From positions 1 through 64,000 of the forward strand of contig JBBISH010000021.1 of the NCBI GenBank assembly GCA_037441385.1: 64,000 nucleotides of DNA, given 5' to 3'. Positions 1 to 64,000 of the stretch are shown piece by piece. The notes under the pieces were generated by a model that saw only the letters and a list, made by a program, of their open reading frames with translations, was not told the origin of the DNA and did not search any database. Positions within the stretch are counted from its first letter, which is position 1, and every line of letters begins with the position of its first letter. The translations under genes and the position numbers were made by a program. Origin of the DNA: Myxococcales bacterium (GTDB taxonomy: Bacteria > Myxococcota_A > UBA9042).

Positions 1-106
1 CGACCTAGCGGTCGCCGCAGAGAGAAGGGCCCCAGCGGTCGCCCGAAGGGTGAACGGGTCGCCCCAGTGGGGCAACCCGTAGCTGGGACGACGCAGCAAC
101 GCCGAG

Positions 107-940
107 TTGCGCCCAAAGCGGCGGATCGGGGTGCCGCCGACACCCTTGCCAGGCCCGGTCGCGGGTGCGATCCTGCCGGCCATGCAGCCGCCCAAGTCGC
201 TATTCCAAATTCCGCCCGCCCGCCTGGCCAAGGTGCGGGTGATCCTGACCGACATCGACGGGACCATGACCCGCGCCGGCCGAATTCCGCCCGAGGTGGT
301 GGCCATGGCGCCCAAGCTGTTGAATTTGGGAGTAGAAGTCCTGCCCGTCACGGGTCGATCGGCCGGCGAGGCGCTGGGCTTGGCGCGCTACCTACCCGGC
401 GTGCGCCGCGCAATTGCCGAAAATGGCGGTGCGCTGGTGGTCCCGGATCGCGCTGTAGAGGAGTTCCGCCCAGCGGTCGATCGCCCCGCCATGCACCGCG
501 CGGCGGCCGAACTGAGCTTGGGCGATCCCTGGACACTGGCGCCCTGCTCGTTTGCCCGGCTGACCGATCAGGCCTGGGAGCGCGGCGGCCGCAGCGACGA
601 GCAGCTCGCGCAACTGCGCGACAAGGCAGGCGCGATGGGGTTATCGCTGACTTGGTCGAGCGTCCATATCCACCTGACCATGGCGCCCCCCGACAAGGGC
701 GCGGCGGCGCTGACGCTGCTGGAGCGCGAGGGCGTCGACCCGCAACACGCGGCCGCGATTGGCGACTCGACCAACGACGAAGGTCTGTGGGTAGCCGAGC
801 GCTTTGGCCTTGCGGTGGGCACGGCCGACGTGCAGCGCGTGTGGCCGCTGCTGCGGCATCATCCAGAATTCGTGGTCGCGCCAGCTGCCGACGGCTGGCT
901 GCAACTATGCGAGGCCGTGGCCATGGTGCGCCGGCAGTAG
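107..940 (+). CDS. HAD superfamily (Cof/IIB-like) phosphatase; true start may be ATG at 182
   Basis: Motif I ILTDIDGTMT, motif II VTGR, IAENG cap motif, DKG lysine, motif IV IGDSTND. Confidence 0.85.
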   Translation: MRPKRRIGVPPTPLPGPVAGAILPAMQPPKSLFQIPPARLAKVRVILTDIDGTMTRAGRIPPEVVAMAPKLLNLGVEVLPVTGRSAGEALGLARYLPGVRRAIAENGGALVVPDRAVEEFRPAVDRPAMHRAAAELSLGDPWTLAPCSFARLTDQAWERGGRSDEQLAQLRDKAGAMGLSLTWSSVHIHLTMAPPDKGAAALTLLEREGVDPQHAAAIGDSTNDEGLWVAERFGLAVGTADVQRVWPLLRHHPEFVVAPAADGWLQLCEAVAMVRRQ

Positions 941-965
941 ACCGCTGCACACAAAGGAGTCTGAC

Positions 966-1754
966 GTGACAACGGATCGTCCCTGGGCCCTGGTCACTGG
1001 AGCATCGTCTGGTTTGGGCAGCGATTTCGCGCGCCAGTTGGCCGAGCGCGGGTGGAACCTAGTCCTGACCGCGCGCCGTCGCGATCGCATGGAGGCGCTG
1101 GCCGCAGGTCTGCGCGACACCCACAAGGCCGAAGTGCTGATCGTGGACGGCGACTTGGGGATGCCCGCGTTCCGCGACGAGCTGGTGGCGCAGGCCGTCG
1201 CCGGGCGGCATGTGCAGATGATCGTCAACAACGCCGGGTTTGGGCAGCAGGGCAAGTTCTTGGAAACCGATTTCGCGCGCTGGTCCGACATGCTCCAGCT
1301 CAATGTGACGGCACTGACGGATCTGGCCTATCGGCTCGGTCGCCACATGCGCGAGCACGGCAAGCCGAGCCACGTGGTCAACATCGCCAGCATCGGCGCG
1401 TTCCAGCCTGTGCCCACTTTTGCCGTCTACGCGGCGACCAAGTCGTATGTGCGCGATTTTTCAGAGGCCTTTGCCTTCGAGGTCGCCGGCAGCAACGTGG
1501 CCGTGACCTGTGTGTGCCCTGGCGGCACCCGCACCGAATTCATGGATACGGCGGGCGTGTCGCTGAGCAAGGCGGCCGATGCCGCGCTGCAGTCCAGCGA
1601 GTCGGTGGTGCGCGAGGCGTTGGACACGGCCTTGGGCGGCGGGCGTCTCGTCGTCACGGGCTGGATGAACAAGCTGGCGACGTTCATGACGCGCTTGGTG
1701 CCGCGCTGGCTGGCGGCCAAGGTCGCGGAACTGTCGATGCGGCCGCCCAGCTAG
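966..1754 (+). CDS. SDR family NAD(P)-dependent oxidoreductase
   Basis: TGASSGLG Rossmann motif, VNNAG, NIAS, YAATK catalytic motif; AAAGGAG SD before GTG at 966. Confidence 0.92.
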   Translation: MTTDRPWALVTGASSGLGSDFARQLAERGWNLVLTARRRDRMEALAAGLRDTHKAEVLIVDGDLGMPAFRDELVAQAVAGRHVQMIVNNAGFGQQGKFLETDFARWSDMLQLNVTALTDLAYRLGRHMREHGKPSHVVNIASIGAFQPVPTFAVYAATKSYVRDFSEAFAFEVAGSNVAVTCVCPGGTRTEFMDTAGVSLSKAADAALQSSESVVREALDTALGGGRLVVTGWMNKLATFMTRLVPRWLAAKVAELSMRPPS

Positions 1755-1935
1755 GGGCCCGCGCAAAATCTAGTCGATTTTGGCTGGCCCTTTTCCCTGC
1801 TGGGTGGGTCGCAAGTGCGCCGCCCTACTGGGTCCAGCTCGCGAGACATGCTCGCGCCCTTCGGGATCGCTGGGCAGAGCACCGCTGCGCGCGTACGCGA
1901 ACGATCGAGTTCGTGTTACACAGGCCCCAACCCGA

Positions 1936-2595
1936 CTACGGCGGAGCCACGATGCGGCCCGACGGTCCGTTGATGCCGTCGACCGTGTGGCACGAGTTGC
2001 AGTCGCCGTTGGTCTGCGGCGAGGTCATTTCCAGGTAGTCGCCAGCGGCGTTGTAGACCTTGGCCGTGTAGGGCAGCACGATTTTGCTGGTGAACTTGCT
2101 CTGGAAGAAGTTGCCCGCGCCGTTGGTGATGAGCTTGGTCACGACGCCATCGCTGCCGATGATCTCCACGGTGACGCCGGTTTGGCCGTAGCACTTGTCG
2201 ATCGCGTGTTTGCTAGGAAAGATGGTGCCAGCGACCGCAAAACTGGGTGCCTCGCCGCCGCTTTTGTTGTGGCAGGCAATGCAGGCCACACCGGGTTGCA
2301 TCGAGGCCGAGCCCTGGGTGCCCTTGGTCCACATCTTGCCCGACGGGCAAGGCGGATCCGCCGCCACATCGGTCCGGTCGACCACCGCCGTGTCCGAGCT
2401 GGCATCGGCCGTTGGCGTGCTGTCTGGGTCGCCGGCTGCATCACCGGAATCGGTAGATTGTCCGTCGGCCAACGCGCTGGTGTCGCCTTGCCCAACATCC
2501 CCGGCCAGCGTGGCGGACGATCCGCCCGACGCCGAGGCCCCGCAGCCGACGACTGCCGGCAACATGAGCACCATGAACCACTTTGCTGTACGCAC
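1936..2595 (-). CDS. Diheme c-type cytochrome lipoprotein
   Basis: Two CxxCH motifs (CIACH, CNSCH); lipobox-like VVGC; Asp/Ala/Ser-rich linker; GAGGGAA before GTG at 2595. Confidence 0.72.
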   Translation of the reverse strand: MRTAKWFMVLMLPAVVGCGASASGGSSATLAGDVGQGDTSALADGQSTDSGDAAGDPDSTPTADASSDTAVVDRTDVAADPPCPSGKMWTKGTQGSASMQPGVACIACHNKSGGEAPSFAVAGTIFPSKHAIDKCYGQTGVTVEIIGSDGVVTKLITNGAGNFFQSKFTSKIVLPYTAKVYNAAGDYLEMTSPQTNGDCNSCHTVDGINGPSGRIVAPP

Positions 2596-2830
2596 ACTTC
2601 CCTCTGACGCGGGCCACCCGTCCGGCCGGCAGCACGGAGCGTAGCGAATGCCCACAGCCGTGCGCAAACCAAAACCGCCCAGCGCGGGTCCCGCCGGCAA
2701 GCTATTTTCCTCGCCGGTTTGGAATACCCAGTACGTAGGATCTGTTACCCTGTCAGCCGCGCGAGGCAAGACGCGCGTGCTCCGACTTGCCCGATTTCCC
2801 TTCTGCTCGGCCCAAATCGCCAGGATCCCC

Positions 2831-4162
2831 ATGCGTATTCGCCCCTTCCTGCTCGCCGTGTCCACCTTGGCCATGGCGATCGGCGTCTCGCCGCCGCTGC
2901 CAGCTCAGCCGATCGCGAGCGAGAGTCACCCACAGGTGCTCGGCAAGGCCAACCCGGTCGCCGCCGGCCTGCCCGAGCAGCGGTTCAGTCTGCAAGCCGC
3001 GCAAGACGCAATGCAGGCCCACCACCCGCTGCTGAAAGCGGCCCGCGCCAGTTTGAGCGCTGCCGCGGCAGACACGGTCACCGCCGGCCTGTGGACCAAT
3101 CCAACCCTGGATGCCAGCTACGCAAAGAGCGCCTTTCACCCCCAGAACGACCCGGTCGGGTCAGTGGGGGTCGGGCTTACGCAACTCATCGAAACTGCCC
3201 GGTTGCCGGCAGCGCGGCGACAGGTGGCGGATCTGAGCGAACAGGCGGCGGCCAGCGACTTGACCATGGTCCGCATGGCCCTGCAGCTGGACGTGGAGTC
3301 GGCCTGCCTGGCTCTGGCGGCAGCAGCGGCCCAGGTGCAAGTGCACGCGGACTCGATTGCCGAGCTTGAGCGCGCACACCAGATCGTGACGGCGCGTGTG
3401 CGCGGTGGCGCAGCTCCAGAATACGACGCCACCCGTATCGGCATCGCGCTGGCGCAAAGCCAGGCCGCGCTGACCGAGGCGCGAGCGGCGCTGACGCAAG
3501 CCCGCGGGTTCTTTGATATGGCGGTTGGACCAGGCGCCGCGGACCTGCCCGGATTGCCCAGCGTGGACCTGTTTGCGGTGCTGACGCCGACCGACGTAGG
3601 TGCAGCGCTGGATCAGGCGCGGCGCACCCGGCCTGACTTGCGCAGCGCCGAGTTGCGGTCCCAGGCGGCGGCGGCTCAGGTCCAGGTTGCGCGCCGGCAA
3701 GTGTTCCAGGGTATCAACGTGCGCGCGGGCATGTACTTTGGCACGACGCCGGGCGAATTGGGCGCCACGGTGGGAGTGGGCGTGCCGCTGCCGGTCATCG
3801 ACCGCGGCCAGGGCTCGGTGACGGCGGCGCTGGCGCGGAGCGAGGCCGCCGCGGCCACCCAAGCGTCGCTGGACTTGCAGGCCGAACAGCTGATCCGGGC
3901 GACCTGGCGCGAAGCGGTGACGCGCCAAGAAGCCTTTGCCGCCTATGTCCAAGCCGGGGCCACCCGCAGCAAGGGCATGGTCCAAGAGGCCGAGGCGGGC
4001 TACCGCGCCGGCAAGCTATCGGTCTTGGAGTTGGTGGACGCCTACCTGGCCAAGCGCGATGCCCGCACCCGCGCCGTGGATCTGGCCCACCAGGCCAGGC
4101 AAGCAGAGCTGCGGCTGCGGCGCGCGGTCGTGGCCGGTACGAGTGTGTTTGCCGCGCCGTAG
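2831..4162 (+). CDS. TolC/CzcC-family outer-membrane efflux protein
   Basis: Signal peptide, NPTL motif, PLPVIDRGQG and YRAGKLSVLELVDA repeats of the OEP family; first gene of an RND triplet. Confidence 0.88.
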   Translation: MRIRPFLLAVSTLAMAIGVSPPLPAQPIASESHPQVLGKANPVAAGLPEQRFSLQAAQDAMQAHHPLLKAARASLSAAAADTVTAGLWTNPTLDASYAKSAFHPQNDPVGSVGVGLTQLIETARLPAARRQVADLSEQAAASDLTMVRMALQLDVESACLALAAAAAQVQVHADSIAELERAHQIVTARVRGGAAPEYDATRIGIALAQSQAALTEARAALTQARGFFDMAVGPGAADLPGLPSVDLFAVLTPTDVGAALDQARRTRPDLRSAELRSQAAAAQVQVARRQVFQGINVRAGMYFGTTPGELGATVGVGVPLPVIDRGQGSVTAALARSEAAAATQASLDLQAEQLIRATWREAVTRQEAFAAYVQAGATRSKGMVQEAEAGYRAGKLSVLELVDAYLAKRDARTRAVDLAHQARQAELRLRRAVVAGTSVFAAP

Positions 4163-4210
4163 TTGGAGCCAGCGCGGATCGGAATCCCCACAGACAAAAG
4201 AGGATCTTGG

Positions 4211-5341
4211 ATGAACAGCATGACGGACGGGAAGATCAAGGTGGGCGCGCTGGCGGCGGTGGCGCTGGTCGCGACCTGTGCGTGCAGCCAAGAGCGCCCC
4301 GCTGCGGCCCAACCGAGCCACGAGCGCCGCCAGGATGGATCGGTGGTGCTGCGTGGCGGCGCGACCGCCTTTGTCAAGGTCGAAGTCGCGCAGGCGGCCA
4401 CCAAGCCCTATGTACGCCTGCTGCCAGCAAAAGTTGCCTTTGACGAGCAGCGGCTGGCGACCATCGGGCCGCCGGTGGCGGGGCGCGTGGCGAGCGTCGA
4501 GGTGCTCACCGGCGACAAGGTCAAGAAGGGCGATGTACTGCTGACCATCCACTCGCCCGACATTGCCAGTGTGCAGGCTCAGGTGGCCGAGGCGCGCGCC
4601 GCCAAGACTCTGGCCGCCCAGTCGCTGGCTCGCGTGGCGCGCCTGGTCAAAGATGGCGCCGCCAGCCAGGCCGAACTGCAGCAAGCCCAAGCGCAAATGG
4701 CGCTGTCGGTGCAAGAAGAGCGGCGCACGGCGTCGTCGCTCGCGGCCGTGGGCGGCGGCGACGGATCGGCTGACTACAAGCTGCGCTCGCCGATCGACGG
4801 TGTAGTGGTCGAGCGGCAGGTGGCGGTGGGCCGCGAGGTGCACGTGGACCAGGATCAGCCGCTCATCAGCGTGGCCGACCTGGGCAAAGTTTGGGTGATT
4901 GCGGACCTGTACGAGCAGGACCTGGCCAGCGTGCAGGTGGGCGCACCCGCCACCGTGCTGACGCCGTCGCTGCCGGGCAAGTCGTTCCCAGGCAAGATCC
5001 TCTATGTGGGCGATCTGGTCGACGCAACCACCCGCGCTATCCGCACCCGCATCGAAATTGATAACCCCGACAACCTGTTGCGCCCCGGCATGTTCGTACA
5101 GGCGCAAGTCGAGACCAAGGTGCCCGCGGCCGTCGATGCGCCGGTCAGCGCCGTGCTGGCGCGCCGCGACCAGTTCTTTGTCTTTGTGCAAGAGGCCGAT
5201 GGCAGCTACCGGCAGCGCGAGGTCAAGGTCGGCGAGCAGCAAGGTGCGCACATCACCATCATCGAGGGACTGAAACCCGGCGAGCGGTTGGTGACCCAGG
5301 GCGCGATCCTGCTCGACGCCGAGGCCAACGAGGCGCTGTAG
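4211..5341 (+). CDS. RND efflux periplasmic adaptor subunit (CzcB-like)
   Basis: GRVASVEVLTGDKVKKGD and LRSPIDGVV biotinyl-like halves, ADLGKVWV, LRPGMFV; AGAGGA SD before ATG 4211. Confidence 0.92.
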   Translation: MNSMTDGKIKVGALAAVALVATCACSQERPAAAQPSHERRQDGSVVLRGGATAFVKVEVAQAATKPYVRLLPAKVAFDEQRLATIGPPVAGRVASVEVLTGDKVKKGDVLLTIHSPDIASVQAQVAEARAAKTLAAQSLARVARLVKDGAASQAELQQAQAQMALSVQEERRTASSLAAVGGGDGSADYKLRSPIDGVVVERQVAVGREVHVDQDQPLISVADLGKVWVIADLYEQDLASVQVGAPATVLTPSLPGKSFPGKILYVGDLVDATTRAIRTRIEIDNPDNLLRPGMFVQAQVETKVPAAVDAPVSAVLARRDQFFVFVQEADGSYRQREVKVGEQQGAHITIIEGLKPGERLVTQGAILLDAEANEAL

Positions 5342-5374
5342 CCCCCCCACCGCACCACAGGCAAGCGAGGCCCC

Positions 5375-8300
5375 ATGATTCGCCACTTGGTCGACTTTGC
5401 CCTGCGACAGCGGGCGGTCATCCTAATCTGTGCATTGATTCTCGTTGGTTTGGGGATCAATTCGTTCTACAACGTGCCCATCGAGGCCTACCCCGACGTC
5501 GCCGACACGTGGGTGCAGATCATCACGCAGTGGCCGGGCCACGCCGCCAAGGAGGTGGAGCGGCAAATCACCGTTCCCACCGAGCGCGAGATGAACGGCG
5601 TGCCCAAGCAAACGGCGCTGCGCTCGACCTCGATCGCCGGTTTGTCGGTCGTGACGCTGATTTTTGAAGACGGGACCGACAGTTACTTTGCCCGCCAGCA
5701 AGTGCTCGAGCGGCTGCACAACATCGATCTGCCGGCCGACGCCGTGCCCGACTTGGGGCCGTTGGCCAGCCCAGTGGGCGAGATTCTGCGCTACAACTTG
5801 GTCAATTGCGCCGTGACGCGGGTCAGCGAGTGCACCGACGACGACGCCAAGGTGCCGCCCAAGCCCCTGAGCGAGCTGAAGGATCTAGAGGAATGGCAGG
5901 TCGAGCGCGAGCTGCTGGCCACGCCAGGCATCGCCGATGTCGCCAGCTTTGGTGGCACGGTCAAGCAGTTCCAGGTCCTGGTGGATCCTGCGCTGCTGTC
6001 GGCCCGCGGTCTGACCATCCAGGACGTCGAGACGGCCCTGAGCAACGCCAACGCCAACACGGGCGGCGGCGTGGTGCAGCTGGGGCCCGCGTCGCTGAAC
6101 GTGCGCGGAGTCGGTCTGCTGACTCCAGAGCAAATTGGCGAGGTTGCGATCGCTCAGCGCGACGGCACGCCGGTACGGGTGCGGCACGTGGCCAAGGTGC
6201 AGATCGGCTTTCAGCCGCGACTCGGTCGCGTGTCGCTCGATAGCGACAAAGACGTGGTCAAGGCCACGGTGTTGATGCGAAAAGGCGAGCAAACACAACA
6301 GGTCCTAGAGCGTCTGCACCAGCGCATCGAAGAGATCAACGCCACCGTGCTGCCGCGCGGCGTCAAGTTGCATGTCCACCACGATCGCACCGAGCTGATG
6401 CATCTGACCACGCACACGGTGATGCACAACCTGATCGAGGGCATCGCGCTGGTCACCTTGATTTTGTTCATCTTCTTGGGTAATGCGCGGGCGGCGCTCA
6501 TCGTGGCGGTGACGATCCCGCTGTCGCTGCTGATCGCCTTCATCTTCATGGATGGCATCAAGATCCCGGCGAATTTGCTGTCGATTGGCGCGATCGACTT
6601 TGGCATGATCGTCGACGGGTCGATCGTGATGGTCGAGAACATCTTCCGGTTACTTGCCGAAAAACAAGAGAAAGGCGAGGCCTACGACCTGGGCGACTTG
6701 GTGCGGGCGGCGGCGCGCGAGGTGGCCCGGCCCATCGTGTTCGCCATTGCCATCATCGTCATGGCCTATATGCCGATTTTCACACTGCAACGCGTAGAGG
6801 GCAAGCTGTTCTCGCCCATGGCGTGGACGGTGGCGGCGGCGCTGTTTGGCGCGCTGGTGCTGGCCATCACGGTCGTGCCCGTGCTGACCACCTTCTTGTT
6901 CCGCGGCAAGGTCAAAGAGTTCCACAACCCGATCTTGGCGCTGATGCGCTGGGTGTATTTGCCTAGCCTGCGGATCGCGCTGCAGAAGCCGTGGCTGGCG
7001 CTGGTGGTGGCAGGCCTGCTGATCGGCGGCGACGTGATGCTGACCCGCCACATCGGTTCGGAATTCTTGCCGCACCTGGACGAGGGCGCGCTGTGGGTGC
7101 GCGTGTCGATGCCCGCCAACATCTCGCTGGCCGAGGCAGAGGCCATGGTCGACGGCCGCGAGGAAAACGGCAAGATGAGCAAAGGCTTGCGCGCCGTCCT
7201 GGCCGAATTTCCCGAGGTGCGGATGATGTCGACGCAGATCGGCCGCCCCGACGATGGCACCGATCCCACCGGCTTCTTCAACGCCGAGTTCCTGCTGCTG
7301 CTGACCGATCATGAAACGTGGCGCCCAGAGTTCCACGGCAAAAAGGACTTGCTGATCGGAGCCATGGCCGACGCATTGTCGATCGTGCCCGGCGTGGAGG
7401 TGGGCTTCTCGCAACCGATTTCGGACAACATCGAAGAAGCCGTGTCGGGCGTGAAGGGCCAACTGGCGCTGAAGATTGTTGGCAATGATCTCAACGCGTT
7501 GGACGATCTGGCGCGCCGCGCCGCCCACGCCATGAAAGACGTGCCGGGCATCGAGGACCTGGGCGTGTTCCGCGAGCTGGGCCAAAGCAACATCAACATC
7601 GCGGTGGCGCGGGAACGTGCTGAGCGCTATGGCCTTTCGGTCAGCGACGTCGAGGCGGTGATCGAGGCCGGGGTGGGCGGTGCGCGCGTTTCGCAAATCG
7701 TAGAGGGCGAGCGTCGCCACGACCTGGTGGTCCGCTATGCCGAGGACAAGCGCGACACGGTTGACGCGCTCAAGCGCTTGCAAGTGCCCATTGGCAATGG
7801 GGTAACCGTTCCGCTGGCGCTGGTGGCGGACGTGACGGTCCAAGGCGGCGCCTCGCGCATCTTCCGAGAAGCCAACCGCCGCTACATCGCGGTGAAATTC
7901 AGCGTGCGCGATCGCGATCTTGGCTCCGCGGTGGCCGATGCCCAGGCCGCGGTGAACAAGGCGATCAAGCTGCCGGCCGGCTACAGCATGGCCTGGGCGG
8001 GCGAGTTCGAGTCGGCCCAACGCGCGGGCAAGCGCTTGGCGATCGTGATCCCGGCCACGATGCTGCTGATCTTCGGCCTGCTGCTCATCATGTTCCGCCG
8101 TATGCGCGAGTCGCTGATTATCTTGGGCAATGTGCTGCTCACGTCGCCGTTTGGCGGGCTGGTGGCGCTGCTCGCAACGAATACGAACTTCTCGGTGGCG
8201 TCCGGCGTGGGCTTCTTGGCTCTGTTTGGCGTGTCGGTGCAGACAGGCGTGATTTTGATCGCCTACATCAACGAGTTGCGGGTAGAGGGCATGCACCTGG

Positions 8301-8596
8301 ACGAGGCCATCTTGCGCGCCGCGGACCTGCGTCTGCGCCCGGTGACGATGACGGCGCTGGTAGCGACGCTGGGTTTGCTGCCGGCGGCGCTGTCGACGGG
8401 CATCGGCTCGGACTCGCAAAAGCCCTTGGCGATCGTGGTGGTCGGTGGCCTGGTGTCGTCGCTGGCGCTCTCGCTGATGATGCTGCCGCTGCTGTACAAA
8501 CTCTTCCCGCCCAAGGACTTGCCCAAGGACGCCGAGGTGGTGACCCACCTGGAGCCAGTGGAGCCGCAGCCCGAGATGGTGGCGCTGCTAGACTGA
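5375..8596 (+). CDS. czcA: CusA/CzcA-family heavy-metal efflux RND transporter
   Basis: 1073 aa; EAYPDV start motif, TM4 AIDFGMIVDGSIVMVEN, GSEFLPHLDEG, RLRPVTMTA. Confidence 0.93.
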   Translation: MIRHLVDFALRQRAVILICALILVGLGINSFYNVPIEAYPDVADTWVQIITQWPGHAAKEVERQITVPTEREMNGVPKQTALRSTSIAGLSVVTLIFEDGTDSYFARQQVLERLHNIDLPADAVPDLGPLASPVGEILRYNLVNCAVTRVSECTDDDAKVPPKPLSELKDLEEWQVERELLATPGIADVASFGGTVKQFQVLVDPALLSARGLTIQDVETALSNANANTGGGVVQLGPASLNVRGVGLLTPEQIGEVAIAQRDGTPVRVRHVAKVQIGFQPRLGRVSLDSDKDVVKATVLMRKGEQTQQVLERLHQRIEEINATVLPRGVKLHVHHDRTELMHLTTHTVMHNLIEGIALVTLILFIFLGNARAALIVAVTIPLSLLIAFIFMDGIKIPANLLSIGAIDFGMIVDGSIVMVENIFRLLAEKQEKGEAYDLGDLVRAAAREVARPIVFAIAIIVMAYMPIFTLQRVEGKLFSPMAWTVAAALFGALVLAITVVPVLTTFLFRGKVKEFHNPILALMRWVYLPSLRIALQKPWLALVVAGLLIGGDVMLTRHIGSEFLPHLDEGALWVRVSMPANISLAEAEAMVDGREENGKMSKGLRAVLAEFPEVRMMSTQIGRPDDGTDPTGFFNAEFLLLLTDHETWRPEFHGKKDLLIGAMADALSIVPGVEVGFSQPISDNIEEAVSGVKGQLALKIVGNDLNALDDLARRAAHAMKDVPGIEDLGVFRELGQSNINIAVARERAERYGLSVSDVEAVIEAGVGGARVSQIVEGERRHDLVVRYAEDKRDTVDALKRLQVPIGNGVTVPLALVADVTVQGGASRIFREANRRYIAVKFSVRDRDLGSAVADAQAAVNKAIKLPAGYSMAWAGEFESAQRAGKRLAIVIPATMLLIFGLLLIMFRRMRESLIILGNVLLTSPFGGLVALLATNTNFSVASGVGFLALFGVSVQTGVILIAYINELRVEGMHLDEAILRAADLRLRPVTMTALVATLGLLPAALSTGIGSDSQKPLAIVVVGGLVSSLALSLMMLPLLYKLFPPKDLPKDAEVVTHLEPVEPQPEMVALLD

Positions 8597-11500
8597 CGCG
8601 GGTTCGGCGACTTTGTGCAGCGAGATGAGGACGTTCTCGCCGCCCACTTCCACGCCACCTTCCGGCGGGTCCTGCTGCAGCTCGAGCTCGGTCGCCAGCA
8701 CTTCGTCCATGACGTAGCCGGCGTGCTCGCGCACCGCTTCGGCCAGGATCGGCGACGTGGTGATCAGCGTCAGCGCGATGCGGTCTTCGACTTCCAACCC
8801 GTTGTCTTTACGGGCATTTTGTACGCGATTCACCAGCTCGCGCACCAGGCCTTCGCGGCGAAGCACGTCGTCGAGCTGCGTGTCGAGCGCGACCGTCGCG
8901 CGACCCTCGGTGGCCGCGACCAGGCCCGCTAGAGGCGCCGAGCGGAACTCGAAGTCGCTGGCTTCGAGCCGCACGCCCGCCACGTCGACGCCGCCGTTCT
9001 GCTCGAGCTCGGCCTGTGCCGCGGCGACCTTGGCGTTGTCCCAGGTAACGATTTCGCCTGCAACGGCCTTGGTTTGCCCGCCGAGCCGCTTGGCCGCGGT
9101 CTTGAAGTTGAGCTTGGCGGTCCAACTGACCAGGTTGCTCGCCCCCTCGGCCTGCAGGTCCACGCGCTTGACGTTCAGCTCGTCGGCCAGGATCTCCAAG
9201 AGCTCAAGCTGGCCCTGAAGCAGGACGTGGTGCGGGTCGCGCGCGCCGTCTTGCATGGCCACGGTCAAGGTCCGCAAGGGCTGACGAACATTGAGCTTGC
9301 TCTGCTCGCGCAAGTTGCGGCCCAGCTTGACCAGCGTGCGCACCAGGGCCATCCGCTGCTCCAAGTCGGTGTCGACCGCGGCCTGATTCGCCTGTGGGAA
9401 CTGCTCCAGATGCACCGAACCGGCCTTGCCGGGGCGCCCGGCTTCCAGCCGCTGGTACAGCGCCTCGGCCATGAACGGGAGGATCGGCGCGAGTAGCCGC
9501 GAGAACAGGGTCAGTACGTCGTACAAAGTCTCGTAGGCCGCCTGTTTGTCGCGCGAATTGCCCGACTTCCAGAAGCGGCGCCGCGACCGCCGGATGTACC
9601 AATTGGTCAAGTCATCGATGAAGCCCAGCACGCGCGGGATCACGTTGTATAGCCGGTACTCCGCCATCTCGGTGTTCACGTCGGCCACCAGGCTCTGCGC
9701 CACGCTGAGAATCCAGCGGTCCAGCAGCGCTCGATCCGCAAGCGGCATGGGCCCTTCCGGCGGGGTCCAGCTGTCCGCGGCCGCGTAGGTGGCAAAGAAG
9801 CTGTACGCATTCCACAGCGGCAGCACCACCGCCCGCACCACTTCGCGCACGCCCGACTCGGCAAAACGCATGGGCTCGGCGCGCACGGCGGGCGACGTGA
9901 CCAGGTAGGCGCGCAGAGCGTCCGCGCCGTAGTTGGCCAACAACTCCATGGGATCCGGGTAGTTCTTCAGCCGCTTGCTCATCTTCTGGCCGTCTTCGGC
10001 CAAGATGAGTCCGTTGACGATCACGTTGTCGAACGCAGGCTTGTCGAACAGCGCCGTCGACAGCACCAACAGGGTGTAGAACCAGCCGCGCGTCTGATCC
10101 AGGCCCTCGGCGATAAAGGCGGCCGGCAAATTGCGCTCGACCAGCTCCTTGTTCTCGAACGGATAGTGGTTTTGCGCATAGGGCATCGAGCCGGATTCGA
10201 ACCAGCAATCCAGCACTTCGGGAGTGCGCTGCATGGCCTGGCCGCAGTGCTTGCAGTCCCACTGCAGCGGGTCCACGTGGTGTTTGTGCAAGTCGTGCAC
10301 CGGAACGCCCGCGCGATCTTGCAGGTCGGCCACCGACCCGACGCACTCGAGCTGGCCGCAGCCCACGCACTGCCAAATAGGCAGCGGCGTTCCCCAATAG
10401 CGGTTGCGCGAGATGGCCCAATCGCGGGCGTCTTTTAGCCAATTGCCAAAGCGCTTCTGGCCCACATAGTCGGGCACCCAGCGCGTCTGCTCGTTCAGCT
10501 CGACCATGCGCTCGCGGAGCGGCCGAGCCTGGCTGCCGGGCGGTACGCTCTCTACGCGCACGAACCAGGTAGGCATCGCCTTGTAGATGAGCGGAGTTCC
10601 CGAGCGCCAGCAGAAGGGATACTCGTGGTCGATGGTCGCCTGCTTGAACAGCAGCCCGCGCTCCTTCAGGTCGCGGATCAGGGTCTTGTCGGCGTCCTTG
10701 ACGTTCTTGCCCACCACCTCGCCGCTGGCGATGCTGGCCACGTCGCCGGTAAAGTTGCCCTCGCCGTCGACTGGATCGCGCAGCGGCACTTTCCACTGCT
10801 GGCAGACGCGGTGGTCGTCTTCGCCGTAGGCCGGCGCTTGGTGCACCACGCCGGTGCCGTCCTCGACCGTAACGTAACCATCGGAGACTACACGATAGGC
10901 GCCCTCGGCCGCGGCATCGGCAAAGCAGTCGAACAGGGGCTGGTAGCGGACACCCACCAGGTCTGCGCCATCCAGCGTGCGCAGAACCTGATGACGGCCC
11001 AGCACCTTTTCGGCCAAGGCCTCGGCCAGCAGGTAGCGCGCGCCGTCCTCTTGGCGGCGAGCCTCCACGTAGCGGATGGCGGGCCCAACGCACAGCGCCA
11101 TGTTGGCGGGCAGCGTCCACGGCGTGGTGGTCCAAGCCAAGATGTGCAGCGGATCCGCGCTGCCCGCCGCGTCGTCCAACACCTTGAAGCGGATGGTGAT
11201 CGCCGGGTCCTGCACGGTGCGGTAGTCCATGCCGGCTTCAAAGTTCGACAGCGGCGTGCCCAAGCGCCACGAGTAGGGCATCACCTTGTGGCCGCGATAC
11301 AAAAGCCCCTTGTCCCACAACGACTTGAAGACCCACCACACCGACTCCATGAACGGCAGGTCCATGGTCTTGTAATCGCGCTCAAAGTCGACCCAGCGGC
11401 CCATGCGTTCGACCACCTCCTGCCACAAGCCCGTATAGCGCAAGACGATCGAGCGACAGGCCTCGTTGTAGCGCCCCACGCCGTAGGCTTGCACTTCGCT

Positions 11501-11824
11501 CGGCGACTTGAGACCCAGGTCCTTTTCGATCTCCATCTCGACGGGCAAGCCGTGGCAATCCCAGCCAAAACGCCGCTCGACCCGCCAGCCGCGCATCGCC
11601 CAATAGCGCGGCACGATGTCCTTGAGGGTGCCGGCGAGCAGGTGTCCGTAGTGCGGCGTGCCAGTGGCAAACGGAGGGCCGTCGTAGAAGACGAACTCAC
11701 CTTGGCCACCGTCGCGAACTTGCTTGGCAAACGTGCCGTGCTCGCGCCAAAAGGCCAGGATGTCTTCCTCGAGCGTCGGGAAATTGGGGTTGCTTTCGGG
11801 CTTGGAAAACAGCGGATTCGCCAT
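8588..11824 (-). CDS. ileS: Isoleucine--tRNA ligase, type 2 (eukaryote-like IleRS2)
   Basis: FYDGPPFATGTPHYGH, GWDCHGLP, WTTTPWTLP, EGLDQTRGWF, KMSKR, NWYIRRSRRRFW; IleRS2-type C-terminus. Confidence 0.96.
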   Translation of the reverse strand: MANPLFSKPESNPNFPTLEEDILAFWREHGTFAKQVRDGGQGEFVFYDGPPFATGTPHYGHLLAGTLKDIVPRYWAMRGWRVERRFGWDCHGLPVEMEIEKDLGLKSPSEVQAYGVGRYNEACRSIVLRYTGLWQEVVERMGRWVDFERDYKTMDLPFMESVWWVFKSLWDKGLLYRGHKVMPYSWRLGTPLSNFEAGMDYRTVQDPAITIRFKVLDDAAGSADPLHILAWTTTPWTLPANMALCVGPAIRYVEARRQEDGARYLLAEALAEKVLGRHQVLRTLDGADLVGVRYQPLFDCFADAAAEGAYRVVSDGYVTVEDGTGVVHQAPAYGEDDHRVCQQWKVPLRDPVDGEGNFTGDVASIASGEVVGKNVKDADKTLIRDLKERGLLFKQATIDHEYPFCWRSGTPLIYKAMPTWFVRVESVPPGSQARPLRERMVELNEQTRWVPDYVGQKRFGNWLKDARDWAISRNRYWGTPLPIWQCVGCGQLECVGSVADLQDRAGVPVHDLHKHHVDPLQWDCKHCGQAMQRTPEVLDCWFESGSMPYAQNHYPFENKELVERNLPAAFIAEGLDQTRGWFYTLLVLSTALFDKPAFDNVIVNGLILAEDGQKMSKRLKNYPDPMELLANYGADALRAYLVTSPAVRAEPMRFAESGVREVVRAVVLPLWNAYSFFATYAAADSWTPPEGPMPLADRALLDRWILSVAQSLVADVNTEMAEYRLYNVIPRVLGFIDDLTNWYIRRSRRRFWKSGNSRDKQAAYETLYDVLTLFSRLLAPILPFMAEALYQRLEAGRPGKAGSVHLEQFPQANQAAVDTDLEQRMALVRTLVKLGRNLREQSKLNVRQPLRTLTVAMQDGARDPHHVLLQGQLELLEILADELNVKRVDLQAEGASNLVSWTAKLNFKTAAKRLGGQTKAVAGEIVTWDNAKVAAAQAELEQNGGVDVAGVRLEASDFEFRSAPLAGLVAATEGRATVALDTQLDDVLRREGLVRELVNRVQNARKDNGLEVEDRIALTLITTSPILAEAVREHAGYVMDEVLATELELQQDPPEGGVEVGGENVLISLHKVAEPASV

Positions 11825-11872
11825 GGGGATTTCTCCTGTGGGGCAAAGACACCCAATGCAGTGCGTCGGGTT

Positions 11873-13375
11873 CTACAGGCCGAGCAGCGCGCGGTACTTG
11901 CGACCGGCGTAGGCGATGAAGGCGTCCGGGTCGAGTGGACGGCCCGTCGCGCGGGTGATCAGTTCGTCGGTCAGGTACTGGCTGCCCACCTGGTGAATGT
12001 GCGTGCGCAGCCAAGTCAAAAGCGGTTGCAAGTTACCGGCTTGCACGTCATCGACCAGCCCCGCCGTCTGGGCAACCGCCGTCTGGAAAAGCTGCGCCGC
12101 ATACAGCGCACCCAGCGTGTAGCACGGGAAATAGCCGAACAGGCCCGCCGACCAGTGCACATCCTGCAGGCAGCCCAGGGCCGCGTCAGGCGGCGTAATA
12201 CCCAGGTAGTCCTGCATCTTCTGGTTCCATGCCGCGGGCAGATCGGCCACCGCCAGCCGGCCACTGAACAGGTCGCGCTCCAGCTCGTAGCGCAAGATGA
12301 CGTGGAGCGGGTAGGTCAGTTCATCCGCCTCGGTCCGGATGAAGTTGTTCAGATCCACGTAGTTCAGGCCGTAGACAAAGTCGGCGAAGGGGACCTGCCG
12401 CAAGAAGGGGTAGTCCTGCTGCAGCTGCGAGTAGCGCGACCGCCAAAAATCGGCGCCCTGCCCCAGCTGCTTTTCCCAAAGGAGCGACTGACTTTCGTGC
12501 ACACCCATCGACCGCGCCCGCGACACGGGCTGGTTGGCCAGGTCCAGGTTGCGGCCTTGCTCGTACAGCGCGTGGCCCGTCTCGTGGATCATCGCCATCA
12601 GGCTCTGGCACCAGGAGTTTTCGTTGTAGCGGGTGGTGATGCGGACGTCGCTGGGGCCGGCACCGCCGCAGAACGGATGCACTGCGGTGTCGAGCCGGCC
12701 GTGATCGAAGTCGAAACCCATGGCCCGCACAATCTTTTCGCCGACTTCGCGCTGGCGGGCCGCCGGCACCGGGTGGGTCAGAAAGGCCACGTCGGGCAGG
12801 CCGGGCTGGGACTGTCGCAGGCGGACTTGGGCAATCAGCGGAATCAAGAACGCCTTGAGCGGCGCGAAAACTTGATCCAGCCGCGCCATGGTCATACCGG
12901 GCTCAAAATCGTCGATCAGCACATCGTAGGCTGGCTGGTCGGGGCCCAGGATCGCTGCCTTCTGCTTGGCCAGGTCGATCAGTTCTTGCAGCACCGGCGC
13001 AAACAAGCTGAAGTCCTTGGCCTTGCGCGCCTGAACCCAGATCTCGTGCCCGGCCACGGTCCGCTCGCCCCAACGGCGCACCAGCTCGCTCGGCAGTTTG
13101 ACGGCCTTGTGATGCTCGCGCAATGCCTCGCGCACGTTGGCCTTTTCCACGTCGCCCAGCGTCTCGTCGCTGTGCAGAAGGCCCAGCAGTTCGCCGAGCC
13201 GCGGCGAGCACCAGCGCTCTTGCTGCAGCACGCTCAACGTCGCCACTTGACGGCCGCGCGCGTCGATGGCCCCCGCGGGCATAGCGATCTCCTGGTCCCA
13301 CTGCAGCAGGCCCAAGACCTCTTCCAGCGCCATCAGGTCGCCCAGTTGCTGGCTCAGCTCGCGATAAGCGTTCAT
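11873..13375 (-). CDS. Carboxypeptidase M32 (Taq-like)
   Basis: HPF, DVRITTRY, HETGH (HExxH), HESQS, IRTEADE, LQDVHW, GYFP motifs. Confidence 0.95.
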   Translation of the reverse strand: MNAYRELSQQLGDLMALEEVLGLLQWDQEIAMPAGAIDARGRQVATLSVLQQERWCSPRLGELLGLLHSDETLGDVEKANVREALREHHKAVKLPSELVRRWGERTVAGHEIWVQARKAKDFSLFAPVLQELIDLAKQKAAILGPDQPAYDVLIDDFEPGMTMARLDQVFAPLKAFLIPLIAQVRLRQSQPGLPDVAFLTHPVPAARQREVGEKIVRAMGFDFDHGRLDTAVHPFCGGAGPSDVRITTRYNENSWCQSLMAMIHETGHALYEQGRNLDLANQPVSRARSMGVHESQSLLWEKQLGQGADFWRSRYSQLQQDYPFLRQVPFADFVYGLNYVDLNNFIRTEADELTYPLHVILRYELERDLFSGRLAVADLPAAWNQKMQDYLGITPPDAALGCLQDVHWSAGLFGYFPCYTLGALYAAQLFQTAVAQTAGLVDDVQAGNLQPLLTWLRTHIHQVGSQYLTDELITRATGRPLDPDAFIAYAGRKYRALLGL

Positions 13376-13761
13376 GGTTGCACCTGTTTTTCGCTTTCCT
13401 TTTCAGCTGCGCGCTGGTCGTGGAGGTCGCGCAGGTAGCGCCACGAGTACAGACCGCCATTGTGTCCGTCGCCCCAGGTAAAGCGAATCGCGTAATTCCC
13501 CACAGGCACTACGCTTTTGACCTCGATGCTGGGCGACTTCTTGGGATTGTTCTGCAGGATCGGCAGACCGCCGCGCGATTGCCGTACCAAGGTGGTGGGT
13601 TCGCCGTGGGTGCCCTTGCAGGTCGCGCACGGGCACTGTTCGCGCAAGTACGCCAGCGGAAACACAGATTCTTGGGCGTCTTGCCAGGTGATGACCACGT
13701 CGCCCGCGTCGGTCCAGGCGATGTGGGCGGGTTGGGCGACTTGCAACGGGTGGCTGCTCAT
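13372..13761 (-). CDS. DUF971 / GBBH-like N-terminal Zn-binding domain protein
   Basis: YLREQCPCATC and VGNYAIRFTWGDGHNGGLYSW signature; ATGA overlap with the M32 gene. Confidence 0.88.
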   Translation of the reverse strand: MSSHPLQVAQPAHIAWTDAGDVVITWQDAQESVFPLAYLREQCPCATCKGTHGEPTTLVRQSRGGLPILQNNPKKSPSIEVKSVVPVGNYAIRFTWGDGHNGGLYSWRYLRDLHDQRAAEKESEKQVQP

Positions 13762-13943
13762 TTAGCCTCGGCACCGGCCGCTTCGACCGGGGGCGGAATC
13801 CTTGCCCTTTCGCGGCCTTTCGTCAAGGGCTAGCCAGGCCGAGCGATGGGGTGGGGCGTGGCGACAGCGGCGGCCGCAGGTTGCGCTTGCCGCGGCGCGC
13901 AGGGCCATGCATGCTGGCGGAACCGGGCCCAATCCGGCGAGCC

Positions 13944-14474
13944 ATGCACATGAATCCACGCACAAATCCAGCCAGCCGTCTTGCCCTGTCTCTGCGCCTT
14001 GCCGGGCTGGTCGCCGCTGTGGCCGCAATGGGCAGCGCCGCGGTCGCATACGCCGATGCCAGCAACTGCGAGTCGATCTCAGACAGTGACGCCCGCAACC
14101 ACTGCCGCGCCGTGGCCAAGAAAGACAAGAGCTATTGCGAGTCGATTCGCGACACGGACCGCCGCAATCAGTGCCGGGCCGAGGCGAGTGGCGACCGCTC
14201 GCACTGCGAATCGATTGGCAACAGCGACAAGCGCAACCAGTGCCGCGGCACGGCAGTTGGCGCCAGCGGGTCGTCCAATTGCGAGTCGATTTCGGACAGC
14301 GACGCCCGCAACCACTGCCGCGCCGTGTCCAAGAAAGACAAGAGCTACTGCGAGTCCATCGGCAACAGCGATAAGCGCAACTATTGCCGCGCGGTAGCGG
14401 GCGGCGGCAAGAGCTACTGCGAATCCATCAGCGACAGCGACTTGCGCAACCGCTGCCGCGGCGAGGCCCGATGA
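13944..14474 (+). CDS. Secreted protein made of six ~23-aa CESIxxxDxRNxCR repeats (start 13944 or 13950)
   Basis: Signal peptide ending AYA-D; repeats visible at protein and DNA level. Confidence 0.8.
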   Translation: MHMNPRTNPASRLALSLRLAGLVAAVAAMGSAAVAYADASNCESISDSDARNHCRAVAKKDKSYCESIRDTDRRNQCRAEASGDRSHCESIGNSDKRNQCRGTAVGASGSSNCESISDSDARNHCRAVSKKDKSYCESIGNSDKRNYCRAVAGGGKSYCESISDSDLRNRCRGEAR

Positions 14475-15529
14475 ACCGCGGGATGCGAGCGGCCATGGCG
14501 GTGGCTCTGCTGGCAGCGTGCGCACCGCCCCAACCCAGTCTGTCCGCGCACACGGCTGCGGGACCGGTGCAGGTGCACCCCGTCGCCGCGACGGCTTCGG
14601 GCGGCAGCCGCCTGGCCAAGGCCGTGCCGACCCAAGCTGCTCACGCGGATTCTGCAGCCCCGGCGATACCTTCTGGGTTGCGGGTGCGCACGGTGCGGCA
14701 GTTTGCCTGGGGCAGTGGGCCCAGCCAGCTGGGTCACGTCCACGGCGGTGAACAGAACCCAGAAGCCCCAATGGCGCTCGACGTGGATGCGCAGGGCAGC
14801 GTTTACATTCTGGATCAGGTCAACGAGCGGGTGCTGATCACGCGCCGCGACGGCACGCTGGCCCAGGTGCCCGCGCCGCGCACGGCCCAGGATCTGCTGG
14901 TGGCCACGCCGCAGCTGTGGCTGCTGGATCGGTTGGTCGGCCGCGAATTGCAGCGCGTGGATCTCTCGAACGGGGCCCTTCTGCAGACGTTGCCCCTGAC
15001 GGCCGTCGCCGAGCCGGGCACTATTTCGGCGCTGTGGGCCCACGCTGGCGACCTGTACGCCGAGCTTGGGCACAGCGAATTAGTGCGTCTGGCGCAGCTA
15101 CAGGGGGCAAGCCGGCCGCAGCTCTCGGTTTTTGGCCGGCCAACGCCCGATGGCTTGCGGCGGTTGACGGCGGCGCGCGTGGTGCCCAACCAGGTGACGG
15201 TGCAAGTGCGCCGGCTGAGCGACGCGGACGACGCGCCCCCCGTGCGGGCCCTGCAGGCCACCCTGCCCAGCGATGTGCAGCAGATCGTCGAGCTGGCAGC
15301 CGACGCAATAGGTAGGATCTGGCTGGTCGTCGATCTGGGCGACGCCGCCCACCCAGTGCGGCAAGCCTTGATGTGGGAAGCCGATTTTTCCGATCCCCGC
15401 CGCGCCGATCTGGCCCCTTGGCGCGGCCCCGAAGAGACGCTGCGACCGGCGCGACTGGCGCCAAGCGGTCATCTGTTTGCACTGGGCCTGACGGCCGACG
15501 GCCTTTCGCTGCAAGAGGTGGCGCCATGA
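14471..15529 (+). CDS. Lipoprotein, probable beta-propeller (NHL-like), function unknown
   Basis: Lipobox LLAAC; PMALDVDAQGSVYILDQVNERV NHL-like blade; ATGA coupling on both sides. Confidence 0.72.
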   Translation: MNRGMRAAMAVALLAACAPPQPSLSAHTAAGPVQVHPVAATASGGSRLAKAVPTQAAHADSAAPAIPSGLRVRTVRQFAWGSGPSQLGHVHGGEQNPEAPMALDVDAQGSVYILDQVNERVLITRRDGTLAQVPAPRTAQDLLVATPQLWLLDRLVGRELQRVDLSNGALLQTLPLTAVAEPGTISALWAHAGDLYAELGHSELVRLAQLQGASRPQLSVFGRPTPDGLRRLTAARVVPNQVTVQVRRLSDADDAPPVRALQATLPSDVQQIVELAADAIGRIWLVVDLGDAAHPVRQALMWEADFSDPRRADLAPWRGPEETLRPARLAPSGHLFALGLTADGLSLQEVAP

Positions 15530-17463
15530 TCCGCCGCCTTGCGTACAGTCTGATCTTAGCGAGCCTGCTGGGGCCCAGCCTAGCCTGGGCCAACCCCGAT
15601 CCCATGACGCGCGACCAGATCGTGGCCAACAGCAAGTCGGTGGTCGGCTTCAGCTATTGGTGGGGCGGCGCCGCCTGGGCGCCAGGCTCGTCCAGTAAGG
15701 GCAAGTGCACGCCCAAAGGGTCCAGCGGTTGCCCCAATTGCACCCACAGCGGCTCGTACGGCGCCGATTGCTCGGGCTTTGTCGCCAAGGCTTGGCAAAT
15801 CGACAAGCCCACCGCGCTCGACAAGAACTATCACCCCTATTCCACGTGGCACTTCGACACCTACACCACCTGGTGGACCAAGCCGGCCAAAGGCGACGCC
15901 AAACGGGCCGACGCCTTCAATTACAACAGCAACGGCGCCGGCCACGTGTGGATGTTCGACAAGGGCGACCCGTGGGGCAGCGCCTACGCTTGGGAGTGCA
16001 AAGGCTGCAGCTACGGCTGCGTGTACAATTTGCGCACGGTTTCGTCATATTACGGGCTGATTCGCCGCAAGCTGATCACCGATCCGCCCGCGTGCAAGAA
16101 GCACTGCGAGGGCACCGCCATCATCGACGAGACCTGCGACAAGGGCGATTGCGCAGCCTACGCCGCCAGTTGCGTGGACGACAGCTTGGGTGTGCGCTGC
16201 GTATCGAATTTCTGCCCCGCCAAGGGCAAGACCCAAGTCTGCTTGCCCGATGCCAAGAACGGCAAGATCGCCACATGCGACAACGGCGCACTGAAAGACC
16301 AAGGCAATTGTGGAGCTTACGGGGCGTGGTGCTCCACCGCGTTGGGCGGGGCGGCCAAGTGCGTGTCGGGCCTCTGCGCCACCAGCGCCACGGCCAAGCC
16401 AGTCGCGGGCGACTTGTGCTACAACGGCAAGCGCTACACCTGCGCACCGAGCGGCGACATCGCCGAGGCGCCCTGCCCCGCCGACCAACCATGCCAGACC
16501 GCTGCCGGAAAAACCGGCCCCGGTAGCGGGAGTTGCGGGCCCAAGCCCTGCGGCAACTGCGACGACGGCAACCCTTGCACGGACGACTCGTGCAACGACG
16601 GCACCTGCGTCCATGCTGCCAGCGCAGCCAAGGCTTGCGACGATGGCAATCCCTGCAGCGAGGGCGACGTCTGCGGGGCCGGCACCTGCAAAGGCATGTC
16701 CAAAGTCTGCGACGATGGCGTCGCCTGCACGACCGATAGCTGCGCCGCCGGCGCCTGCGTACACCAAGGCGACGACGTGCAGTGCGACGATGGCAATCCG
16801 TGCACCGCCGACCTGTGCGACAAGTCCGGCTGCAAGCACAACAACCAAGACGGCGCTTGCGATGACGGCGACGGCTGCACGGTAGGCAACGGCTGCAAAG
16901 ACGGCGCCTGCGTCACCGGCACCGCCGCCCGCTGCGACGACGAGAACACCTGCACCCAAGACGCGTGCGAAGAGGGCGGCTGCGTCCACACGCCGCTGAC
17001 CGGCGCGTGCAGCGACGGCAACCCCTGCACAGAAGGCGACTACTGCGCCCAGGGCCAATGCCTGGCCGGCAAGGACAAGGACTGCGACGACGGCTTTGCC
17101 TGCACGGTGGACAGTTGCGAGGCCGGCGGGTGCGTCCACGCGGGCGGCAGCCCGCAAGTGCCGGTTTGCCAAGGCTCCGGCAAGGTGTTCATGCCCAGCC
17201 CCTGCCCCAACGAGCCGGGCCAGGTCCGCATTTGCAGCCCCGGGACCAGTTGCATGACTGGCACTTGCGTGGGCTCCGACGCCGGCAGCAGCGACGGCTC
17301 GGGCAGTTTGGGCAGTTTGGGCGACAGCAACGGCTCCCAAGGCACCAAGAGCGTGGCGGCCGCCAACCCGTCGGGCTGCAGCACAGGCTCCAGCCATCCC
17401 GCCACCAGTCTGGCCCTCGCCGCCGCCGCGCTGATCGTGGGGTACCGCCGCCGTCGGGCGTGA
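15526..17463 (+). CDS. Secreted NlpC/P60-like cysteine hydrolase with Cys-rich CDDGNPCT stalk and MYXO-CTERM-like anchor
   Basis: Signal peptide; YWWGG, ADCSGFVAKAW, GHVWMF...WE; many CDDGNPCTxDxC repeats; C-terminal SGC-hydrophobic-RRRR tail. Confidence 0.78.
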   Translation: MIRRLAYSLILASLLGPSLAWANPDPMTRDQIVANSKSVVGFSYWWGGAAWAPGSSSKGKCTPKGSSGCPNCTHSGSYGADCSGFVAKAWQIDKPTALDKNYHPYSTWHFDTYTTWWTKPAKGDAKRADAFNYNSNGAGHVWMFDKGDPWGSAYAWECKGCSYGCVYNLRTVSSYYGLIRRKLITDPPACKKHCEGTAIIDETCDKGDCAAYAASCVDDSLGVRCVSNFCPAKGKTQVCLPDAKNGKIATCDNGALKDQGNCGAYGAWCSTALGGAAKCVSGLCATSATAKPVAGDLCYNGKRYTCAPSGDIAEAPCPADQPCQTAAGKTGPGSGSCGPKPCGNCDDGNPCTDDSCNDGTCVHAASAAKACDDGNPCSEGDVCGAGTCKGMSKVCDDGVACTTDSCAAGACVHQGDDVQCDDGNPCTADLCDKSGCKHNNQDGACDDGDGCTVGNGCKDGACVTGTAARCDDENTCTQDACEEGGCVHTPLTGACSDGNPCTEGDYCAQGQCLAGKDKDCDDGFACTVDSCEAGGCVHAGGSPQVPVCQGSGKVFMPSPCPNEPGQVRICSPGTSCMTGTCVGSDAGSSDGSGSLGSLGDSNGSQGTKSVAAANPSGCSTGSSHPATSLALAAAALIVGYRRRRA

Positions 17464-17617
17464 CAGTCCAGTGGCGGCGGCCGGGCGACCGGGCTGAGCA
17501 GGACCACTGAAGTGTGCAGAAAGACGTGCCTTTCTTGGTCAACATGGCCCCTTTGCAGGTAGCCCGCGAGCGCGTATCCTACGGCGGCTCGCGCTGGCTG
17601 GGCGCACAGAGGCTCCG

Positions 17618-18769
17618 ATGGATCTGCAACTGACCGAAACTCAAGAAATGATTCAGGAAACCGCGCGCTCCTTTGCCGAAAAGGAGTTGCTGCCGGCCGC
17701 CCACGACACCGACAAGCTCGGCCAGTTCCCGCGCGACAAAGTCAAGAAGCTGTGCGATCTTGGGTTCTTTGGCATGGCCGTGCCCGAAGAGTTCGGCGGC
17801 GCCGGCCTGGACAACCTCAGCTACGCGATCGCCATGGAAGAGATCAGCCGCGGCTGTGCGTCGACCGGCGTGATCATGAGCGTGAACAACTCGCTGGTGT
17901 GCGACCCGATCCTCAAGTTTGGCAACACCGCGCAAAAGAAGAAATTCCTTGGTCAATTGGCGCCAGGCAAGGTCCTGGGCTGCTTTGCGCTGAGTGAGCC
18001 CGGCTCGGGCAGCGACGCCGCCGGCATGCGCACCACCGCGATTCGCGACGGCGACCACTACGTGGTCAACGGCACCAAGAACTGGATCACCAACGGCAAA
18101 GAGGCCGACTTCTGCGTGCTCATCGTCCACACCAACCCCGCCGAGCGCCACAAGGGCATCAGCGCGCTGGTGGTCGACCGCCGCGAGAGCCCCTACGGCA
18201 TCGGCAAGGTCGAGGACAAACTGGGCATCAAGGGCAGCTCCACCACCTCGCTGGTGTTCGAGAACTGCCGAGTTCCCGTGGAGAATCTGCTGGGCAAAGA
18301 GGGCGACGGCTTCAAGGTGGCCATGTCGACGCTGGACGGCGGCCGTATCGGCATCGCCTCGCAGGCCCTGGGCATCGCCCGCGCCGCCTTTGACGAAGCG
18401 CTGCGCTACAGCCGCGAGCGCCAGGCCTTTGGCAAGTACATCGGTGACTTTGGCGCCATCCAAGAGATGCTGGCCGACATGGCCTGCGAGCTGGACGCGG
18501 CGCGGCTGCTGATTTGGCGGGCGGCGGTGGCCAAGGACTCGGGCGAGAAGTTTGGCAAGCTGTCGGCCATGGCCAAGCTGTACGCCAGCGAGGCCAGCGC
18601 GCGCATCACCCACAAAGCGCTGCAAATTCACGGCGGCTACGGCTACGTGAAGGAGTACAACGCCGAGCGGCACATGCGCGACGCCCGCATCACCGAGATC
18701 TACGAAGGCACCAGCGAGATCCAGCGCCTGGTCGTCGCCCGCGAGACCCTGATGGAACTGGGCGCATAA
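17618..18769 (+). CDS. Acyl-CoA dehydrogenase (short/branched-chain type)
   Basis: FALSEPGSGSD, NGTKNWITNG, KLGIKGS, QIHGGYGY, IYEGTSEIQR. Confidence 0.96.
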   Translation: MDLQLTETQEMIQETARSFAEKELLPAAHDTDKLGQFPRDKVKKLCDLGFFGMAVPEEFGGAGLDNLSYAIAMEEISRGCASTGVIMSVNNSLVCDPILKFGNTAQKKKFLGQLAPGKVLGCFALSEPGSGSDAAGMRTTAIRDGDHYVVNGTKNWITNGKEADFCVLIVHTNPAERHKGISALVVDRRESPYGIGKVEDKLGIKGSSTTSLVFENCRVPVENLLGKEGDGFKVAMSTLDGGRIGIASQALGIARAAFDEALRYSRERQAFGKYIGDFGAIQEMLADMACELDAARLLIWRAAVAKDSGEKFGKLSAMAKLYASEASARITHKALQIHGGYGYVKEYNAERHMRDARITEIYEGTSEIQRLVVARETLMELGA

Positions 18770-18784
18770 CCTCTGGGGGTCGCA

Positions 18785-19930
18785 ATGGATTTCACACTCT
18801 CCCTCGCCGATCGCGAAGTGGTGGACCTGGTCAAGCGTCTGGCCCAGACCGAGCTGGCGCCGCGCGCCGCCGCGGTGGACGCCGGGCAATTTCCGCTGGA
18901 AGGCCTGAAGATCCTGGCTCAGCACGGCTTGATGGGCATCAAGGTCGCCAAGAGCTACGGCGGTTTGGGCGCCGGCCTGGTGGCGCATGTGGCGGCGATT
19001 CGCGAGCTGGCGGCGGTGTGCCCGTCCACGGCGGTGACGCTGGCCGTGACCAACATGGTCGCCGACATGATCGAGAAGTTCGGCAGCGACGCGCAGAAGC
19101 AGCGCTATCTGCCGCCGATTTTTGATGGGACCTACCCCGCGGCCTCGTTCGCCCTGTCCGAGACCGGGGCCGGCTCCGACGCGGCCAGCCTGCGCACCCG
19201 GGCCGTAAAGGTCGACGGCGGCTGGCAGATCACCGGCAGCAAGATGTGGATCACCTCGGGCGACCGCGCCGGCGTGGTGCTGGTGATGGCCAAGACCGAC
19301 CCCGACAAGGGCGCGCGCGGCATCACGGCCTTCTTGGTCGAGCCGGGCACGCCGGGCTTCGAGGTGGGGCGCCACGAAGAAAAGCTGGGGCTGCGCGGAT
19401 CTTCCACGGTGTCGCTGCACTTCAGCGAGATGTTCGTGCCGGAGTCGGCGCAGCTGGGCGCCCTGGGCCAGGGCTTCGAAGTGGCGATGGTGGCGCTGGA
19501 TGGCGGCCGCTGCGGCATCGGCGCGCAGGCGCTGGGCATGGGCTACGCCGTGCTGGCCGAGACCGCCAAGGCCTTGAACCAGCGCGCGACGTTGGACAAG
19601 CAGCTGGGCCTGGACCAAAACGCCCAGTTCCGCCTGGCCGACATGGCGACCAAGCTGGACGCTGCGTGGCTGCTGGTGCTGCGGGCGGCCTGGCTGCGCG
19701 ACGCGGGCAAAAAGATGACGCGCGAGGCGGCGATGGCCAAGGTCATGGCCACCGAAGCCGGCGACGCTGCGTGCAAGCTGGCGCTGCAGATCCTGGGGCC
19801 GGCGGCGCTGGATGCCCGCCACCCGGTGGCGCGGGCGCTGCGCGACGTGCGGGTCAGCCGCATCTACGAAGGCACGAGCGAAATTCAGCGGTTGGTGATT
19901 GCGCGGAGCTTGGCCGCCAGCGTGGCCTAA
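18785..19930 (+). CDS. Acyl-CoA dehydrogenase
   Basis: FALSETGAGSD, GSKMWITSG, KLGLRGS, IYEGTSEIQR. Confidence 0.94.
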   Translation: MDFTLSLADREVVDLVKRLAQTELAPRAAAVDAGQFPLEGLKILAQHGLMGIKVAKSYGGLGAGLVAHVAAIRELAAVCPSTAVTLAVTNMVADMIEKFGSDAQKQRYLPPIFDGTYPAASFALSETGAGSDAASLRTRAVKVDGGWQITGSKMWITSGDRAGVVLVMAKTDPDKGARGITAFLVEPGTPGFEVGRHEEKLGLRGSSTVSLHFSEMFVPESAQLGALGQGFEVAMVALDGGRCGIGAQALGMGYAVLAETAKALNQRATLDKQLGLDQNAQFRLADMATKLDAAWLLVLRAAWLRDAGKKMTREAAMAKVMATEAGDAACKLALQILGPAALDARHPVARALRDVRVSRIYEGTSEIQRLVIARSLAASVA

Positions 19931-19948
19931 GTGCGGAGGGGGGTTCAC

Positions 19949-20389
19949 ATGGAGCAACAGACGACGGCGCGGCGCGGGCGCATCCTGGTGGGCAAGGTGG
20001 GGCTGGACGGGCACGACCGCGGCGCCAAGGTGGTGGCGCGGGCGCTGCGCGACGCCGGCTTCGAGGTCATCTACACCGGCCTGCACCAAACGCCCGAGAT
20101 GGTGGTCAATACGGCCATCCAAGAGGACGTGGACGTCATCGGCATCTCGATTTTGTCGGGCGCGCACAACACGCTGGTGCCGCGAGTCCTGGGGCTGCTG
20201 GCCGAGCGCGGCGCCAAAGATATCGCCGTGTTTGTGGGCGGGATCATCCCCGACCAAGACATGACTGCGCTGCGCCATGCAGGCGTGGCCGAGATTTTCA
20301 CACCGGGCGCGTCGCTGGATGCCATCGTGGCGCGGGTGCGCGGCCTGCTGCAAGAGCGCGGCGTGTCGCTGTTGGGCGCGGAAGCCTAA
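19949..20389 (+). CDS. Cobalamin-binding subunit of an acyl-CoA mutase (methylmalonyl/isobutyryl-CoA mutase small subunit)
   Basis: [10 protein letters not shown] (DxHxxG), SILSGAH, GGIIP, FTPG; GGAGGG SD. Confidence 0.93.
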
Positions 20390-20404
20390 TTCCTAAGGTG
20401 GACC

Positions 20405-21496
20405 ATGCAGTTCAAACCCAGTGACGACGACAAGATGCTGCTGGAGGCGGTGCGCGCCTTGGCCGATGGGGCGCTGCGCGAGGGCGCCGAAAAAGGCGAC
20501 CGCGACGGAACGGCGACGCCCAAGGCCCTGAAGCACTTGGTCGAGTTGGGCGCCTTTGGCCTGCAGGCTCACGACCGCCTGGGCGGTCTGGCGCTGGGCC
20601 ACGTGGCCACGGCCGCAACCCTGCAAGTGCTCGCGGCGGCGGACGCGGGCTTGGCGATGCTGCTGGTGCACCATGGCGCGGCGCTGGCCCTGCTGCAAAT
20701 GGCCGGCTTCGAGGGCAAGGTGCTGGCGCAACTGGCCAAAGGTCAGCAACTGGCGTGCTTGAGCAGCGGGGACCTGGGCGTCCATCCCGATGCCGTGCAA
20801 AGCCCGATTGCTGCTAGCGAAACGACGTCGGGTTGGGTCTTGAACGGTCGCCAAGGCTGGCTGCTGGGCGCTGGGCTGGCGCACCTTGCCGTGCTTCAGG
20901 CCGAGACGGACCAAGGCCCGCGCTACTTTGCCGTGGCGATGGATCACGCGGGAGCGGCGCGAGCGGCGGCGGGCGAGCAGTTGGGGCTGCGCTCGGCGGC
21001 TGCCCAAAGCCTGCAACTGACAGATTGTCCTGGCACATTGCTGGCCGCGGTGGACGATCGGGCGCTGGCGACGCAGCTGCAGGTACAAACCGCGGCCGTG
21101 GCCGTAGGGGTCGCGCAAGCTGCGCTCCAGGCGGCCTGCAAGTATGCCAATCAACGCGAACAGTTCGGCAAGCCGATCGCCGCGCTCCAGCCCATCCAGT
21201 GGCAGGTGGCCGACGCCGCCACCGCGATCGACGCCGCGCAACTCCTGATGCAGCAAGCGGCTTGGCAGCTGGAGGCCGGACACAAGGCGGCGGCCCAGTC
21301 GGCGCGTATGGCGTTGGTCAAGGCTCGCGAGGCGGCCGTGGCGGCCAGCGACAAGGCGATCCAGATTCACGGCGGCTACGGCTACACCAAGGATTTCCCC
21401 GTCGAGCGCGCCTACCGCGATGCGATGGTGCTGGGCGTTCTGCACGGATCGAGCGCGGCACACAAGGTGGCGCTGGTGCGGGCGCTGGTGGCCTAG
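20405..21496 (+). CDS. Divergent acyl-CoA dehydrogenase-family protein, probably non-catalytic
   Basis: REQFGKPI and IQIHGGYGY...VERAYRDA retained; catalytic IYEGT replaced by VLHGS. Confidence 0.85.
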   Translation: MQFKPSDDDKMLLEAVRALADGALREGAEKGDRDGTATPKALKHLVELGAFGLQAHDRLGGLALGHVATAATLQVLAAADAGLAMLLVHHGAALALLQMAGFEGKVLAQLAKGQQLACLSSGDLGVHPDAVQSPIAASETTSGWVLNGRQGWLLGAGLAHLAVLQAETDQGPRYFAVAMDHAGAARAAAGEQLGLRSAAAQSLQLTDCPGTLLAAVDDRALATQLQVQTAAVAVGVAQAALQAACKYANQREQFGKPIAALQPIQWQVADAATAIDAAQLLMQQAAWQLEAGHKAAAQSARMALVKAREAAVAASDKAIQIHGGYGYTKDFPVERAYRDAMVLGVLHGSSAAHKVALVRALVA

Positions 21497-21709
21497 ACCG
21501 CGGATCAATTTAGACTTTCTCCGCACATCCGCACCATCGAACTCGGCGCGGCGAGTCGCCGAAGGCACGCGCTTGGCGACCCACCTGGCCCAAAGAACCC
21601 TACACTGCGCCAAACCGATGACGTTCGACATCGGTCAGGCTGTCTAGTTTGCGTTGCCGGCTGGCTTGGGCTCGGCTAGACTCGGCATAGCGTACCGCAG
21701 CCAACGCCC

Positions 21710-24700
21710 ATGCCTGGCGCCGGCCCCCTTGGTGCGTTGTTTCGAGGCCCGATGCCCGCCGCATGCTCAAGCCGCCATGCGAACAACCGCCCGCTGGGCC
21801 GGGTGCAAAGTCTGGCATGGGCGGCCTGGGTGGTCGTGCTCGCGCAGGGGCTGGCACTCGGTCTGGCCAGCTGCGGCGATCCCCAAGAAGCCAAGCCACA
21901 ATTGGTCGCAACCGATACGGCGAACGCGACTTCGGACGCGGTGACGGCTGGTTTGGATGGCGACGCCAGCGGGCCAGGCACCGGGAGCGGCGACACCGCT
22001 CAGGCCGACGCCGCCGCGCCGGGCCCCTGCAAGACCAACAGCGACTGCGCCAACCCCACGCCGGTGTGCGACCCGCTGACCAATCTGTGCGCGCAGTGCC
22101 TATTCGACAGCGAGTGCGGCGGCGGCCAGCACTGCGACAACAAAGTGTGCACCACGGTCACGGTGTGCAAGAACTCGCTGGATTGCGCCACGGCGCAGGG
22201 TCCGACCGGCGCGGCGTTGCCCATCTGCGACGCGGGCTTGGCCCAGTGCGTCCAGTGCAGCAGCACGCAGGACTGCCCCGAGCACAATCATTGCCTGGGC
22301 CACACGTGCCAACCCTACACACCGTGTGCCAACTCGATCGACTGCGGCGCGGACCAGGTTTGCGACACTGACCAGGGCAGTTGCGTCCAGTGCCTGGGCG
22401 ACAATGACTGCGGCAAGAGCGAGTTGTGCGAGGGCGGAATTTGCCGGCCCTACGTGGCCTGCGCCAGTGACAAGCAGTGCACGCCATTGGGGATGCTGTG
22501 CGACGCCAAGCTGGGCAAGTGCAGCGAGTGCAAACAGCACAGCGACTGCCCGGACGCGTATCATTGCGCGCCCACAGGGGTTTCCGGCACCGGCCAGTGC
22601 GTGCTCGACGCGTGCAAGGCCGGCCTGGGCGCCTGCGTGGCCAACGCCAAGATCCTGTGCACCTTGGTCGGCGACGGCTACGGCGCTGCCGAAGAGTGCC
22701 CGGGCTCCAGCACTTGCACCGTCGTCGCCGGCAAGCCGACGTGCAAAGCATGGGCATGCCAACCTGGTGTGCACTGCCAGGGCGATGTGCTGGTCGAGTG
22801 CAGTGGCGACGGTTTCGCGGTCCTGGGCAGCCAAAACTGCACACTGGGCGGCCAACTTTGCGTGGCCGACGCGTGCCAAGATGCCGTGTGCAGCCCTGGC
22901 ACCCTGATTTGCCAGGGCAACACCGTCTCGCAATGCAGCGCCGACGGCCAGTCGGCCACCGCGGTCAAGCTGTGCGGCGCGACGCAGTTCTGTGCCGACG
23001 GCCTGTGCCAGGCCCAGATTTGCAGCCCGGGCAAGCCGGTTTGCGACGGCAACGTGGTCAAGACCTGCAACAGCGAGGGCTCGGGCGCCAGCACCGCCGC
23101 GGGCAAGGACTGCGGCGACCTCAAGTGCATCGGCGGCACCTGCAAGGCTCCCATCTGTGTGCCGAACAAGACGTTTTGCGAAGGCAACCAGATCCACATT
23201 TGCGCGGCCGACGGCTACTCGGGCGTATTGGTCAAAGAGTGCGGCAGCAGCGCCGTTTGCCAAGGCGGCTCATGCAAGCCGTTGATTTGCAAGCCAAATG
23301 AGTCGCTGTGCCAGGGCAATTTCGCCAACCTGTGCAACGCCACCGGCACCGACTTTGCCGGCCCAGGCGTCGACTGCGGCACCAGCAAGTGCGTCGCCGG
23401 CATGTGCCAAAACCAGCTGTGCCCGCCGGCCAGCCTCTTTTGCGAGGGTGGCAAGCTCAAGACCTGCAGCGCCGACGGCCTGAGCATCGGGAGCGAAAAA
23501 GCCTGCGCCAGCGGCACCTACTGCGGCGTCGGCAGCGATGGCACCGCCCAGTGCCTGGCCAACAAGTGCTCGCCAGGGGCGGTCAGCTGCAGCGGCACCA
23601 CCATCGTCGCCTGCAACGGCGAAGGCTCGGGCTACTTGCCGGGCGGCACCGACTGCGCCAGCAAGGGCCAGATCTGCGTGGGCGGTGCCTGCTCCAGCCT
23701 GCAATGCGATCCCAAGATCCTACTGTATTGCAGCGGCAGCGTGGTGATGATGTGCGACGGCAGCGGTATGAAGCCCACCGCCATCCAAACTTGCAGCAGC
23801 ATGGAGTACTGCAGCAACGGCACCTGCTTCGTCAAGGTATGCACCCCCGGCGCGCCGGCCTGCAGCGGCGACTTGGCCACCACCTGCAACGCGGTGGGCG
23901 ATGGCTACGTGGGCGCCAAGGTCGACTGCAAAGCCCAGGGCAAGGTGTGCAGCGCCGGGGCCTGCGTGTCGGTGACCTGCGGCGATGGCAAAGTCAACCA
24001 AAGCGGCGAACAGTGCGACGACGGCAACAAGACCGACGGCGACGGTTGCTCGCTGGGCTGCCAGGTCGAGGCCACCTGCAACCCCGCATGCCCTCTTGGC
24101 TTGACTTGCCAAAGCGACGGTAGCTGCGCCAAGCCCTGCAGCGGCGCGGATTGCGCGATCCAGGGCGGCGGCCTCTTGCCCAAACCGGTAGCCGGGCTAA
24201 TCCCCAGTGGCGCCGGCGTGAGCATCGCGGGGGTAGCCATGGGCGCGCAACTGCCCAACCTGTGGATCGCCAACTCGCCCAACAATACGGTGTCACGGGT
24301 CGACACCAAGTCCCTGCAGGAGATCGGCCGCTACAACGTCTGCCCGGACCCCTCGCGCACCGCGGTCGACTTCGACGGCAACGCCTGGATCGCTTGCCGC
24401 GGCGACGGCGCCGTCGCCAAGATCATCGCGAACAAGAAATCCTGCGTCGACAAGAACGGCAACGGCAGCATCGAGACCTCGACCAACAGCCAGCCCGTGG
24501 CCAACGACGAATGCATCCAGTTCATCGCCCAGCCCAACAAGGGCACCTATGCGCGCGCTATCGGCATCGACCGCGACAACTACCCGTGGGTTGGCTACTG
24601 GAACACCGCTAGCCTGGTGCGCCTGGACAAGGACACCGGCGCCAAACTGGACGACATCGCCCTGGGTTGCCAGCCCTACGGCCTGGTCATCGACCAGCAG

Positions 24701-25567
24701 GGCACGATCTGGTTGCAGGGCGCGGGCTGCGGCGGTCTGATCCGCGTCGACCCCGCCACCAAGACCGTGACCAAGAAGGATCAGTTGCCCAGCCTTGCTT
24801 ATCCAGCGGGCGCCTACGGCATCAATGTGGACCCCAAGGGCCGCATCTGGGTGGCCGCCGGAAACTCGGCCTCGGTCTACACACCAACCACCCAGCAATG
24901 GAAGGTCGTCAACATGCAGTGGGGAGGCGGCCGCGGCCTAGCGACCAGCGACGATGGCAACATCTACGTCGCGGTGGACGGGTCGGGCGGTGCGGTCAAG
25001 ATCAACGGCAACGTGGACCCGCCGCAAGTGGTTGGCTTCATGAAGGGCGCGGGTGGGCCAGTCGGCGCGGCCCTGGACTACGACGGTTTTGTCTGGGTGG
25101 TCAACCAGAGCGGGTCGAGCACCACCAAGCTGGACCCCAAGTCCATGGCCGCCGTGGGCAGCGTGCCGGTCGGCAACTCGCCGTACACCTACTCGGATAT
25201 GACCGGCTACGGGCTGCGCTTTGTCGGGCCGCAGGCCAAGCAGGGCAGCTGGGTCAGCACCTTCTACGTGCCCACCGCGCTGGGCCCCTACGCCAGCGTC
25301 AGCCAGGTCAGTTGGACCGCGATCAGCGTGGATGTCAGCGTACCCAGCGGCGCGACCGTGCAGCTCAAGACCGCGCCGACTCAGGCGACCTTGGCGCAGA
25401 TGAGCTGGAGCGCGCCGGTTCCGTTTGGCGGCGGCAAGGCATTGAACCTGAGCGCCGTGGGCGCAGTCACGGGGCCGTGGCTGCAGGTGCAAGTGACGAT
25501 GCAGAGCGACGCCAAGAACGGCACGCCGGTGTTGCAGGGCGTGACGGCGACGGCGACCGTCAAGTAG
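21710..25567 (+). CDS. Large Cys-rich surface lipoprotein with a myxobacterial disulfide repeat and a C-terminal beta-propeller; start uncertain (21752 or 21803 possible)
   Basis: Lipobox LASC; Cys-dense repeats; CGDGKVNQSGEQCDDGNKTDGDGC (DUF4215-like); LWIAN...PSRTAVD...PYTYSDMTG propeller. Confidence 0.82.
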   Translation: MPGAGPLGALFRGPMPAACSSRHANNRPLGRVQSLAWAAWVVVLAQGLALGLASCGDPQEAKPQLVATDTANATSDAVTAGLDGDASGPGTGSGDTAQADAAAPGPCKTNSDCANPTPVCDPLTNLCAQCLFDSECGGGQHCDNKVCTTVTVCKNSLDCATAQGPTGAALPICDAGLAQCVQCSSTQDCPEHNHCLGHTCQPYTPCANSIDCGADQVCDTDQGSCVQCLGDNDCGKSELCEGGICRPYVACASDKQCTPLGMLCDAKLGKCSECKQHSDCPDAYHCAPTGVSGTGQCVLDACKAGLGACVANAKILCTLVGDGYGAAEECPGSSTCTVVAGKPTCKAWACQPGVHCQGDVLVECSGDGFAVLGSQNCTLGGQLCVADACQDAVCSPGTLICQGNTVSQCSADGQSATAVKLCGATQFCADGLCQAQICSPGKPVCDGNVVKTCNSEGSGASTAAGKDCGDLKCIGGTCKAPICVPNKTFCEGNQIHICAADGYSGVLVKECGSSAVCQGGSCKPLICKPNESLCQGNFANLCNATGTDFAGPGVDCGTSKCVAGMCQNQLCPPASLFCEGGKLKTCSADGLSIGSEKACASGTYCGVGSDGTAQCLANKCSPGAVSCSGTTIVACNGEGSGYLPGGTDCASKGQICVGGACSSLQCDPKILLYCSGSVVMMCDGSGMKPTAIQTCSSMEYCSNGTCFVKVCTPGAPACSGDLATTCNAVGDGYVGAKVDCKAQGKVCSAGACVSVTCGDGKVNQSGEQCDDGNKTDGDGCSLGCQVEATCNPACPLGLTCQSDGSCAKPCSGADCAIQGGGLLPKPVAGLIPSGAGVSIAGVAMGAQLPNLWIANSPNNTVSRVDTKSLQEIGRYNVCPDPSRTAVDFDGNAWIACRGDGAVAKIIANKKSCVDKNGNGSIETSTNSQPVANDECIQFIAQPNKGTYARAIGIDRDNYPWVGYWNTASLVRLDKDTGAKLDDIALGCQPYGLVIDQQGTIWLQGAGCGGLIRVDPATKTVTKKDQLPSLAYPAGAYGINVDPKGRIWVAAGNSASVYTPTTQQWKVVNMQWGGGRGLATSDDGNIYVAVDGSGGAVKINGNVDPPQVVGFMKGAGGPVGAALDYDGFVWVVNQSGSSTTKLDPKSMAAVGSVPVGNSPYTYSDMTGYGLRFVGPQAKQGSWVSTFYVPTALGPYASVSQVSWTAISVDVSVPSGATVQLKTAPTQATLAQMSWSAPVPFGGGKALNLSAVGAVTGPWLQVQVTMQSDAKNGTPVLQGVTATATVK

Positions 25568-27368
25568 CGGTGGGGGGCATCGCCCCGGCCCCCGGCAACC
25601 GCGCCAGCCAGAACCCCTCTAGCACCTCGTCGACCTGCCCGCCGTACGCCACCGCCATCTGCCGCGACGCCTGAACCAACGCAGTACGTCGGACCCCTGC
25701 GTCCCGCAGGTTCGTATTCCGCAGGAGGTCCGCGGCCTTCTGCCAGGCCTGGCGGTCGCCGGGCAACGGCAAGGCGGCCACCTGCTTGGCGCTGAGCTTG
25801 AGCGCGGTCGCCGCCAGTGCCGTTCCCGCGTGGCGTTGCCAGGCCAGCGCCGACACGGTCGCACAGCACAGAACCGCAGCAAGGCGCCAGACATCCAGAG
25901 GATCGTGGGGAATGACCGCCAAGGTCGGCGTGGTGTTCAGCCACTGGCCAGCCGCGTCGACCGCCGCCTCGATGACCTTGCTTTGCGTCGCCACCACCAA
26001 CTTGGGCACGCGCCGTCGCTCGGCCCACTTGGCCAGCTTGGGGCAACCGGCGCGCAGGCGGGCGAGATCCACGGCCGGGTAATGGAACTCGGCTTTCGCG
26101 AAGCGGATTTTCAGGGCACCCCAGCGGCAAACCAGCGGATCGATATGGCTCGTCACCAGCAGCGGGGCCAAGTCGGCCGCGGACTGCGGCGCCTCGATCA
26201 CGTAGGGTTGGATGCCGTAGTACTCGTCGCGGAAATCCGCGGTCACCTGGGCAAGGTCGCCGACCAGGCCGGCGTCTGCCACTGCCACTGCTGGCACGCC
26301 CAGAGCCGCAGCCAACAGCGGCGACCACGATGGTCCCGGCGCCTGGGCGGTCAAACGCTGATCTTTATAGAGAATTTGCACAGTCGCCGCAGCCGTCGCC
26401 CCAGCAGTCAACAGGGGTGCGCAAACGTCGACCGCGGCGCCGCCAAAGTCCACCGCCAGCCCCAGAAAAACGGCCTGCAACGGCGCACGCGCGCTCAGCA
26501 ATTCCCGCACACCCTGGGCATCGCGGGTCGACAGCAGGCTCAGCGGTTGCAGCAGCGCCAACCGCCCGTCCGGGCGCAGCCAGTCCAAACTGCGGGCCAA
26601 AAACAGGGCCGAAGTATCGGTATACGGGCCCACGGCCCCGCCCAGCTGCTGCAGCACCCGGGTGTGGTCCGCCCGCGACCGCACCGTCGCGGCCTTCAGT
26701 TGCCCAAGAAACGGCGGGTTGCCCACCACGGCCGCCATAGGCACCGGCGGCTGCAACAAGAAATCCCCCTGCCACAACACGGGTTCGCCCTGCCCTTGCG
26801 CCAGCCAGCGTAGCGAGGCACGGCACACTTGCAGCGCCGCGGGTTCCAGGTCGCAACCGTGCAGGCTCACCATGGTTCTTGGCCACGGATCCGGCACTTG
26901 CAGACTCTGCCACGCCGCGTGCAGCCGCTCTGCCGCCGCAACCAAGAACGCGCCCGCGCCACAACTTGGGTCCAGCACGCGCACCGCCGCCAGCTCGGCC
27001 CGCGGGTCGCTGGCCAAGAGGGCCCGGTCGATCAGCGGCTGCAACGCCCAGTCCAAAAGCGTGGCCACCAGCGCAGTGGGTGTGTAGAAGGCTCCCAAGC
27101 GCGTGCGAGCACTGGCATTTTCGCCAGCTTCGGCCAGCTCAAGCCAGGCTTGCAGCAGCGCGCTCCAGCGCTCTGGCCCAGGCTGCGACCACGCCCCGCT
27201 CGCCGGCAGCAGGCGCGCAAGCCAGGAATCGTCTTGGTGAACTTGGCAGTCGTGCTCGATCAGCGCTGCGACCAAGGTCCGATGACGCACGCCGGGATCC
27301 ACTTGCGGCAGGGCCGCCCAGACCGCCGCCGCCAACTTGCGCAGGGCTTTGAGATCGCGGGCGTTCAC
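25560..27368 (-). CDS. Orphan N6-adenine DNA methyltransferase (gamma class, TaqI/Eco57I-like)
   Basis: GAFYTP, VLDPSCGAGAFL (motif I), GNPPF (motif IV), C-terminal PKLVVA target-recognition-like region; no nuclease motif seen. Confidence 0.85.
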   Translation of the reverse strand: MNARDLKALRKLAAAVWAALPQVDPGVRHRTLVAALIEHDCQVHQDDSWLARLLPASGAWSQPGPERWSALLQAWLELAEAGENASARTRLGAFYTPTALVATLLDWALQPLIDRALLASDPRAELAAVRVLDPSCGAGAFLVAAAERLHAAWQSLQVPDPWPRTMVSLHGCDLEPAALQVCRASLRWLAQGQGEPVLWQGDFLLQPPVPMAAVVGNPPFLGQLKAATVRSRADHTRVLQQLGGAVGPYTDTSALFLARSLDWLRPDGRLALLQPLSLLSTRDAQGVRELLSARAPLQAVFLGLAVDFGGAAVDVCAPLLTAGATAAATVQILYKDQRLTAQAPGPSWSPLLAAALGVPAVAVADAGLVGDLAQVTADFRDEYYGIQPYVIEAPQSAADLAPLLVTSHIDPLVCRWGALKIRFAKAEFHYPAVDLARLRAGCPKLAKWAERRRVPKLVVATQSKVIEAAVDAAGQWLNTTPTLAVIPHDPLDVWRLAAVLCCATVSALAWQRHAGTALAATALKLSAKQVAALPLPGDRQAWQKAADLLRNTNLRDAGVRRTALVQASRQMAVAYGGQVDEVLEGFWLARLPGAGAMPPTAT

Positions 27369-27859
27369 GTAGCCAGCTCGTCGGCAAAGACCACGTCAGC
27401 GCGCGGGTAGCTGGCCGTGCGGCCAGTCGGCAGCTTGACCCGCACCTGCTGCTCGCGGGCGATGAGCGCGGTGGCCAGTGCGGTCGCGCGGTCGCCGGTG
27501 GGCAGGAGCACAGGTCGGCCTGCCACGGCGTAGTCCAGCGCACAAAACTCAATCGGCTCGGGCCGTTCCTCTTCGCGTGTGCGCAGCCACACCTGGTCAA
27601 AATCGCGCTCGCCTACCTTCCAGGTCCAATCGCCCACGCTGTCGTCGCGGCGACCGGTGACCACCAGCGACACGCGATCCTGGACTTGCAGCGTCGCCAC
27701 CACATCGTTCCAGGCCGCCTGCGCGGCGGTCTCTAGCTCCAAATGGCGGCGGTGCTCGTACAGCCAGTCGGCCGTGCGCAACACCAGCGACCGATCGCGC
27801 GGCCCGTCCAGCGCCAACCAGTCGACCAGGTCGGCGAGGTGAAAACGACTGAAATCCAT
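27365..27859 (-). CDS. Hypothetical protein (164 aa)
   Basis: Fills the gap between permease and methyltransferase; GTGA overlap with the MTase; no family recognised. Confidence 0.6.
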   Translation of the reverse strand: MDFSRFHLADLVDWLALDGPRDRSLVLRTADWLYEHRRHLELETAAQAAWNDVVATLQVQDRVSLVVTGRRDDSVGDWTWKVGERDFDQVWLRTREEERPEPIEFCALDYAVAGRPVLLPTGDRATALATALIAREQQVRVKLPTGRTASYPRADVVFADELAT

Positions 27860-27865
27860 AGAGAC

Positions 27866-29143
27866 CTACGTGTGCGACAGCGCTTCCACCGGCCGCAGCA
27901 ACGCCGCCCGCCACGCCGGGTACACCGCCGCGATCGTCGCCCCACCGCAGGCCAGCAGCACGACCAGCAGCGCCTCGGGCCAGGTCACAAACGGGTGCAG
28001 ATGCAGCAACCCGCCGCCGGGCGCGGTGAATTCGATGCCGCGCTGGCCCAGCGTTCGCACGATCAGGGTGCCACCGGCCAGGCCTGGCAAAGCCGCAGCC
28101 GCCGCAATGATGGCGGCTTCGGCCAAAATCAGCAGCACAATCTTGGACCTGCGCATTCCCAGGGCGAGCATGACGCCGATCTCGCGGGTGCGCTCCAGCA
28201 CGCTCATCAGCATGGTGTTGACGATGCCTAGCAGGGCCACCACCATCAAGATCGCCGTGACAATGCCCAACACGCGGTCCTGCAACGCCGTCGCCTCGGC
28301 CACGGTGCGCGCAAGGTCCTTCCAGGTCGAGATTTCGTAGTCCTTGCCCAACGCCGCTTGCAGCCGATCGCGAACCGCGTCGACCTGGGCGATGTCCTTG
28401 ACCGACACGGCCAACTCGGTCGCCTTGCCTTCCATGCGCAGCAGCTCTTGCGCGTGGCGCAGTTGCAGCACCCCCAAGCGCGTTTCCAGCCCCGGCGAAC
28501 CTGGCAGACCGTTCAGCCCCACTACGTGCGTGTCCACGGCGTTCAGGCTGCCCTCGCGGTCGTTGCTGAGCACGGCCACCCGCCCGGCGTCGCCCGCGTC
28601 GATTTTCGCGCCCAGCCGGCGGGCCAACTCGGCCGACAGCACCAGGCCGTCCTTCTCGTCGGGCTTCATCAACCGCCCCGAGGTCAGGCGATCCGGCCGC
28701 AGCGGGCATACTTGCGCCTCGGCCGCGGGGTCGATGGCGGTGAGCAGCGAAAAGGTGGTCTGTTCGCCCACCGACACCAGCGCACCAAAGGCAATGCGCG
28801 GCGCCACGGCTTGCACACCCTCGACGGCGCGCACCTTGTCCAAGAACGCCTGATCCGCAGCAAAATCCAGGTCCAACGGCGTGCCGATGATCTTGGCCAG
28901 GTAGCCAGCGCGGTGAATTTGAATGGCGCCAATTTGCGAGGCAATCGCCTCTTGCCGAAGGGCTTGCTGCAGGCCGTTGAGCGCCCCGCGCAGCGAAGTG
29001 ACCGCCAGGACGCCCAAGAGCACCGACAGTCCGGCCAGCAGGGCCCTGCGTTTGTTGTGGCCGATGTTGCGCGCGGCAAGCTGGACGAGCCGCAGCACCA
29101 GCCGGAATTTCGAGGTCGACGGGACGGCGGCGGGCTGGGACAA
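27866..29143 (-). CDS. ABC transporter permease, FtsX/MacB/LolE-like
   Basis: LAARNI..NKRR N-terminal TM, large periplasmic domain, GIVNTMLMSVLERTREIG, PAWRAA..PVEAL. Confidence 0.92.
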   Translation of the reverse strand: MSQPAAVPSTSKFRLVLRLVQLAARNIGHNKRRALLAGLSVLLGVLAVTSLRGALNGLQQALRQEAIASQIGAIQIHRAGYLAKIIGTPLDLDFAADQAFLDKVRAVEGVQAVAPRIAFGALVSVGEQTTFSLLTAIDPAAEAQVCPLRPDRLTSGRLMKPDEKDGLVLSAELARRLGAKIDAGDAGRVAVLSNDREGSLNAVDTHVVGLNGLPGSPGLETRLGVLQLRHAQELLRMEGKATELAVSVKDIAQVDAVRDRLQAALGKDYEISTWKDLARTVAEATALQDRVLGIVTAILMVVALLGIVNTMLMSVLERTREIGVMLALGMRRSKIVLLILAEAAIIAAAAALPGLAGGTLIVRTLGQRGIEFTAPGGGLLHLHPFVTWPEALLVVLLACGGATIAAVYPAWRAALLRPVEALSHT

Positions 29144-29168
29144 ACGGCACCCCCAGGGCTGGCGGCGA

Positions 29169-30638
29169 TTACGGTTTGGTTGCGCTGGGTTCAGCGGGCA
29201 ATGGCGCCGCGGGCCCGGCTGCGTCGGCAGCGAGAAGCGGCGTCACGGCGGCTTGGAAGTCCTCGGCATCGGGGCCGACCAGCCGCCGCATTAGCTTGCC
29301 ATCTTGACCGAAGACGTCGATGACGGGCAACCCCGGCGCGTCGGGCAGGAATTTCGCCCACTCGGGCGGCTCCCAAGCCGTAGCATCCACCCGCGCCACT
29401 GCAACCTGCGGATGTTCCTTGGCGTACTCTTCTAGCCGCGGGCCCAGCTTCATGCACGGCGCGCACCACGTGGCCCAGTAATCCACTAGCGTGATCTTGC
29501 CGGGCACGACCAACGCAGCGATCTCGGCCACTTGTGCGGCCTTGCCGATCACGGCCGTGGACGGCGGGGGCGGCGGCGCTGGCTTGGCGCCAAAGCCGAA
29601 CGAACCCGACACCGTCATGAAAAAGGCCGTGTTCTGTACCGCTTGCTGGCCGTTCACGTACTCGTAGGCCGGCTGACGCGCCGCCAGGGTCACCGAGATG
29701 CCGTCGATCGGCGTGGAGCTCACGCTGGGCGTCAGGTACAGGGCGGTGCCCCCGCCGTTGGGATAGGCGATGCGGTCGCCGCTCTCTGGCGAGAGGTAGG
29801 TCGCGTCGCCGCGGTGCTGCAGGTCGGCACTGGCTGCCACACTCAAGTACTTGTCGATGATGGTAAAGCGGGCGCCCAGGCTGCCGCGCATCTCGGAACC
29901 CCAGCCAAAGCCGTCGACCGCGTAGCCCAACGGCTGGCGGTACTGGACGTTGCCGTAGAACATCAGCCGGGTCATGGCGGTGTAGTTCGCGTCCAGATCG
30001 CCGATCAGCCACCACACGCCGCGGCCGATCGACACGTCGCGGTTGCCGGTGGCGTTGGGGTCGCTCTGGCCGGCGATGTAGGTCTTGGAAGCCCCCGGCG
30101 CCGCCAGGTACTTGCCGGTGTTGGCCACCACGCCAAAGGTCGCGCCAAGCCGCGGACCGCTCAGGCTCAGCGCTTGCGACAGATCTTGTCGCAACCGCAC
30201 TTCGGTGTCGGCCAGTCCACTCTCGGTCACGCCCTGGCTGTCATTGCGCTGGAACTGGATGAAATTGTCGTCGCGCCACAGGCTGACCCACGGCACCACC
30301 ACGGTTAGTCCCGTGCCCCACGGCGAGTCCACACCGGCGGTCAACGTGACCAGGCGCATCTTGACCTGCAATTGCAGGTAGTTCTGCACGCTACTGGGTG
30401 GGCCGGTATAGGGCACCAGCTGCGACCCTTCCTTCAGGGTGTCGATCGTGGAGTAGTAGTACAGCAAACCGGCGCGCGCCCGCCATTGGCCTTGGCCGGC
30501 ACCGTTGTCACTCGAAACGTTCAGGGCGTCTCCCACCGGGAGCGACGGGTTGGTTCAGGTGGCACATTGAGCCCAAACGGGCCCAGCGCTTCCCAGCACC
30601 AGCGTCGCTACGGCGATCACCCATAGGTGACGCAACAT
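29169..30638 (-). CDS. Predicted selenoprotein (Sec at codon 28, CATU): signal peptide, outer-membrane beta-barrel-like domain, C-terminal thioredoxin domain (489 aa)
   Basis: AAGGAA SD (30650-30645), ATG 30638, MLRHLWVIAVATLVLGSAGPVWA-QCAT, in-frame TGA at 30557-30555, then continuous into the 455-aa ORF; amphipathic strands ending FMTVSGSFGF; Pro linker; DYWATWCAPC. Confidence 0.75.
30527..30554 (-). promoter_or_regulatory. Candidate bacterial SECIS element
   Basis: mRNA UGA-ACCAACC-CGUCGCUCCC-GGU-GGGAGACG: bulged 8-bp stem with a G-initiated GGU apical loop 17 nt after the UGA. Confidence 0.6.
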
Positions 30639-30653
30639 CGCATGTTCCTTGGT

Positions 30654-31973
30654 CTACTTGAAGTAGGGAGCCAGCGTCGCAGCCATACCGCCGGCGGGGG
30701 CGCCATTGAACTTCTTTAGGATTTTGAAGGTCTTGGCGTCGATAATCATGTTCAGGGGCGTCGAGCCCGCCGTGTTGAACGGCGACACGTTCTTTTCAAA
30801 GTCGACGCCCGTCGCGCCCACGCCGCCCAGCTTCTTGATCCAGTTGCGGGCAAGGTCCAGCTTGGCCGGGGTGTTCTGGGTAGCGCCGTCGAAAAGCACC
30901 TGGTAGATGCCCAGCTTGGGATAGGTCTTGAGCAACTGCTTGAAGCCGGTGGTCTCTTCCTGGCAGGGGCCGCACCAGCCGGCCGCCACGTTGAACAGGA
31001 TCACTTTGAAGTCGTTCTTGGCCGCGTACTCTTTGAACGTGATGCGCTTGGCGGGCTCGCCGGCGCCGTCGGCGGTGGTCAGGATGCTGCCGTCGCCGTC
31101 GTTGTCGGTGTAGCCAACGATGGCGAAATCGGTAAAGGTGTCGTTGGTTTCCATGGTGCCGTGCAGCGAGGCGACGCACTTGGGCTGCTTTTGGTCGGCC
31201 GGCACGCACTGCTTGGGCACGCTGGCGCTGCTGGAGATCTGCTCGCACGAGTAGCCGTCGGGGCAGGTGCTGCCGTCGCACGGCGCTGAGCAGAACTGCT
31301 CGCCGGAGTAGGTAAAGGTGAGGCAGAAGCCGCCCTCGCCGCAGGCGCCGGTGGCCGAGCACGACGAGCACAGGCTGCCGTCGCCCTGGCAGGTGCCGGC
31401 GGTGTGTACACAGGCCATACCGCCCTCGTCCACGTCTTGGCACACCGCGTAGCGCGGGCAGCCCGTCTTCTTGGCGCAATCGCGCGAGCAGTACTTGCCG
31501 TCGCCCATGGTCACGCACCGGCCACCGGCGCCGCATTGGGCGTCGTCGCTGCACTGCGAGCAGAAACCGCGCGGCTGGCAAAATTGCTGGCCAGCCTTGC
31601 CCAGGCAGCGGTAGTCGGCTGGGCAGTCGGCGTCGCCGCCGCAGGCCACGGTGCAGATCGCCGAGGCCGAATTGGGGTCACCAACGCATTGGACATCATT
31701 GGAGGGGCAGTCGATGTCGCCCGCGCAGGGCACGCCCATATTGGCCGAGAACGTCTTGGGGCCGCTCGAGTCCGTTGCCCCGGCGTCGCCGGTCACGACG
31801 GTGCCGCCGCCCAGCTGCGCGCCCATGCCGATGTCGTCGCCTTGTTTGCTGGTTGCGCTGGCGCCCGAGCTCTGCGCATCGCAGCCCGCCAAGGTCAACC
31901 CCACCGCGGCCAACCCCACCGCGGTCACGGCGGCCAAGGTGGCCACGAACTGCTTGCCTACCAAAGAAATCAT
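30654..31973 (-). CDS. Lipoprotein with a Cys-rich domain and a C-terminal TlpA-like thioredoxin domain
   Basis: GAGGA SD, ATG 31973, lipobox LAGC, Cys-rich repeats, FNVAAGWCGPC, cis-Pro STPLNMIID. Confidence 0.85.
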   Translation of the reverse strand: MISLVGKQFVATLAAVTAVGLAAVGLTLAGCDAQSSGASATSKQGDDIGMGAQLGGGTVVTGDAGATDSSGPKTFSANMGVPCAGDIDCPSNDVQCVGDPNSASAICTVACGGDADCPADYRCLGKAGQQFCQPRGFCSQCSDDAQCGAGGRCVTMGDGKYCSRDCAKKTGCPRYAVCQDVDEGGMACVHTAGTCQGDGSLCSSCSATGACGEGGFCLTFTYSGEQFCSAPCDGSTCPDGYSCEQISSSASVPKQCVPADQKQPKCVASLHGTMETNDTFTDFAIVGYTDNDGDGSILTTADGAGEPAKRITFKEYAAKNDFKVILFNVAAGWCGPCQEETTGFKQLLKTYPKLGIYQVLFDGATQNTPAKLDLARNWIKKLGGVGATGVDFEKNVSPFNTAGSTPLNMIIDAKTFKILKKFNGAPAGGMAATLAPYFK

Positions 31974-32126
31974 GCTGTCCTCACTGTTACTTTCTGGCTC
32001 AAATGCTGGCTGGGCTTGCCGGATCGGCAGCCTGGATGTGCGGAATTGAGTCCGGTTTGTGCCGACTTGGAGCGTACTGGCGACGCCGCGGCCCAAACTA
32101 TTAGGTTACTGCGACACAACCCGTCT

Positions 32127-32151
32127 AGCAAACGAAAACTGTGAGTTTGCT
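32127..32151. promoter_or_regulatory. Inverted repeat AGCAAAC-N11-GTTTGCT in a divergent promoter region
   Basis: Perfect 7-bp palindrome in the AT-richer gap between the thioredoxin operon and trmB. Confidence 0.3.
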
Positions 32152-32224
32152 TCAGAACGGCTGCCGCGGCAGTTGCACTGCATGACGGCCCCGACCTATG
32201 CTGCGCGTCCCTCGCGAGGAGCCC

Positions 32225-32956
32225 ATGCCGATCAAGACCTTCCATCTGCCCGACCCCGACCGCCAGCCGCCCACCGAGCGCCGCCGCCAACGCGCGCTGA
32301 TTGGCGGAGCGATCGAAAAACGCCGCGAGCACGGCACCCCCAGCAACTTGAAGGGGCGGTTTGTGCTGGATCCGGTGTATCGCGCCGAACACGAGGAGCA
32401 ACTGCGCGCCTGGTGCGATGCCAGCGATCCGCGGCCGCTGACGATCGAAGTCGGTTTCCAGATGGGCGAATTCGCCGCGGCCTATGCGGCCCAGCATCCC
32501 GAGCGCCGTTACCTGGGCTTCGAAGTGCGAAAGAGCTATTGCGAGACCGCCAGCGAGGCCTTTGAGGCCGGCGGCGTGAGCAACGCCCGCGTGGCCCTTG
32601 TGGATGCGCGCGAGATGATCCCGCGGGTGCTTCGGCCCGGCACGCTGGACGAGTTGCTGGTGTTCTTCCCCGATCCGTGGTGGAAGCCGCGTCACGTCAA
32701 AAAGCGCTTGATTTCTCCCGAATTCGTCGCCGACGCCGCCGACTGGTTGCGTCCTGGCGGGCGCCTGCTCTTCAAGTCCGACGTGCAGGACTACGCCGAC
32801 TGGGCGGCGGGCGTCTTCAGCGCCGACGGGCACTTTGACGTGGTGCGCCTGGAGGATCCGCAGGCCGGCATCCCGCTGACCCTGCGCGAGCGCCGCTGCC
32901 GCTACCACGGGCTGCCGACGTGGGCCGTGGAAGCGCGCCGGCAACCCGAAAAGTAG
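32225..32956 (+). CDS. trmB: tRNA (guanine-N7)-methyltransferase
   Basis: IEVGFQMG, LGFEVR, FFPDPWWKPRHVKKRL, FKSD; GAGGAG SD. Confidence 0.88.
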   Translation: MPIKTFHLPDPDRQPPTERRRQRALIGGAIEKRREHGTPSNLKGRFVLDPVYRAEHEEQLRAWCDASDPRPLTIEVGFQMGEFAAAYAAQHPERRYLGFEVRKSYCETASEAFEAGGVSNARVALVDAREMIPRVLRPGTLDELLVFFPDPWWKPRHVKKRLISPEFVADAADWLRPGGRLLFKSDVQDYADWAAGVFSADGHFDVVRLEDPQAGIPLTLRERRCRYHGLPTWAVEARRQPEK

Positions 32957-33109
32957 CGCGCAGCCGCGCCCCTTGTGGGCATGCGGAACTGTGACGAAAC
33001 GGCCCCGTGACGCCCCGGTGACGGCTTTTCCTCTGACGCAGCGCGTTGCACAATCGGCCGGGTTTTTTCGGCGCAGATTGGCGCCGGCACCGCGCACAGG
33101 AGCACCGCC

Positions 33110-35245
33110 ATGAGCTACGAATACCGCATGTGGGCAGGCATTTTGGTCTTGCTGGTGGGTCTGGGCCTGTTCGCCCGCACCATGCTGGGCCGCTTTGGCC
33201 TGTTGATGGCCGCCAAGCCCGAGACGCGGTGGGACCTGGTGCAAGCGCGCATCGACAACCTGCTCGAGATCGGCGTGGGCCAAAAGAAGATGTTCAAGGA
33301 TCCGTCGGATCCGGCATCGGGCTGGCTACACGCCTTTACGTTCTGGGGCTTCTGCGTGCTGGGCCTGCGGACCACCCAGCTGTTCGTGCAGGCGTTCATC
33401 CCCGAATGGCCCGTGCCGGTCATCGAGGAATTCTACGCCCCCATCAAGGATTACACGGCGCTGGTGGTGCTGGTGATGATCCTGGGCTTCTTTGCCCGGC
33501 GCCTGATCACCAAGCCCAAGCGCATCAACTACTCGCACGAGGCGCTGCTGATCCTGGGCTTCATCGGCGGGTTGATGGTCACGGAATTCCTGTACGAGGG
33601 CGGGCACTTTGGCGGCCTGATCGCGGCCGGCGATGCCCACGCAGCCGAGCACGTGGCGCACGCCCCGCTGGGCTCCGCGCTGGCGGCCTGGTTTGCCAAG
33701 TCGGGCATGAGCCCCAAGGCGCTGCAGATCTTTGGCGAAGCGAACTTCTGGATTCACTTGGTCATCGTCGTCACGTTCCTGAACCTGCTGCCGCTGTCCA
33801 AGCACTTCCACGTCATCACCTCGCTGCCCAACGTGTTCCTGTCGCGGCTGGAGCCCAAGGGCACGCTCAGCTTTGTCCCCGACATCGAGAAGGCGCTTGA
33901 AGAAGAGAAGCCGCTTGGGCTTTCCAAGCCTTCGGACCTGTCGTGGAAGCAGACGCTGGACCTGTTCACCTGCACCGAATGCGGCCGCTGCGAAGTGAAC
34001 TGCCCGGCGTGGAGCACGGGTAAGCCCTTGAATCCCAAGATGGTCATCCTGGATCTGCGCGACTACCTGTACAGCCACCAAAGCCAGATCATCGCCGCGA
34101 GCAAGCTGGCGATCTCGGGCGAGGTCAGCGCCGAAGCCGCCGCCGAGGCCGAGGACAAGCTTCCCGAGCTGATTGCGACCGTGAACCCCGACGCGATTTG
34201 GTCGTGCACCACCTGCCGCTCGTGCAGCGAGCAGTGCCCGGTGATGATCGAGCACGTGGACAAGATTCTGGACATCCGCCGCCACCTGACCATGACACGC
34301 AACGAGGCGCCCAAGGAATTGGCCAAGACGCTGGCGAACTTGGAGAGCAAGTCGAACCCGTGGGGCATGGCTTCGGGCAAGCGCGCCGACTGGGCCAAAG
34401 GCATGGACATTCCCACCCTGGACGACAACCCGAACCCCGAGTGGTTGTACTTTGTCGGCTGCGCCGGGTCGTTTGACGACCGCGCCAAGAAGATCACGCT
34501 GGCGACCGTGCAAGTGCTGCGCGCCGCCGGTGTGTCGTTCGCAATCCTGGGCAAGAAAGAGAAGTGCTCGGGCGACCTTGCGCGCCGTTCGGGCCAGGAA
34601 TACCTGTTCCAGGAGCAGGCGCGCGCCAACATCGAGATGTTCAACGAAGGCGGCGTCACCAAGATCCTGACGACCTGCCCACACTGCTACAACACCATCT
34701 TGAACGAGTACCCGCAGTTGGGCGGCCGTTACGAGGTGGTGCATCACGCGCAGTTCATCGCCGAGCTGGTCAAGGAAGGCCGCTTGAGCTTCGATCAGGG
34801 CCACGAGCACCAGAAGATCGTGTTCCACGACTCGTGCTACTTGGGCCGCTACAACGAAGTTTACGACGAGCCCCGCAAGGTGCTGGAAGCGGTCGGCAAC
34901 GTCGAGCTGGTCGAGATGGCGCGCAGCAAGAACCTGGGCATGTGCTGTGGCGCTGGCGGCGCGCGCATGTGGATGGAAGAGAAGGTCGGCACGCGCGTCA
35001 ACAACTTGCGCGTCGAACAGGCCATGGAGGCCCTGACCGAAGACGACCACCACGACCACGGGCACGGCGACCACCACGGTCACGGCTGCAAGACCGTCAT
35101 CGCCTCGTCATGCCCGTTCTGCATGACCATGCTGAGCGACGGCGTCAAGGCCAAGGACGCGGCAGAGTCCATTGATACCAAGGACATCGCCGAGATCGTC
35201 GCCGAGCGTCTGGCCAAGCCGGCTGGCGACGGCCCCTCCGCTTAA
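33110..35245 (+). CDS. Membrane-bound Fe-S oxidoreductase (FadF/HdrD-like: TM domain, two 4Fe-4S motifs, two CCG domains)
   Basis: CTECGRCEVNCP, CTTCRSCSEQCP, FVGC, TCPHC, FHDSCYLGR, CCGAGG, SCPFC. Confidence 0.92.
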   Translation: MSYEYRMWAGILVLLVGLGLFARTMLGRFGLLMAAKPETRWDLVQARIDNLLEIGVGQKKMFKDPSDPASGWLHAFTFWGFCVLGLRTTQLFVQAFIPEWPVPVIEEFYAPIKDYTALVVLVMILGFFARRLITKPKRINYSHEALLILGFIGGLMVTEFLYEGGHFGGLIAAGDAHAAEHVAHAPLGSALAAWFAKSGMSPKALQIFGEANFWIHLVIVVTFLNLLPLSKHFHVITSLPNVFLSRLEPKGTLSFVPDIEKALEEEKPLGLSKPSDLSWKQTLDLFTCTECGRCEVNCPAWSTGKPLNPKMVILDLRDYLYSHQSQIIAASKLAISGEVSAEAAAEAEDKLPELIATVNPDAIWSCTTCRSCSEQCPVMIEHVDKILDIRRHLTMTRNEAPKELAKTLANLESKSNPWGMASGKRADWAKGMDIPTLDDNPNPEWLYFVGCAGSFDDRAKKITLATVQVLRAAGVSFAILGKKEKCSGDLARRSGQEYLFQEQARANIEMFNEGGVTKILTTCPHCYNTILNEYPQLGGRYEVVHHAQFIAELVKEGRLSFDQGHEHQKIVFHDSCYLGRYNEVYDEPRKVLEAVGNVELVEMARSKNLGMCCGAGGARMWMEEKVGTRVNNLRVEQAMEALTEDDHHDHGHGDHHGHGCKTVIASSCPFCMTMLSDGVKAKDAAESIDTKDIAEIVAERLAKPAGDGPSA

Positions 35246-35257
35246 CTGGTCGCGCAC

Positions 35258-35287
35258 TTGACGGAATTGCGACCCCCAGCGTAGGGT
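35258..35287 (+). promoter_or_regulatory. Possible sigma70-type promoter
   Basis: TTGACG-N18-TAGGGT upstream of the lipoprotein gene at 35366. Confidence 0.3.
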
Positions 35288-35365
35288 CGCCGTGCTGAGC
35301 CGACGTGTGGTTCGCTCGGCCTTCTTTTCCACAAGAGGGCACCCTGGCCTTCTTACGAGGTTCCT

Positions 35366-35788
35366 ATGTTGGCTACCCTGCGTCGGATTCGGTTCACTCA
35401 CCTCCTGCTCGCGGCTCTGCTGGTGTTCGCGGTGGCTTGTGGCGGCAAGGCTTCTCAGAAGCTGATCGGCAAGTGGACCGTGGATCTGGAGAAGATGTCC
35501 GAGATGGACGAAATCAAGAAGATGCCCGAGGACCAGCGCAAGGCCGCGCTTGAAATGGCGAAGGGCATGATGGCGCAGATGACCTTCGAGTTCACCGCCG
35601 ACAAGATGACCATCGACATGATGGGCCAGAAGAAAGAAGGCACCTACAAGGTCAAGTCGGAAGAAGGCGACAAGGTCACCATCGAAGGCACGATGGACGG
35701 CAAGACCGAGACGCTGGAAGCCACCTTCAAGGGCGACGGCATGGTGCTGGGCAAGGACAAGCAGACCTTCCCGCTCAAGCGCAAGTAG
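35366..35788 (+). CDS. Small lipoprotein, lipocalin-like beta-barrel, function unknown
   Basis: Lipobox AVAC, LIGKW motif, beta-strand pattern, strongly biased codons. Confidence 0.8.
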   Translation: MLATLRRIRFTHLLLAALLVFAVACGGKASQKLIGKWTVDLEKMSEMDEIKKMPEDQRKAALEMAKGMMAQMTFEFTADKMTIDMMGQKKEGTYKVKSEEGDKVTIEGTMDGKTETLEATFKGDGMVLGKDKQTFPLKRK

Positions 35789-35800
35789 GCGATTCGACGT

Positions 35801-35844
35801 GCGGGCTCCGCTCTGGCTTGGCCGGGCGGAGCCTCGCCATTTTT
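35801..35844 (+). terminator. Probable intrinsic terminator
   Basis: GGCTCCGCTCTGGC-TTG-GCCGGGCGGAGCC hairpin followed by a T-run, just after the stop at 35788. Confidence 0.55.
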
Positions 35845-35871
35845 GACCGCGGCGACCATTCCGAGGCCAAC

Positions 35872-36477
35872 GTGGTACTTCTCAATCGAATCTACACGCG
35901 TACCGGCGACGACGGCAGCACCGGCTTGGTCGGCGGCGAACGCGTGGGCAAAGACGACCTGCGCATCGAGGCCTATGGCACGGTCGACGAGCTGAACGCC
36001 TGCATCGGCCTGGTGCGCGACGCCAACACGCGCCACCAAAGCGACGCCGAGGCGCGGGAGCAGCTGGATGGGCAATTGCTGAACATTCAGCAGCGGTTGT
36101 TCGATCTGGGGGCGTCGCTCGCGACTCGGCCGGACAGCCGCCGCCCAGGGCAGCCCTGCCCCACGGCCAGCGACATTGCCTGGCTGGAGCAGACCTTGGA
36201 CGCCATGAACGCCGAGCTGCCGCCGCTGAATTCCTTTGTGCTTCCAGGAGGTGGGCCGATCGCCGCCCCGCTGCACCTGGCGCGGACGGTGTGTCGACGC
36301 GGCGAGCGCGCCACGGTGCGCCTGGGCCGCCACGAAGCTGTAGAGGACGCGGACGTCAAGTACTTGAACCGCTTGAGCGATTGGCTGTTCGTCGCCTCGC
36401 GGTGGGTGGCCAAGCGGTCGGGTGAGCCTGAGCCGCTGTGGGCGCCTTGGGCAGAAAAGCCCAGCGCGAACCCGTAG
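35872..36477 (+). CDS. pduO: ATP:cob(I)alamin adenosyltransferase, PduO type
   Basis: IYTRTGDDG, RIEAYGTVDELN, LFDLG, FVLPGG, RTVCRRGER, YLNRLSD. Confidence 0.94.
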   Translation: MVLLNRIYTRTGDDGSTGLVGGERVGKDDLRIEAYGTVDELNACIGLVRDANTRHQSDAEAREQLDGQLLNIQQRLFDLGASLATRPDSRRPGQPCPTASDIAWLEQTLDAMNAELPPLNSFVLPGGGPIAAPLHLARTVCRRGERATVRLGRHEAVEDADVKYLNRLSDWLFVASRWVAKRSGEPEPLWAPWAEKPSANP

Positions 36478-36486
36478 CCAACGCGC

Positions 36487-37476
36487 TCAAGCCAGCAAGC
36501 GCACGGCCGCCACCTCGGCCCCCAACAGGCCGGCGTTTTGGTCCAGCACCACCGCGATCGGCAGTTGCTGCAGCAGCCCCACATAGCGGCCCTTGTCGGC
36601 AAAGTGCTGGACAAAGCTTGCATCGGTCAGCAACGGCAGGATCTTGGGCGCGATACCGCCGCCCAGCAGCACGCCGCCGGTCGCCAGGATCGACAGGGCG
36701 AAGTTGCCGGCCTGGCGGGCATACAGGCGCAGGAACCACTGCACCGCGCGCAGGGCCACCGGACACGTGCCCGCCACCGCCGCCTGGCCGATGCTGGCGC
36801 CCGCTTCGGGACCTCCCAGCGCAGCGCGGACCTGGGCATGAGGCTCCAGCCCCTTGACTTGCATCAGAAACTCGAGGATCAGCACCAGGCCTGGACCCGA
36901 GACCAGCCGCTCCCACGACACGTGCGGACCGGCGCCCTGCCCGACCAGCTTTGTGCGCGCAAAATCCAGCAGATCCTGATCATCCGCGTCGGCGGGGGCG
37001 AATTCCACGTGGCCGCCCTCGGTCGCGCCGGGCAGGTGGCGCTCGCCGGTCCAAAACAGCTGGGCTTGCCCCAAGCCCGTCCCGGCCGCCACCACGGCGA
37101 TCGTTCCCTGCCGCGGCACGCCCACTTGCAGCACGTGCAGCGCCGACTTGGGCAGGTGCAGCGCCCCCAGCGCCAGCGCCTCCAGGTCGTTCAGCAGCGC
37201 CGCCTGCGGCACGCCAAGTGCGCGCGCCAGCTCGCGTTGTTCGATGCGCCAGGGCAGGTTGGTGGTGGTCACGCAACCGTCGAGCACGGGACCGGCGATG
37301 CCAAACGCGGCGGCGGCGATCGTCCGGCCCGCCAAGAACTGCAGGCAGATGGGTTCCAGGCCAGCGAACTCGCCACTGCGAAAGACCTGGGCGTCCAGCT
37401 TGCGGCGGGTCTGCGCGTCGACGAGCCGCAAACGCGTTGAAGTTCCACCGATATCGCCTGCCAGAACGGTTGCCAT
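36487..37476 (-). CDS. glk: Glucokinase
   Basis: LAGDIGGT, GIAGPV, LLNDLEA, GTGLG, EGGH, ERLVSGPG, GGGIAPK; AAGGAGG SD before ATG 37476. Confidence 0.93.
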   Translation of the reverse strand: MATVLAGDIGGTSTRLRLVDAQTRRKLDAQVFRSGEFAGLEPICLQFLAGRTIAAAAFGIAGPVLDGCVTTTNLPWRIEQRELARALGVPQAALLNDLEALALGALHLPKSALHVLQVGVPRQGTIAVVAAGTGLGQAQLFWTGERHLPGATEGGHVEFAPADADDQDLLDFARTKLVGQGAGPHVSWERLVSGPGLVLILEFLMQVKGLEPHAQVRAALGGPEAGASIGQAAVAGTCPVALRAVQWFLRLYARQAGNFALSILATGGVLLGGGIAPKILPLLTDASFVQHFADKGRYVGLLQQLPIAVVLDQNAGLLGAEVAAVRLLA

Positions 37477-37631
37477 GTCGCCTCCTTGCGCGGCGGAGGG
37501 TAGCGCGATCGTCCGAGTGGCGGAAGTGGGGGCCGCCGACCCCAACCGCTGGCCGTGCGCGGCCTGCTCAATTGCCTGTGGCGCCATGGTGCGTCATCAT
37601 GGCCCCAGCGCGACCCGCGACGGAGGAACCC

Positions 37632-38441
37632 ATGTCCAGCCCACAGATGGCCAAGAAGCCCGCTCACGAACACGACAATGCCAAATTCCGCTCGAACAAG
37701 GACGAGAAGGCGTATCTGGACGCCGCCCGTACCGCGGAAGCGGCCGCCCGCGTGGTGGAAAAGGCGATGGGCAAGGGCTATGCCGAGCAGAAGTCGGCCC
37801 TGAAGCCCAAGGACAAGCACGCCGCTCGCGAGCTGGGCCCGGTCAGCGACGACAAGAAGAAGATCGGCGTCGCCGAAGCCGTTGAGCGCGCCCACGACGA
37901 GCACGCCGAGCACGGCCAGCACGAAGCTAAGGGCGAGCACCCAGTGCACGAGGCCAAGGCGCTGTTGGTGGCTGCCGCGCACCACGCGACCAAGCAAGCC
38001 GAAAAGGCCGCCCATCCCGACAAGCACAAGGATCTGCCCGAGGTGATGGCCAAGCACGACGAGAAGAAGGCCGAAAAGAAGGGCACCGACAAGAAGAAGG
38101 TCAAAGAAGCCAAGAAAGAGCAGAAGAAGGCCGCCGACAAGAAGGGCGACAAAGAAGCCCACGCCGCCGGCATCGCCGCGGTGGCCAAGGACAAGCACAA
38201 GGGCCAGAAAGACGACAAGTCGCAGCAAAAGCTCAAGGGCAAGCAGGCCAAGAAGACCGACGAGCACAAAGAGCAAGGCCACGGCAGCCCGGCCGAAGCG
38301 CTGGCGGCCGAGACCATCAAGGCGGTCAAGGACAAGAAGGCCGAGAAGAAGGGCAAGAAGAAGCCCGCCCACGCCGAGCAGCACGCGGCCGAGACCAAGA
38401 AGAAAGAGCAGCAGGGCAAGGCCGCGCCCAAGCACGCGTAA
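37632..38441 (+). CDS. Highly charged Lys/Ala/Glu/His-rich low-complexity protein
   Basis: GGAGG SD and ATG 37632; AAG/GCC/GAG/CAC codon bias; no hydrophobic segment. Confidence 0.75.
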   Translation: MSSPQMAKKPAHEHDNAKFRSNKDEKAYLDAARTAEAAARVVEKAMGKGYAEQKSALKPKDKHAARELGPVSDDKKKIGVAEAVERAHDEHAEHGQHEAKGEHPVHEAKALLVAAAHHATKQAEKAAHPDKHKDLPEVMAKHDEKKAEKKGTDKKKVKEAKKEQKKAADKKGDKEAHAAGIAAVAKDKHKGQKDDKSQQKLKGKQAKKTDEHKEQGHGSPAEALAAETIKAVKDKKAEKKGKKKPAHAEQHAAETKKKEQQGKAAPKHA

Positions 38442-38462
38442 CGGCCGAGAACTGCACGGGAT

Positions 38463-39677
38463 CTAGACCGAGCGCAACGCCTCGACCGGCGACAGCCGCG
38501 ACGCCCGCCATGCCGGGCCGACGGCGGCGATCAGCGTCACCACCACCACAATCGAGAGGGTCACCACCACGGCGATGGCGCCGATGTGCGGGTGCAAGAC
38601 CACCGGGATCTCGCCACCTGGTGCCTTGATGCGCAAGCCATTGTGGTCCAGCAGCCAGGTCGCCAACAGGCCCACCGTGCCGCCGGCCGTGGCGCCAAAC
38701 AGGCCCAGGAAGGCCGACTCGGCCATGACCATGCGCAGGATCTTCTCGCGGCGCACGCCCAGGGCCAGCATGGTGCCGAACTCGCGGACCCGCTCGTGCA
38801 CCGACATCACCATCGTGTTGGCCACGCCGGTGAGCAGCAGCAGCATCAGCACGCCGATGTTGAGGCGGAGCACGCCGTTGAACACCCCGAAGATGCTGCG
38901 CAATTGCGGCAGTAGGTCCAGCCACGACACCACTTGGTACTCGGGGCCCAGTTGGGCTTGCAGCTCGCGTGCCACCACGTCGGCGGTTTCTACACTGTCG
39001 ACGCCGACCGCGTACTCGGTGACTTTGCTAGGCAGACTGAGCAGTTCCTGGGCATAGGCCAGCGGTAGGGTTACCGAGCGCTTGTCTTCAAACGCGGTGG
39101 ACGGGGCCGCCACGCCGTCGACCTTCAAGTCGAGCATGTTGGGACGACCGCCGGGGGCATTGGCCAAAAGTTGAAGGGTGGCACCCGGTTTGGCGTCCAG
39201 ACCACTCGCGAGCGAAGTGCCCAGGATGCCCTCGGCCACGCTTTGGGCGGTGAGCGCGGCGCCGGTGACGTTGGCAAAGCGGTTGATGCAGACCGACGTC
39301 TCGGTGGCGCTGGCGATGGCGGTCACGTTGGCCTGGGTGGACTGGGCGCCGTTGCCGATCATCGCCTCGAAGGTCAGGCGCGGGCTGACGGCGCGCACCC
39401 CTTTGACGCCCTTGATTTTCTGCACCAAGGCGGGGTCGTAGGCCATCGCGAAATTGAGGGCATCTTGATCGGCCTGCAGGTGGCCCTTCTTGTGGACCTG
39501 CACGGCGCCCACGCGGCCGTCGACCATCACCGAGCCGATCATCCCCATGATGCCGGCGACAAAGCCCTGGGCGAAGATGGCGGCGGCGACCCCCAAGGTG
39601 ATGCCGGCCAGGGTGACCAGACTGCGGCGGCGGTTGCGCATGGTGTTGCGCAGGGCGAGGAACAGGACTTTGCGCAT
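38463..39677 (-). CDS. ABC transporter permease, FtsX/MacB/LolE-like
   Basis: MRKVLFLALRNTMRNRRRS, VANTMVMSVHERVREFG, PAWRASRLSPVEAL. Confidence 0.92.
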   Translation of the reverse strand: MRKVLFLALRNTMRNRRRSLVTLAGITLGVAAAIFAQGFVAGIMGMIGSVMVDGRVGAVQVHKKGHLQADQDALNFAMAYDPALVQKIKGVKGVRAVSPRLTFEAMIGNGAQSTQANVTAIASATETSVCINRFANVTGAALTAQSVAEGILGTSLASGLDAKPGATLQLLANAPGGRPNMLDLKVDGVAAPSTAFEDKRSVTLPLAYAQELLSLPSKVTEYAVGVDSVETADVVARELQAQLGPEYQVVSWLDLLPQLRSIFGVFNGVLRLNIGVLMLLLLTGVANTMVMSVHERVREFGTMLALGVRREKILRMVMAESAFLGLFGATAGGTVGLLATWLLDHNGLRIKAPGGEIPVVLHPHIGAIAVVVTLSIVVVVTLIAAVGPAWRASRLSPVEALRSV

Positions 39678-39762
39678 GGCGGGGCTCCAGAACGCGGACA
39701 GCCGCAGGATCGGCCATGCCGCGCGGGGATGCAAGAACGAGCGGGTGTGTAAATTTTCTGCA

Positions 39763-39779
39763 TGTCGATTTTCTCGACA
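39763..39779. promoter_or_regulatory. Palindrome TGTCGA-N5-TCGACA, candidate enhancer (UAS) for the sigma54 promoter
   Basis: Perfect 6-bp inverted repeat about 65-80 bp upstream of the -24 element. Confidence 0.4.
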
Positions 39780-39842
39780 CTCGCACCGCTCGGCCCTTGG
39801 GAGAAAGCGCTGCAGAATCCATGCGCTAGGCGAGCTAGCGAC

Positions 39843-39859
39843 TTGGCACGGCCTTTGCT
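39843..39859 (+). promoter_or_regulatory. Sigma54 (-24/-12) promoter
   Basis: TTGGCACG-GCCT-TTGCT matches TGGCACG-N4-TTGCW with GG-N10-GC spacing, about 50 bp upstream of ATG 39912. Confidence 0.75.
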
Positions 39860-39911
39860 TTGGTTTTGGCTGAACGTCCGCCTTGCGGCCTTTTTCGCCA
39901 CGGAGTCCACC

Positions 39912-42032
39912 ATGCGACCGACCTACCTTGCCCTGGGCCTGGCCCTTGCGACCGCGCCGCTGGCGCAAACTGCCCTTGCCTGCGGTGGCTGCTTCTCGCC
40001 GCCCGCGCCCACCCTGGACCAGACGGTGGTGCAAAATGCCGAGCGCGTGCTGTTCTACCGCGATGAAATCACCAAGAAATCGACGGTGTGGGTCGAGGTG
40101 CGCTACAGCGGCCTGGCCCAGGATTTTGGCTGGGTGCTGCCCGTGCCCAAGGTGCCCAAGGTGGGCGTGGGATCGACGGCGGTGTTCGACGCGTTGGACG
40201 CCAAGATGCGCATGCGCTACCACTTTGTCTACGACCAGCCCGAGAATTGCCGTGATCCTTGGCAGGGTTGCAAGCAAGAGATGTACCCGATGGCCGGGTC
40301 GAGCAACGACTTCAACTCGGCCGATGCGAGCGCAGGGGCGGACTCGGGGGGCAGCGTCTCGGGCGGCGGCCCCAAGGTGGAAGTGTTGGCCCAAGGGAGC
40401 ACGGGTCCGTACGACTACCAAGTGGTGGCCAGCAACGACGCCAACCTGCTGTATACTTGGTTGAATACCCGCGGGTATGCCATCCCGGAAAAGAGCAAGC
40501 CGATCATCGACTCGCACATCAAGAAGGGCGACAAGTTCGTGGCGGTCAAGCTGAGCAATGGCCAAGGGATCAAGGCGATCCGGCCGATCACGCTGGAGAT
40601 GGACGACAGCGAGGCCTGCGTGCCGCTGCGCCTGACCAGTATCGCCGCCGCCGAGGACATGCAGGTGGTGGTGACCGTGGCCGGGCCAAACCGCGCGCTG
40701 GTCAAGAACTATCTGGACGTGGAGCCCAATCCGCTGCGGATGGCGCTGGATCCGGCGAGCGCGGGCAACGACCTTGCCTGTACGGACTTTGCCACGGGCA
40801 AGGGCTACTACGGGCAGCTGTGCAAGATTCCGAACAACTTCGAGCAGGTCGCGGCGGCGGCCATCGACGAGGCGGCTGGGCGGGCGTTCATCACCGAGTC
40901 GGCCATGCCGGGCGGCAGCGTGGGCCAGCTCTCGCCGCTGCAGAAGATCACCGGGAAGGAATTTGCCAACGCGACCAACCTGTTCAACTTGGGCACCGTT
41001 TTGCTGAGCCTGCAGGGTGTGCTGCCCATCGACGAAGGGACCGCTGCCGTGATGGCGCCGCACTTGCCACTGAGCCAAGTGATGCCGGGGGTGGTGCCGG
41101 CACAAGCGCTCGCGAATCTGAGGGCCTGCGCGAGCTTCTGGCAGATGGGCCAGGGGCAGCCATGCGCGCTGCCGAACGGGCCTACCCTGACCAAGGAGCA
41201 GCTGCAGGCGGCGACCTTTGCCCCGCAGCCGCTGGCCGACGACGTGACCCAGAACCTGGTGGGCCCGGTAGCCGACGCGGCCAAGAAAATCGCGGCCAAT
41301 GGCTGGGTGACGCGGCTGTCGCTGCGGATCTCGCCCGAAGAGATGGACCGCGACCCGGTGTTTGCCTACAACCCGGCGCTGCCGGCGCGTGCGCCCGACC
41401 GCATGGTCGGCTTCAATACCGTGTGTATGGACGGCTGGTACAACGGCCCGCAGGCCTATCGCCTGACCTTTGACGGCCTGGGTTCGTGGGTATTCGACCA
41501 AACCAAGACCAACACCAAAGACCCGCGCTTTGCCCAGGCGCCGTACGCCCTTGCGGTAGAGCTTCAGGACGAGAGCGGCCCGGCCATGACGATCGCCAAG
41601 GACCAGGTTGACTTCGTCGACAGCGCCATCAAGGGCGCCCTGCCCGGCCAGCCCAGCCTGCCCAAAGACCTGGTGCTGAAGACGCCGGTGCCGTGGGCGC
41701 CGCCGCCGTCGGACATCTTGGTCACCAAGGTGGGCCCGTGGCACAAGCCCTACAACTGGTGCGAACCCAAGGCCGGCTGGGTCGACGGCCAGCCCGCCCC
41801 AAGCGGTGAAGTGCCCAAGACCGATGCCGGCTCGACCAGCGGCCCCGTGCCGGGCGTCGACGCCGTGAGCGGCTGGACCGACGCCGTCTCGCCGCAAGCC
41901 ACCGTCAGCAGCGCCAGCAACCCGAGTGACAGTGGCTGTACGGCCGGTACGCGCGGGAACTCGGCGTGGGGGATGCTGATTCTGGCCGGCCTAGCGCTGT
42001 GGGTGCGGCGGCTACGGGTCGCCCGCCAATAG
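39912..42032 (+). CDS. DUF2330-domain surface protein with MYXO-CTERM-like anchor
   Basis: Signal ALA-CGGCF, VVQNAERVLF, DFGWVLPVP, GPYDYQVV, WLNTRGY, FVAVKL, VPLRLT; SGC-TM-RR tail. Confidence 0.85.
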   Translation: MRPTYLALGLALATAPLAQTALACGGCFSPPAPTLDQTVVQNAERVLFYRDEITKKSTVWVEVRYSGLAQDFGWVLPVPKVPKVGVGSTAVFDALDAKMRMRYHFVYDQPENCRDPWQGCKQEMYPMAGSSNDFNSADASAGADSGGSVSGGGPKVEVLAQGSTGPYDYQVVASNDANLLYTWLNTRGYAIPEKSKPIIDSHIKKGDKFVAVKLSNGQGIKAIRPITLEMDDSEACVPLRLTSIAAAEDMQVVVTVAGPNRALVKNYLDVEPNPLRMALDPASAGNDLACTDFATGKGYYGQLCKIPNNFEQVAAAAIDEAAGRAFITESAMPGGSVGQLSPLQKITGKEFANATNLFNLGTVLLSLQGVLPIDEGTAAVMAPHLPLSQVMPGVVPAQALANLRACASFWQMGQGQPCALPNGPTLTKEQLQAATFAPQPLADDVTQNLVGPVADAAKKIAANGWVTRLSLRISPEEMDRDPVFAYNPALPARAPDRMVGFNTVCMDGWYNGPQAYRLTFDGLGSWVFDQTKTNTKDPRFAQAPYALAVELQDESGPAMTIAKDQVDFVDSAIKGALPGQPSLPKDLVLKTPVPWAPPPSDILVTKVGPWHKPYNWCEPKAGWVDGQPAPSGEVPKTDAGSTSGPVPGVDAVSGWTDAVSPQATVSSASNPSDSGCTAGTRGNSAWGMLILAGLALWVRRLRVARQ

Positions 42033-43928
42033 TGCATCCAAGTCCAGACCGCGCCATTCGCGCACCTTGGCGGCATAGGCCGGCGGCCCGCCTTGCTGCC
42101 AGGTAGCATCCAACACCGCAACATAACGATCCAATCGCGCGACCAGTTGGTCCTGAGGCGCCAGAGCCCGTGCACGCGCCACCTCGTCGCGGGCCGTGTC
42201 GCGCCAGCCGCGCCGCAGCGCCTGGGCGGCCTGCAGGGCGTGCTGCCACAGCAGCACCATCCGTGTGGGGTGATCGGCCAGATCCGCAGGCGTCAGGCGG
42301 CTGTACAGGTCCTGCCACGCGCGGTCCTGGGCCTGCCGCACCTGCACCAGGTCGTAAGGCGCGGCTTGCTCGGCGCGGTTCTGCAGCCGCTGCACGAGTG
42401 GGGCAAAATGCCACACTTCGGGGGCCAGCCGCGCCTGCGGGTCCAGCTCGGCATAGACGGGCTGCCGCTCCAGTAAGGCGAGCAGCCCCGGTACCGGCGC
42501 CGCCTGCCGCTGTACGGCCTCCGCAGCCAGGGACGCCAAGGGCGGATAGCGCCTCTGGAACCAGGCGGCGTGACCGCGACCGCCGTCGGTGTCGCCCACG
42601 CGGAAGCTCAGATGCACGACCTGCCAGTCGGGCCGCCGCCCTTCGGCCAAGCGAAAGGCGGCCTCGCTGTACTGCGTGCCGTAGTAGTTGGTCAGGACCA
42701 GGGCACCGGGCGCCACCTCGCGGCGGGCCAGGCTGTCGAGCACATCTGGGGCCCGCAGCGCGCCGGGGTTGCTGGCGACATCACTAGTCAGCGCCCCCAC
42801 TTGCAGTCCCGCCGCCGCCAGACCCAACACGCCAGCCGCCCATGTCGCGGCCTTGGGCGCCCGCGCCAGCACCGCCCCTAGCTGCGCCACTCCCAGAGCC
42901 AGCGCGGCCACGGCCATCAGCACATAGCCGTGGTCGTCGGCGTTGTGGGTGTCGATCTGCATCAGCCCTTTCGTGAACAGTCCCAGCAGCAGGGTCACCG
43001 CCAGCACCGCCGCGACCCGCGTCCGCAACAGCCCGCCCAAGCCCAGGCCCAGCAACCCCGCAACCGGCAGGGCGATGCCGCCGGCATCCAGGATCATCGC
43101 CAACAAGATCATCAGGTTGTCGCCGTAGTGCACCTGCGCGGCCGACACCGAGCGCTGGAAGTGCTTGGCGGTCACCGTGTCCCACAGGCCAGGCAAGGTG
43201 GTGGGATCGCCCCAACGCAGCTCCACATCGCCGCGTGCGCGCAGCCACAACGCCAGATAACCCAAGGCCAGCCAAGCACAACCGAGCAGCAGCGCCAACG
43301 CCAACCGCCGATCGCGCCGCACCAACGGCCACAGCGCTGGCCAGGCCGCCAACAGCGCGGGAGGCAACGCAAACAGCGTCACATAGTGGTGGTTCAGCGC
43401 ACCCAGACAAAAGGCCACGGCCGCCGCGCCCAGGTGCCCGGCTACCGGTTCGCCCTGCTGAGCCGCCCTGCCCGCCCGCAACGCCGCCAAAAGCATCCAC
43501 AAATTGCCCGCGAGGGCTAGGGTGTAGACCTCGGCGCGGGTCGCTACTTGCCACAGCGAGCCCGAGGTCAGCAGAGTCAAGGCCGCCAGTCCCGCCCAGA
43601 CCTCGGCCCGCCAACCGGCCAGGTACTCGGACAGGACCAGGCGCGCCAGGCGCACCAGCAACAGCGCGGCCATACCGGCCAACAGCGCCGATAGCCAGGC
43701 CACGCGGACTGCCTGGGGTCCAAGCGGCAGCAGCTCGCTCAAGCCCGCCAGCGACAGCCACGCCGGGTGTCCGGGAGGGTGGACCACGCCCAAAGTACGG
43801 GCAGCTGCAATGAATTCGCCCGAATCGAGCCAGGATCCAGCCGGCGCAGCGCACAGGCCGGTCGCGGACATGGCCAGGGCAAAGGCGCTCCATGCCAGCG
43901 GATCCTGGCGCAGCGGCCGATCAGGCAT
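42012..43928 (-). CDS. DUF2723 / TMEM260-like GT-C membrane glycosyltransferase
   Basis: WLDSGEF...LGVVHPPGHP, ATRAEVY, WGDP; many TM helices. Confidence 0.82.
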   Translation of the reverse strand: MPDRPLRQDPLAWSAFALAMSATGLCAAPAGSWLDSGEFIAAARTLGVVHPPGHPAWLSLAGLSELLPLGPQAVRVAWLSALLAGMAALLLVRLARLVLSEYLAGWRAEVWAGLAALTLLTSGSLWQVATRAEVYTLALAGNLWMLLAALRAGRAAQQGEPVAGHLGAAAVAFCLGALNHHYVTLFALPPALLAAWPALWPLVRRDRRLALALLLGCAWLALGYLALWLRARGDVELRWGDPTTLPGLWDTVTAKHFQRSVSAAQVHYGDNLMILLAMILDAGGIALPVAGLLGLGLGGLLRTRVAAVLAVTLLLGLFTKGLMQIDTHNADDHGYVLMAVAALALGVAQLGAVLARAPKAATWAAGVLGLAAAGLQVGALTSDVASNPGALRAPDVLDSLARREVAPGALVLTNYYGTQYSEAAFRLAEGRRPDWQVVHLSFRVGDTDGGRGHAAWFQRRYPPLASLAAEAVQRQAAPVPGLLALLERQPVYAELDPQARLAPEVWHFAPLVQRLQNRAEQAAPYDLVQVRQAQDRAWQDLYSRLTPADLADHPTRMVLLWQHALQAAQALRRGWRDTARDEVARARALAPQDQLVARLDRYVAVLDATWQQGGPPAYAAKVREWRGLDLDALLAGDP

Positions 43929-44460
43929 GGGCGTCCAAGAACCGCTCGTCCACGGCGCTTTGACCCGGGGACTCTTCGACCCGCACAAGAATGCGTTGAA
44001 TTTTCAGGTCCGGCAGCCTGTGAGGCAACTGCAGCAGCACTTGATCCAGCAGCCAGCCAGCCAGCAACTCGGACGAGGTGTTGGCGATTTCGAGCAGCCG
44101 CACGTCGCGCGCCGGCAGCGAGAACCGGTCGATCTGGCCGTCGGGCTCGGAAAATTCTACAAGAATCTGACGATCTTGCTGGGTCACGCGCAAGGCCGGG
44201 TGCTGGGTGGGCAGCAGCGTGCGGTGGTCGAGCGCGTCGCAGGCGGCCTTGAACAACGGCTTGACGACAATGAAATCGGCCACCAAATGCCCGGCGTCCA
44301 ATTCGGCGTCGATCTCGAGCTCGGCCCGGTAGTTGTGGCCGTGCAGTTCTTCGCGCGTGCCGTTGCCGAAGATGAGGAAGTGCGCGGAACCAAAATTGAA
44401 GTACTGTTTGTCCAGGCGGATGCCATGGCGACGTCGCACCGAGTTTGGCGGTTGCAGCAA
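43921..44460 (-). CDS. PTPS/QueD (COG0720) family paralog, PTPS-III-like (ExxHGH)
   Basis: FGSAHF, REELHGHNY, DF, LDHRTLLP, NTSSE, EESP. Confidence 0.85.
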   Translation of the reverse strand: MLQPPNSVRRRHGIRLDKQYFNFGSAHFLIFGNGTREELHGHNYRAELEIDAELDAGHLVADFIVVKPLFKAACDALDHRTLLPTQHPALRVTQQDRQILVEFSEPDGQIDRFSLPARDVRLLEIANTSSELLAGWLLDQVLLQLPHRLPDLKIQRILVRVEESPGQSAVDERFLDAHA

Positions 44461-44481
44461 AATGCCCCCCAGAAGGTCGCG

Positions 44482-44847
44482 CTAGCCCTGGGGGCCGCGG
44501 TAAGTGCACGAAGTGGTGCAAGTTTCGCGAACCGTCACCGCGGCCAGGCCGGGCAGCCCGGGGGCGATGCGCTCCCACAGCCAGCGGCAAAGCACCTCCG
44601 AGGTCGGGTTGCTGAGGCCCTCGATCTCGTTGAGGTATTGGTGGTCCAGCGCGTCGATGTGCGGTTTGCACGCGCGCTTGATGTCGCCGTAGTCCACCAC
44701 CCAACCCGTCTCGGCGCCCAGTTCGCCGCGGACCATCACTTCGACCACAAACGAGTGGCCGTGCAAACGCCCGCACTTGTGCCCTTGTGGCACGCCGGTC
44801 AAACGGTGGGCAGAGTCGAATCGAAAGCTTTTCGTCAGTTCAAACAT
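44482..44847 (-). CDS. queD: 6-carboxy-5,6,7,8-tetrahydropterin synthase
   Basis: FDSAHRL, HKCGRLHGHSF (Cx3HGH), LDHQYLNEIEGLSNPTSE, ETC. Confidence 0.92.
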   Translation of the reverse strand: MFELTKSFRFDSAHRLTGVPQGHKCGRLHGHSFVVEVMVRGELGAETGWVVDYGDIKRACKPHIDALDHQYLNEIEGLSNPTSEVLCRWLWERIAPGLPGLAAVTVRETCTTSCTYRGPQG

Positions 44848-44889
44848 GGTCTTTGGCTGCCCGCACTGCGGCGGGTTGGCGAGTGGGCG

Positions 44890-45822
44890 CTAGGCGGCCC
44901 AGGTCAATAGCAGGCGGTCGGCCACGACTTCGTGCTCTAGTGTCTGGCCAGGCAGTTGAAAACGACGCAACATCGAGCGCCCCACCGTGACCGCGTGTTC
45001 CGTGGCAAACAGCCCTTGCGGAATCGGCACATCGCAGACGCGCTGCCCGGATCGCTTGCTGCCGTCGATCGACAAGGCCACGCGCACGCCGCGACTTTTG
45101 GCGCGATCGATCGCGGCCAGAAGCCGGCTGAGAGTGAACGCTTGCGCACCGTACAAGGTGGCCTCGCTGTCGCTGTACGGCGGGTCGCAGTAGACCAAGT
45201 CGCCGCGGCGGGCACCGTCGAGCATGGCCTCGAAGTCGCTGTGCACAAAGCGGGTTTGCGCCAGCCTCGCATGCCAGGCCGCGCTGCGGCGGGCGAATTC
45301 GCTGGGCTCGATGGGCCGGTGGATCCCGCAAGGCGTGTTCATCGCACCGATTTTCGAGAAACGGATCACCCCGCCGTAGCAGGACCGGGTCAAGAACAGC
45401 AAGTCGGCGGCGTTGGGCTCGCGGTTGTAGCTGTCGCGCAAGGCCTTGTAAACCAACACCTTGTCGCCCGCGTGCATGGCGTTCCAGCGCTCGGTGTACC
45501 AGGCAACGACCTGCTCGGGCTGACTGGCCACGGCGGACCAAAGGTCGATGAGCGGTCCGAGCACGTCCGAGGCCACCCCGCGCTGGGGCGCCAGGGTCGC
45601 CAGCACCGCCGCGGATCCCACAAAGGGCTCGTAGTAAGTACCGATGTCCTTGGGAAAAGTGGCGACGATGGCGCGGGCAAAGCGCTGCTTGCTGCCGATC
45701 CACTTGAGCAATTGACCTTTGGGCGGCTCCGCGACGGGTACCGCGGCGGCCTGCGCGCTGGCCTTGGCTTCGGCAAACGGCAGCGCGACCGCCTGGGCGG
45801 CGCCTGGCACGGTACGGACCAT
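44890..45822 (-). CDS. Dam-family (alpha class) DNA adenine methyltransferase, orphan
   Basis: LLKWIGSK, YYEPFVGSAAV, LTRSCYGG, VYCDPPY. Confidence 0.9.
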   Translation of the reverse strand: MVRTVPGAAQAVALPFAEAKASAQAAAVPVAEPPKGQLLKWIGSKQRFARAIVATFPKDIGTYYEPFVGSAAVLATLAPQRGVASDVLGPLIDLWSAVASQPEQVVAWYTERWNAMHAGDKVLVYKALRDSYNREPNAADLLFLTRSCYGGVIRFSKIGAMNTPCGIHRPIEPSEFARRSAAWHARLAQTRFVHSDFEAMLDGARRGDLVYCDPPYSDSEATLYGAQAFTLSRLLAAIDRAKSRGVRVALSIDGSKRSGQRVCDVPIPQGLFATEHAVTVGRSMLRRFQLPGQTLEHEVVADRLLLTWAA

Positions 45823-47555
45823 CAGCGATCCCGTCCGGGGTCGTTGCGCCGCAAAGCTTCGTCGAAGCGCGGACCTTGCGGGCGTTGGGCCGGATCGCCG
45901 GGCTGCGGCACAGGCATCCCAGGATTGGCGCGGCGCTCCGCCTCGGACAGTGGGCGCGGCTGCAGGCGCGGGCGCCCGTCGTCGGGCTGGCGGTCATACG
46001 AGCCCGTGCCGCGGCCCAAACGGTAGCGCTCGCCCGACGGCGGCGGCTCGGCGTCCTGACGCATCGGCAGCGCATCTGGCTCGCGGTAGGGATCGAACGA
46101 GGCCGAGGCCTTGCCCAGGCGATAGCGCTCGTTTTGCTGCACTGGCTCCAGGTCCGGCCGGCGTGGCGGCATGTCGGGCTCGGCCGGGCGCGCCGGTTCG
46201 CGGTACGGATCGAAGGACCCCGACGCTTTGCTCAGCCGGTATCGCTCCGTGGAAGGAGCAGGCGGCACGCGGGCTTCTTGCATCTCGGCCATGCGCTGCT
46301 CGCGGGTCATCGGCGGCAGCGGTGGCGGCAGCTCGGTGTCCAGCACGGCGGTTAGCGGCACCGCTCCGTCCCTGCTGGCAATGTCGGCCTTCCCACGCAA
46401 ATTCGCGTAGATATCTGACGAGTCCAGCATCTCGGTGTTCTGGTCGTGGAAGCCGCGGCGGCCCGTTGGACGCACCTCTTCGGCGGCCGGCGTCGATGGG
46501 CGGACCTGCTGCGGGTGGATGCGGATCGCCGGCATTTCCACGGGAACCTGCGCCGCGGCCGGTGCCAGTCGATCGGTGCGCGGATCGATCTCGCCATAGC
46601 CAATCCCGTGCTGCTCCAGCTCGGCCAGCGAGCCGATCATCGTCGGTTGCGGCACGTCCGGCAGCGGCACACTTGGCCGAGGCTCAGGCGGCGGCGGCCG
46701 CTGGTCGACCTGCCGCGCCAGATCCGCAGCAGCCGTGGTCGCGTTGGGGCTGTGCGATGGTCGCACAAAACCGCCCGCCACGGGTCGCGAATCCGCTTGC
46801 CGGCGCTGCGCCGACATGGCGCCAGGGTCATGGCGCATCCCAGGCGAGCGGTCCATAGGCAGGGGCGCCGCCTGCGGCACCTTGGGGCGCTCGGGCAGCG
46901 GCGCTGCGAGCAGTAGGCCATGGGCTTCGATCGGCAGCAGGTGCACGCGCACACCAACCCGGCCCAGTTGCACCACGTCGCCGTCGCGGAGGCGGCAGCG
47001 CTCGTCGATGGGCCGGCCGTTGACCGACGACCCCTCTTTGCTGCCCAAGTCAAAGGCGAACAGGCCGTAGTCGCTGTAGCACTCGATGATCAGGTGCTGA
47101 TCCGAGATCGACGCGTCGTTGAGGATCAGGTCGGCGTTGTTGCGGCCCAACACCACCCGGCTGCGTCGGTAGACCAGCCCGTATTGCACCGCACCGTCCA
47201 AAAGCACCGTCAGGCCCACGGCAATTTGCGCGGGCGTGTCGTCGCGGGCGTACATCAGCTCGCGATCGCCCACCAAGATGGTGTCGCCCGAGTACAGGCG
47301 GTGCAGGCCGCGCACCATTTGGCCGTTCAGCAGGACCTTGGCACCCTCGAACACCTTGAGATGATGGGAACCCTCGCGCGCATACACCAAGCAGGTCTGC
47401 GGCCGCACCTGCTGATTGTCGATCCAGATGTCGTTGCTTTGGTCGCGGCCGATGCGGACATCGGCGTCTTCCAAAGTAAAGCGCAACACCCGCCCTTCGT
47501 CTTCGACAAAGAGGTAGGCGGCTTCGGCTTCGCGGCGTGAGGAGATCAGTTCGAT
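45822..47555 (-). CDS. Tandem FHA-domain protein with a Pro-rich disordered tail; start ATC 47555 proposed (GTG 47489 in the ORF track)
   Basis: IGRDQSND and LGR...SISDQH...DLGS..G..VNG FHA patterns; the frame stays open upstream with a GGGGTG SD. Confidence 0.8.
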   Translation of the reverse strand: MELISSRREAEAAYLFVEDEGRVLRFTLEDADVRIGRDQSNDIWIDNQQVRPQTCLVYAREGSHHLKVFEGAKVLLNGQMVRGLHRLYSGDTILVGDRELMYARDDTPAQIAVGLTVLLDGAVQYGLVYRRSRVVLGRNNADLILNDASISDQHLIIECYSDYGLFAFDLGSKEGSSVNGRPIDERCRLRDGDVVQLGRVGVRVHLLPIEAHGLLLAAPLPERPKVPQAAPLPMDRSPGMRHDPGAMSAQRRQADSRPVAGGFVRPSHSPNATTAAADLARQVDQRPPPPEPRPSVPLPDVPQPTMIGSLAELEQHGIGYGEIDPRTDRLAPAAAQVPVEMPAIRIHPQQVRPSTPAAEEVRPTGRRGFHDQNTEMLDSSDIYANLRGKADIASRDGAVPLTAVLDTELPPPLPPMTREQRMAEMQEARVPPAPSTERYRLSKASGSFDPYREPARPAEPDMPPRRPDLEPVQQNERYRLGKASASFDPYREPDALPMRQDAEPPPSGERYRLGRGTGSYDRQPDDGRPRLQPRPLSEAERRANPGMPVPQPGDPAQRPQGPRFDEALRRNDPGRDR

Positions 47556-47579
47556 GACGGCACCCCGAGCAGGACTCCG

Positions 47580-48704
47580 CTAGCGTACACCAGGCGCGGT
47601 CGGGCTGGCCAGTTGCTTGATCAGCTTGTCGATCACGACCGGCTCTAGATGGCCGCGCAACGCGTCGCCGTGCCAGATCAGTTGGGCTCCGCCCAGCAGA
47701 CGTTCGCGGTACTCGGTGCGCTCGCGGGCGGCCCATTGATCGCAAAGCTTGTGGCGAATCGCCACCGCGACGGGGTGCTCGGTCGCCGCGGTGGGCGTGT
47801 GTGGCAGGCCCACCGACTCGGGCTGACGGGCCGCCAGCACCAAGACGTGCGGCGAGTCCTCGCCATCCAGGGGGCCCAGGACCTCGCCCAGCTCTGCCTT
47901 CTGGACCGCCGACTGCACGGCCGGGTCTGCCGAGCGAAACCGCGCCCCCTGATAGGCCGGCAACCCTTGCTGCCAGAATGTGTAGCGAAGGATCCGCAAC
48001 CGCCGATCTTTTTGCTGGAAATCGGCAAGAAGCTGCTCAAAGCGCGGCAGGTACTGAAAGCGCAGCGGCGTCTCGTCCAGCACGATGTTCGAGGCTTGCG
48101 CTGCCAGCCCCAGCGGCGGCAGTTGGGCGTACTCGCCGCGCAGTTGCCTGGCAAATTCGGTTAGTTGCTGGCGAATCGCACTGCGGCACTGCTCCACTTC
48201 GGCAATCGGACAGCCCTCGCCGCGTTCGCAGCACTGGCCGGCGGCATCCCACACCGTCCACGCCGGGGGATGCTTGTAGGTCGGCAGGTTTTCCATATAG
48301 TACAAGCGAACTTCGGTCTCACCCACTGCGCAGCCGTGCTCGTCGTTGAACGTCTGTCGCAGCAGCCGGTCCGAAGCCTGAGCCGCCGTCTCGGTCGCCT
48401 GGGCCAGCGCCCCCACGACGCGCATCTCGCGCAACACTAGAAGATCGCTGGCCGCCAGCGCCGCCGCGCGCACCGCTGCCTCGGGCTTGCCCGGCCCCAT
48501 CTCGGCTTGAATGGGCCCAAGCCGCTCGGCCAACTGCGACCAGCGCAGCGGCAGAGTGTCCACTTCGGCCACCACCGGATCGGCGGGAAGCTCAGGCTGG
48601 GCAACGCGTACCGGCGGTTCTTCGGCTGGACGACGGCAAGCCAGCGCCGTCAGCACCGCCAACGCGAGCAGAATCGACAGCCGCGACAGGGAATTGGCTG
48701 CCAT
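47580..48704 (-). CDS. Lipoprotein, weak SurA/PrsA-like foldase architecture
   Basis: Lipobox ALAC; VVAEVD, EVRLYY, LGEVLGP..HVLVL patterns; parvulin catalytic motifs not evident. Confidence 0.6.
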   Translation of the reverse strand: MAANSLSRLSILLALAVLTALACRRPAEEPPVRVAQPELPADPVVAEVDTLPLRWSQLAERLGPIQAEMGPGKPEAAVRAAALAASDLLVLREMRVVGALAQATETAAQASDRLLRQTFNDEHGCAVGETEVRLYYMENLPTYKHPPAWTVWDAAGQCCERGEGCPIAEVEQCRSAIRQQLTEFARQLRGEYAQLPPLGLAAQASNIVLDETPLRFQYLPRFEQLLADFQQKDRRLRILRYTFWQQGLPAYQGARFRSADPAVQSAVQKAELGEVLGPLDGEDSPHVLVLAARQPESVGLPHTPTAATEHPVAVAIRHKLCDQWAARERTEYRERLLGGAQLIWHGDALRGHLEPVVIDKLIKQLASPTAPGVR

Positions 48705-48716
48705 CCGCGCGGCGAC

Positions 48717-49664
48717 TCAGCCCTGCGCCATCAGCCGCAGCATGATGGCCTTTTGCACGTGCAGGCGGTTCTCGGCCTGGTCAAAGATGATCGACGCCGG
48801 GCTATCGCAGACCTCGGCGCTCACTTCCTCGCCGCGGTGGGCCGGCAGGCAGTGCATGAACACGCAGCCAGGGTTGGCGCGGCCCATCATCGCCGAGTCG
48901 ACCATGAAGCCGTGGAAGTCCTTCAACCGCTTCTGCTGCTCGGACTCCTGACCCATCGAGGCCCACACGTCGGTGTAGATGCAGTCCGCGCCCATGACAC
49001 CCAGATTCACGTCGCCCGTCACGGCAATGCGCGCGCCAGTCTGGGCGCCCAAAGCCTGGGCGCGGTCGACGATCTTGGGGTCGGGCCAGTAGCCCAGCGG
49101 CGCGACGATGGTCACGTCCATGCCCAGGGCCGCGCCGGTGTCCAGCAGCGAGTGCGCCATGTTGTTGCCGTCGCCGACATAGACCAGCTTCTTGCCCTTG
49201 AGCACGTTCACGTCAAAGGTGCCCTTGGGCGACCACTGCTCGACCAGCGTCTGGGCGTCGCACAGGGTCTGGCAGGGGTGCTCCAGGTCGGACAGGCCGT
49301 TGATGACCGGCACGGTGGCAAATTGCGCCAGCTCTTCGATGACTTCGTGGCCGTAGACGCGCGCCATGATGCCCTGACAGTAGCGGCTGATCACGCGGGC
49401 GGTGTCGGCGATCGTCTCGCCGCGGCCGATCTGGATGTCGGCGCTGGACAGAAACAGGGCGTGGCCGCCCAACTGGTACATGCCCACTTCGAACGAGACG
49501 CGGGTGCGCGTCGACTTCTTTTGGAAAATCATCGCCAGCGTCTGGCCGGCCAGTGCGGTGCGGTACTTGCTTGGGTTCACCTTGACGTCGTTCGCCAGCT
49601 CCAAGGTCTGGGCGATCTGGGCTGGGGTGAGGTCGGTGACAGAGCGGAAGTGGGCCAAAGCCAT
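48717..49664 (-). CDS. argF: Ornithine carbamoyltransferase
   Basis: KKSTRTRVSFE, HPCQ, YVGDGNN, DVWASMGQE, FMHCLP, DQAENRLH. Confidence 0.96.
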   Translation of the reverse strand: MALAHFRSVTDLTPAQIAQTLELANDVKVNPSKYRTALAGQTLAMIFQKKSTRTRVSFEVGMYQLGGHALFLSSADIQIGRGETIADTARVISRYCQGIMARVYGHEVIEELAQFATVPVINGLSDLEHPCQTLCDAQTLVEQWSPKGTFDVNVLKGKKLVYVGDGNNMAHSLLDTGAALGMDVTIVAPLGYWPDPKIVDRAQALGAQTGARIAVTGDVNLGVMGADCIYTDVWASMGQESEQQKRLKDFHGFMVDSAMMGRANPGCVFMHCLPAHRGEEVSAEVCDSPASIIFDQAENRLHVQKAIMLRLMAQG

Positions 49665-49745
49665 GGCAAACCTTGCGGCCCGGCGCCCAATTGGCCGGGG
49701 CGACTGGCGGCGCGGTGCCGCGGGAAGGGTGGGGAGACGCGGGGA

Positions 49746-50285
49746 CTAGAAGTTGTGCTTGAGCTCGCCGGTAGCGCGCGGCGAGTTCGGCTCGGGCAAG
49801 AAGATGCCCGACGGACGCTGACCCGGGGCAGGCATCGGCGGCGGCAGCGGCTGCGACTCGCGCGGGTTCTGCGTCTGCGTCATCGGCTGGGCCACTTGCT
49901 GCATGGCCGGCCGGGCCACGACGGGCGCCGGGGCCGACGGGCGCGCCGGGCTGCTGGTGGCCTTGTTGGTCATCTGGCAGGCGCCATCAAAGAACACGCC
50001 TTTGTCGATGTGCAGGGCCGGCGACAGGATGTTGCCGCGCAGGCTGGCCGGGGCGTGCAGCTCCACCGCCTCGCTGGCCGTGATGTTGCCGGTCACGTTG
50101 CCGTACACCGCGATCGAACCGACGCGGATTTCTGCTTGCACCTCAGCGCCTTCGCCGATGATGAGCGTGCCTTCGCTGAAGATCTCGCCGGTGAAACGGC
50201 CGTCGATGTGCACCGTGCCTTCGAAGGTCAGTTTGCCTTCGAATTCACTTCCTTTTCCCAGCAGGGCATTGGGCGTGGAGCTCAT
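49746..50285 (-). CDS. Bactofilin (polymer-forming cytoskeletal protein) with a Pro-rich tail
   Basis: LLGKGSEFEGKLTFEGTVHIDGRFTGEI...GNI...GVFFDGAC beta-helix. Confidence 0.92.
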   Translation of the reverse strand: MSSTPNALLGKGSEFEGKLTFEGTVHIDGRFTGEIFSEGTLIIGEGAEVQAEIRVGSIAVYGNVTGNITASEAVELHAPASLRGNILSPALHIDKGVFFDGACQMTNKATSSPARPSAPAPVVARPAMQQVAQPMTQTQNPRESQPLPPPMPAPGQRPSGIFLPEPNSPRATGELKHNF

Positions 50286-50518
50286 GGTCGGTTCCTGTCC
50301 TTGGCTGTGGGCGCTGCAGCGCCGCGGTTACTGCGTTCTTGTTCTGATCCCAGGCTGCGAGCGGGAGTCCGCGCCGTTGGCTGCAACACGGCGAGCGCGG
50401 GATTGTATGCCCGTCGCCTGCGCGGTGCCAGCCAGAAGTGGCCGGACCGAAGCGCCGCGCCGGAATAGATTGCGTGACGCTGCGAGCAATTAGCCGCAAA
50501 TTCGTGGTATTTTGCCGA

Positions 50519-51280
50519 CTAGCGTGCGCGAGCCGCCGCAGCCAGCTTGCCTTTGGCCAGCCGCAGCTTCCACACGTTGACGATCGCCTCGCGCACGATC
50601 GAGCCCGACATCTTGCTTTGCCCGCGGGTCCGGTCAGGAAAGTGGATGGGCACTTCGCCCACGCTGAACCCCAGCAACACGCAGCGCCAGGTCATCTCGA
50701 TCTGGAACACGTAGCCGCCGGAAACGATCTCGTCCAGCGGCAGCGCGGCCAAGACCTTGCGCCGGAAGCACTTGAAGCCGCCGGTCAAGTCCTTGTACGG
50801 CAAACCCAAAATCAACTGAGCGTAGGTGTTGCCACCGCGCGAGATCAGGCGGCGCCGCCAGTCCCAGTCGTCGGTCGCGCCGCCAGGGATGTAGCGAGAA
50901 CCCAGCACCACGTCGCAGGTTTTGGCCTTGTCGATGAACTCGGGCAGGTAGCGCGGCGGATGCGAGAAATCGCAGTCCATCTCAAAGATCAGCTCGTACT
51001 CGCGTTGCAACGCCCAGCGAAAGCCGGCGATGTAGGCGCGACCCAGGCCCTCTTTCTTTTGCCGATGCAGCACGTGGACGCGCTCGTCGCCCGCGGCCAG
51101 TTGGTCGGCCAGCGCGCCGGTGCCGTCCGGGCTGTTGTCGTCAATTACCAAGATGTGGACGTACGGTACCTGGTCCAGCACCGCCGCAACCATGAGCGGC
51201 AGGTTCTCGAGTTCGTTGTAGGTGGGCAGGCAGATGCAGACCTTGGGGTCGGCGGCGGGCGCGGAATGGGCTGCAGACAC
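50519..51280 (-). CDS. Polyprenol monophosphomannose synthase (GT2, Dpm1/Ppm1-like)
   Basis: PTYNE, IDDNSPDGTG, KEGLGRAY..GF, EMDCDFSH, GSRY..GG, DLTGGFK, FQIE, GQSKM. Confidence 0.92.
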   Translation of the reverse strand: MSAAHSAPAADPKVCICLPTYNELENLPLMVAAVLDQVPYVHILVIDDNSPDGTGALADQLAAGDERVHVLHRQKKEGLGRAYIAGFRWALQREYELIFEMDCDFSHPPRYLPEFIDKAKTCDVVLGSRYIPGGATDDWDWRRRLISRGGNTYAQLILGLPYKDLTGGFKCFRRKVLAALPLDEIVSGGYVFQIEMTWRCVLLGFSVGEVPIHFPDRTRGQSKMSGSIVREAIVNVWKLRLAKGKLAAAARAR

Positions 51281-51305
51281 GAAGAACCTCGCGAACGGTG
51301 TGACT

Positions 51306-53174
51306 TTAGTAGTGTTCGGTGTAGAACGAGTCGAGCAAACCCTGATGCTTGCTGCTGATTTCTTTGCGACGCAGCTTCAGCGACGGCGTCAGGTCGCCTT
51401 CTTCTACGCTGAAGTCGCGGTGCAAGATCGCGAACTTCTTGATGGTCTCGTAGCTGGCCAGCGACTTGTTGCGCGCTTCGATCTCGCCGTGCAGCAGCTT
51501 CCAGACCTCGGCGTTCTGAGTCAGATCTTCTTGCCCCTGGGCGGTGATGCCGTGCTCGCGCGCCCAGCGGCGAATGGCGTCGTCGTCCAGCGTGATGAGC
51601 GCCGACAAGAACTTGCGCCGATCGCCATACACCATGCAATTCGAGATGTAAGGCGACGTCTTGAGGTGCGATTCCAAGTTCTGCGGCGCTACGTTCTTGC
51701 CGCCAGCGGTGATGATCAGGTCCTTCTTGCGATCCGTGATGCGCAGGAAGCCGCCCTCGTCGATCTCGCCGATGTCGCCGGTGTGCAGCCAACCCTCGCC
51801 ATCGATCGCCGCCGCCGTCTCGGCTGGGTTGTTGAAGTAGCACGTCATCACATTGGGGCCGCGAATCAGCACCTCGCCGTCGCCCGCGATCACCACCTCG
51901 ACCCCGGGGATCGGTTTGCCGACGGTTCCCAGCCGATAGTCCTCCAGGCGGTTGACCGTGGCGGCGGCACAGTTTTCGGTCATGCCATAGCCCTCTAAAA
52001 TCAACAGGCCACAGGCGTGGAAGAACTCGGCCAGCTGCTTGGCCAGCGGCGCGCCGCCCGAGATGAAGCCGCGCATGCGGCCACCGAGCAAGTTGTGAAT
52101 CTTGGCAAAGACCAGCTTCTGGGCCAGTTCGTACTCCACCTTCAGCAGGCCCGTCGGCTCCTTGCCCGCCTGGCGCAGCGCGCTGACCCGCTTGCCCACC
52201 GCCAAGGCGGCATAGAAGGCCCGCTTGCGCACCGGTCCCGAGGCCTCGACCCCCGCCACGATCTTGGCATGGATCTTCTCAAAAACACGGGGAACGGCCG
52301 GCATCACCGTCGGCGCGGCCTCGGGCAGGTCGGCGAGCAGCGTGGCCATCGACTCGGGCATGCACATCTGGCAGCCCACGCCCACGCAGACCACATACAC
52401 CACCTTGGCAAAGCTGTGCGCCAGTGGCAGGAACAAGAAAAGGGCATCGTCGTCGCGGACATCCAGCGACTTCTGGCAGGCATCGGTCTCGAACACAAAG
52501 GCGCCCTGCGACAGCACCACGCCCTTGGGCCGGCCAGTGGTGCCCGACGTATAGACCACCGTGCAGGCGTCCTGCGGTCGAATGGCTTGCCGCACTTGGG
52601 CCAACAGGTCGGCCGGAGCGTCGCGCCCGATGGGAGTCAGCTCGCCAGCCGGGGCCACCCAGGGATCGGCGGCCGGCACCACGTCGCCCAGGCGCAGCAG
52701 CGTGCGGCCGGCGGCATCGGCCCGCGCCAGTTGCGCCACGTCGTCGAAGTAGAAAACTCTTGCAAGATTAGGCAGTTGCGCCCGGTTAGCCGCCAGCTTG
52801 GCCAGCTGCGCCGGGTCCTCGACAAAGGCGAAACGCGCTCCCGAATCTTCGGCAATCCACTGAGCCTCGGCGTCTACGGCCGACGGATAGATGGGCACGG
52901 TCACGCCGCCGGCCATCAGTACGGCCATGTCGGCCCACATCCACTCGCGGCGGGTGCTCGCGGCAATCAGCACGCGGTCGCCCTTTTCCATGCCGGCCAT
53001 CAGCAGACCGCGCGCCCATTCGGCCGAGATGCGGCGCCAGTCGGCAAAGGTGGTATCGTGCCAGCGACCGCGAACCTTGCAGTGCAAGATCGCCTGATTG
53101 GGCTGGCGCTGCACGGAATTCTCGAACAGATCCACGACCGTACGGATCGCTGGGTCGAGACCTTGTCGCAGCAT
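51306..53174 (-). CDS. fadD: Long-chain fatty acid--CoA ligase
   Basis: YTSGTTGRPKG, LPLAH, VPRVFEK, GYGMTE, WLHTGDIG, DRKKD, TPSLK. Confidence 0.93.
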   Translation of the reverse strand: MLRQGLDPAIRTVVDLFENSVQRQPNQAILHCKVRGRWHDTTFADWRRISAEWARGLLMAGMEKGDRVLIAASTRREWMWADMAVLMAGGVTVPIYPSAVDAEAQWIAEDSGARFAFVEDPAQLAKLAANRAQLPNLARVFYFDDVAQLARADAAGRTLLRLGDVVPAADPWVAPAGELTPIGRDAPADLLAQVRQAIRPQDACTVVYTSGTTGRPKGVVLSQGAFVFETDACQKSLDVRDDDALFLFLPLAHSFAKVVYVVCVGVGCQMCMPESMATLLADLPEAAPTVMPAVPRVFEKIHAKIVAGVEASGPVRKRAFYAALAVGKRVSALRQAGKEPTGLLKVEYELAQKLVFAKIHNLLGGRMRGFISGGAPLAKQLAEFFHACGLLILEGYGMTENCAAATVNRLEDYRLGTVGKPIPGVEVVIAGDGEVLIRGPNVMTCYFNNPAETAAAIDGEGWLHTGDIGEIDEGGFLRITDRKKDLIITAGGKNVAPQNLESHLKTSPYISNCMVYGDRRKFLSALITLDDDAIRRWAREHGITAQGQEDLTQNAEVWKLLHGEIEARNKSLASYETIKKFAILHRDFSVEEGDLTPSLKLRRKEISSKHQGLLDSFYTEHY

Positions 53175-53337
53175 CGGCTACCTCCTGGGGCGCGCATTTT
53201 CCTCGCCCGGCCCCGCGCTGGCAAGCCCCCGGACCGGGTCGGGGGCGCTGGGATTTTCGCTCGCCGGCTTGTATGGCGCCGCCAAGCCGAATAAACTGTC
53301 GTATGGCCAAACTTGGTCCCGGGGCCGGATCGCGCGG

Positions 53338-53817
53338 ATGACGCAGATGCAAAGCAACAAACTAGCCGGTTTCCCCCGCGTTGTTGGGGCGTTTTCGGCC
53401 AGAGCGATCCGGTTCGTGCAGGCCGCTGCCCTGGTGCTGGCGGGACCCGCCGCGATCGCACTTGTTGGCGCCACGGCCACCGGCTGCTCGGGTTCGGATC
53501 GCGTCGATGGCATGGGCGGTCTGAACGAGGCCGACACGCAGAAAGTGCTTGCGTATATGTCGGACCAGCTGCAGATCGCGCACCAGATTGCGGCGATGGC
53601 CAGCCAGGACAACGCCCTGGAAATGTGCTTCGAGATGTGTCACCGCGCCGCGCAAGCCTGCGTGCTGTCGGGAAAGGTCTGCGACATCGCCGCCGATCAC
53701 CCCGACAACCAGCCGCTGGCCGGTCGCTGCGACGTGACCCGCGAGCGCTGCCGGGCCTACCGCACCAAGGTGCCGCGCCAGTGCACCTGCGATACGGCCG
53801 CCGAAGCGGCGCGCTGA
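53338..53817 (+). CDS. Hypothetical Cys-rich helical lipoprotein (start 53338 or 53347)
   Basis: Hydrophobic signal and ATGC lipobox; 8 Cys in a predicted helical C-terminal half. Confidence 0.6.
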   Translation: MTQMQSNKLAGFPRVVGAFSARAIRFVQAAALVLAGPAAIALVGATATGCSGSDRVDGMGGLNEADTQKVLAYMSDQLQIAHQIAAMASQDNALEMCFEMCHRAAQACVLSGKVCDIAADHPDNQPLAGRCDVTRERCRAYRTKVPRQCTCDTAAEAAR

Positions 53818-53833
53818 TCGCCCCAGACACACC

Positions 53834-53871
53834 CTTGGCCTAATTTGGCTTGCTTGGCCTGATTTGGCTTG
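53834..53871. repeat. Tandem 19-bp direct repeat
   Basis: CTTGGCCTAATTTGGCTTG followed by CTTGGCCTGATTTGGCTTG, one mismatch. Confidence 0.7.
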
Positions 53872-54068
53872 ACCTGACGAGGGGGCCACCGCAGCGGTGG
53901 CTCGGCCCGACCGACCTGCCACGCAACCCGGCCAATTTCCGACCGGCGTGCACGACGGTCTGGCGCATCGGCGCAATTGCTGGCACACTTTCGCGCCCCG
54001 CTCTGCCGGGAGCCATCGCCCCTGCAGCCGGCACCCGACATCATCTGGCCGCAATCCCCTGGAGTTCC

Positions 54069-55928
<1,860 letters not shown>

Positions 55929-55980
55929 GCGACCGCAACTTGTTTGCCTGGCGTGGACGGATCAGGCACTCTGATACGCA

Positions 55981-56046
55981 CCCCACCTGATTCACGCCTA
56001 TACGCTTCTTCTGATCTGTTGTGCAACTGGCGAGAATCAGGCGGGG
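55981..56046. repeat. 18-bp imperfect inverted repeat in an intergenic region
   Basis: CCCCACCTGATTCACGCC ... GGCGAGAATCAGGCGGGG, 16 of 18 complementary, 30-nt loop. Confidence 0.65.
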
Positions 56047-56116
56047 ACCCCGGTCCGGGCCCTGAGAATTGCCCGAGTTTTCGATCCGATTCGGACGGAA
56101 CTGGTATGATTCGGTG

Positions 56117-57088
56117 ATGCTGTTTGGCCACCGCCGATTTCTGATCGCCCTTGCCCTAACGCTGGCCGCGTGCGGTGGGGCGGCCGCCGGCAAAGCCAGC
56201 GGTGATGACACCCAAGCCAGCTCAGATACCGCGGCGAACGACGTGGGCGCCGACGCCCCCGTTCCGGCCGACAGCGTGTTGCCGGATGCTGCGGTCAGCG
56301 ATGCGGACGCGAGCGACGCGGTCTTTGCGGACAGTGCGGACAGTGCGGACAGTGCAGACACCAGTGCCGATGGGGGCGAGGACGGTGCAGTCGACGGCGC
56401 GGCGGATGCCACGGAACTAGCCGACACAGCAAGTGATGGCGGCGACGCGAGCCCCGATGTGCCAGATGGAGCGGTAGTCGACGCAGACAGTGGACCGGTC
56501 GACGCCGCCGTGGACGCCGCCGAAGTGTGCAATGGCGGCTTGCCAGACTGCCCCAAGAACCCCAACGGTCCTCCCGGAACGCCGCCGCCGTGGTTGGGCA
56601 GCGACTGCCTGGCGCCGATGTCGCCCGACTGGCAAGAGGCTGGCCTGAAACCCACGCCGGACCTGGGTGTAGAACTTGGCCCGCTGGAGTCCAGCAACCC
56701 CTGGGCCCCGTACACCGACGGCGGCTGGGCCGCGCTCTACCACGGCCCGCAAGGCCTGGTGCACACCGAACTCGCGATTCGCGTGACCGGCGTGGGCACC
56801 GCGGGCGCTCAAGTCACCGCTTCGGTGATGCGGGCCGCCTACTTGGGCTGCGCGTCCAAGACGTCGCCCATGCCGTTTGCGGTGGGCCTGACGCAGCAGC
56901 CGGGTGGCACTTACTTCAGCTCGAACATGGGGTTGCTGGCCGTCTGGGACATGGGCGTCAACTCGTGGAAGTACTGCGGCCAGTGGGCCGAACTGCACGT
57001 GGCAGTGCGCCTTCCCGACGGTCGCTGGGGCGAAGGCAAGGTCCGCGTGCGGTTGTGGGACATGGTGCCCAGCTGCCCCCCGCCTTGA
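56117..57088 (+). CDS. Hypothetical lipoprotein with a long Asp/Ala/Ser-rich stalk
   Basis: Lipobox LAAC, acidic linker including ADS x3, globular C-terminus with GPQG motif. Confidence 0.75.
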   Translation: MLFGHRRFLIALALTLAACGGAAAGKASGDDTQASSDTAANDVGADAPVPADSVLPDAAVSDADASDAVFADSADSADSADTSADGGEDGAVDGAADATELADTASDGGDASPDVPDGAVVDADSGPVDAAVDAAEVCNGGLPDCPKNPNGPPGTPPPWLGSDCLAPMSPDWQEAGLKPTPDLGVELGPLESSNPWAPYTDGGWAALYHGPQGLVHTELAIRVTGVGTAGAQVTASVMRAAYLGCASKTSPMPFAVGLTQQPGGTYFSSNMGLLAVWDMGVNSWKYCGQWAELHVAVRLPDGRWGEGKVRVRLWDMVPSCPPP

Positions 57089-57148
57089 CGCGCCAACCTA
57101 CACACCTAGCTTGAAGCTACGTCGCCTGCGGGTGGCGCGGGAGGTTGT

Positions 57149-57871
57149 ATGTTCGAGCGTGAGTTGTATGGCCGCATGGATTCGGCGCAGATGGCGCAAG
57201 TCGAGGCCCAAGGTCGCGCCCTGCAAGCGAGTCGCTTCATCAACGAGATCTACGCCTGGATGGCCGGTGGCTTGACGCTGTCCGGCGCTGTGGCGTGGTC
57301 CGTCCTTAGCAGCGACGCCCTCCTGCAAACGGCGTTGTCGTGGTTCGTACCGCTGATCGTGGTCGAACTGGTCACGGTGATCGCGCTGTCGGCGGCGATT
57401 CGACGCATGTCGGCTGCGGCGGCGAGCGTGAGCTTTCTATTCTACGCGCTCTTGAACGGCCTGACGTTGGCGCCGATTTTGCTTCTGTACACCAAAGCTT
57501 CGGTGGCGAATGTGTTCTTCGTCACCGCTGGCTCGTTTGCCGGGCTGGCCGCCTACGGCGCGGTGACCAAGCGGAACCTGACAGCGATGGGTTCATTTTT
57601 CATGATGGGCCTGTGGGCGCTCATCCTGGCGTCGGTGGTCAACCTGTTCGTGCACTCGGGCGGGTTGTCGTTTGCCGTGACCGTAGTGGGCGCGCTGGTG
57701 TTTGCCGGCCTGACCGCCTACGACGTGCAGCGCTTCAAGTCGATTGGCTTTCAGGGGTTTGCCACGCCAGGCGAGCGGCACAAGGCGGCGCTGATTGGCG
57801 CACTGAACCTGTACCTCGACTTCATCAACCTGTTCTTGAACTTGCTGCGCCTGTTCGGCAATCGTCGCTAG
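57149..57871 (+). CDS. Bax inhibitor-1 / YccA family membrane protein
   Basis: YAWMAGGL, FYALLNGLTL, FAGLTAYDVQ, GALNLYLDFINLF; about 7 TM; GGAGG SD. Confidence 0.93.
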   Translation: MFERELYGRMDSAQMAQVEAQGRALQASRFINEIYAWMAGGLTLSGAVAWSVLSSDALLQTALSWFVPLIVVELVTVIALSAAIRRMSAAAASVSFLFYALLNGLTLAPILLLYTKASVANVFFVTAGSFAGLAAYGAVTKRNLTAMGSFFMMGLWALILASVVNLFVHSGGLSFAVTVVGALVFAGLTAYDVQRFKSIGFQGFATPGERHKAALIGALNLYLDFINLFLNLLRLFGNRR

Positions 57872-57877
57872 CGCGCC

Positions 57878-60838
57878 TCAGGGGCAGCTGCCGTTGACGG
57901 ATTTGGGCGAGGCCTTGTCCGTCGACGAAGAGCTGAACGTCAGCTGCGAGTAGCACCAATACTTGAGCTGGGCCGCATCGGCTGCGTTGAAGTGGTTTGC
58001 ATCCAGTTGATAGCTTTGGGCAAGCGGCTGTTGGCCAAACGCGATCATGGCGATGCGCGTGGTGGCCGGGCAGGTTGGATCCGGCGTCAAGCAGGCTAGG
58101 TCGCCTGAATTGCCAAAGGATACGCTGTTCGAGCTGTAGCCGTACACGTACTCGGGCGCGGGCGCACCTTCGCTGGCGGCGATGTCGACGGCGGCGAGGA
58201 CGGCAAACTCGCCGGGCTTCATGTAGAAACCGCCGGCCTTGACCAGCTTGACGCAGAAGCTGGAGTCGCAGAGGTACAGGCCGTTCAGGTCCACGGTGTG
58301 GGTGGCGGCGCTGTAGAGCTCGACCCATTCGTTGGCGGCGGTGGCCGGCCGGGCCATCACTTCCGTGATCAGCACTTCGCCGGGTTGCGGTGCGGGGACG
58401 AGGTCGAGCACGCAGCCCGTACAGCCGTCGCCCGCGGTGGTGTTGCCGTCGTCGCACTGCTCGCCCGATTCCAGCTTGCCGTTGCCGCAGTACGGCGCGG
58501 CGACGCAGGTGCCGGCGCTGCACCACTGCTTGTCGCCGCAGGCCGTCTGGTCGGCCACGCTGGTGTGGCTGCAGCCCTGGCCCGCGACGCAACTGTCGGT
58601 CGTGCAAGGATTATTATCGTTGCACACGGCCGCGGTGCCGCCCACGCACTTGCCGCCGCTGCAGGCGTCGTCCAGGGTGCAGGGGTCGCCATCGTTGCAG
58701 GTGCCGGTCTTGGGGGCGTGCGCGCAGGTCCCGGTGCCGTCGCAGAGGTCGATGGTGCAGGCCAGGCCGTCATTGCAGTTCTTCAGGGTGCCTTTGCAGA
58801 CGCCGGTGGTGCAGACGTCGCCAGTGGTGCAGGGGTTTTCGTCGCTGCAGGCGCCGGTGGTAGGTGTGTAGATGCAGCCGGACTTGGCGTCGCAACTATC
58901 GATGGTGCAAGGATTGCCGTCGTTGCATTGCAGGGGTTGCGCGCCGGTGCAAGCGCCGACCTGGCAGGTGGACGAGGTGGTGCACGCGCTGCCGTCGTCG
59001 CACGGCTGGCCCTCGTTCTTGGCCGAGAGGGCGCACTTGCCGGTCGCCTCGCTGCAGACGTTGGCGGCGCAGGTGGTGTCGCCGCTCGCGTCGCACTGCA
59101 CGGCGGTGCCGCCCTTGTACTTGCAGGCATAGGGCGCGGCGGCCTTGTCGCAGTAGGCGACGCCCAGGCACGGATTGGCGGTGGCGGCGCACTGGCTGTC
59201 CGTCGTGCAGGCGCAAGTCGAGGTCGGTCCGGCGCATTTGCCGCTGGCGTCGCAGACGTCGCCGCCGGTGCAGGGGTTGCCATCGTCGCAGCTGCCGCCC
59301 GCTTTGATGAGGTGGACGCAGCCGGTCGACGGGTTGCAGGCGTCGCTGGTGCAGGCGTTGCCGTCGTCGCAGGCGGTCTTGACGTCGATGGGGACGCCGA
59401 CGCAACTGCCGCCGCTGCAGGCATCGCTGTCCGTGCAGGGGTTTCCGTCGCTGCAGGCGCCGGCGAGGGGTTGGGCGATGCAGTCGCCCTGGGCAGGGTC
59501 GCACGAGTCTTTGGTGCACGGATTGCCGTCGTCGCAGGTCTTGGGCTTGCCGATCCCGCAAACGACGCCGATGCAGGTCTCGCCGGTGGTGCACGGGTCG
59601 CCGTCGCTGCAGGGGCCGGCCTTGGCGGTGCCGGTACAGTCGCCGGACTTGGCATCGCAGCCTACGGTGACGCAAGGGCCTTGGTCGGGGCAGACCTTGA
59701 CTGTGCCGGCCACGCACTTGCCGCCGCTGCAGGTGTCCAAGGGGGTGCAGGCGCTGCCGTCGGCGTCGCAGGCCTGGCCTTCGCTGTTTTGGTGGACGCA
59801 GCCGCTGGCGCCGCACGTGTCGGCGGTGCAGGGGTTGCCGTCGTCGCAGTTGGTGGGAATGCCCGCGCAGACACCGGCGCCGCACTTGTCGGCAATGGTG
59901 CAGGGGTTGCCATCGTCGCAGCTGCCGCTCGATTGGGGGGTGGCGGCGCAGCCGGCCTGCGGGTCGCAACTGTCGGCGGTGCAGGGGTTGCCGTCGTTGC
60001 ACTTGAGCGCCCCAGGGCTGTGGCCGCAGCCGGTAGCGGCGCCGCAGGTGTCGGTGGTGCACAAGTTGTTGTCGTCGCACTGGATCGGGGCCGCCCAGCC
60101 GCCGCCGTCTTTGGCACAGGCGAACCAGGCGCCGTCTAGGCACGAGCCGACGCTGCACGCCTTGGGCGCGCACTTGCCCTTGGCGGTGTCGCAGAACTGG
60201 CCGTCAGTGCAGTCGCCGGCTTGGGTGCACTCGACGCACTGCCCGCTGTCTTGGTTGCACACGCCGGGACAATCCTTGCTGGACTTGCAGGGTTGCTTGG
60301 CGATGCATTGGTTGTCGGTGCAGACACCGTCGCCACAGTCGGCCGAGGTGGTGCACGGCACGCAGACCGAGTGCGCCTCGTCGCAGACCTGGCCCAGTGA
60401 CTTGCAGTCTTTGTCGGATTTGCAGACCGCCGTGGCGGTGCAAGCGTGCCCGCTGCACATCGAGCCGGCCGGGCAGTCGGCGCTAGTCAGGCACGCGACG
60501 CAGGCGTGGTGGTTGGGGTCGCAGACCCACGGCGCGCTGCACGGGACGCTGGCGTCGCACGGGGTGGCGCTGACGGCGGGGCCGACACTCGTATCGCTGG
60601 TGGAGTCCGCGGAAATGTCTGGGGCGACGTCGGTTTGGCCGTCAGCACCGCCGTCGCTGGGATCGGTGCTGTCGCCGGGGCCGCCGCTGCTGTCGCTGGG
60701 GCCGAGTTGGTCCAGGCCGGTGACGCTGTCTTGGCCGGGGACGACGCCGGTGTTGCCGCTGCTGCCCGTGGTGCCGGCGCAGGCGGTGGCGAGCAGGGCA
60801 ACTCCCAGAGCACAGAGGTAGGAACGCGTGGAGATCAT
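57878..60838 (-). CDS. Large Cys-rich lipoprotein (CDDGNPCT repeats, DUF4215-like repeat) with a C-terminal lamin-tail domain
   Basis: GGAG SD, ATG 60838, lipobox ATAC; many CxDGxPCTxDxC repeats; GEVLITEVM...NEWVELY...VDLNG. Confidence 0.85.
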   Translation of the reverse strand: MISTRSYLCALGVALLATACAGTTGSSGNTGVVPGQDSVTGLDQLGPSDSSGGPGDSTDPSDGGADGQTDVAPDISADSTSDTSVGPAVSATPCDASVPCSAPWVCDPNHHACVACLTSADCPAGSMCSGHACTATAVCKSDKDCKSLGQVCDEAHSVCVPCTTSADCGDGVCTDNQCIAKQPCKSSKDCPGVCNQDSGQCVECTQAGDCTDGQFCDTAKGKCAPKACSVGSCLDGAWFACAKDGGGWAAPIQCDDNNLCTTDTCGAATGCGHSPGALKCNDGNPCTADSCDPQAGCAATPQSSGSCDDGNPCTIADKCGAGVCAGIPTNCDDGNPCTADTCGASGCVHQNSEGQACDADGSACTPLDTCSGGKCVAGTVKVCPDQGPCVTVGCDAKSGDCTGTAKAGPCSDGDPCTTGETCIGVVCGIGKPKTCDDGNPCTKDSCDPAQGDCIAQPLAGACSDGNPCTDSDACSGGSCVGVPIDVKTACDDGNACTSDACNPSTGCVHLIKAGGSCDDGNPCTGGDVCDASGKCAGPTSTCACTTDSQCAATANPCLGVAYCDKAAAPYACKYKGGTAVQCDASGDTTCAANVCSEATGKCALSAKNEGQPCDDGSACTTSSTCQVGACTGAQPLQCNDGNPCTIDSCDAKSGCIYTPTTGACSDENPCTTGDVCTTGVCKGTLKNCNDGLACTIDLCDGTGTCAHAPKTGTCNDGDPCTLDDACSGGKCVGGTAAVCNDNNPCTTDSCVAGQGCSHTSVADQTACGDKQWCSAGTCVAAPYCGNGKLESGEQCDDGNTTAGDGCTGCVLDLVPAPQPGEVLITEVMARPATAANEWVELYSAATHTVDLNGLYLCDSSFCVKLVKAGGFYMKPGEFAVLAAVDIAASEGAPAPEYVYGYSSNSVSFGNSGDLACLTPDPTCPATTRIAMIAFGQQPLAQSYQLDANHFNAADAAQLKYWCYSQLTFSSSSTDKASPKSVNGSCP

Positions 60839-60920
60839 GATGCAACTCCGACGATGGGTCGGGGACGTTGTGCTTGGGGTTGTGAGGGCCCCCGGGCGGA
60901 TCGTTCGGGAAGCAAGGTTA

Positions 60921-63900
60921 TTACGGGCAAACGGTGTTCTTGGCCTTCGGTGTCCCAAGATTGTTTTTTGTGCCGTACGGCACTTCGCTGAAGCACCAAT
61001 TGGCCGAACTGAATGACTGCGCGAGCGTATACTTGCTGGCGCTTAGCTGGAAGCTCGCCCCCTTGGCCTGAGAATTGAAGTTGATGAACGCAAGTCGCTT
61101 GTTAGACGTGCAATTCACGTCAAATGAAATGCACGCCCAGTCCCCGGAGTTGGCGAACTGGATGGTGAGGTAGTTCATGTCGTAGAGCAGGTCAGGTACC
61201 GGCCCGCCTTCTAGCTTGTCGATTTCGGCCGAAGAGATCAGCGCATACTCACCGGCCTTGATGTAGAAACCGCCCGGTTTGTTGAACTCCAGGGCATACT
61301 TACCGTTCGAGTCGCCAAAGAACAACCCGTTCAAGTCGACCGTGTGATTCGACATGTTGTAGACCTCGATCCACTCATTCTCCCAGGCGGTAGTCGTCCC
61401 CGGAATCGAATGGGTCGTTCCAGGATTCGCCATCACTTCGGTGATCATGATGTCGCCGATCTTGGCCTGGCCGACCGGGTCGAGGACGCAGCCGGTGCAC
61501 CCATCGCCCGCCACGGTGTTGCCGTCGTCGCACTGCTCGCCGGCCTGGACGATGCCGTCGCCGCAGTAGGTCTGTTTGGTGCACGCGCCGCTGAGGCACA
61601 CCATGTTGGTGCCGCAGCTGGTCTTGTCGGCGACGTCGGTGTGCAGGCAACCTTGTGTTGCCGAACAGGTATCGGCGGTGCACGCGTTGCTGTCGTCGCA
61701 GTCGGCCGGGGCGCCGGGTTTGCAGATGCCGCCTTGGCACTTGTCGCCGATGGTGCAGACGCTGCCGTCGGCGTCGCAGCTGATGCCGTCGTTGGTGGCG
61801 CCGATGTGGCTGCAACTAGCGGTGGCCTTGTCGCAGCTGTCGGCCGTGCAAGTCAGATCGTCGGCGCAGTTCAGTGGCGGTCCGGCGGTGCAGACGCCCG
61901 CTTTGCAGACGTCGGGGCCCGTGCAGCCATTGGCGTCGGCGTCGCAGGGGGCCGAGTTGTTTTGGTGGGTGCAGCCCACGCCGTTCTCGCAGGCGTCGCT
62001 GGTGCACGGGCTGCCGTCGTCGCAAGGGAGCGCCGGGCCGGGGGTGCAAACCCCGCCTTGGCACGAGTCGCCGACGGTGCAGATGCTGCTGTCGGCGTTG
62101 CAGGTTTTGCCGTCGGGGAAGGACTTGGTCACGCAGAGGCCGGTGCTGGGGACGCAGGCGGCGTAGGAGCAGAAGGTGTCTTTGCTGGTGTCGCAGTTGA
62201 CGACGGTGGCCGGGTTGGTCTTGCACTGGAAATTGCCCGGCACGCTCTTGTCGCAGTAGGGCTTGCCGTTGCAGATGTCGGCGTCGTCCTTGCAGTCGCT
62301 GTCGACCTGGCACTGGCAGATGGAGGTGCCGGGGGCGCAGGCGCCCTTGCTGCAGGTGTCGCCGCTGGTGCAGGCGTTGCCGTCGTCGCAGGCGGCGGTG
62401 TTGTTGGTGGCGACGCAGCCGGTGCTGGGTTCGCAGGCGTCGTCGGTGCACAAGTTACCGTCGTTGCAGAAGCTTTTGACCTTGCCGATGCATTGACCGC
62501 TGGTGCAGGTGTCGTTGTCGGTGCAGGCGTTGCCGTCGTCGCAGGGCACTTTGGAGAAGGTGTGTTTGCAGCCGGAACCGCTGTCGCAGGTGTCGAGCGT
62601 GCAGGGGTTGTTGTCGGTGCAGTCCAGGGGTTGGCCCACACAGGCGCCGGCACTGCACGCGTCAGCTTGGGTGCAGGCGTTGCCGTCGCTGCAGCCGGTG
62701 GCGTCGGGCTGCGGGCTGCCGGCGCACTTGCCAGTTTCCTCATTGCAGGCCATCACTTGGCAGGCCGCGGCGGCGGGGCAGACTTTGGGCTTGCCGGGCT
62801 GGCATTGGCCGGCCAGGCACACGTCGCCGACGCTGCAAGGCGAACCGTCGTCGCAGGCCGCGCCGTCGTCGTTGACCGCGGTGCAGCCGTTGGACATGCT
62901 ACAACTATCGAAGGTGCAAGGGTTGCCGTCGTCGCACTTCTTGGGTGGGCCGGGCACGCAGAGACCGTTTTGGCAGGCATCGCCTTCGGTGCAGGCGTTG
63001 TTGTCGGCGTTGCAGGTGCCGACGGTGGCGGTGTGGCTGCAGGCGAGCTGGGCGACGTTGCAGAGGTCGGTGGTGCAGGGGTTGGCGTCGTCGCAGGCGA
63101 GGTCGTCGATCTCGCCGTCGCAGTCGTCGTCTTTGCCATTGCAGACTTCGGGTGAGGCGAGGGCCGAACACGCGGACAGCCCGCCTTCGCCGCACTGACG
63201 GACGCCGGAGCACTGCGATTTGCCGCCGCTGGGCGATTGAGCAGAGCAGGACGTGCCAAGCTTGCCGGCCTTGGCGGCGAAGCTGCAGGTGCATTCCGTG
63301 GGGCCGCTGGCGCCGGGCGCAGGCAGGCACTGCGAACCGCTCTTGCCGCCGGAACTGGTGACTTCTTGGCAGGTGTAGGTCGCCGGGCAGTCGTTGTCGG
63401 CGGTGCAGCCGGCGCCGCAGAAGTGGCCGAGAGGGCCGCGGTCGACGCAGAGCGACTTGGCCACGCCCACGCTGGCGCAGTCGGCGTCGCTGTCGCAGGG
63501 GTTGCAGAGGACGGGCCACTTGGGGCGGCAGAGGTAGACAACATCGATGCCGCTTTCGGGGACGCAGACGTAGCCGTCTGGGCACGTGACCTGGCACTCC
63601 GCGGTGCAGATCGTGCCGAAGTTCGGCGTTTCGATGCAGTGACCGCTGTTGCAGTCGGCGCTGGTCTTGCACGGGCAGCCGGGCTCGCCGATGCCGTCGC
63701 AATTCCACGACTTGGGTGCTTCGCTGTCGCTGCTGGTGTCCGCCGCGTCGCCCGCGTCCGCGCTGGCGGTCGTGTCCGTGGCGTCGACGACCGCGGTGTC
63801 GCCGTGGCCCAGGTCACCGAGGCCGACTTCGCCGGCGCCAAGGTCGTTGCCGCCCAAGTCCATGTAGCCAGTCTGGTCGGCGCTGGCGTCGACGTGGCTG

Positions 63901-63995
63901 GCGCCGGGGCCATCAACGGGGGAGCCGCACGAGGCACATAGCGCGGCAACTAGGCTTGCCGCTGCGGCGAGCGCGAAGGCGGGGCGGATCGTCAA
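60921..63995 (-). CDS. Paralogous large Cys-rich lipoprotein with a C-terminal lamin-tail domain; start may lie beyond the window edge
   Basis: Lipobox CASC; EVCNGKDDDCDGEID MopE-like motif; CTxDxC repeats; IMITEVMANP...NEWIEVYN...VDLNG. Confidence 0.85.
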   Translation of the reverse strand: MTIRPAFALAAAASLVAALCASCGSPVDGPGASHVDASADQTGYMDLGGNDLGAGEVGLGDLGHGDTAVVDATDTTASADAGDAADTSSDSEAPKSWNCDGIGEPGCPCKTSADCNSGHCIETPNFGTICTAECQVTCPDGYVCVPESGIDVVYLCRPKWPVLCNPCDSDADCASVGVAKSLCVDRGPLGHFCGAGCTADNDCPATYTCQEVTSSGGKSGSQCLPAPGASGPTECTCSFAAKAGKLGTSCSAQSPSGGKSQCSGVRQCGEGGLSACSALASPEVCNGKDDDCDGEIDDLACDDANPCTTDLCNVAQLACSHTATVGTCNADNNACTEGDACQNGLCVPGPPKKCDDGNPCTFDSCSMSNGCTAVNDDGAACDDGSPCSVGDVCLAGQCQPGKPKVCPAAAACQVMACNEETGKCAGSPQPDATGCSDGNACTQADACSAGACVGQPLDCTDNNPCTLDTCDSGSGCKHTFSKVPCDDGNACTDNDTCTSGQCIGKVKSFCNDGNLCTDDACEPSTGCVATNNTAACDDGNACTSGDTCSKGACAPGTSICQCQVDSDCKDDADICNGKPYCDKSVPGNFQCKTNPATVVNCDTSKDTFCSYAACVPSTGLCVTKSFPDGKTCNADSSICTVGDSCQGGVCTPGPALPCDDGSPCTSDACENGVGCTHQNNSAPCDADANGCTGPDVCKAGVCTAGPPLNCADDLTCTADSCDKATASCSHIGATNDGISCDADGSVCTIGDKCQGGICKPGAPADCDDSNACTADTCSATQGCLHTDVADKTSCGTNMVCLSGACTKQTYCGDGIVQAGEQCDDGNTVAGDGCTGCVLDPVGQAKIGDIMITEVMANPGTTHSIPGTTTAWENEWIEVYNMSNHTVDLNGLFFGDSNGKYALEFNKPGGFYIKAGEYALISSAEIDKLEGGPVPDLLYDMNYLTIQFANSGDWACISFDVNCTSNKRLAFINFNSQAKGASFQLSASKYTLAQSFSSANWCFSEVPYGTKNNLGTPKAKNTVCP

Positions 63996-64000
63996 GGGCA

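Follow-up and report, generated by a model that had tools for sequence, protein, structure and literature searches.

A conserved in-frame UGA points to selenocysteine in a myxobacterial outer-membrane barrel with a fused thioredoxin

Introduction

Does an in-frame TGA on the minus strand of this contig end a short reading frame, or is it read as selenocysteine (Sec) near the N-terminus of a much longer, exported protein? The question is raised by a 455-aa open reading frame (ORF; GTG 30536 to TAA 29171-29169) in a window of 64,000 nucleotides, the whole stretch of DNA that was analysed. A sequence-only reading had noted that this ORF has no signal peptide and that extending it upstream in the same frame through one TGA supplies one. 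It had proposed an exported selenoprotein in which a porin-like barrel carries an N-terminal CxxU motif and a C-terminal thioredoxin. Herein, we examined the gene layout, the homologous loci, the hairpin 3' of the TGA, the predicted structure and the neighbouring genes.

Results

Layout of the reading frame

The 455-aa ORF begins MGDALNVSSD and indeed has no hydrophobic leader. Read from ATG 30638 with TGA translated as U, the minus-strand frame comprises 489 codons, and its sole interruption is TGA 30557-30555. The Shine-Dalgarno sequence, start codon and leader that had been assigned to this extension are all present. The hydrophobic leader MLRHLWVIAVATLVLGSAGPVWA is followed by Q-C-A-T and then by the TGA, past which the frame runs into the 455-aa ORF. 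The gene comprises the following features.

29169..30638, minus strand: whole putative selenoprotein gene, 489 codons followed by TAA, in which TGA codon 28 is taken as Sec; the layout is matched by homologous loci
30645..30650, minus strand: Shine-Dalgarno-like AAGGAA, 6 nt 5' of the ATG (30638-30636), read from the sequence
30570..30638, minus strand: signal peptide, residues 1-23, with a predicted signal peptidase I cut after V-W-A, read from the sequence
30555..30566, minus strand: redox motif C25-A-T-U28 (TGT GCC ACC TGA), the putative Sec codon being 30557-30555
30486..30569, minus strand: mature N-terminal segment before strand 1, residues 24-51, which may lie in the lumen or act as a plug, to judge from Pput2725 and FapF
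29592..30485, minus strand: 12-stranded beta-barrel, residues 52-349, from AlphaFold2 and Foldseek
29517..29591, minus strand: proline-rich linker, residues 350-374 (...KPAPPPPPSTAVIGK...), read from the sequence and unstructured in the model
29214..29516, minus strand: thioredoxin domain, residues 375-475 (PF00085), with the WCAPC active site at 29454-29468

We consider it likely that 30638-29169 on the minus strand is a single gene for an exported selenoprotein and that the annotated 455-aa ORF is its portion 3' of the Sec codon.

Conservation of the TGA codon among homologues

We compared the codon-28 position in 53 related Myxococcota loci, a sample that is biased to close relatives because it was anchored on the peptide DYWATWC; the homologues all come from metagenome-assembled genomes. 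This position reads C-x-x-TGA in 51 loci, in agreement with the mature N-terminus Q-C-A-T-U predicted by the sequence-only reading and present in the window. One locus has TGA-x-x-TGA (L057, the most distant member) and one has C-x-x-TGC (L019). The N-terminus counts leave out L043, a family locus whose thioredoxin motif is off pattern, and L039, L047 and L054, in which the N-terminus is lost at a contig end. The TGA is kept in 52/53 loci at 26-89% protein identity, with coding conservation on both sides. In addition, the 53 loci have signal peptides 5' and N-P-x-L-P-x-G 3' of the TGA, and no further stop precedes the thioredoxin motif. The leader ends just 5' of Q-C in 53/53 loci, A23 and Q24 are at least 90% conserved, and residues 29-34 (T-N-P-S-L-P), which lie between the TGA and the GTG, are conserved in frame.

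Among database homologues, annotated starts fall after the TGA position in 37 of 40, exactly at the V/M-G-D codon in 15 and at the codon after the TGA in 3. The remaining three are full-length (P0012, P0013 and P0028) and read Q-C-A-[TS]-C. A profile search of 1.84 billion representatives returned 422 representative clusters at E <= 1e-10, of which the best 66 reach E <= 1e-30; 19 of these 66 have the whole N-terminus, and CxxC is found in 19/19. All 25 Cys-form homologues that were read carry CxxC here, namely L019 (TGC), P0012, P0013, P0028 and 21 further full-length proteins.

In the 64-kb window as a whole, TGA serves as a normal stop codon and terminates 13 of the 46 predicted ORFs. A crude scan of the window for other read-through TGAs listed 11 places with no convincing Cys-adjacent motif; the scan is uninformative because its thresholds also missed the true case.

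A conserved hairpin follows the TGA

In bacteria, the SECIS is a stem-loop that directly follows the UGA and whose small apical loop includes a G (PMC1088965). The corresponding element in the window is the following.

30526..30546, minus strand: SECIS-like hairpin within codons S32-D37, identified by fold and conservation

In the fold, the stem CUCCC/GGGAG has 5 bp (30542-30538 with 30534-30530) and a GGU loop, and a bulged A and 2-3 more pairs make up a short lower stem. A bulged hairpin with a GGU loop had been placed 17 nt after the UGA. The hairpin stands, but 17 nt is the distance to the loop, and the upper stem starts at 12 nt. The minimal element of Escherichia coli fdhF has an 11-nt spacing. 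The stem position and the small G-containing loop agree with a SECIS stem-loop, and the single-sequence energy is unexceptional. The hairpin forms in the window sequence at -8.4 kcal/mol, but it is no more stable than shuffled sequences (z = 0.40), 122/200 of which fold as well. The stability of the single sequence is no more than chance in such GC-rich sequence, whereas the conservation and the fixed synonymous sites exceed chance.

Of 50 sequences, 49-50 retain the four core pairs, and covariation is seen at pair 15-29, which is G-C (20) or U-A (14). All 500 column shuffles scored below the observed covariation, a control that overstates the significance because the sequences are related. 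A clear two-sided change is seen in one pair only, and the RNAalifold consensus shows none, retaining just the 4 invariant pairs; most stem positions cannot freely covary because the L-P-x-G peptide is itself conserved. At the synonymous sites, CTC encodes the Leu in 51/52 genes, compared with 30.5% elsewhere in the same genes, and CTG (48% elsewhere) is not used at all. For the Gly, 48/52 genes have GGA and 4/52 have GGG, compared with 7% GGA elsewhere in the same genes, and none has GGC (64% elsewhere). With these fixed codons, the U-A or U-G and the C-G pairs are retained.

The apical loop across the family is GGU, GGC or GUC, and L057 has a different hairpin in the same place (CCUUCCC-GUC-GGGAAGG). 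In the Cys form L019, both L-P and the hairpin are missing, and L-P is in register in only 3 of the 25 Cys forms read. No Rfam family was matched in the whole window. The decoding signal would be the SECIS hairpin CUCCC-GGU-GGGAG, itself encoded by codons L33-P34-V35-G36-D37.

The Sec reading is supported because the TGA is conserved, Cys homologues align there and a conserved, constrained hairpin lies at SECIS spacing. From these comparisons, it is highly probable that UGA codon 28 is decoded as Sec, i.e. that this is a genuine Sec gene. The same three observations support the sequence-only reading of a selenoprotein.

We also searched for the Sec machinery. Neither selA, selB, selD nor tRNA-Sec was found in the 64-kb window (tRNA scan; 46 ORFs), and Pfam searches of the 43 other window ORFs gave no sel genes and no DsbD or CcdA. 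A tRNA scan of 57 loci with their flanks detected no tRNA-Sec, the sole tRNA being a tRNA-Ala in L005. A tRNA-Sec is reported in the cultured myxobacterium Archangium gephyra (PMC5441343).

Predicted structure of the product

The AlphaFold2 model of the full-length protein has 12 long strands at a pLDDT of 83.9, and a barrel-only model, made without the signal peptide and the thioredoxin, reached 82.1. In Foldseek, FapF ranked first (E = 1e-12, with TM values of up to 0.78), and the COG4313 channel 4rl8 followed at E ~ 1e-10 and TM 0.73-0.75. The "porin-like" barrel of the sequence-only reading can be specified as a 12-stranded, FapF/COG4313-like one. The segment before strand 1 was modelled at low confidence in both runs. 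Averaged over blocks of 10 residues, the full-length model gave 43-54 here and the barrel-only model 46, 47 and 66, and pLDDT was below 50 at residues 16-29 and 39-47 of the former and 1-6 and 15-24 of the latter. For this reason, its placement in the lumen is by analogy only.

The C-terminal domain matched PF00085 (Thioredoxin) over residues 380-456 at 41.5 bits against a cut-off of 23.5. All 52 members of set A2 matched this model, and D386-Y-W-A-x-W-C-x-P-C is invariant in the family. The earlier description of a WCAPC thioredoxin on a proline tether agrees with this match and with the unstructured linker of the model. Some Cys forms consist of the barrel alone and lack the thioredoxin domain, which shows that family members can do without it. 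We are quite confident that the product is an outer-membrane barrel with a periplasmic thioredoxin. The predicted order of a cleavable signal peptide, mature Q-C-A-T-U, a 28-residue segment, a 12-stranded barrel of the COG4313/FapF fold, a proline-rich tether and a WCAPC thioredoxin is strongly supported.

Neighbouring genes include a redoxin lipoprotein

The gene is flanked on both sides by genes of the same strand.

30654..32096, minus strand: partner gene, directly upstream, whose stop lies 15 nt before the barrel-gene ATG; encodes a lipoprotein with the lipobox LAGC
27866..29143, minus strand: LolC/E-like FtsX-family permease gene, 25 nt after the barrel-gene stop; Pfam FtsX and MacB_PCD, with NCBIfam lolCE below cut-off

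The true start of the partner gene is probably ATG 31973. The partner protein combines a cysteine-rich domain with a thioredoxin-fold domain (GWCGPC) at its C-terminus, with weak Pfam matches to AhpC-TSA, Thioredoxin and Redoxin and about 30 invariant Cys. A homologue of this redoxin lipoprotein adjoins the barrel gene in 48/53 loci (17 upstream on the same strand, 27 downstream and 4 divergent). The permease gene adjoins it in the two closest loci only (L001 and L002); in L003, tblastn placed it ~3.7 kb downstream.

The partner is a second TGA gene in 23/51 loci, where it reads F-U-x-x-C-R-S-Q (UxxC). A hairpin, GGUCCCA-GGY/GUC-UGGGACC, lies 10 nt after that UGA. Of the 23 sequences, 21 have it as their minimum-energy fold, and its conserved arms recur in the remaining two, L047 and L054. 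Cys forms of the partner lack the hairpin. For the partner redoxin domains, the best NCBIfam match was NF053656, "TUGYCR motif thioredoxin fold (seleno)protein", which recalls the F-U-x-x-C-R motif of other lineages. However, the partner scores are 32-48 bits, far under the cut-off of 100, and the window's own partner (GWCGPC) had no match to NF053656 at E <= 0.1.

Comparison with known systems

COG4313 channels (PF13557, Phenol_MetA_deg), such as Pput2725 of Pseudomonas putida, have a 12-stranded barrel, as is predicted for the window protein. The COG4313 family is linked to the uptake of hydrophobic compounds, and to our knowledge none of its members has a Cys/Sec motif at the mature N-terminus or a fused thioredoxin. 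The window protein had no match to PF13557 at E <= 0.1, and we therefore describe its barrel as resembling COG4313 in fold without assigning it to that family; the cut-off of 22 bits is reached by relatives (P0106, 24.6; P0065, 22.6; the L037 member, 22.1). The resemblance to FapF, the functional-amyloid secretion channel of Pseudomonas (PDB 5o65, 5o67 and 5o68), is one of fold only, at 13-14% sequence identity. FapF has an N-terminal periplasmic coiled coil, whereas the window protein has none and just 28 residues before the barrel. Unlike the window protein, FapF has no redox motif and no thioredoxin domain. Neither the ORFs of the window nor the neighbours that were scanned include fap-like genes.

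Thioredoxin-fold relays keep periplasmic Cys pairs reduced. The fused domain and the partner matched TlpA, DsbE, ResA and thioredoxin models weakly, below cut-off. TlpA/ResA/DsbE-type relays, which are fed by DsbD or CcdA, differ in that the reductase of the window is covalently tethered to the barrel and its target would contain Sec.

Two outer-membrane selenoproteins are listed in Table 1 of PMC13188914 and in the deep-Sep study (PMC12013277), an FCYXU-motif TonB-dependent receptor (NF049945) and GSU2204, an MtrB/PioB-family barrel (NF041027). Both are Sec-containing outer-membrane beta-barrels, as the window protein would be, and NF049945 also has a CxxU motif. In contrast, their folds are others (22-stranded TonB-dependent and MtrB/PioB), they have no fused thioredoxin, and the window protein matched neither model. 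The selenoprotein models of NCBIfam release 20.0, including NF049945, NF041027 and NF041199, gave no match; TsoB alone was listed, with 11.7 bits (E = 0.048) where the cut-off is 805. No row of Table 1 in the 2026 review (PMC13188914) fits the family. The suggestion that this architecture is not a described family holds for these models and for this table. Literature searches on Myxococcota/Myxococcales selenoproteins, COG4313, TUGYCR and outer-membrane CXXU barrels turned up no account of the family, which may nevertheless be listed in supplementary tables of selenoprotein surveys. In full-text literature, no paper on Myxococcota selenoproteins was found.

Discussion

Other explanations of the TGA have to be weighed against its decoding as Sec. 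A nonsense mutation, pseudogene lesion or sequencing error in the window has nothing in its favour beyond the presence of the stop codon, and it is already contradicted by the same TGA at the same codon in 52/53 independent loci from many assemblies with the frame otherwise intact; its probability is close to negligible. Two cistrons, a 27-codon upstream ORF ending at the TGA and the 455-aa ORF from GTG 30536, are what the gene callers' annotation implies in 37/40 homologues. However, the downstream product would then be a beta-barrel without a signal peptide, and the upstream ORF would be a signal peptide plus QCAT with no cargo to export. The in-frame conservation of T-N-P-S-L-P (residues 29-34) and the continuous ORFs of the Cys forms also speak against two cistrons, which we regard as extremely improbable. 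It could also be that the UGA is read through without Sec, by near-cognate Trp or Cys or by lineage-wide reassignment of TGA, given that our analysis shows the continuation of the frame and not the identity of the inserted residue. This explanation is very unlikely in view of the 13 of 46 window ORFs that TGA terminates, the homologues that align Cys alone at the position, the conserved hairpin at SECIS spacing, the second gene in the same lineages with UxxC and a similar hairpin, and the tRNA-Sec reported in Archangium gephyra (PMC5441343).

A further alternative concerns function and leaves the Sec reading intact. The barrel may be a channel for uptake or detoxification in which the main role of the C-x-x-U is to bind a thiophilic metal or metalloid, namely Cu(I), Hg(II) or products of selenite or tellurite, and the thioredoxin and redoxin lipoprotein would just keep the ligands reduced. 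The UxxU member L057 has an extra C-terminal Cupredoxin_1 domain (35.8 bits vs a cut-off of 27), and the second-tier barrel relatives P0102, P0105, P0106 and P0172 have a mature A-H-H instead, which may resemble a metal ligand. Several bacterial CxxU, UxC or CU selenoproteins listed in Table 1 of PMC13188914 are metal transporters or binders. On the other hand, the cupredoxin fusion occurs in 1/52 members, and no metal-resistance or uptake genes flank the barrel gene in the window or among the scanned neighbours. We regard a primary metal site as possible but rather unlikely.

A redox function can be outlined as follows. Both ends of the 12-stranded barrel would face the periplasm. In Pput2725 (PDB 4rl8), a short stretch that precedes strand 1 blocks the lumen from the periplasmic face (PMC4493636), and the 12-stranded FapF barrel has as its gate an N-terminal plug inserted from the periplasm (PMC5557850). 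Because the segment before the first strand enters the lumen from the periplasm in the two closest solved structures, we propose that the C-x-x-U may lie in the lumen or at the channel mouth, where it would cycle between a selenenylsulfide and the reduced selenol/thiol. The tethered thioredoxin would keep it reduced in the oxidising periplasm and might in turn be fed by the neighbouring redoxin lipoprotein (CxxC here, UxxC in other lineages). The reduced Cys/Sec pair could then act on something passing or entering the channel, as a redox gate, a catalyst or a very thiophilic site that captures a metal or metalloid. We give a putative relay from the thioredoxin to the CxxU about an even chance. 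More tentatively, and with less likelihood, this may be the first outer-membrane beta-barrel with a Cys/Sec centre in a lumenal N-terminal plug wired to a relay from lipoprotein redoxin to tethered thioredoxin to C-x-x-U.

These results correct a systematic annotation error. In public databases, the closest homologues go under the name "thioredoxin family protein" and, because their annotations start after the Sec codon, an exported barrel is recorded as a leaderless cytoplasmic thioredoxin. The gene adds a widespread myxobacterial family to the bacterial selenoproteome. Furthermore, the barrel and partner genes yield a SECIS consensus specific to these lineages, in which a C-rich 5' arm and a G-rich 3' arm enclose a 3-nt loop beginning with G, at 10-12 nt from the UGA. 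This consensus could help to find further selenoproteins in these genomes. The architecture is unusual, with a Sec/Cys pair at the N-terminus of a 12-stranded outer-membrane barrel, plugged if the analogy holds, a tethered thioredoxin and a conserved redoxin partner. It is a directly testable case of outer-membrane redox chemistry. If the proposed relay is true, two consecutive steps would use selenocysteine in some lineages, and the family would represent a thiol/selenol pathway that carries reducing power to or through the outer membrane, for the gating of a channel or for the reduction or capture of an external substrate.

Reading frame of the barrel gene

We examined the reading frame of the barrel gene (window 29169..30638, minus strand). 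The sequence-only reading had extended a 455-aa ORF upstream through one TGA to a start codon and a signal peptide, and every element it named is present. AAGGAA lies at 30650-30645 (-), 5' of ATG 30638, and the frame from this ATG encodes 489 residues when the TGA at 30557-30555, the sole in-frame stop, is read as U. The product begins with the leader MLRHLWVIAVATLVLGSAGPVWA and, after the predicted cut before Q, continues QCATU TNPSLPVGD.... The 455-aa ORF of the mechanical ORF list starts at GTG 30536, codon V35, and lacks the hydrophobic leader, as had been said of its missing signal peptide. After the N-terminus, the window protein comprises a long beta-rich region, the segment KPAPPPPPS and a WCAPC thioredoxin domain. 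Its sole Pfam match is Thioredoxin (41.5 bits, residues 380-456), which places the WCAPC thioredoxin in the C-terminal part as claimed.

TGA is also a normal stop in the window, where it ends 13 of the 46 predicted ORFs. By heuristic ORF choice, TAG is the commonest stop (26/46) and TAA ends 7. This preference for TAG is unusual at ~66% G+C, and wrong ORF choices may partly explain it.

Conservation of the TGA

A protein search returned 40 homologues, all of Myxococcota-type metagenomic origin. Thirty-seven start downstream of the TGA position; among the starts, 15 coincide with M/V-G-D and 3 with the codon following the TGA. The three full-length homologues carry a signal peptide and then Q-C-A-[TS]-C. 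A genome scan anchored on the peptide DYWATWC gave 57 family loci (L001-L057), a sample biased to relatives keeping this peptide. The N-terminus lay on the fetched DNA in 53 of them; L039, L047 and L054 were cut by contig ends, and L043 fell outside the count because the pattern did not match. The motif reads C-x-x-TGA in 51 loci, TGA-x-x-TGA in one (L057) and C-x-x-TGC in one (L019). In all 53, a hydrophobic leader ends A-Q-C or a close variant, N-P-x-L-P-x-G lies downstream, and zero further stops occur as far as the thioredoxin motif. The identity of family members to the window protein ranges from 89% down to 26%. The second redox position is thus TGA in 52/53 loci, and Cys in L019 and the full-length database proteins.

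A profile of the mature N-terminus and barrel, searched against 1.84 billion representatives, gave 1655 matches at E <= 1e-3, 422 at E <= 1e-10 and 66 at E <= 1e-30. The whole N-terminus is present in 19 of these 66 best matches, all 19 with CxxC (including the database protein P0012). In most of the remaining proteins, residue 1-16 aligns inside the first 60 profile positions. Such late starts are as expected of a gene caller that runs into the TGA, though some may be contig-end fragments.

In the most distant member (L057:226-1752), both redox positions are TGA (U-A-G-U), and the protein after it has weak, below-cut-off cytochrome c matches. Five loci (L010, L011, L023, L051, L056) come from records titled, for example, 'Klebsiella pneumoniae' or 'uncultured Enterobacteriaceae bacterium' yet encode the Myxococcota-type family; these taxonomic labels look wrong. 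A tandem peptide repeat, MTTQASR, lies in the reading frame just upstream of the gene in L020 (about 5700-5940).

A SECIS-like hairpin downstream of the UGA

Downstream of the UGA, the window sequence can form CUCCC-GGU-GGGAG, with a bulged A and a short lower stem. The GGU-loop hairpin described from the sequence is therefore present; its placement 17 nt after the UGA applies to the loop, and the upper stem starts at 12 nt. The E. coli fdhF minimal element has an 11-nt spacing. Folded alone, the window hairpin does not stand out from shuffled sequence (z = 0.40).

We aligned 50 distinct family sequences (TGA + 45 nt each, gap-free). Pairs 16-28, 17-27, 18-26 and 19-25 are standard in 49-50 of the 50, with U-A changed to U-G in 4, and RNAalifold retained these four invariant pairs alone. 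At pair 15-29, 20 sequences have G-C and 14 have U-A, which leaves 16 unpaired. The observed covariation score was reached by 0/500 shuffles, which is not a probability, since the sequences are related. Codon choice points the same way. The 5'-arm Leu codon is CTC in 51/52 genes (elsewhere in the same genes: CTC 30.5%, CTG 48%), and the 3'-arm Gly codon is GGA in 48/52 and GGG in 4/52 (elsewhere: GGA 7%, GGC 64%). These fixed codons are exactly those that preserve C18-G26 and U17-A27 (or U-G), and this apparent constraint on synonymous sites is a stronger SECIS argument than the covariation. L057 has a different but equivalent hairpin in the same place (CCUUCCC-GUC-GGGAAGG). L019, a Cys form with NPAFASGD at this place, lacks such a hairpin; L-P is in register in 3 of 25 Cys forms read vs 52/52 Sec forms. 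A small G-containing apical loop immediately 3' of the UGA is common to bacterial SECIS elements (PMC1088965). By these comparative criteria, the hairpin behaves as a SECIS, and its core pairs and fixed codons bear out the expectation that homologues would conserve it.

Predicted fold

AlphaFold2 with a 52-sequence alignment modeled the full-length window protein at pLDDT 83.9 and pTM 0.72. The porin-like barrel was predicted as twelve long strands over residues 52-349. The linker behind it came out unstructured, and residues 375-475 formed a confidently modeled thioredoxin fold. Over residues 11-50, block means were 43-54, and residues 16-29 and 39-47 fell under 50. When the mature N-terminus and barrel were modeled by themselves, pLDDT was 82.1 and pTM 0.82; most of its first 24 residues were below 50, and block means for residues 1-30 were 46, 47 and 66.

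The two best Foldseek ranks against the PDB were FapF (E = 1e-12; TM 0.68 by query, 0.78 by target) and the COG4313 channel 4rl8 (E about 1e-10; TM 0.62 by query, 0.73 by target), with FadL, autotransporter barrels and others far behind. Three relatives reach the cut-off of Pfam PF13557, which the window protein does not match; we therefore describe the fold of the barrel as COG4313-like and do not count it as a member. Because some Cys-form relatives are barrel-only (316-380 aa) and lack the thioredoxin, we take the N-terminal CxxC/U together with the barrel as the family core, to which the thioredoxin has been added.

Four second-tier barrel relatives (P0102, P0105, P0106 and P0172; ~335-350 aa, P0172 449 aa) have A-H-H after the signal peptide, in place of Q-C-x-x-C/U; a G-C close to the C-terminus is also conserved. 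This A-H-H N-terminus may be metal-binding.

The partner redoxin gene

Directly upstream of the barrel gene in the window lies its partner:

30654-32096, minus strand: lipoprotein (lipobox LAGC) combining a Cys-rich domain (about 30 invariant Cys) with a thioredoxin-fold domain (GWCGPC)

A homologue of its redoxin domain adjoins the barrel gene in 48/53 loci (17 upstream on the same strand, 27 downstream, 4 divergent). The N-terminal domains vary by clade; partners in loci labelled Kofleriaceae or Myxococcaceae are short lipoproteins, barely more than the redoxin domain. The partner active site is F-U-x-x-C-R-S-Q, with TGA, in 23/51 loci. A hairpin, GGUCCCA-(GGC, GGU or GUC)-UGGGACC, lies 10 nt past the UGA in 21 of these 23 minimum-energy folds, and the other two (L047, L054) have the identical conserved arms in sequence. 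Partner Cys forms (WCxxC) lack this hairpin. Sec is encoded in both barrel and partner in 20 loci and in the barrel alone in 27. Because two unrelated genes in the same lineages have TGA at a redox Cys with like-style hairpins, Sec decoding in these lineages is hard to doubt on comparative grounds. No sel genes were seen in the 64-kb window.

Sec-type partners occur downstream of the barrel gene in L027-L054 (e.g. L029:7353-7790, L036:7228-7881), and gene callers would truncate these genes too. In L048, a tandem peptide repeat, MSRA, lies in the reading frame upstream of the partner gene.

Other genes of the window

Three large Dicty_CTDC (Dictyostelium-type cysteine-rich repeat) proteins are encoded:

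15373-17463, plus strand: Dicty_CTDC large protein
57878-60958, minus strand: Dicty_CTDC large protein
60921-63995, minus strand: Dicty_CTDC large protein

Two of them also have lamin-tail domains, with ORFs overlapping tail to head. An RND efflux operon (2648-8596, +) encodes an OEP outer-membrane factor, a HlyD/CusB-type adaptor and an AcrB-family pump. A small B12-binding-domain protein gene lies amid three acyl-CoA dehydrogenase genes (17618-21496, +), 14 kb from a cobalamin adenosyltransferase gene (35818-36477, +). The LolC/E-like permease gene is followed (25560-27859, -) by a 602-aa N6 DNA methylase-like gene and by a 164-aa ORF without a known family; only L002 shares this tail.

Relation to known selenoproteins and proposed function

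Among NCBIfam release 20.0 models, the window protein gave weak thioredoxin-type matches and no selenoprotein model. The closest kin of the partner domain is distant: NF053656 ('TUGYCR motif thioredoxin fold (seleno)protein') scored 32-48 bits vs a cut-off of 100. Table 1 of a 2026 prokaryotic selenoprotein review (PMC13188914) has zero matching rows; the nearest ideas there are an FCYXU-type TonB-dependent receptor, the GSU2204 MtrB/PioB barrel and a Trx7/PDZ protein. The full-text literature searched gave no description of the family. Within these sources, the architecture is not a described family, as the sequence-only reading had supposed. Its exported selenoprotein is also supported, with the TGA conserved, the Cys forms aligned and the hairpin kept; the barrel gene most likely encodes a genuine selenoprotein and has been mis-annotated.

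In a 12-stranded barrel, both ends would face the periplasm. FapF and Pput2725 (4rl8) are barrels of 12 strands. In FapF, a 13-residue helix before strand 1 fills the lumen from the periplasmic side (PMC5557850), as does a 14-residue segment in Pput2725 (PMC4493636). By analogy, Q-C-A-T-U, which opens the mature protein 28 residues before strand 1, may sit in or at the channel. The C-x-x-U pair could form a selenenylsulfide and would be a strong nucleophile once reduced. In the oxidising periplasm it would require a reductant, and the thioredoxin on its flexible proline tether and the conserved redoxin lipoprotein would fit such a relay. The pair may gate the channel, reduce a substrate or bind a thiophilic metal. 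Hints of a metal role come from the L057 member, which combines UxxU with an added Cupredoxin_1 domain, from the second-tier relatives with a mature A-H-H N-terminus, and from the many Cys/Sec-motif selenoproteins that are metal handlers in the PMC13188914 table.

Sec is probably inserted by the ordinary bacterial mechanism. The family is sizeable and its architecture new to the sources searched, with a conserved redox partner that sometimes contains Sec itself, and the interesting part is the biology at the outer membrane.
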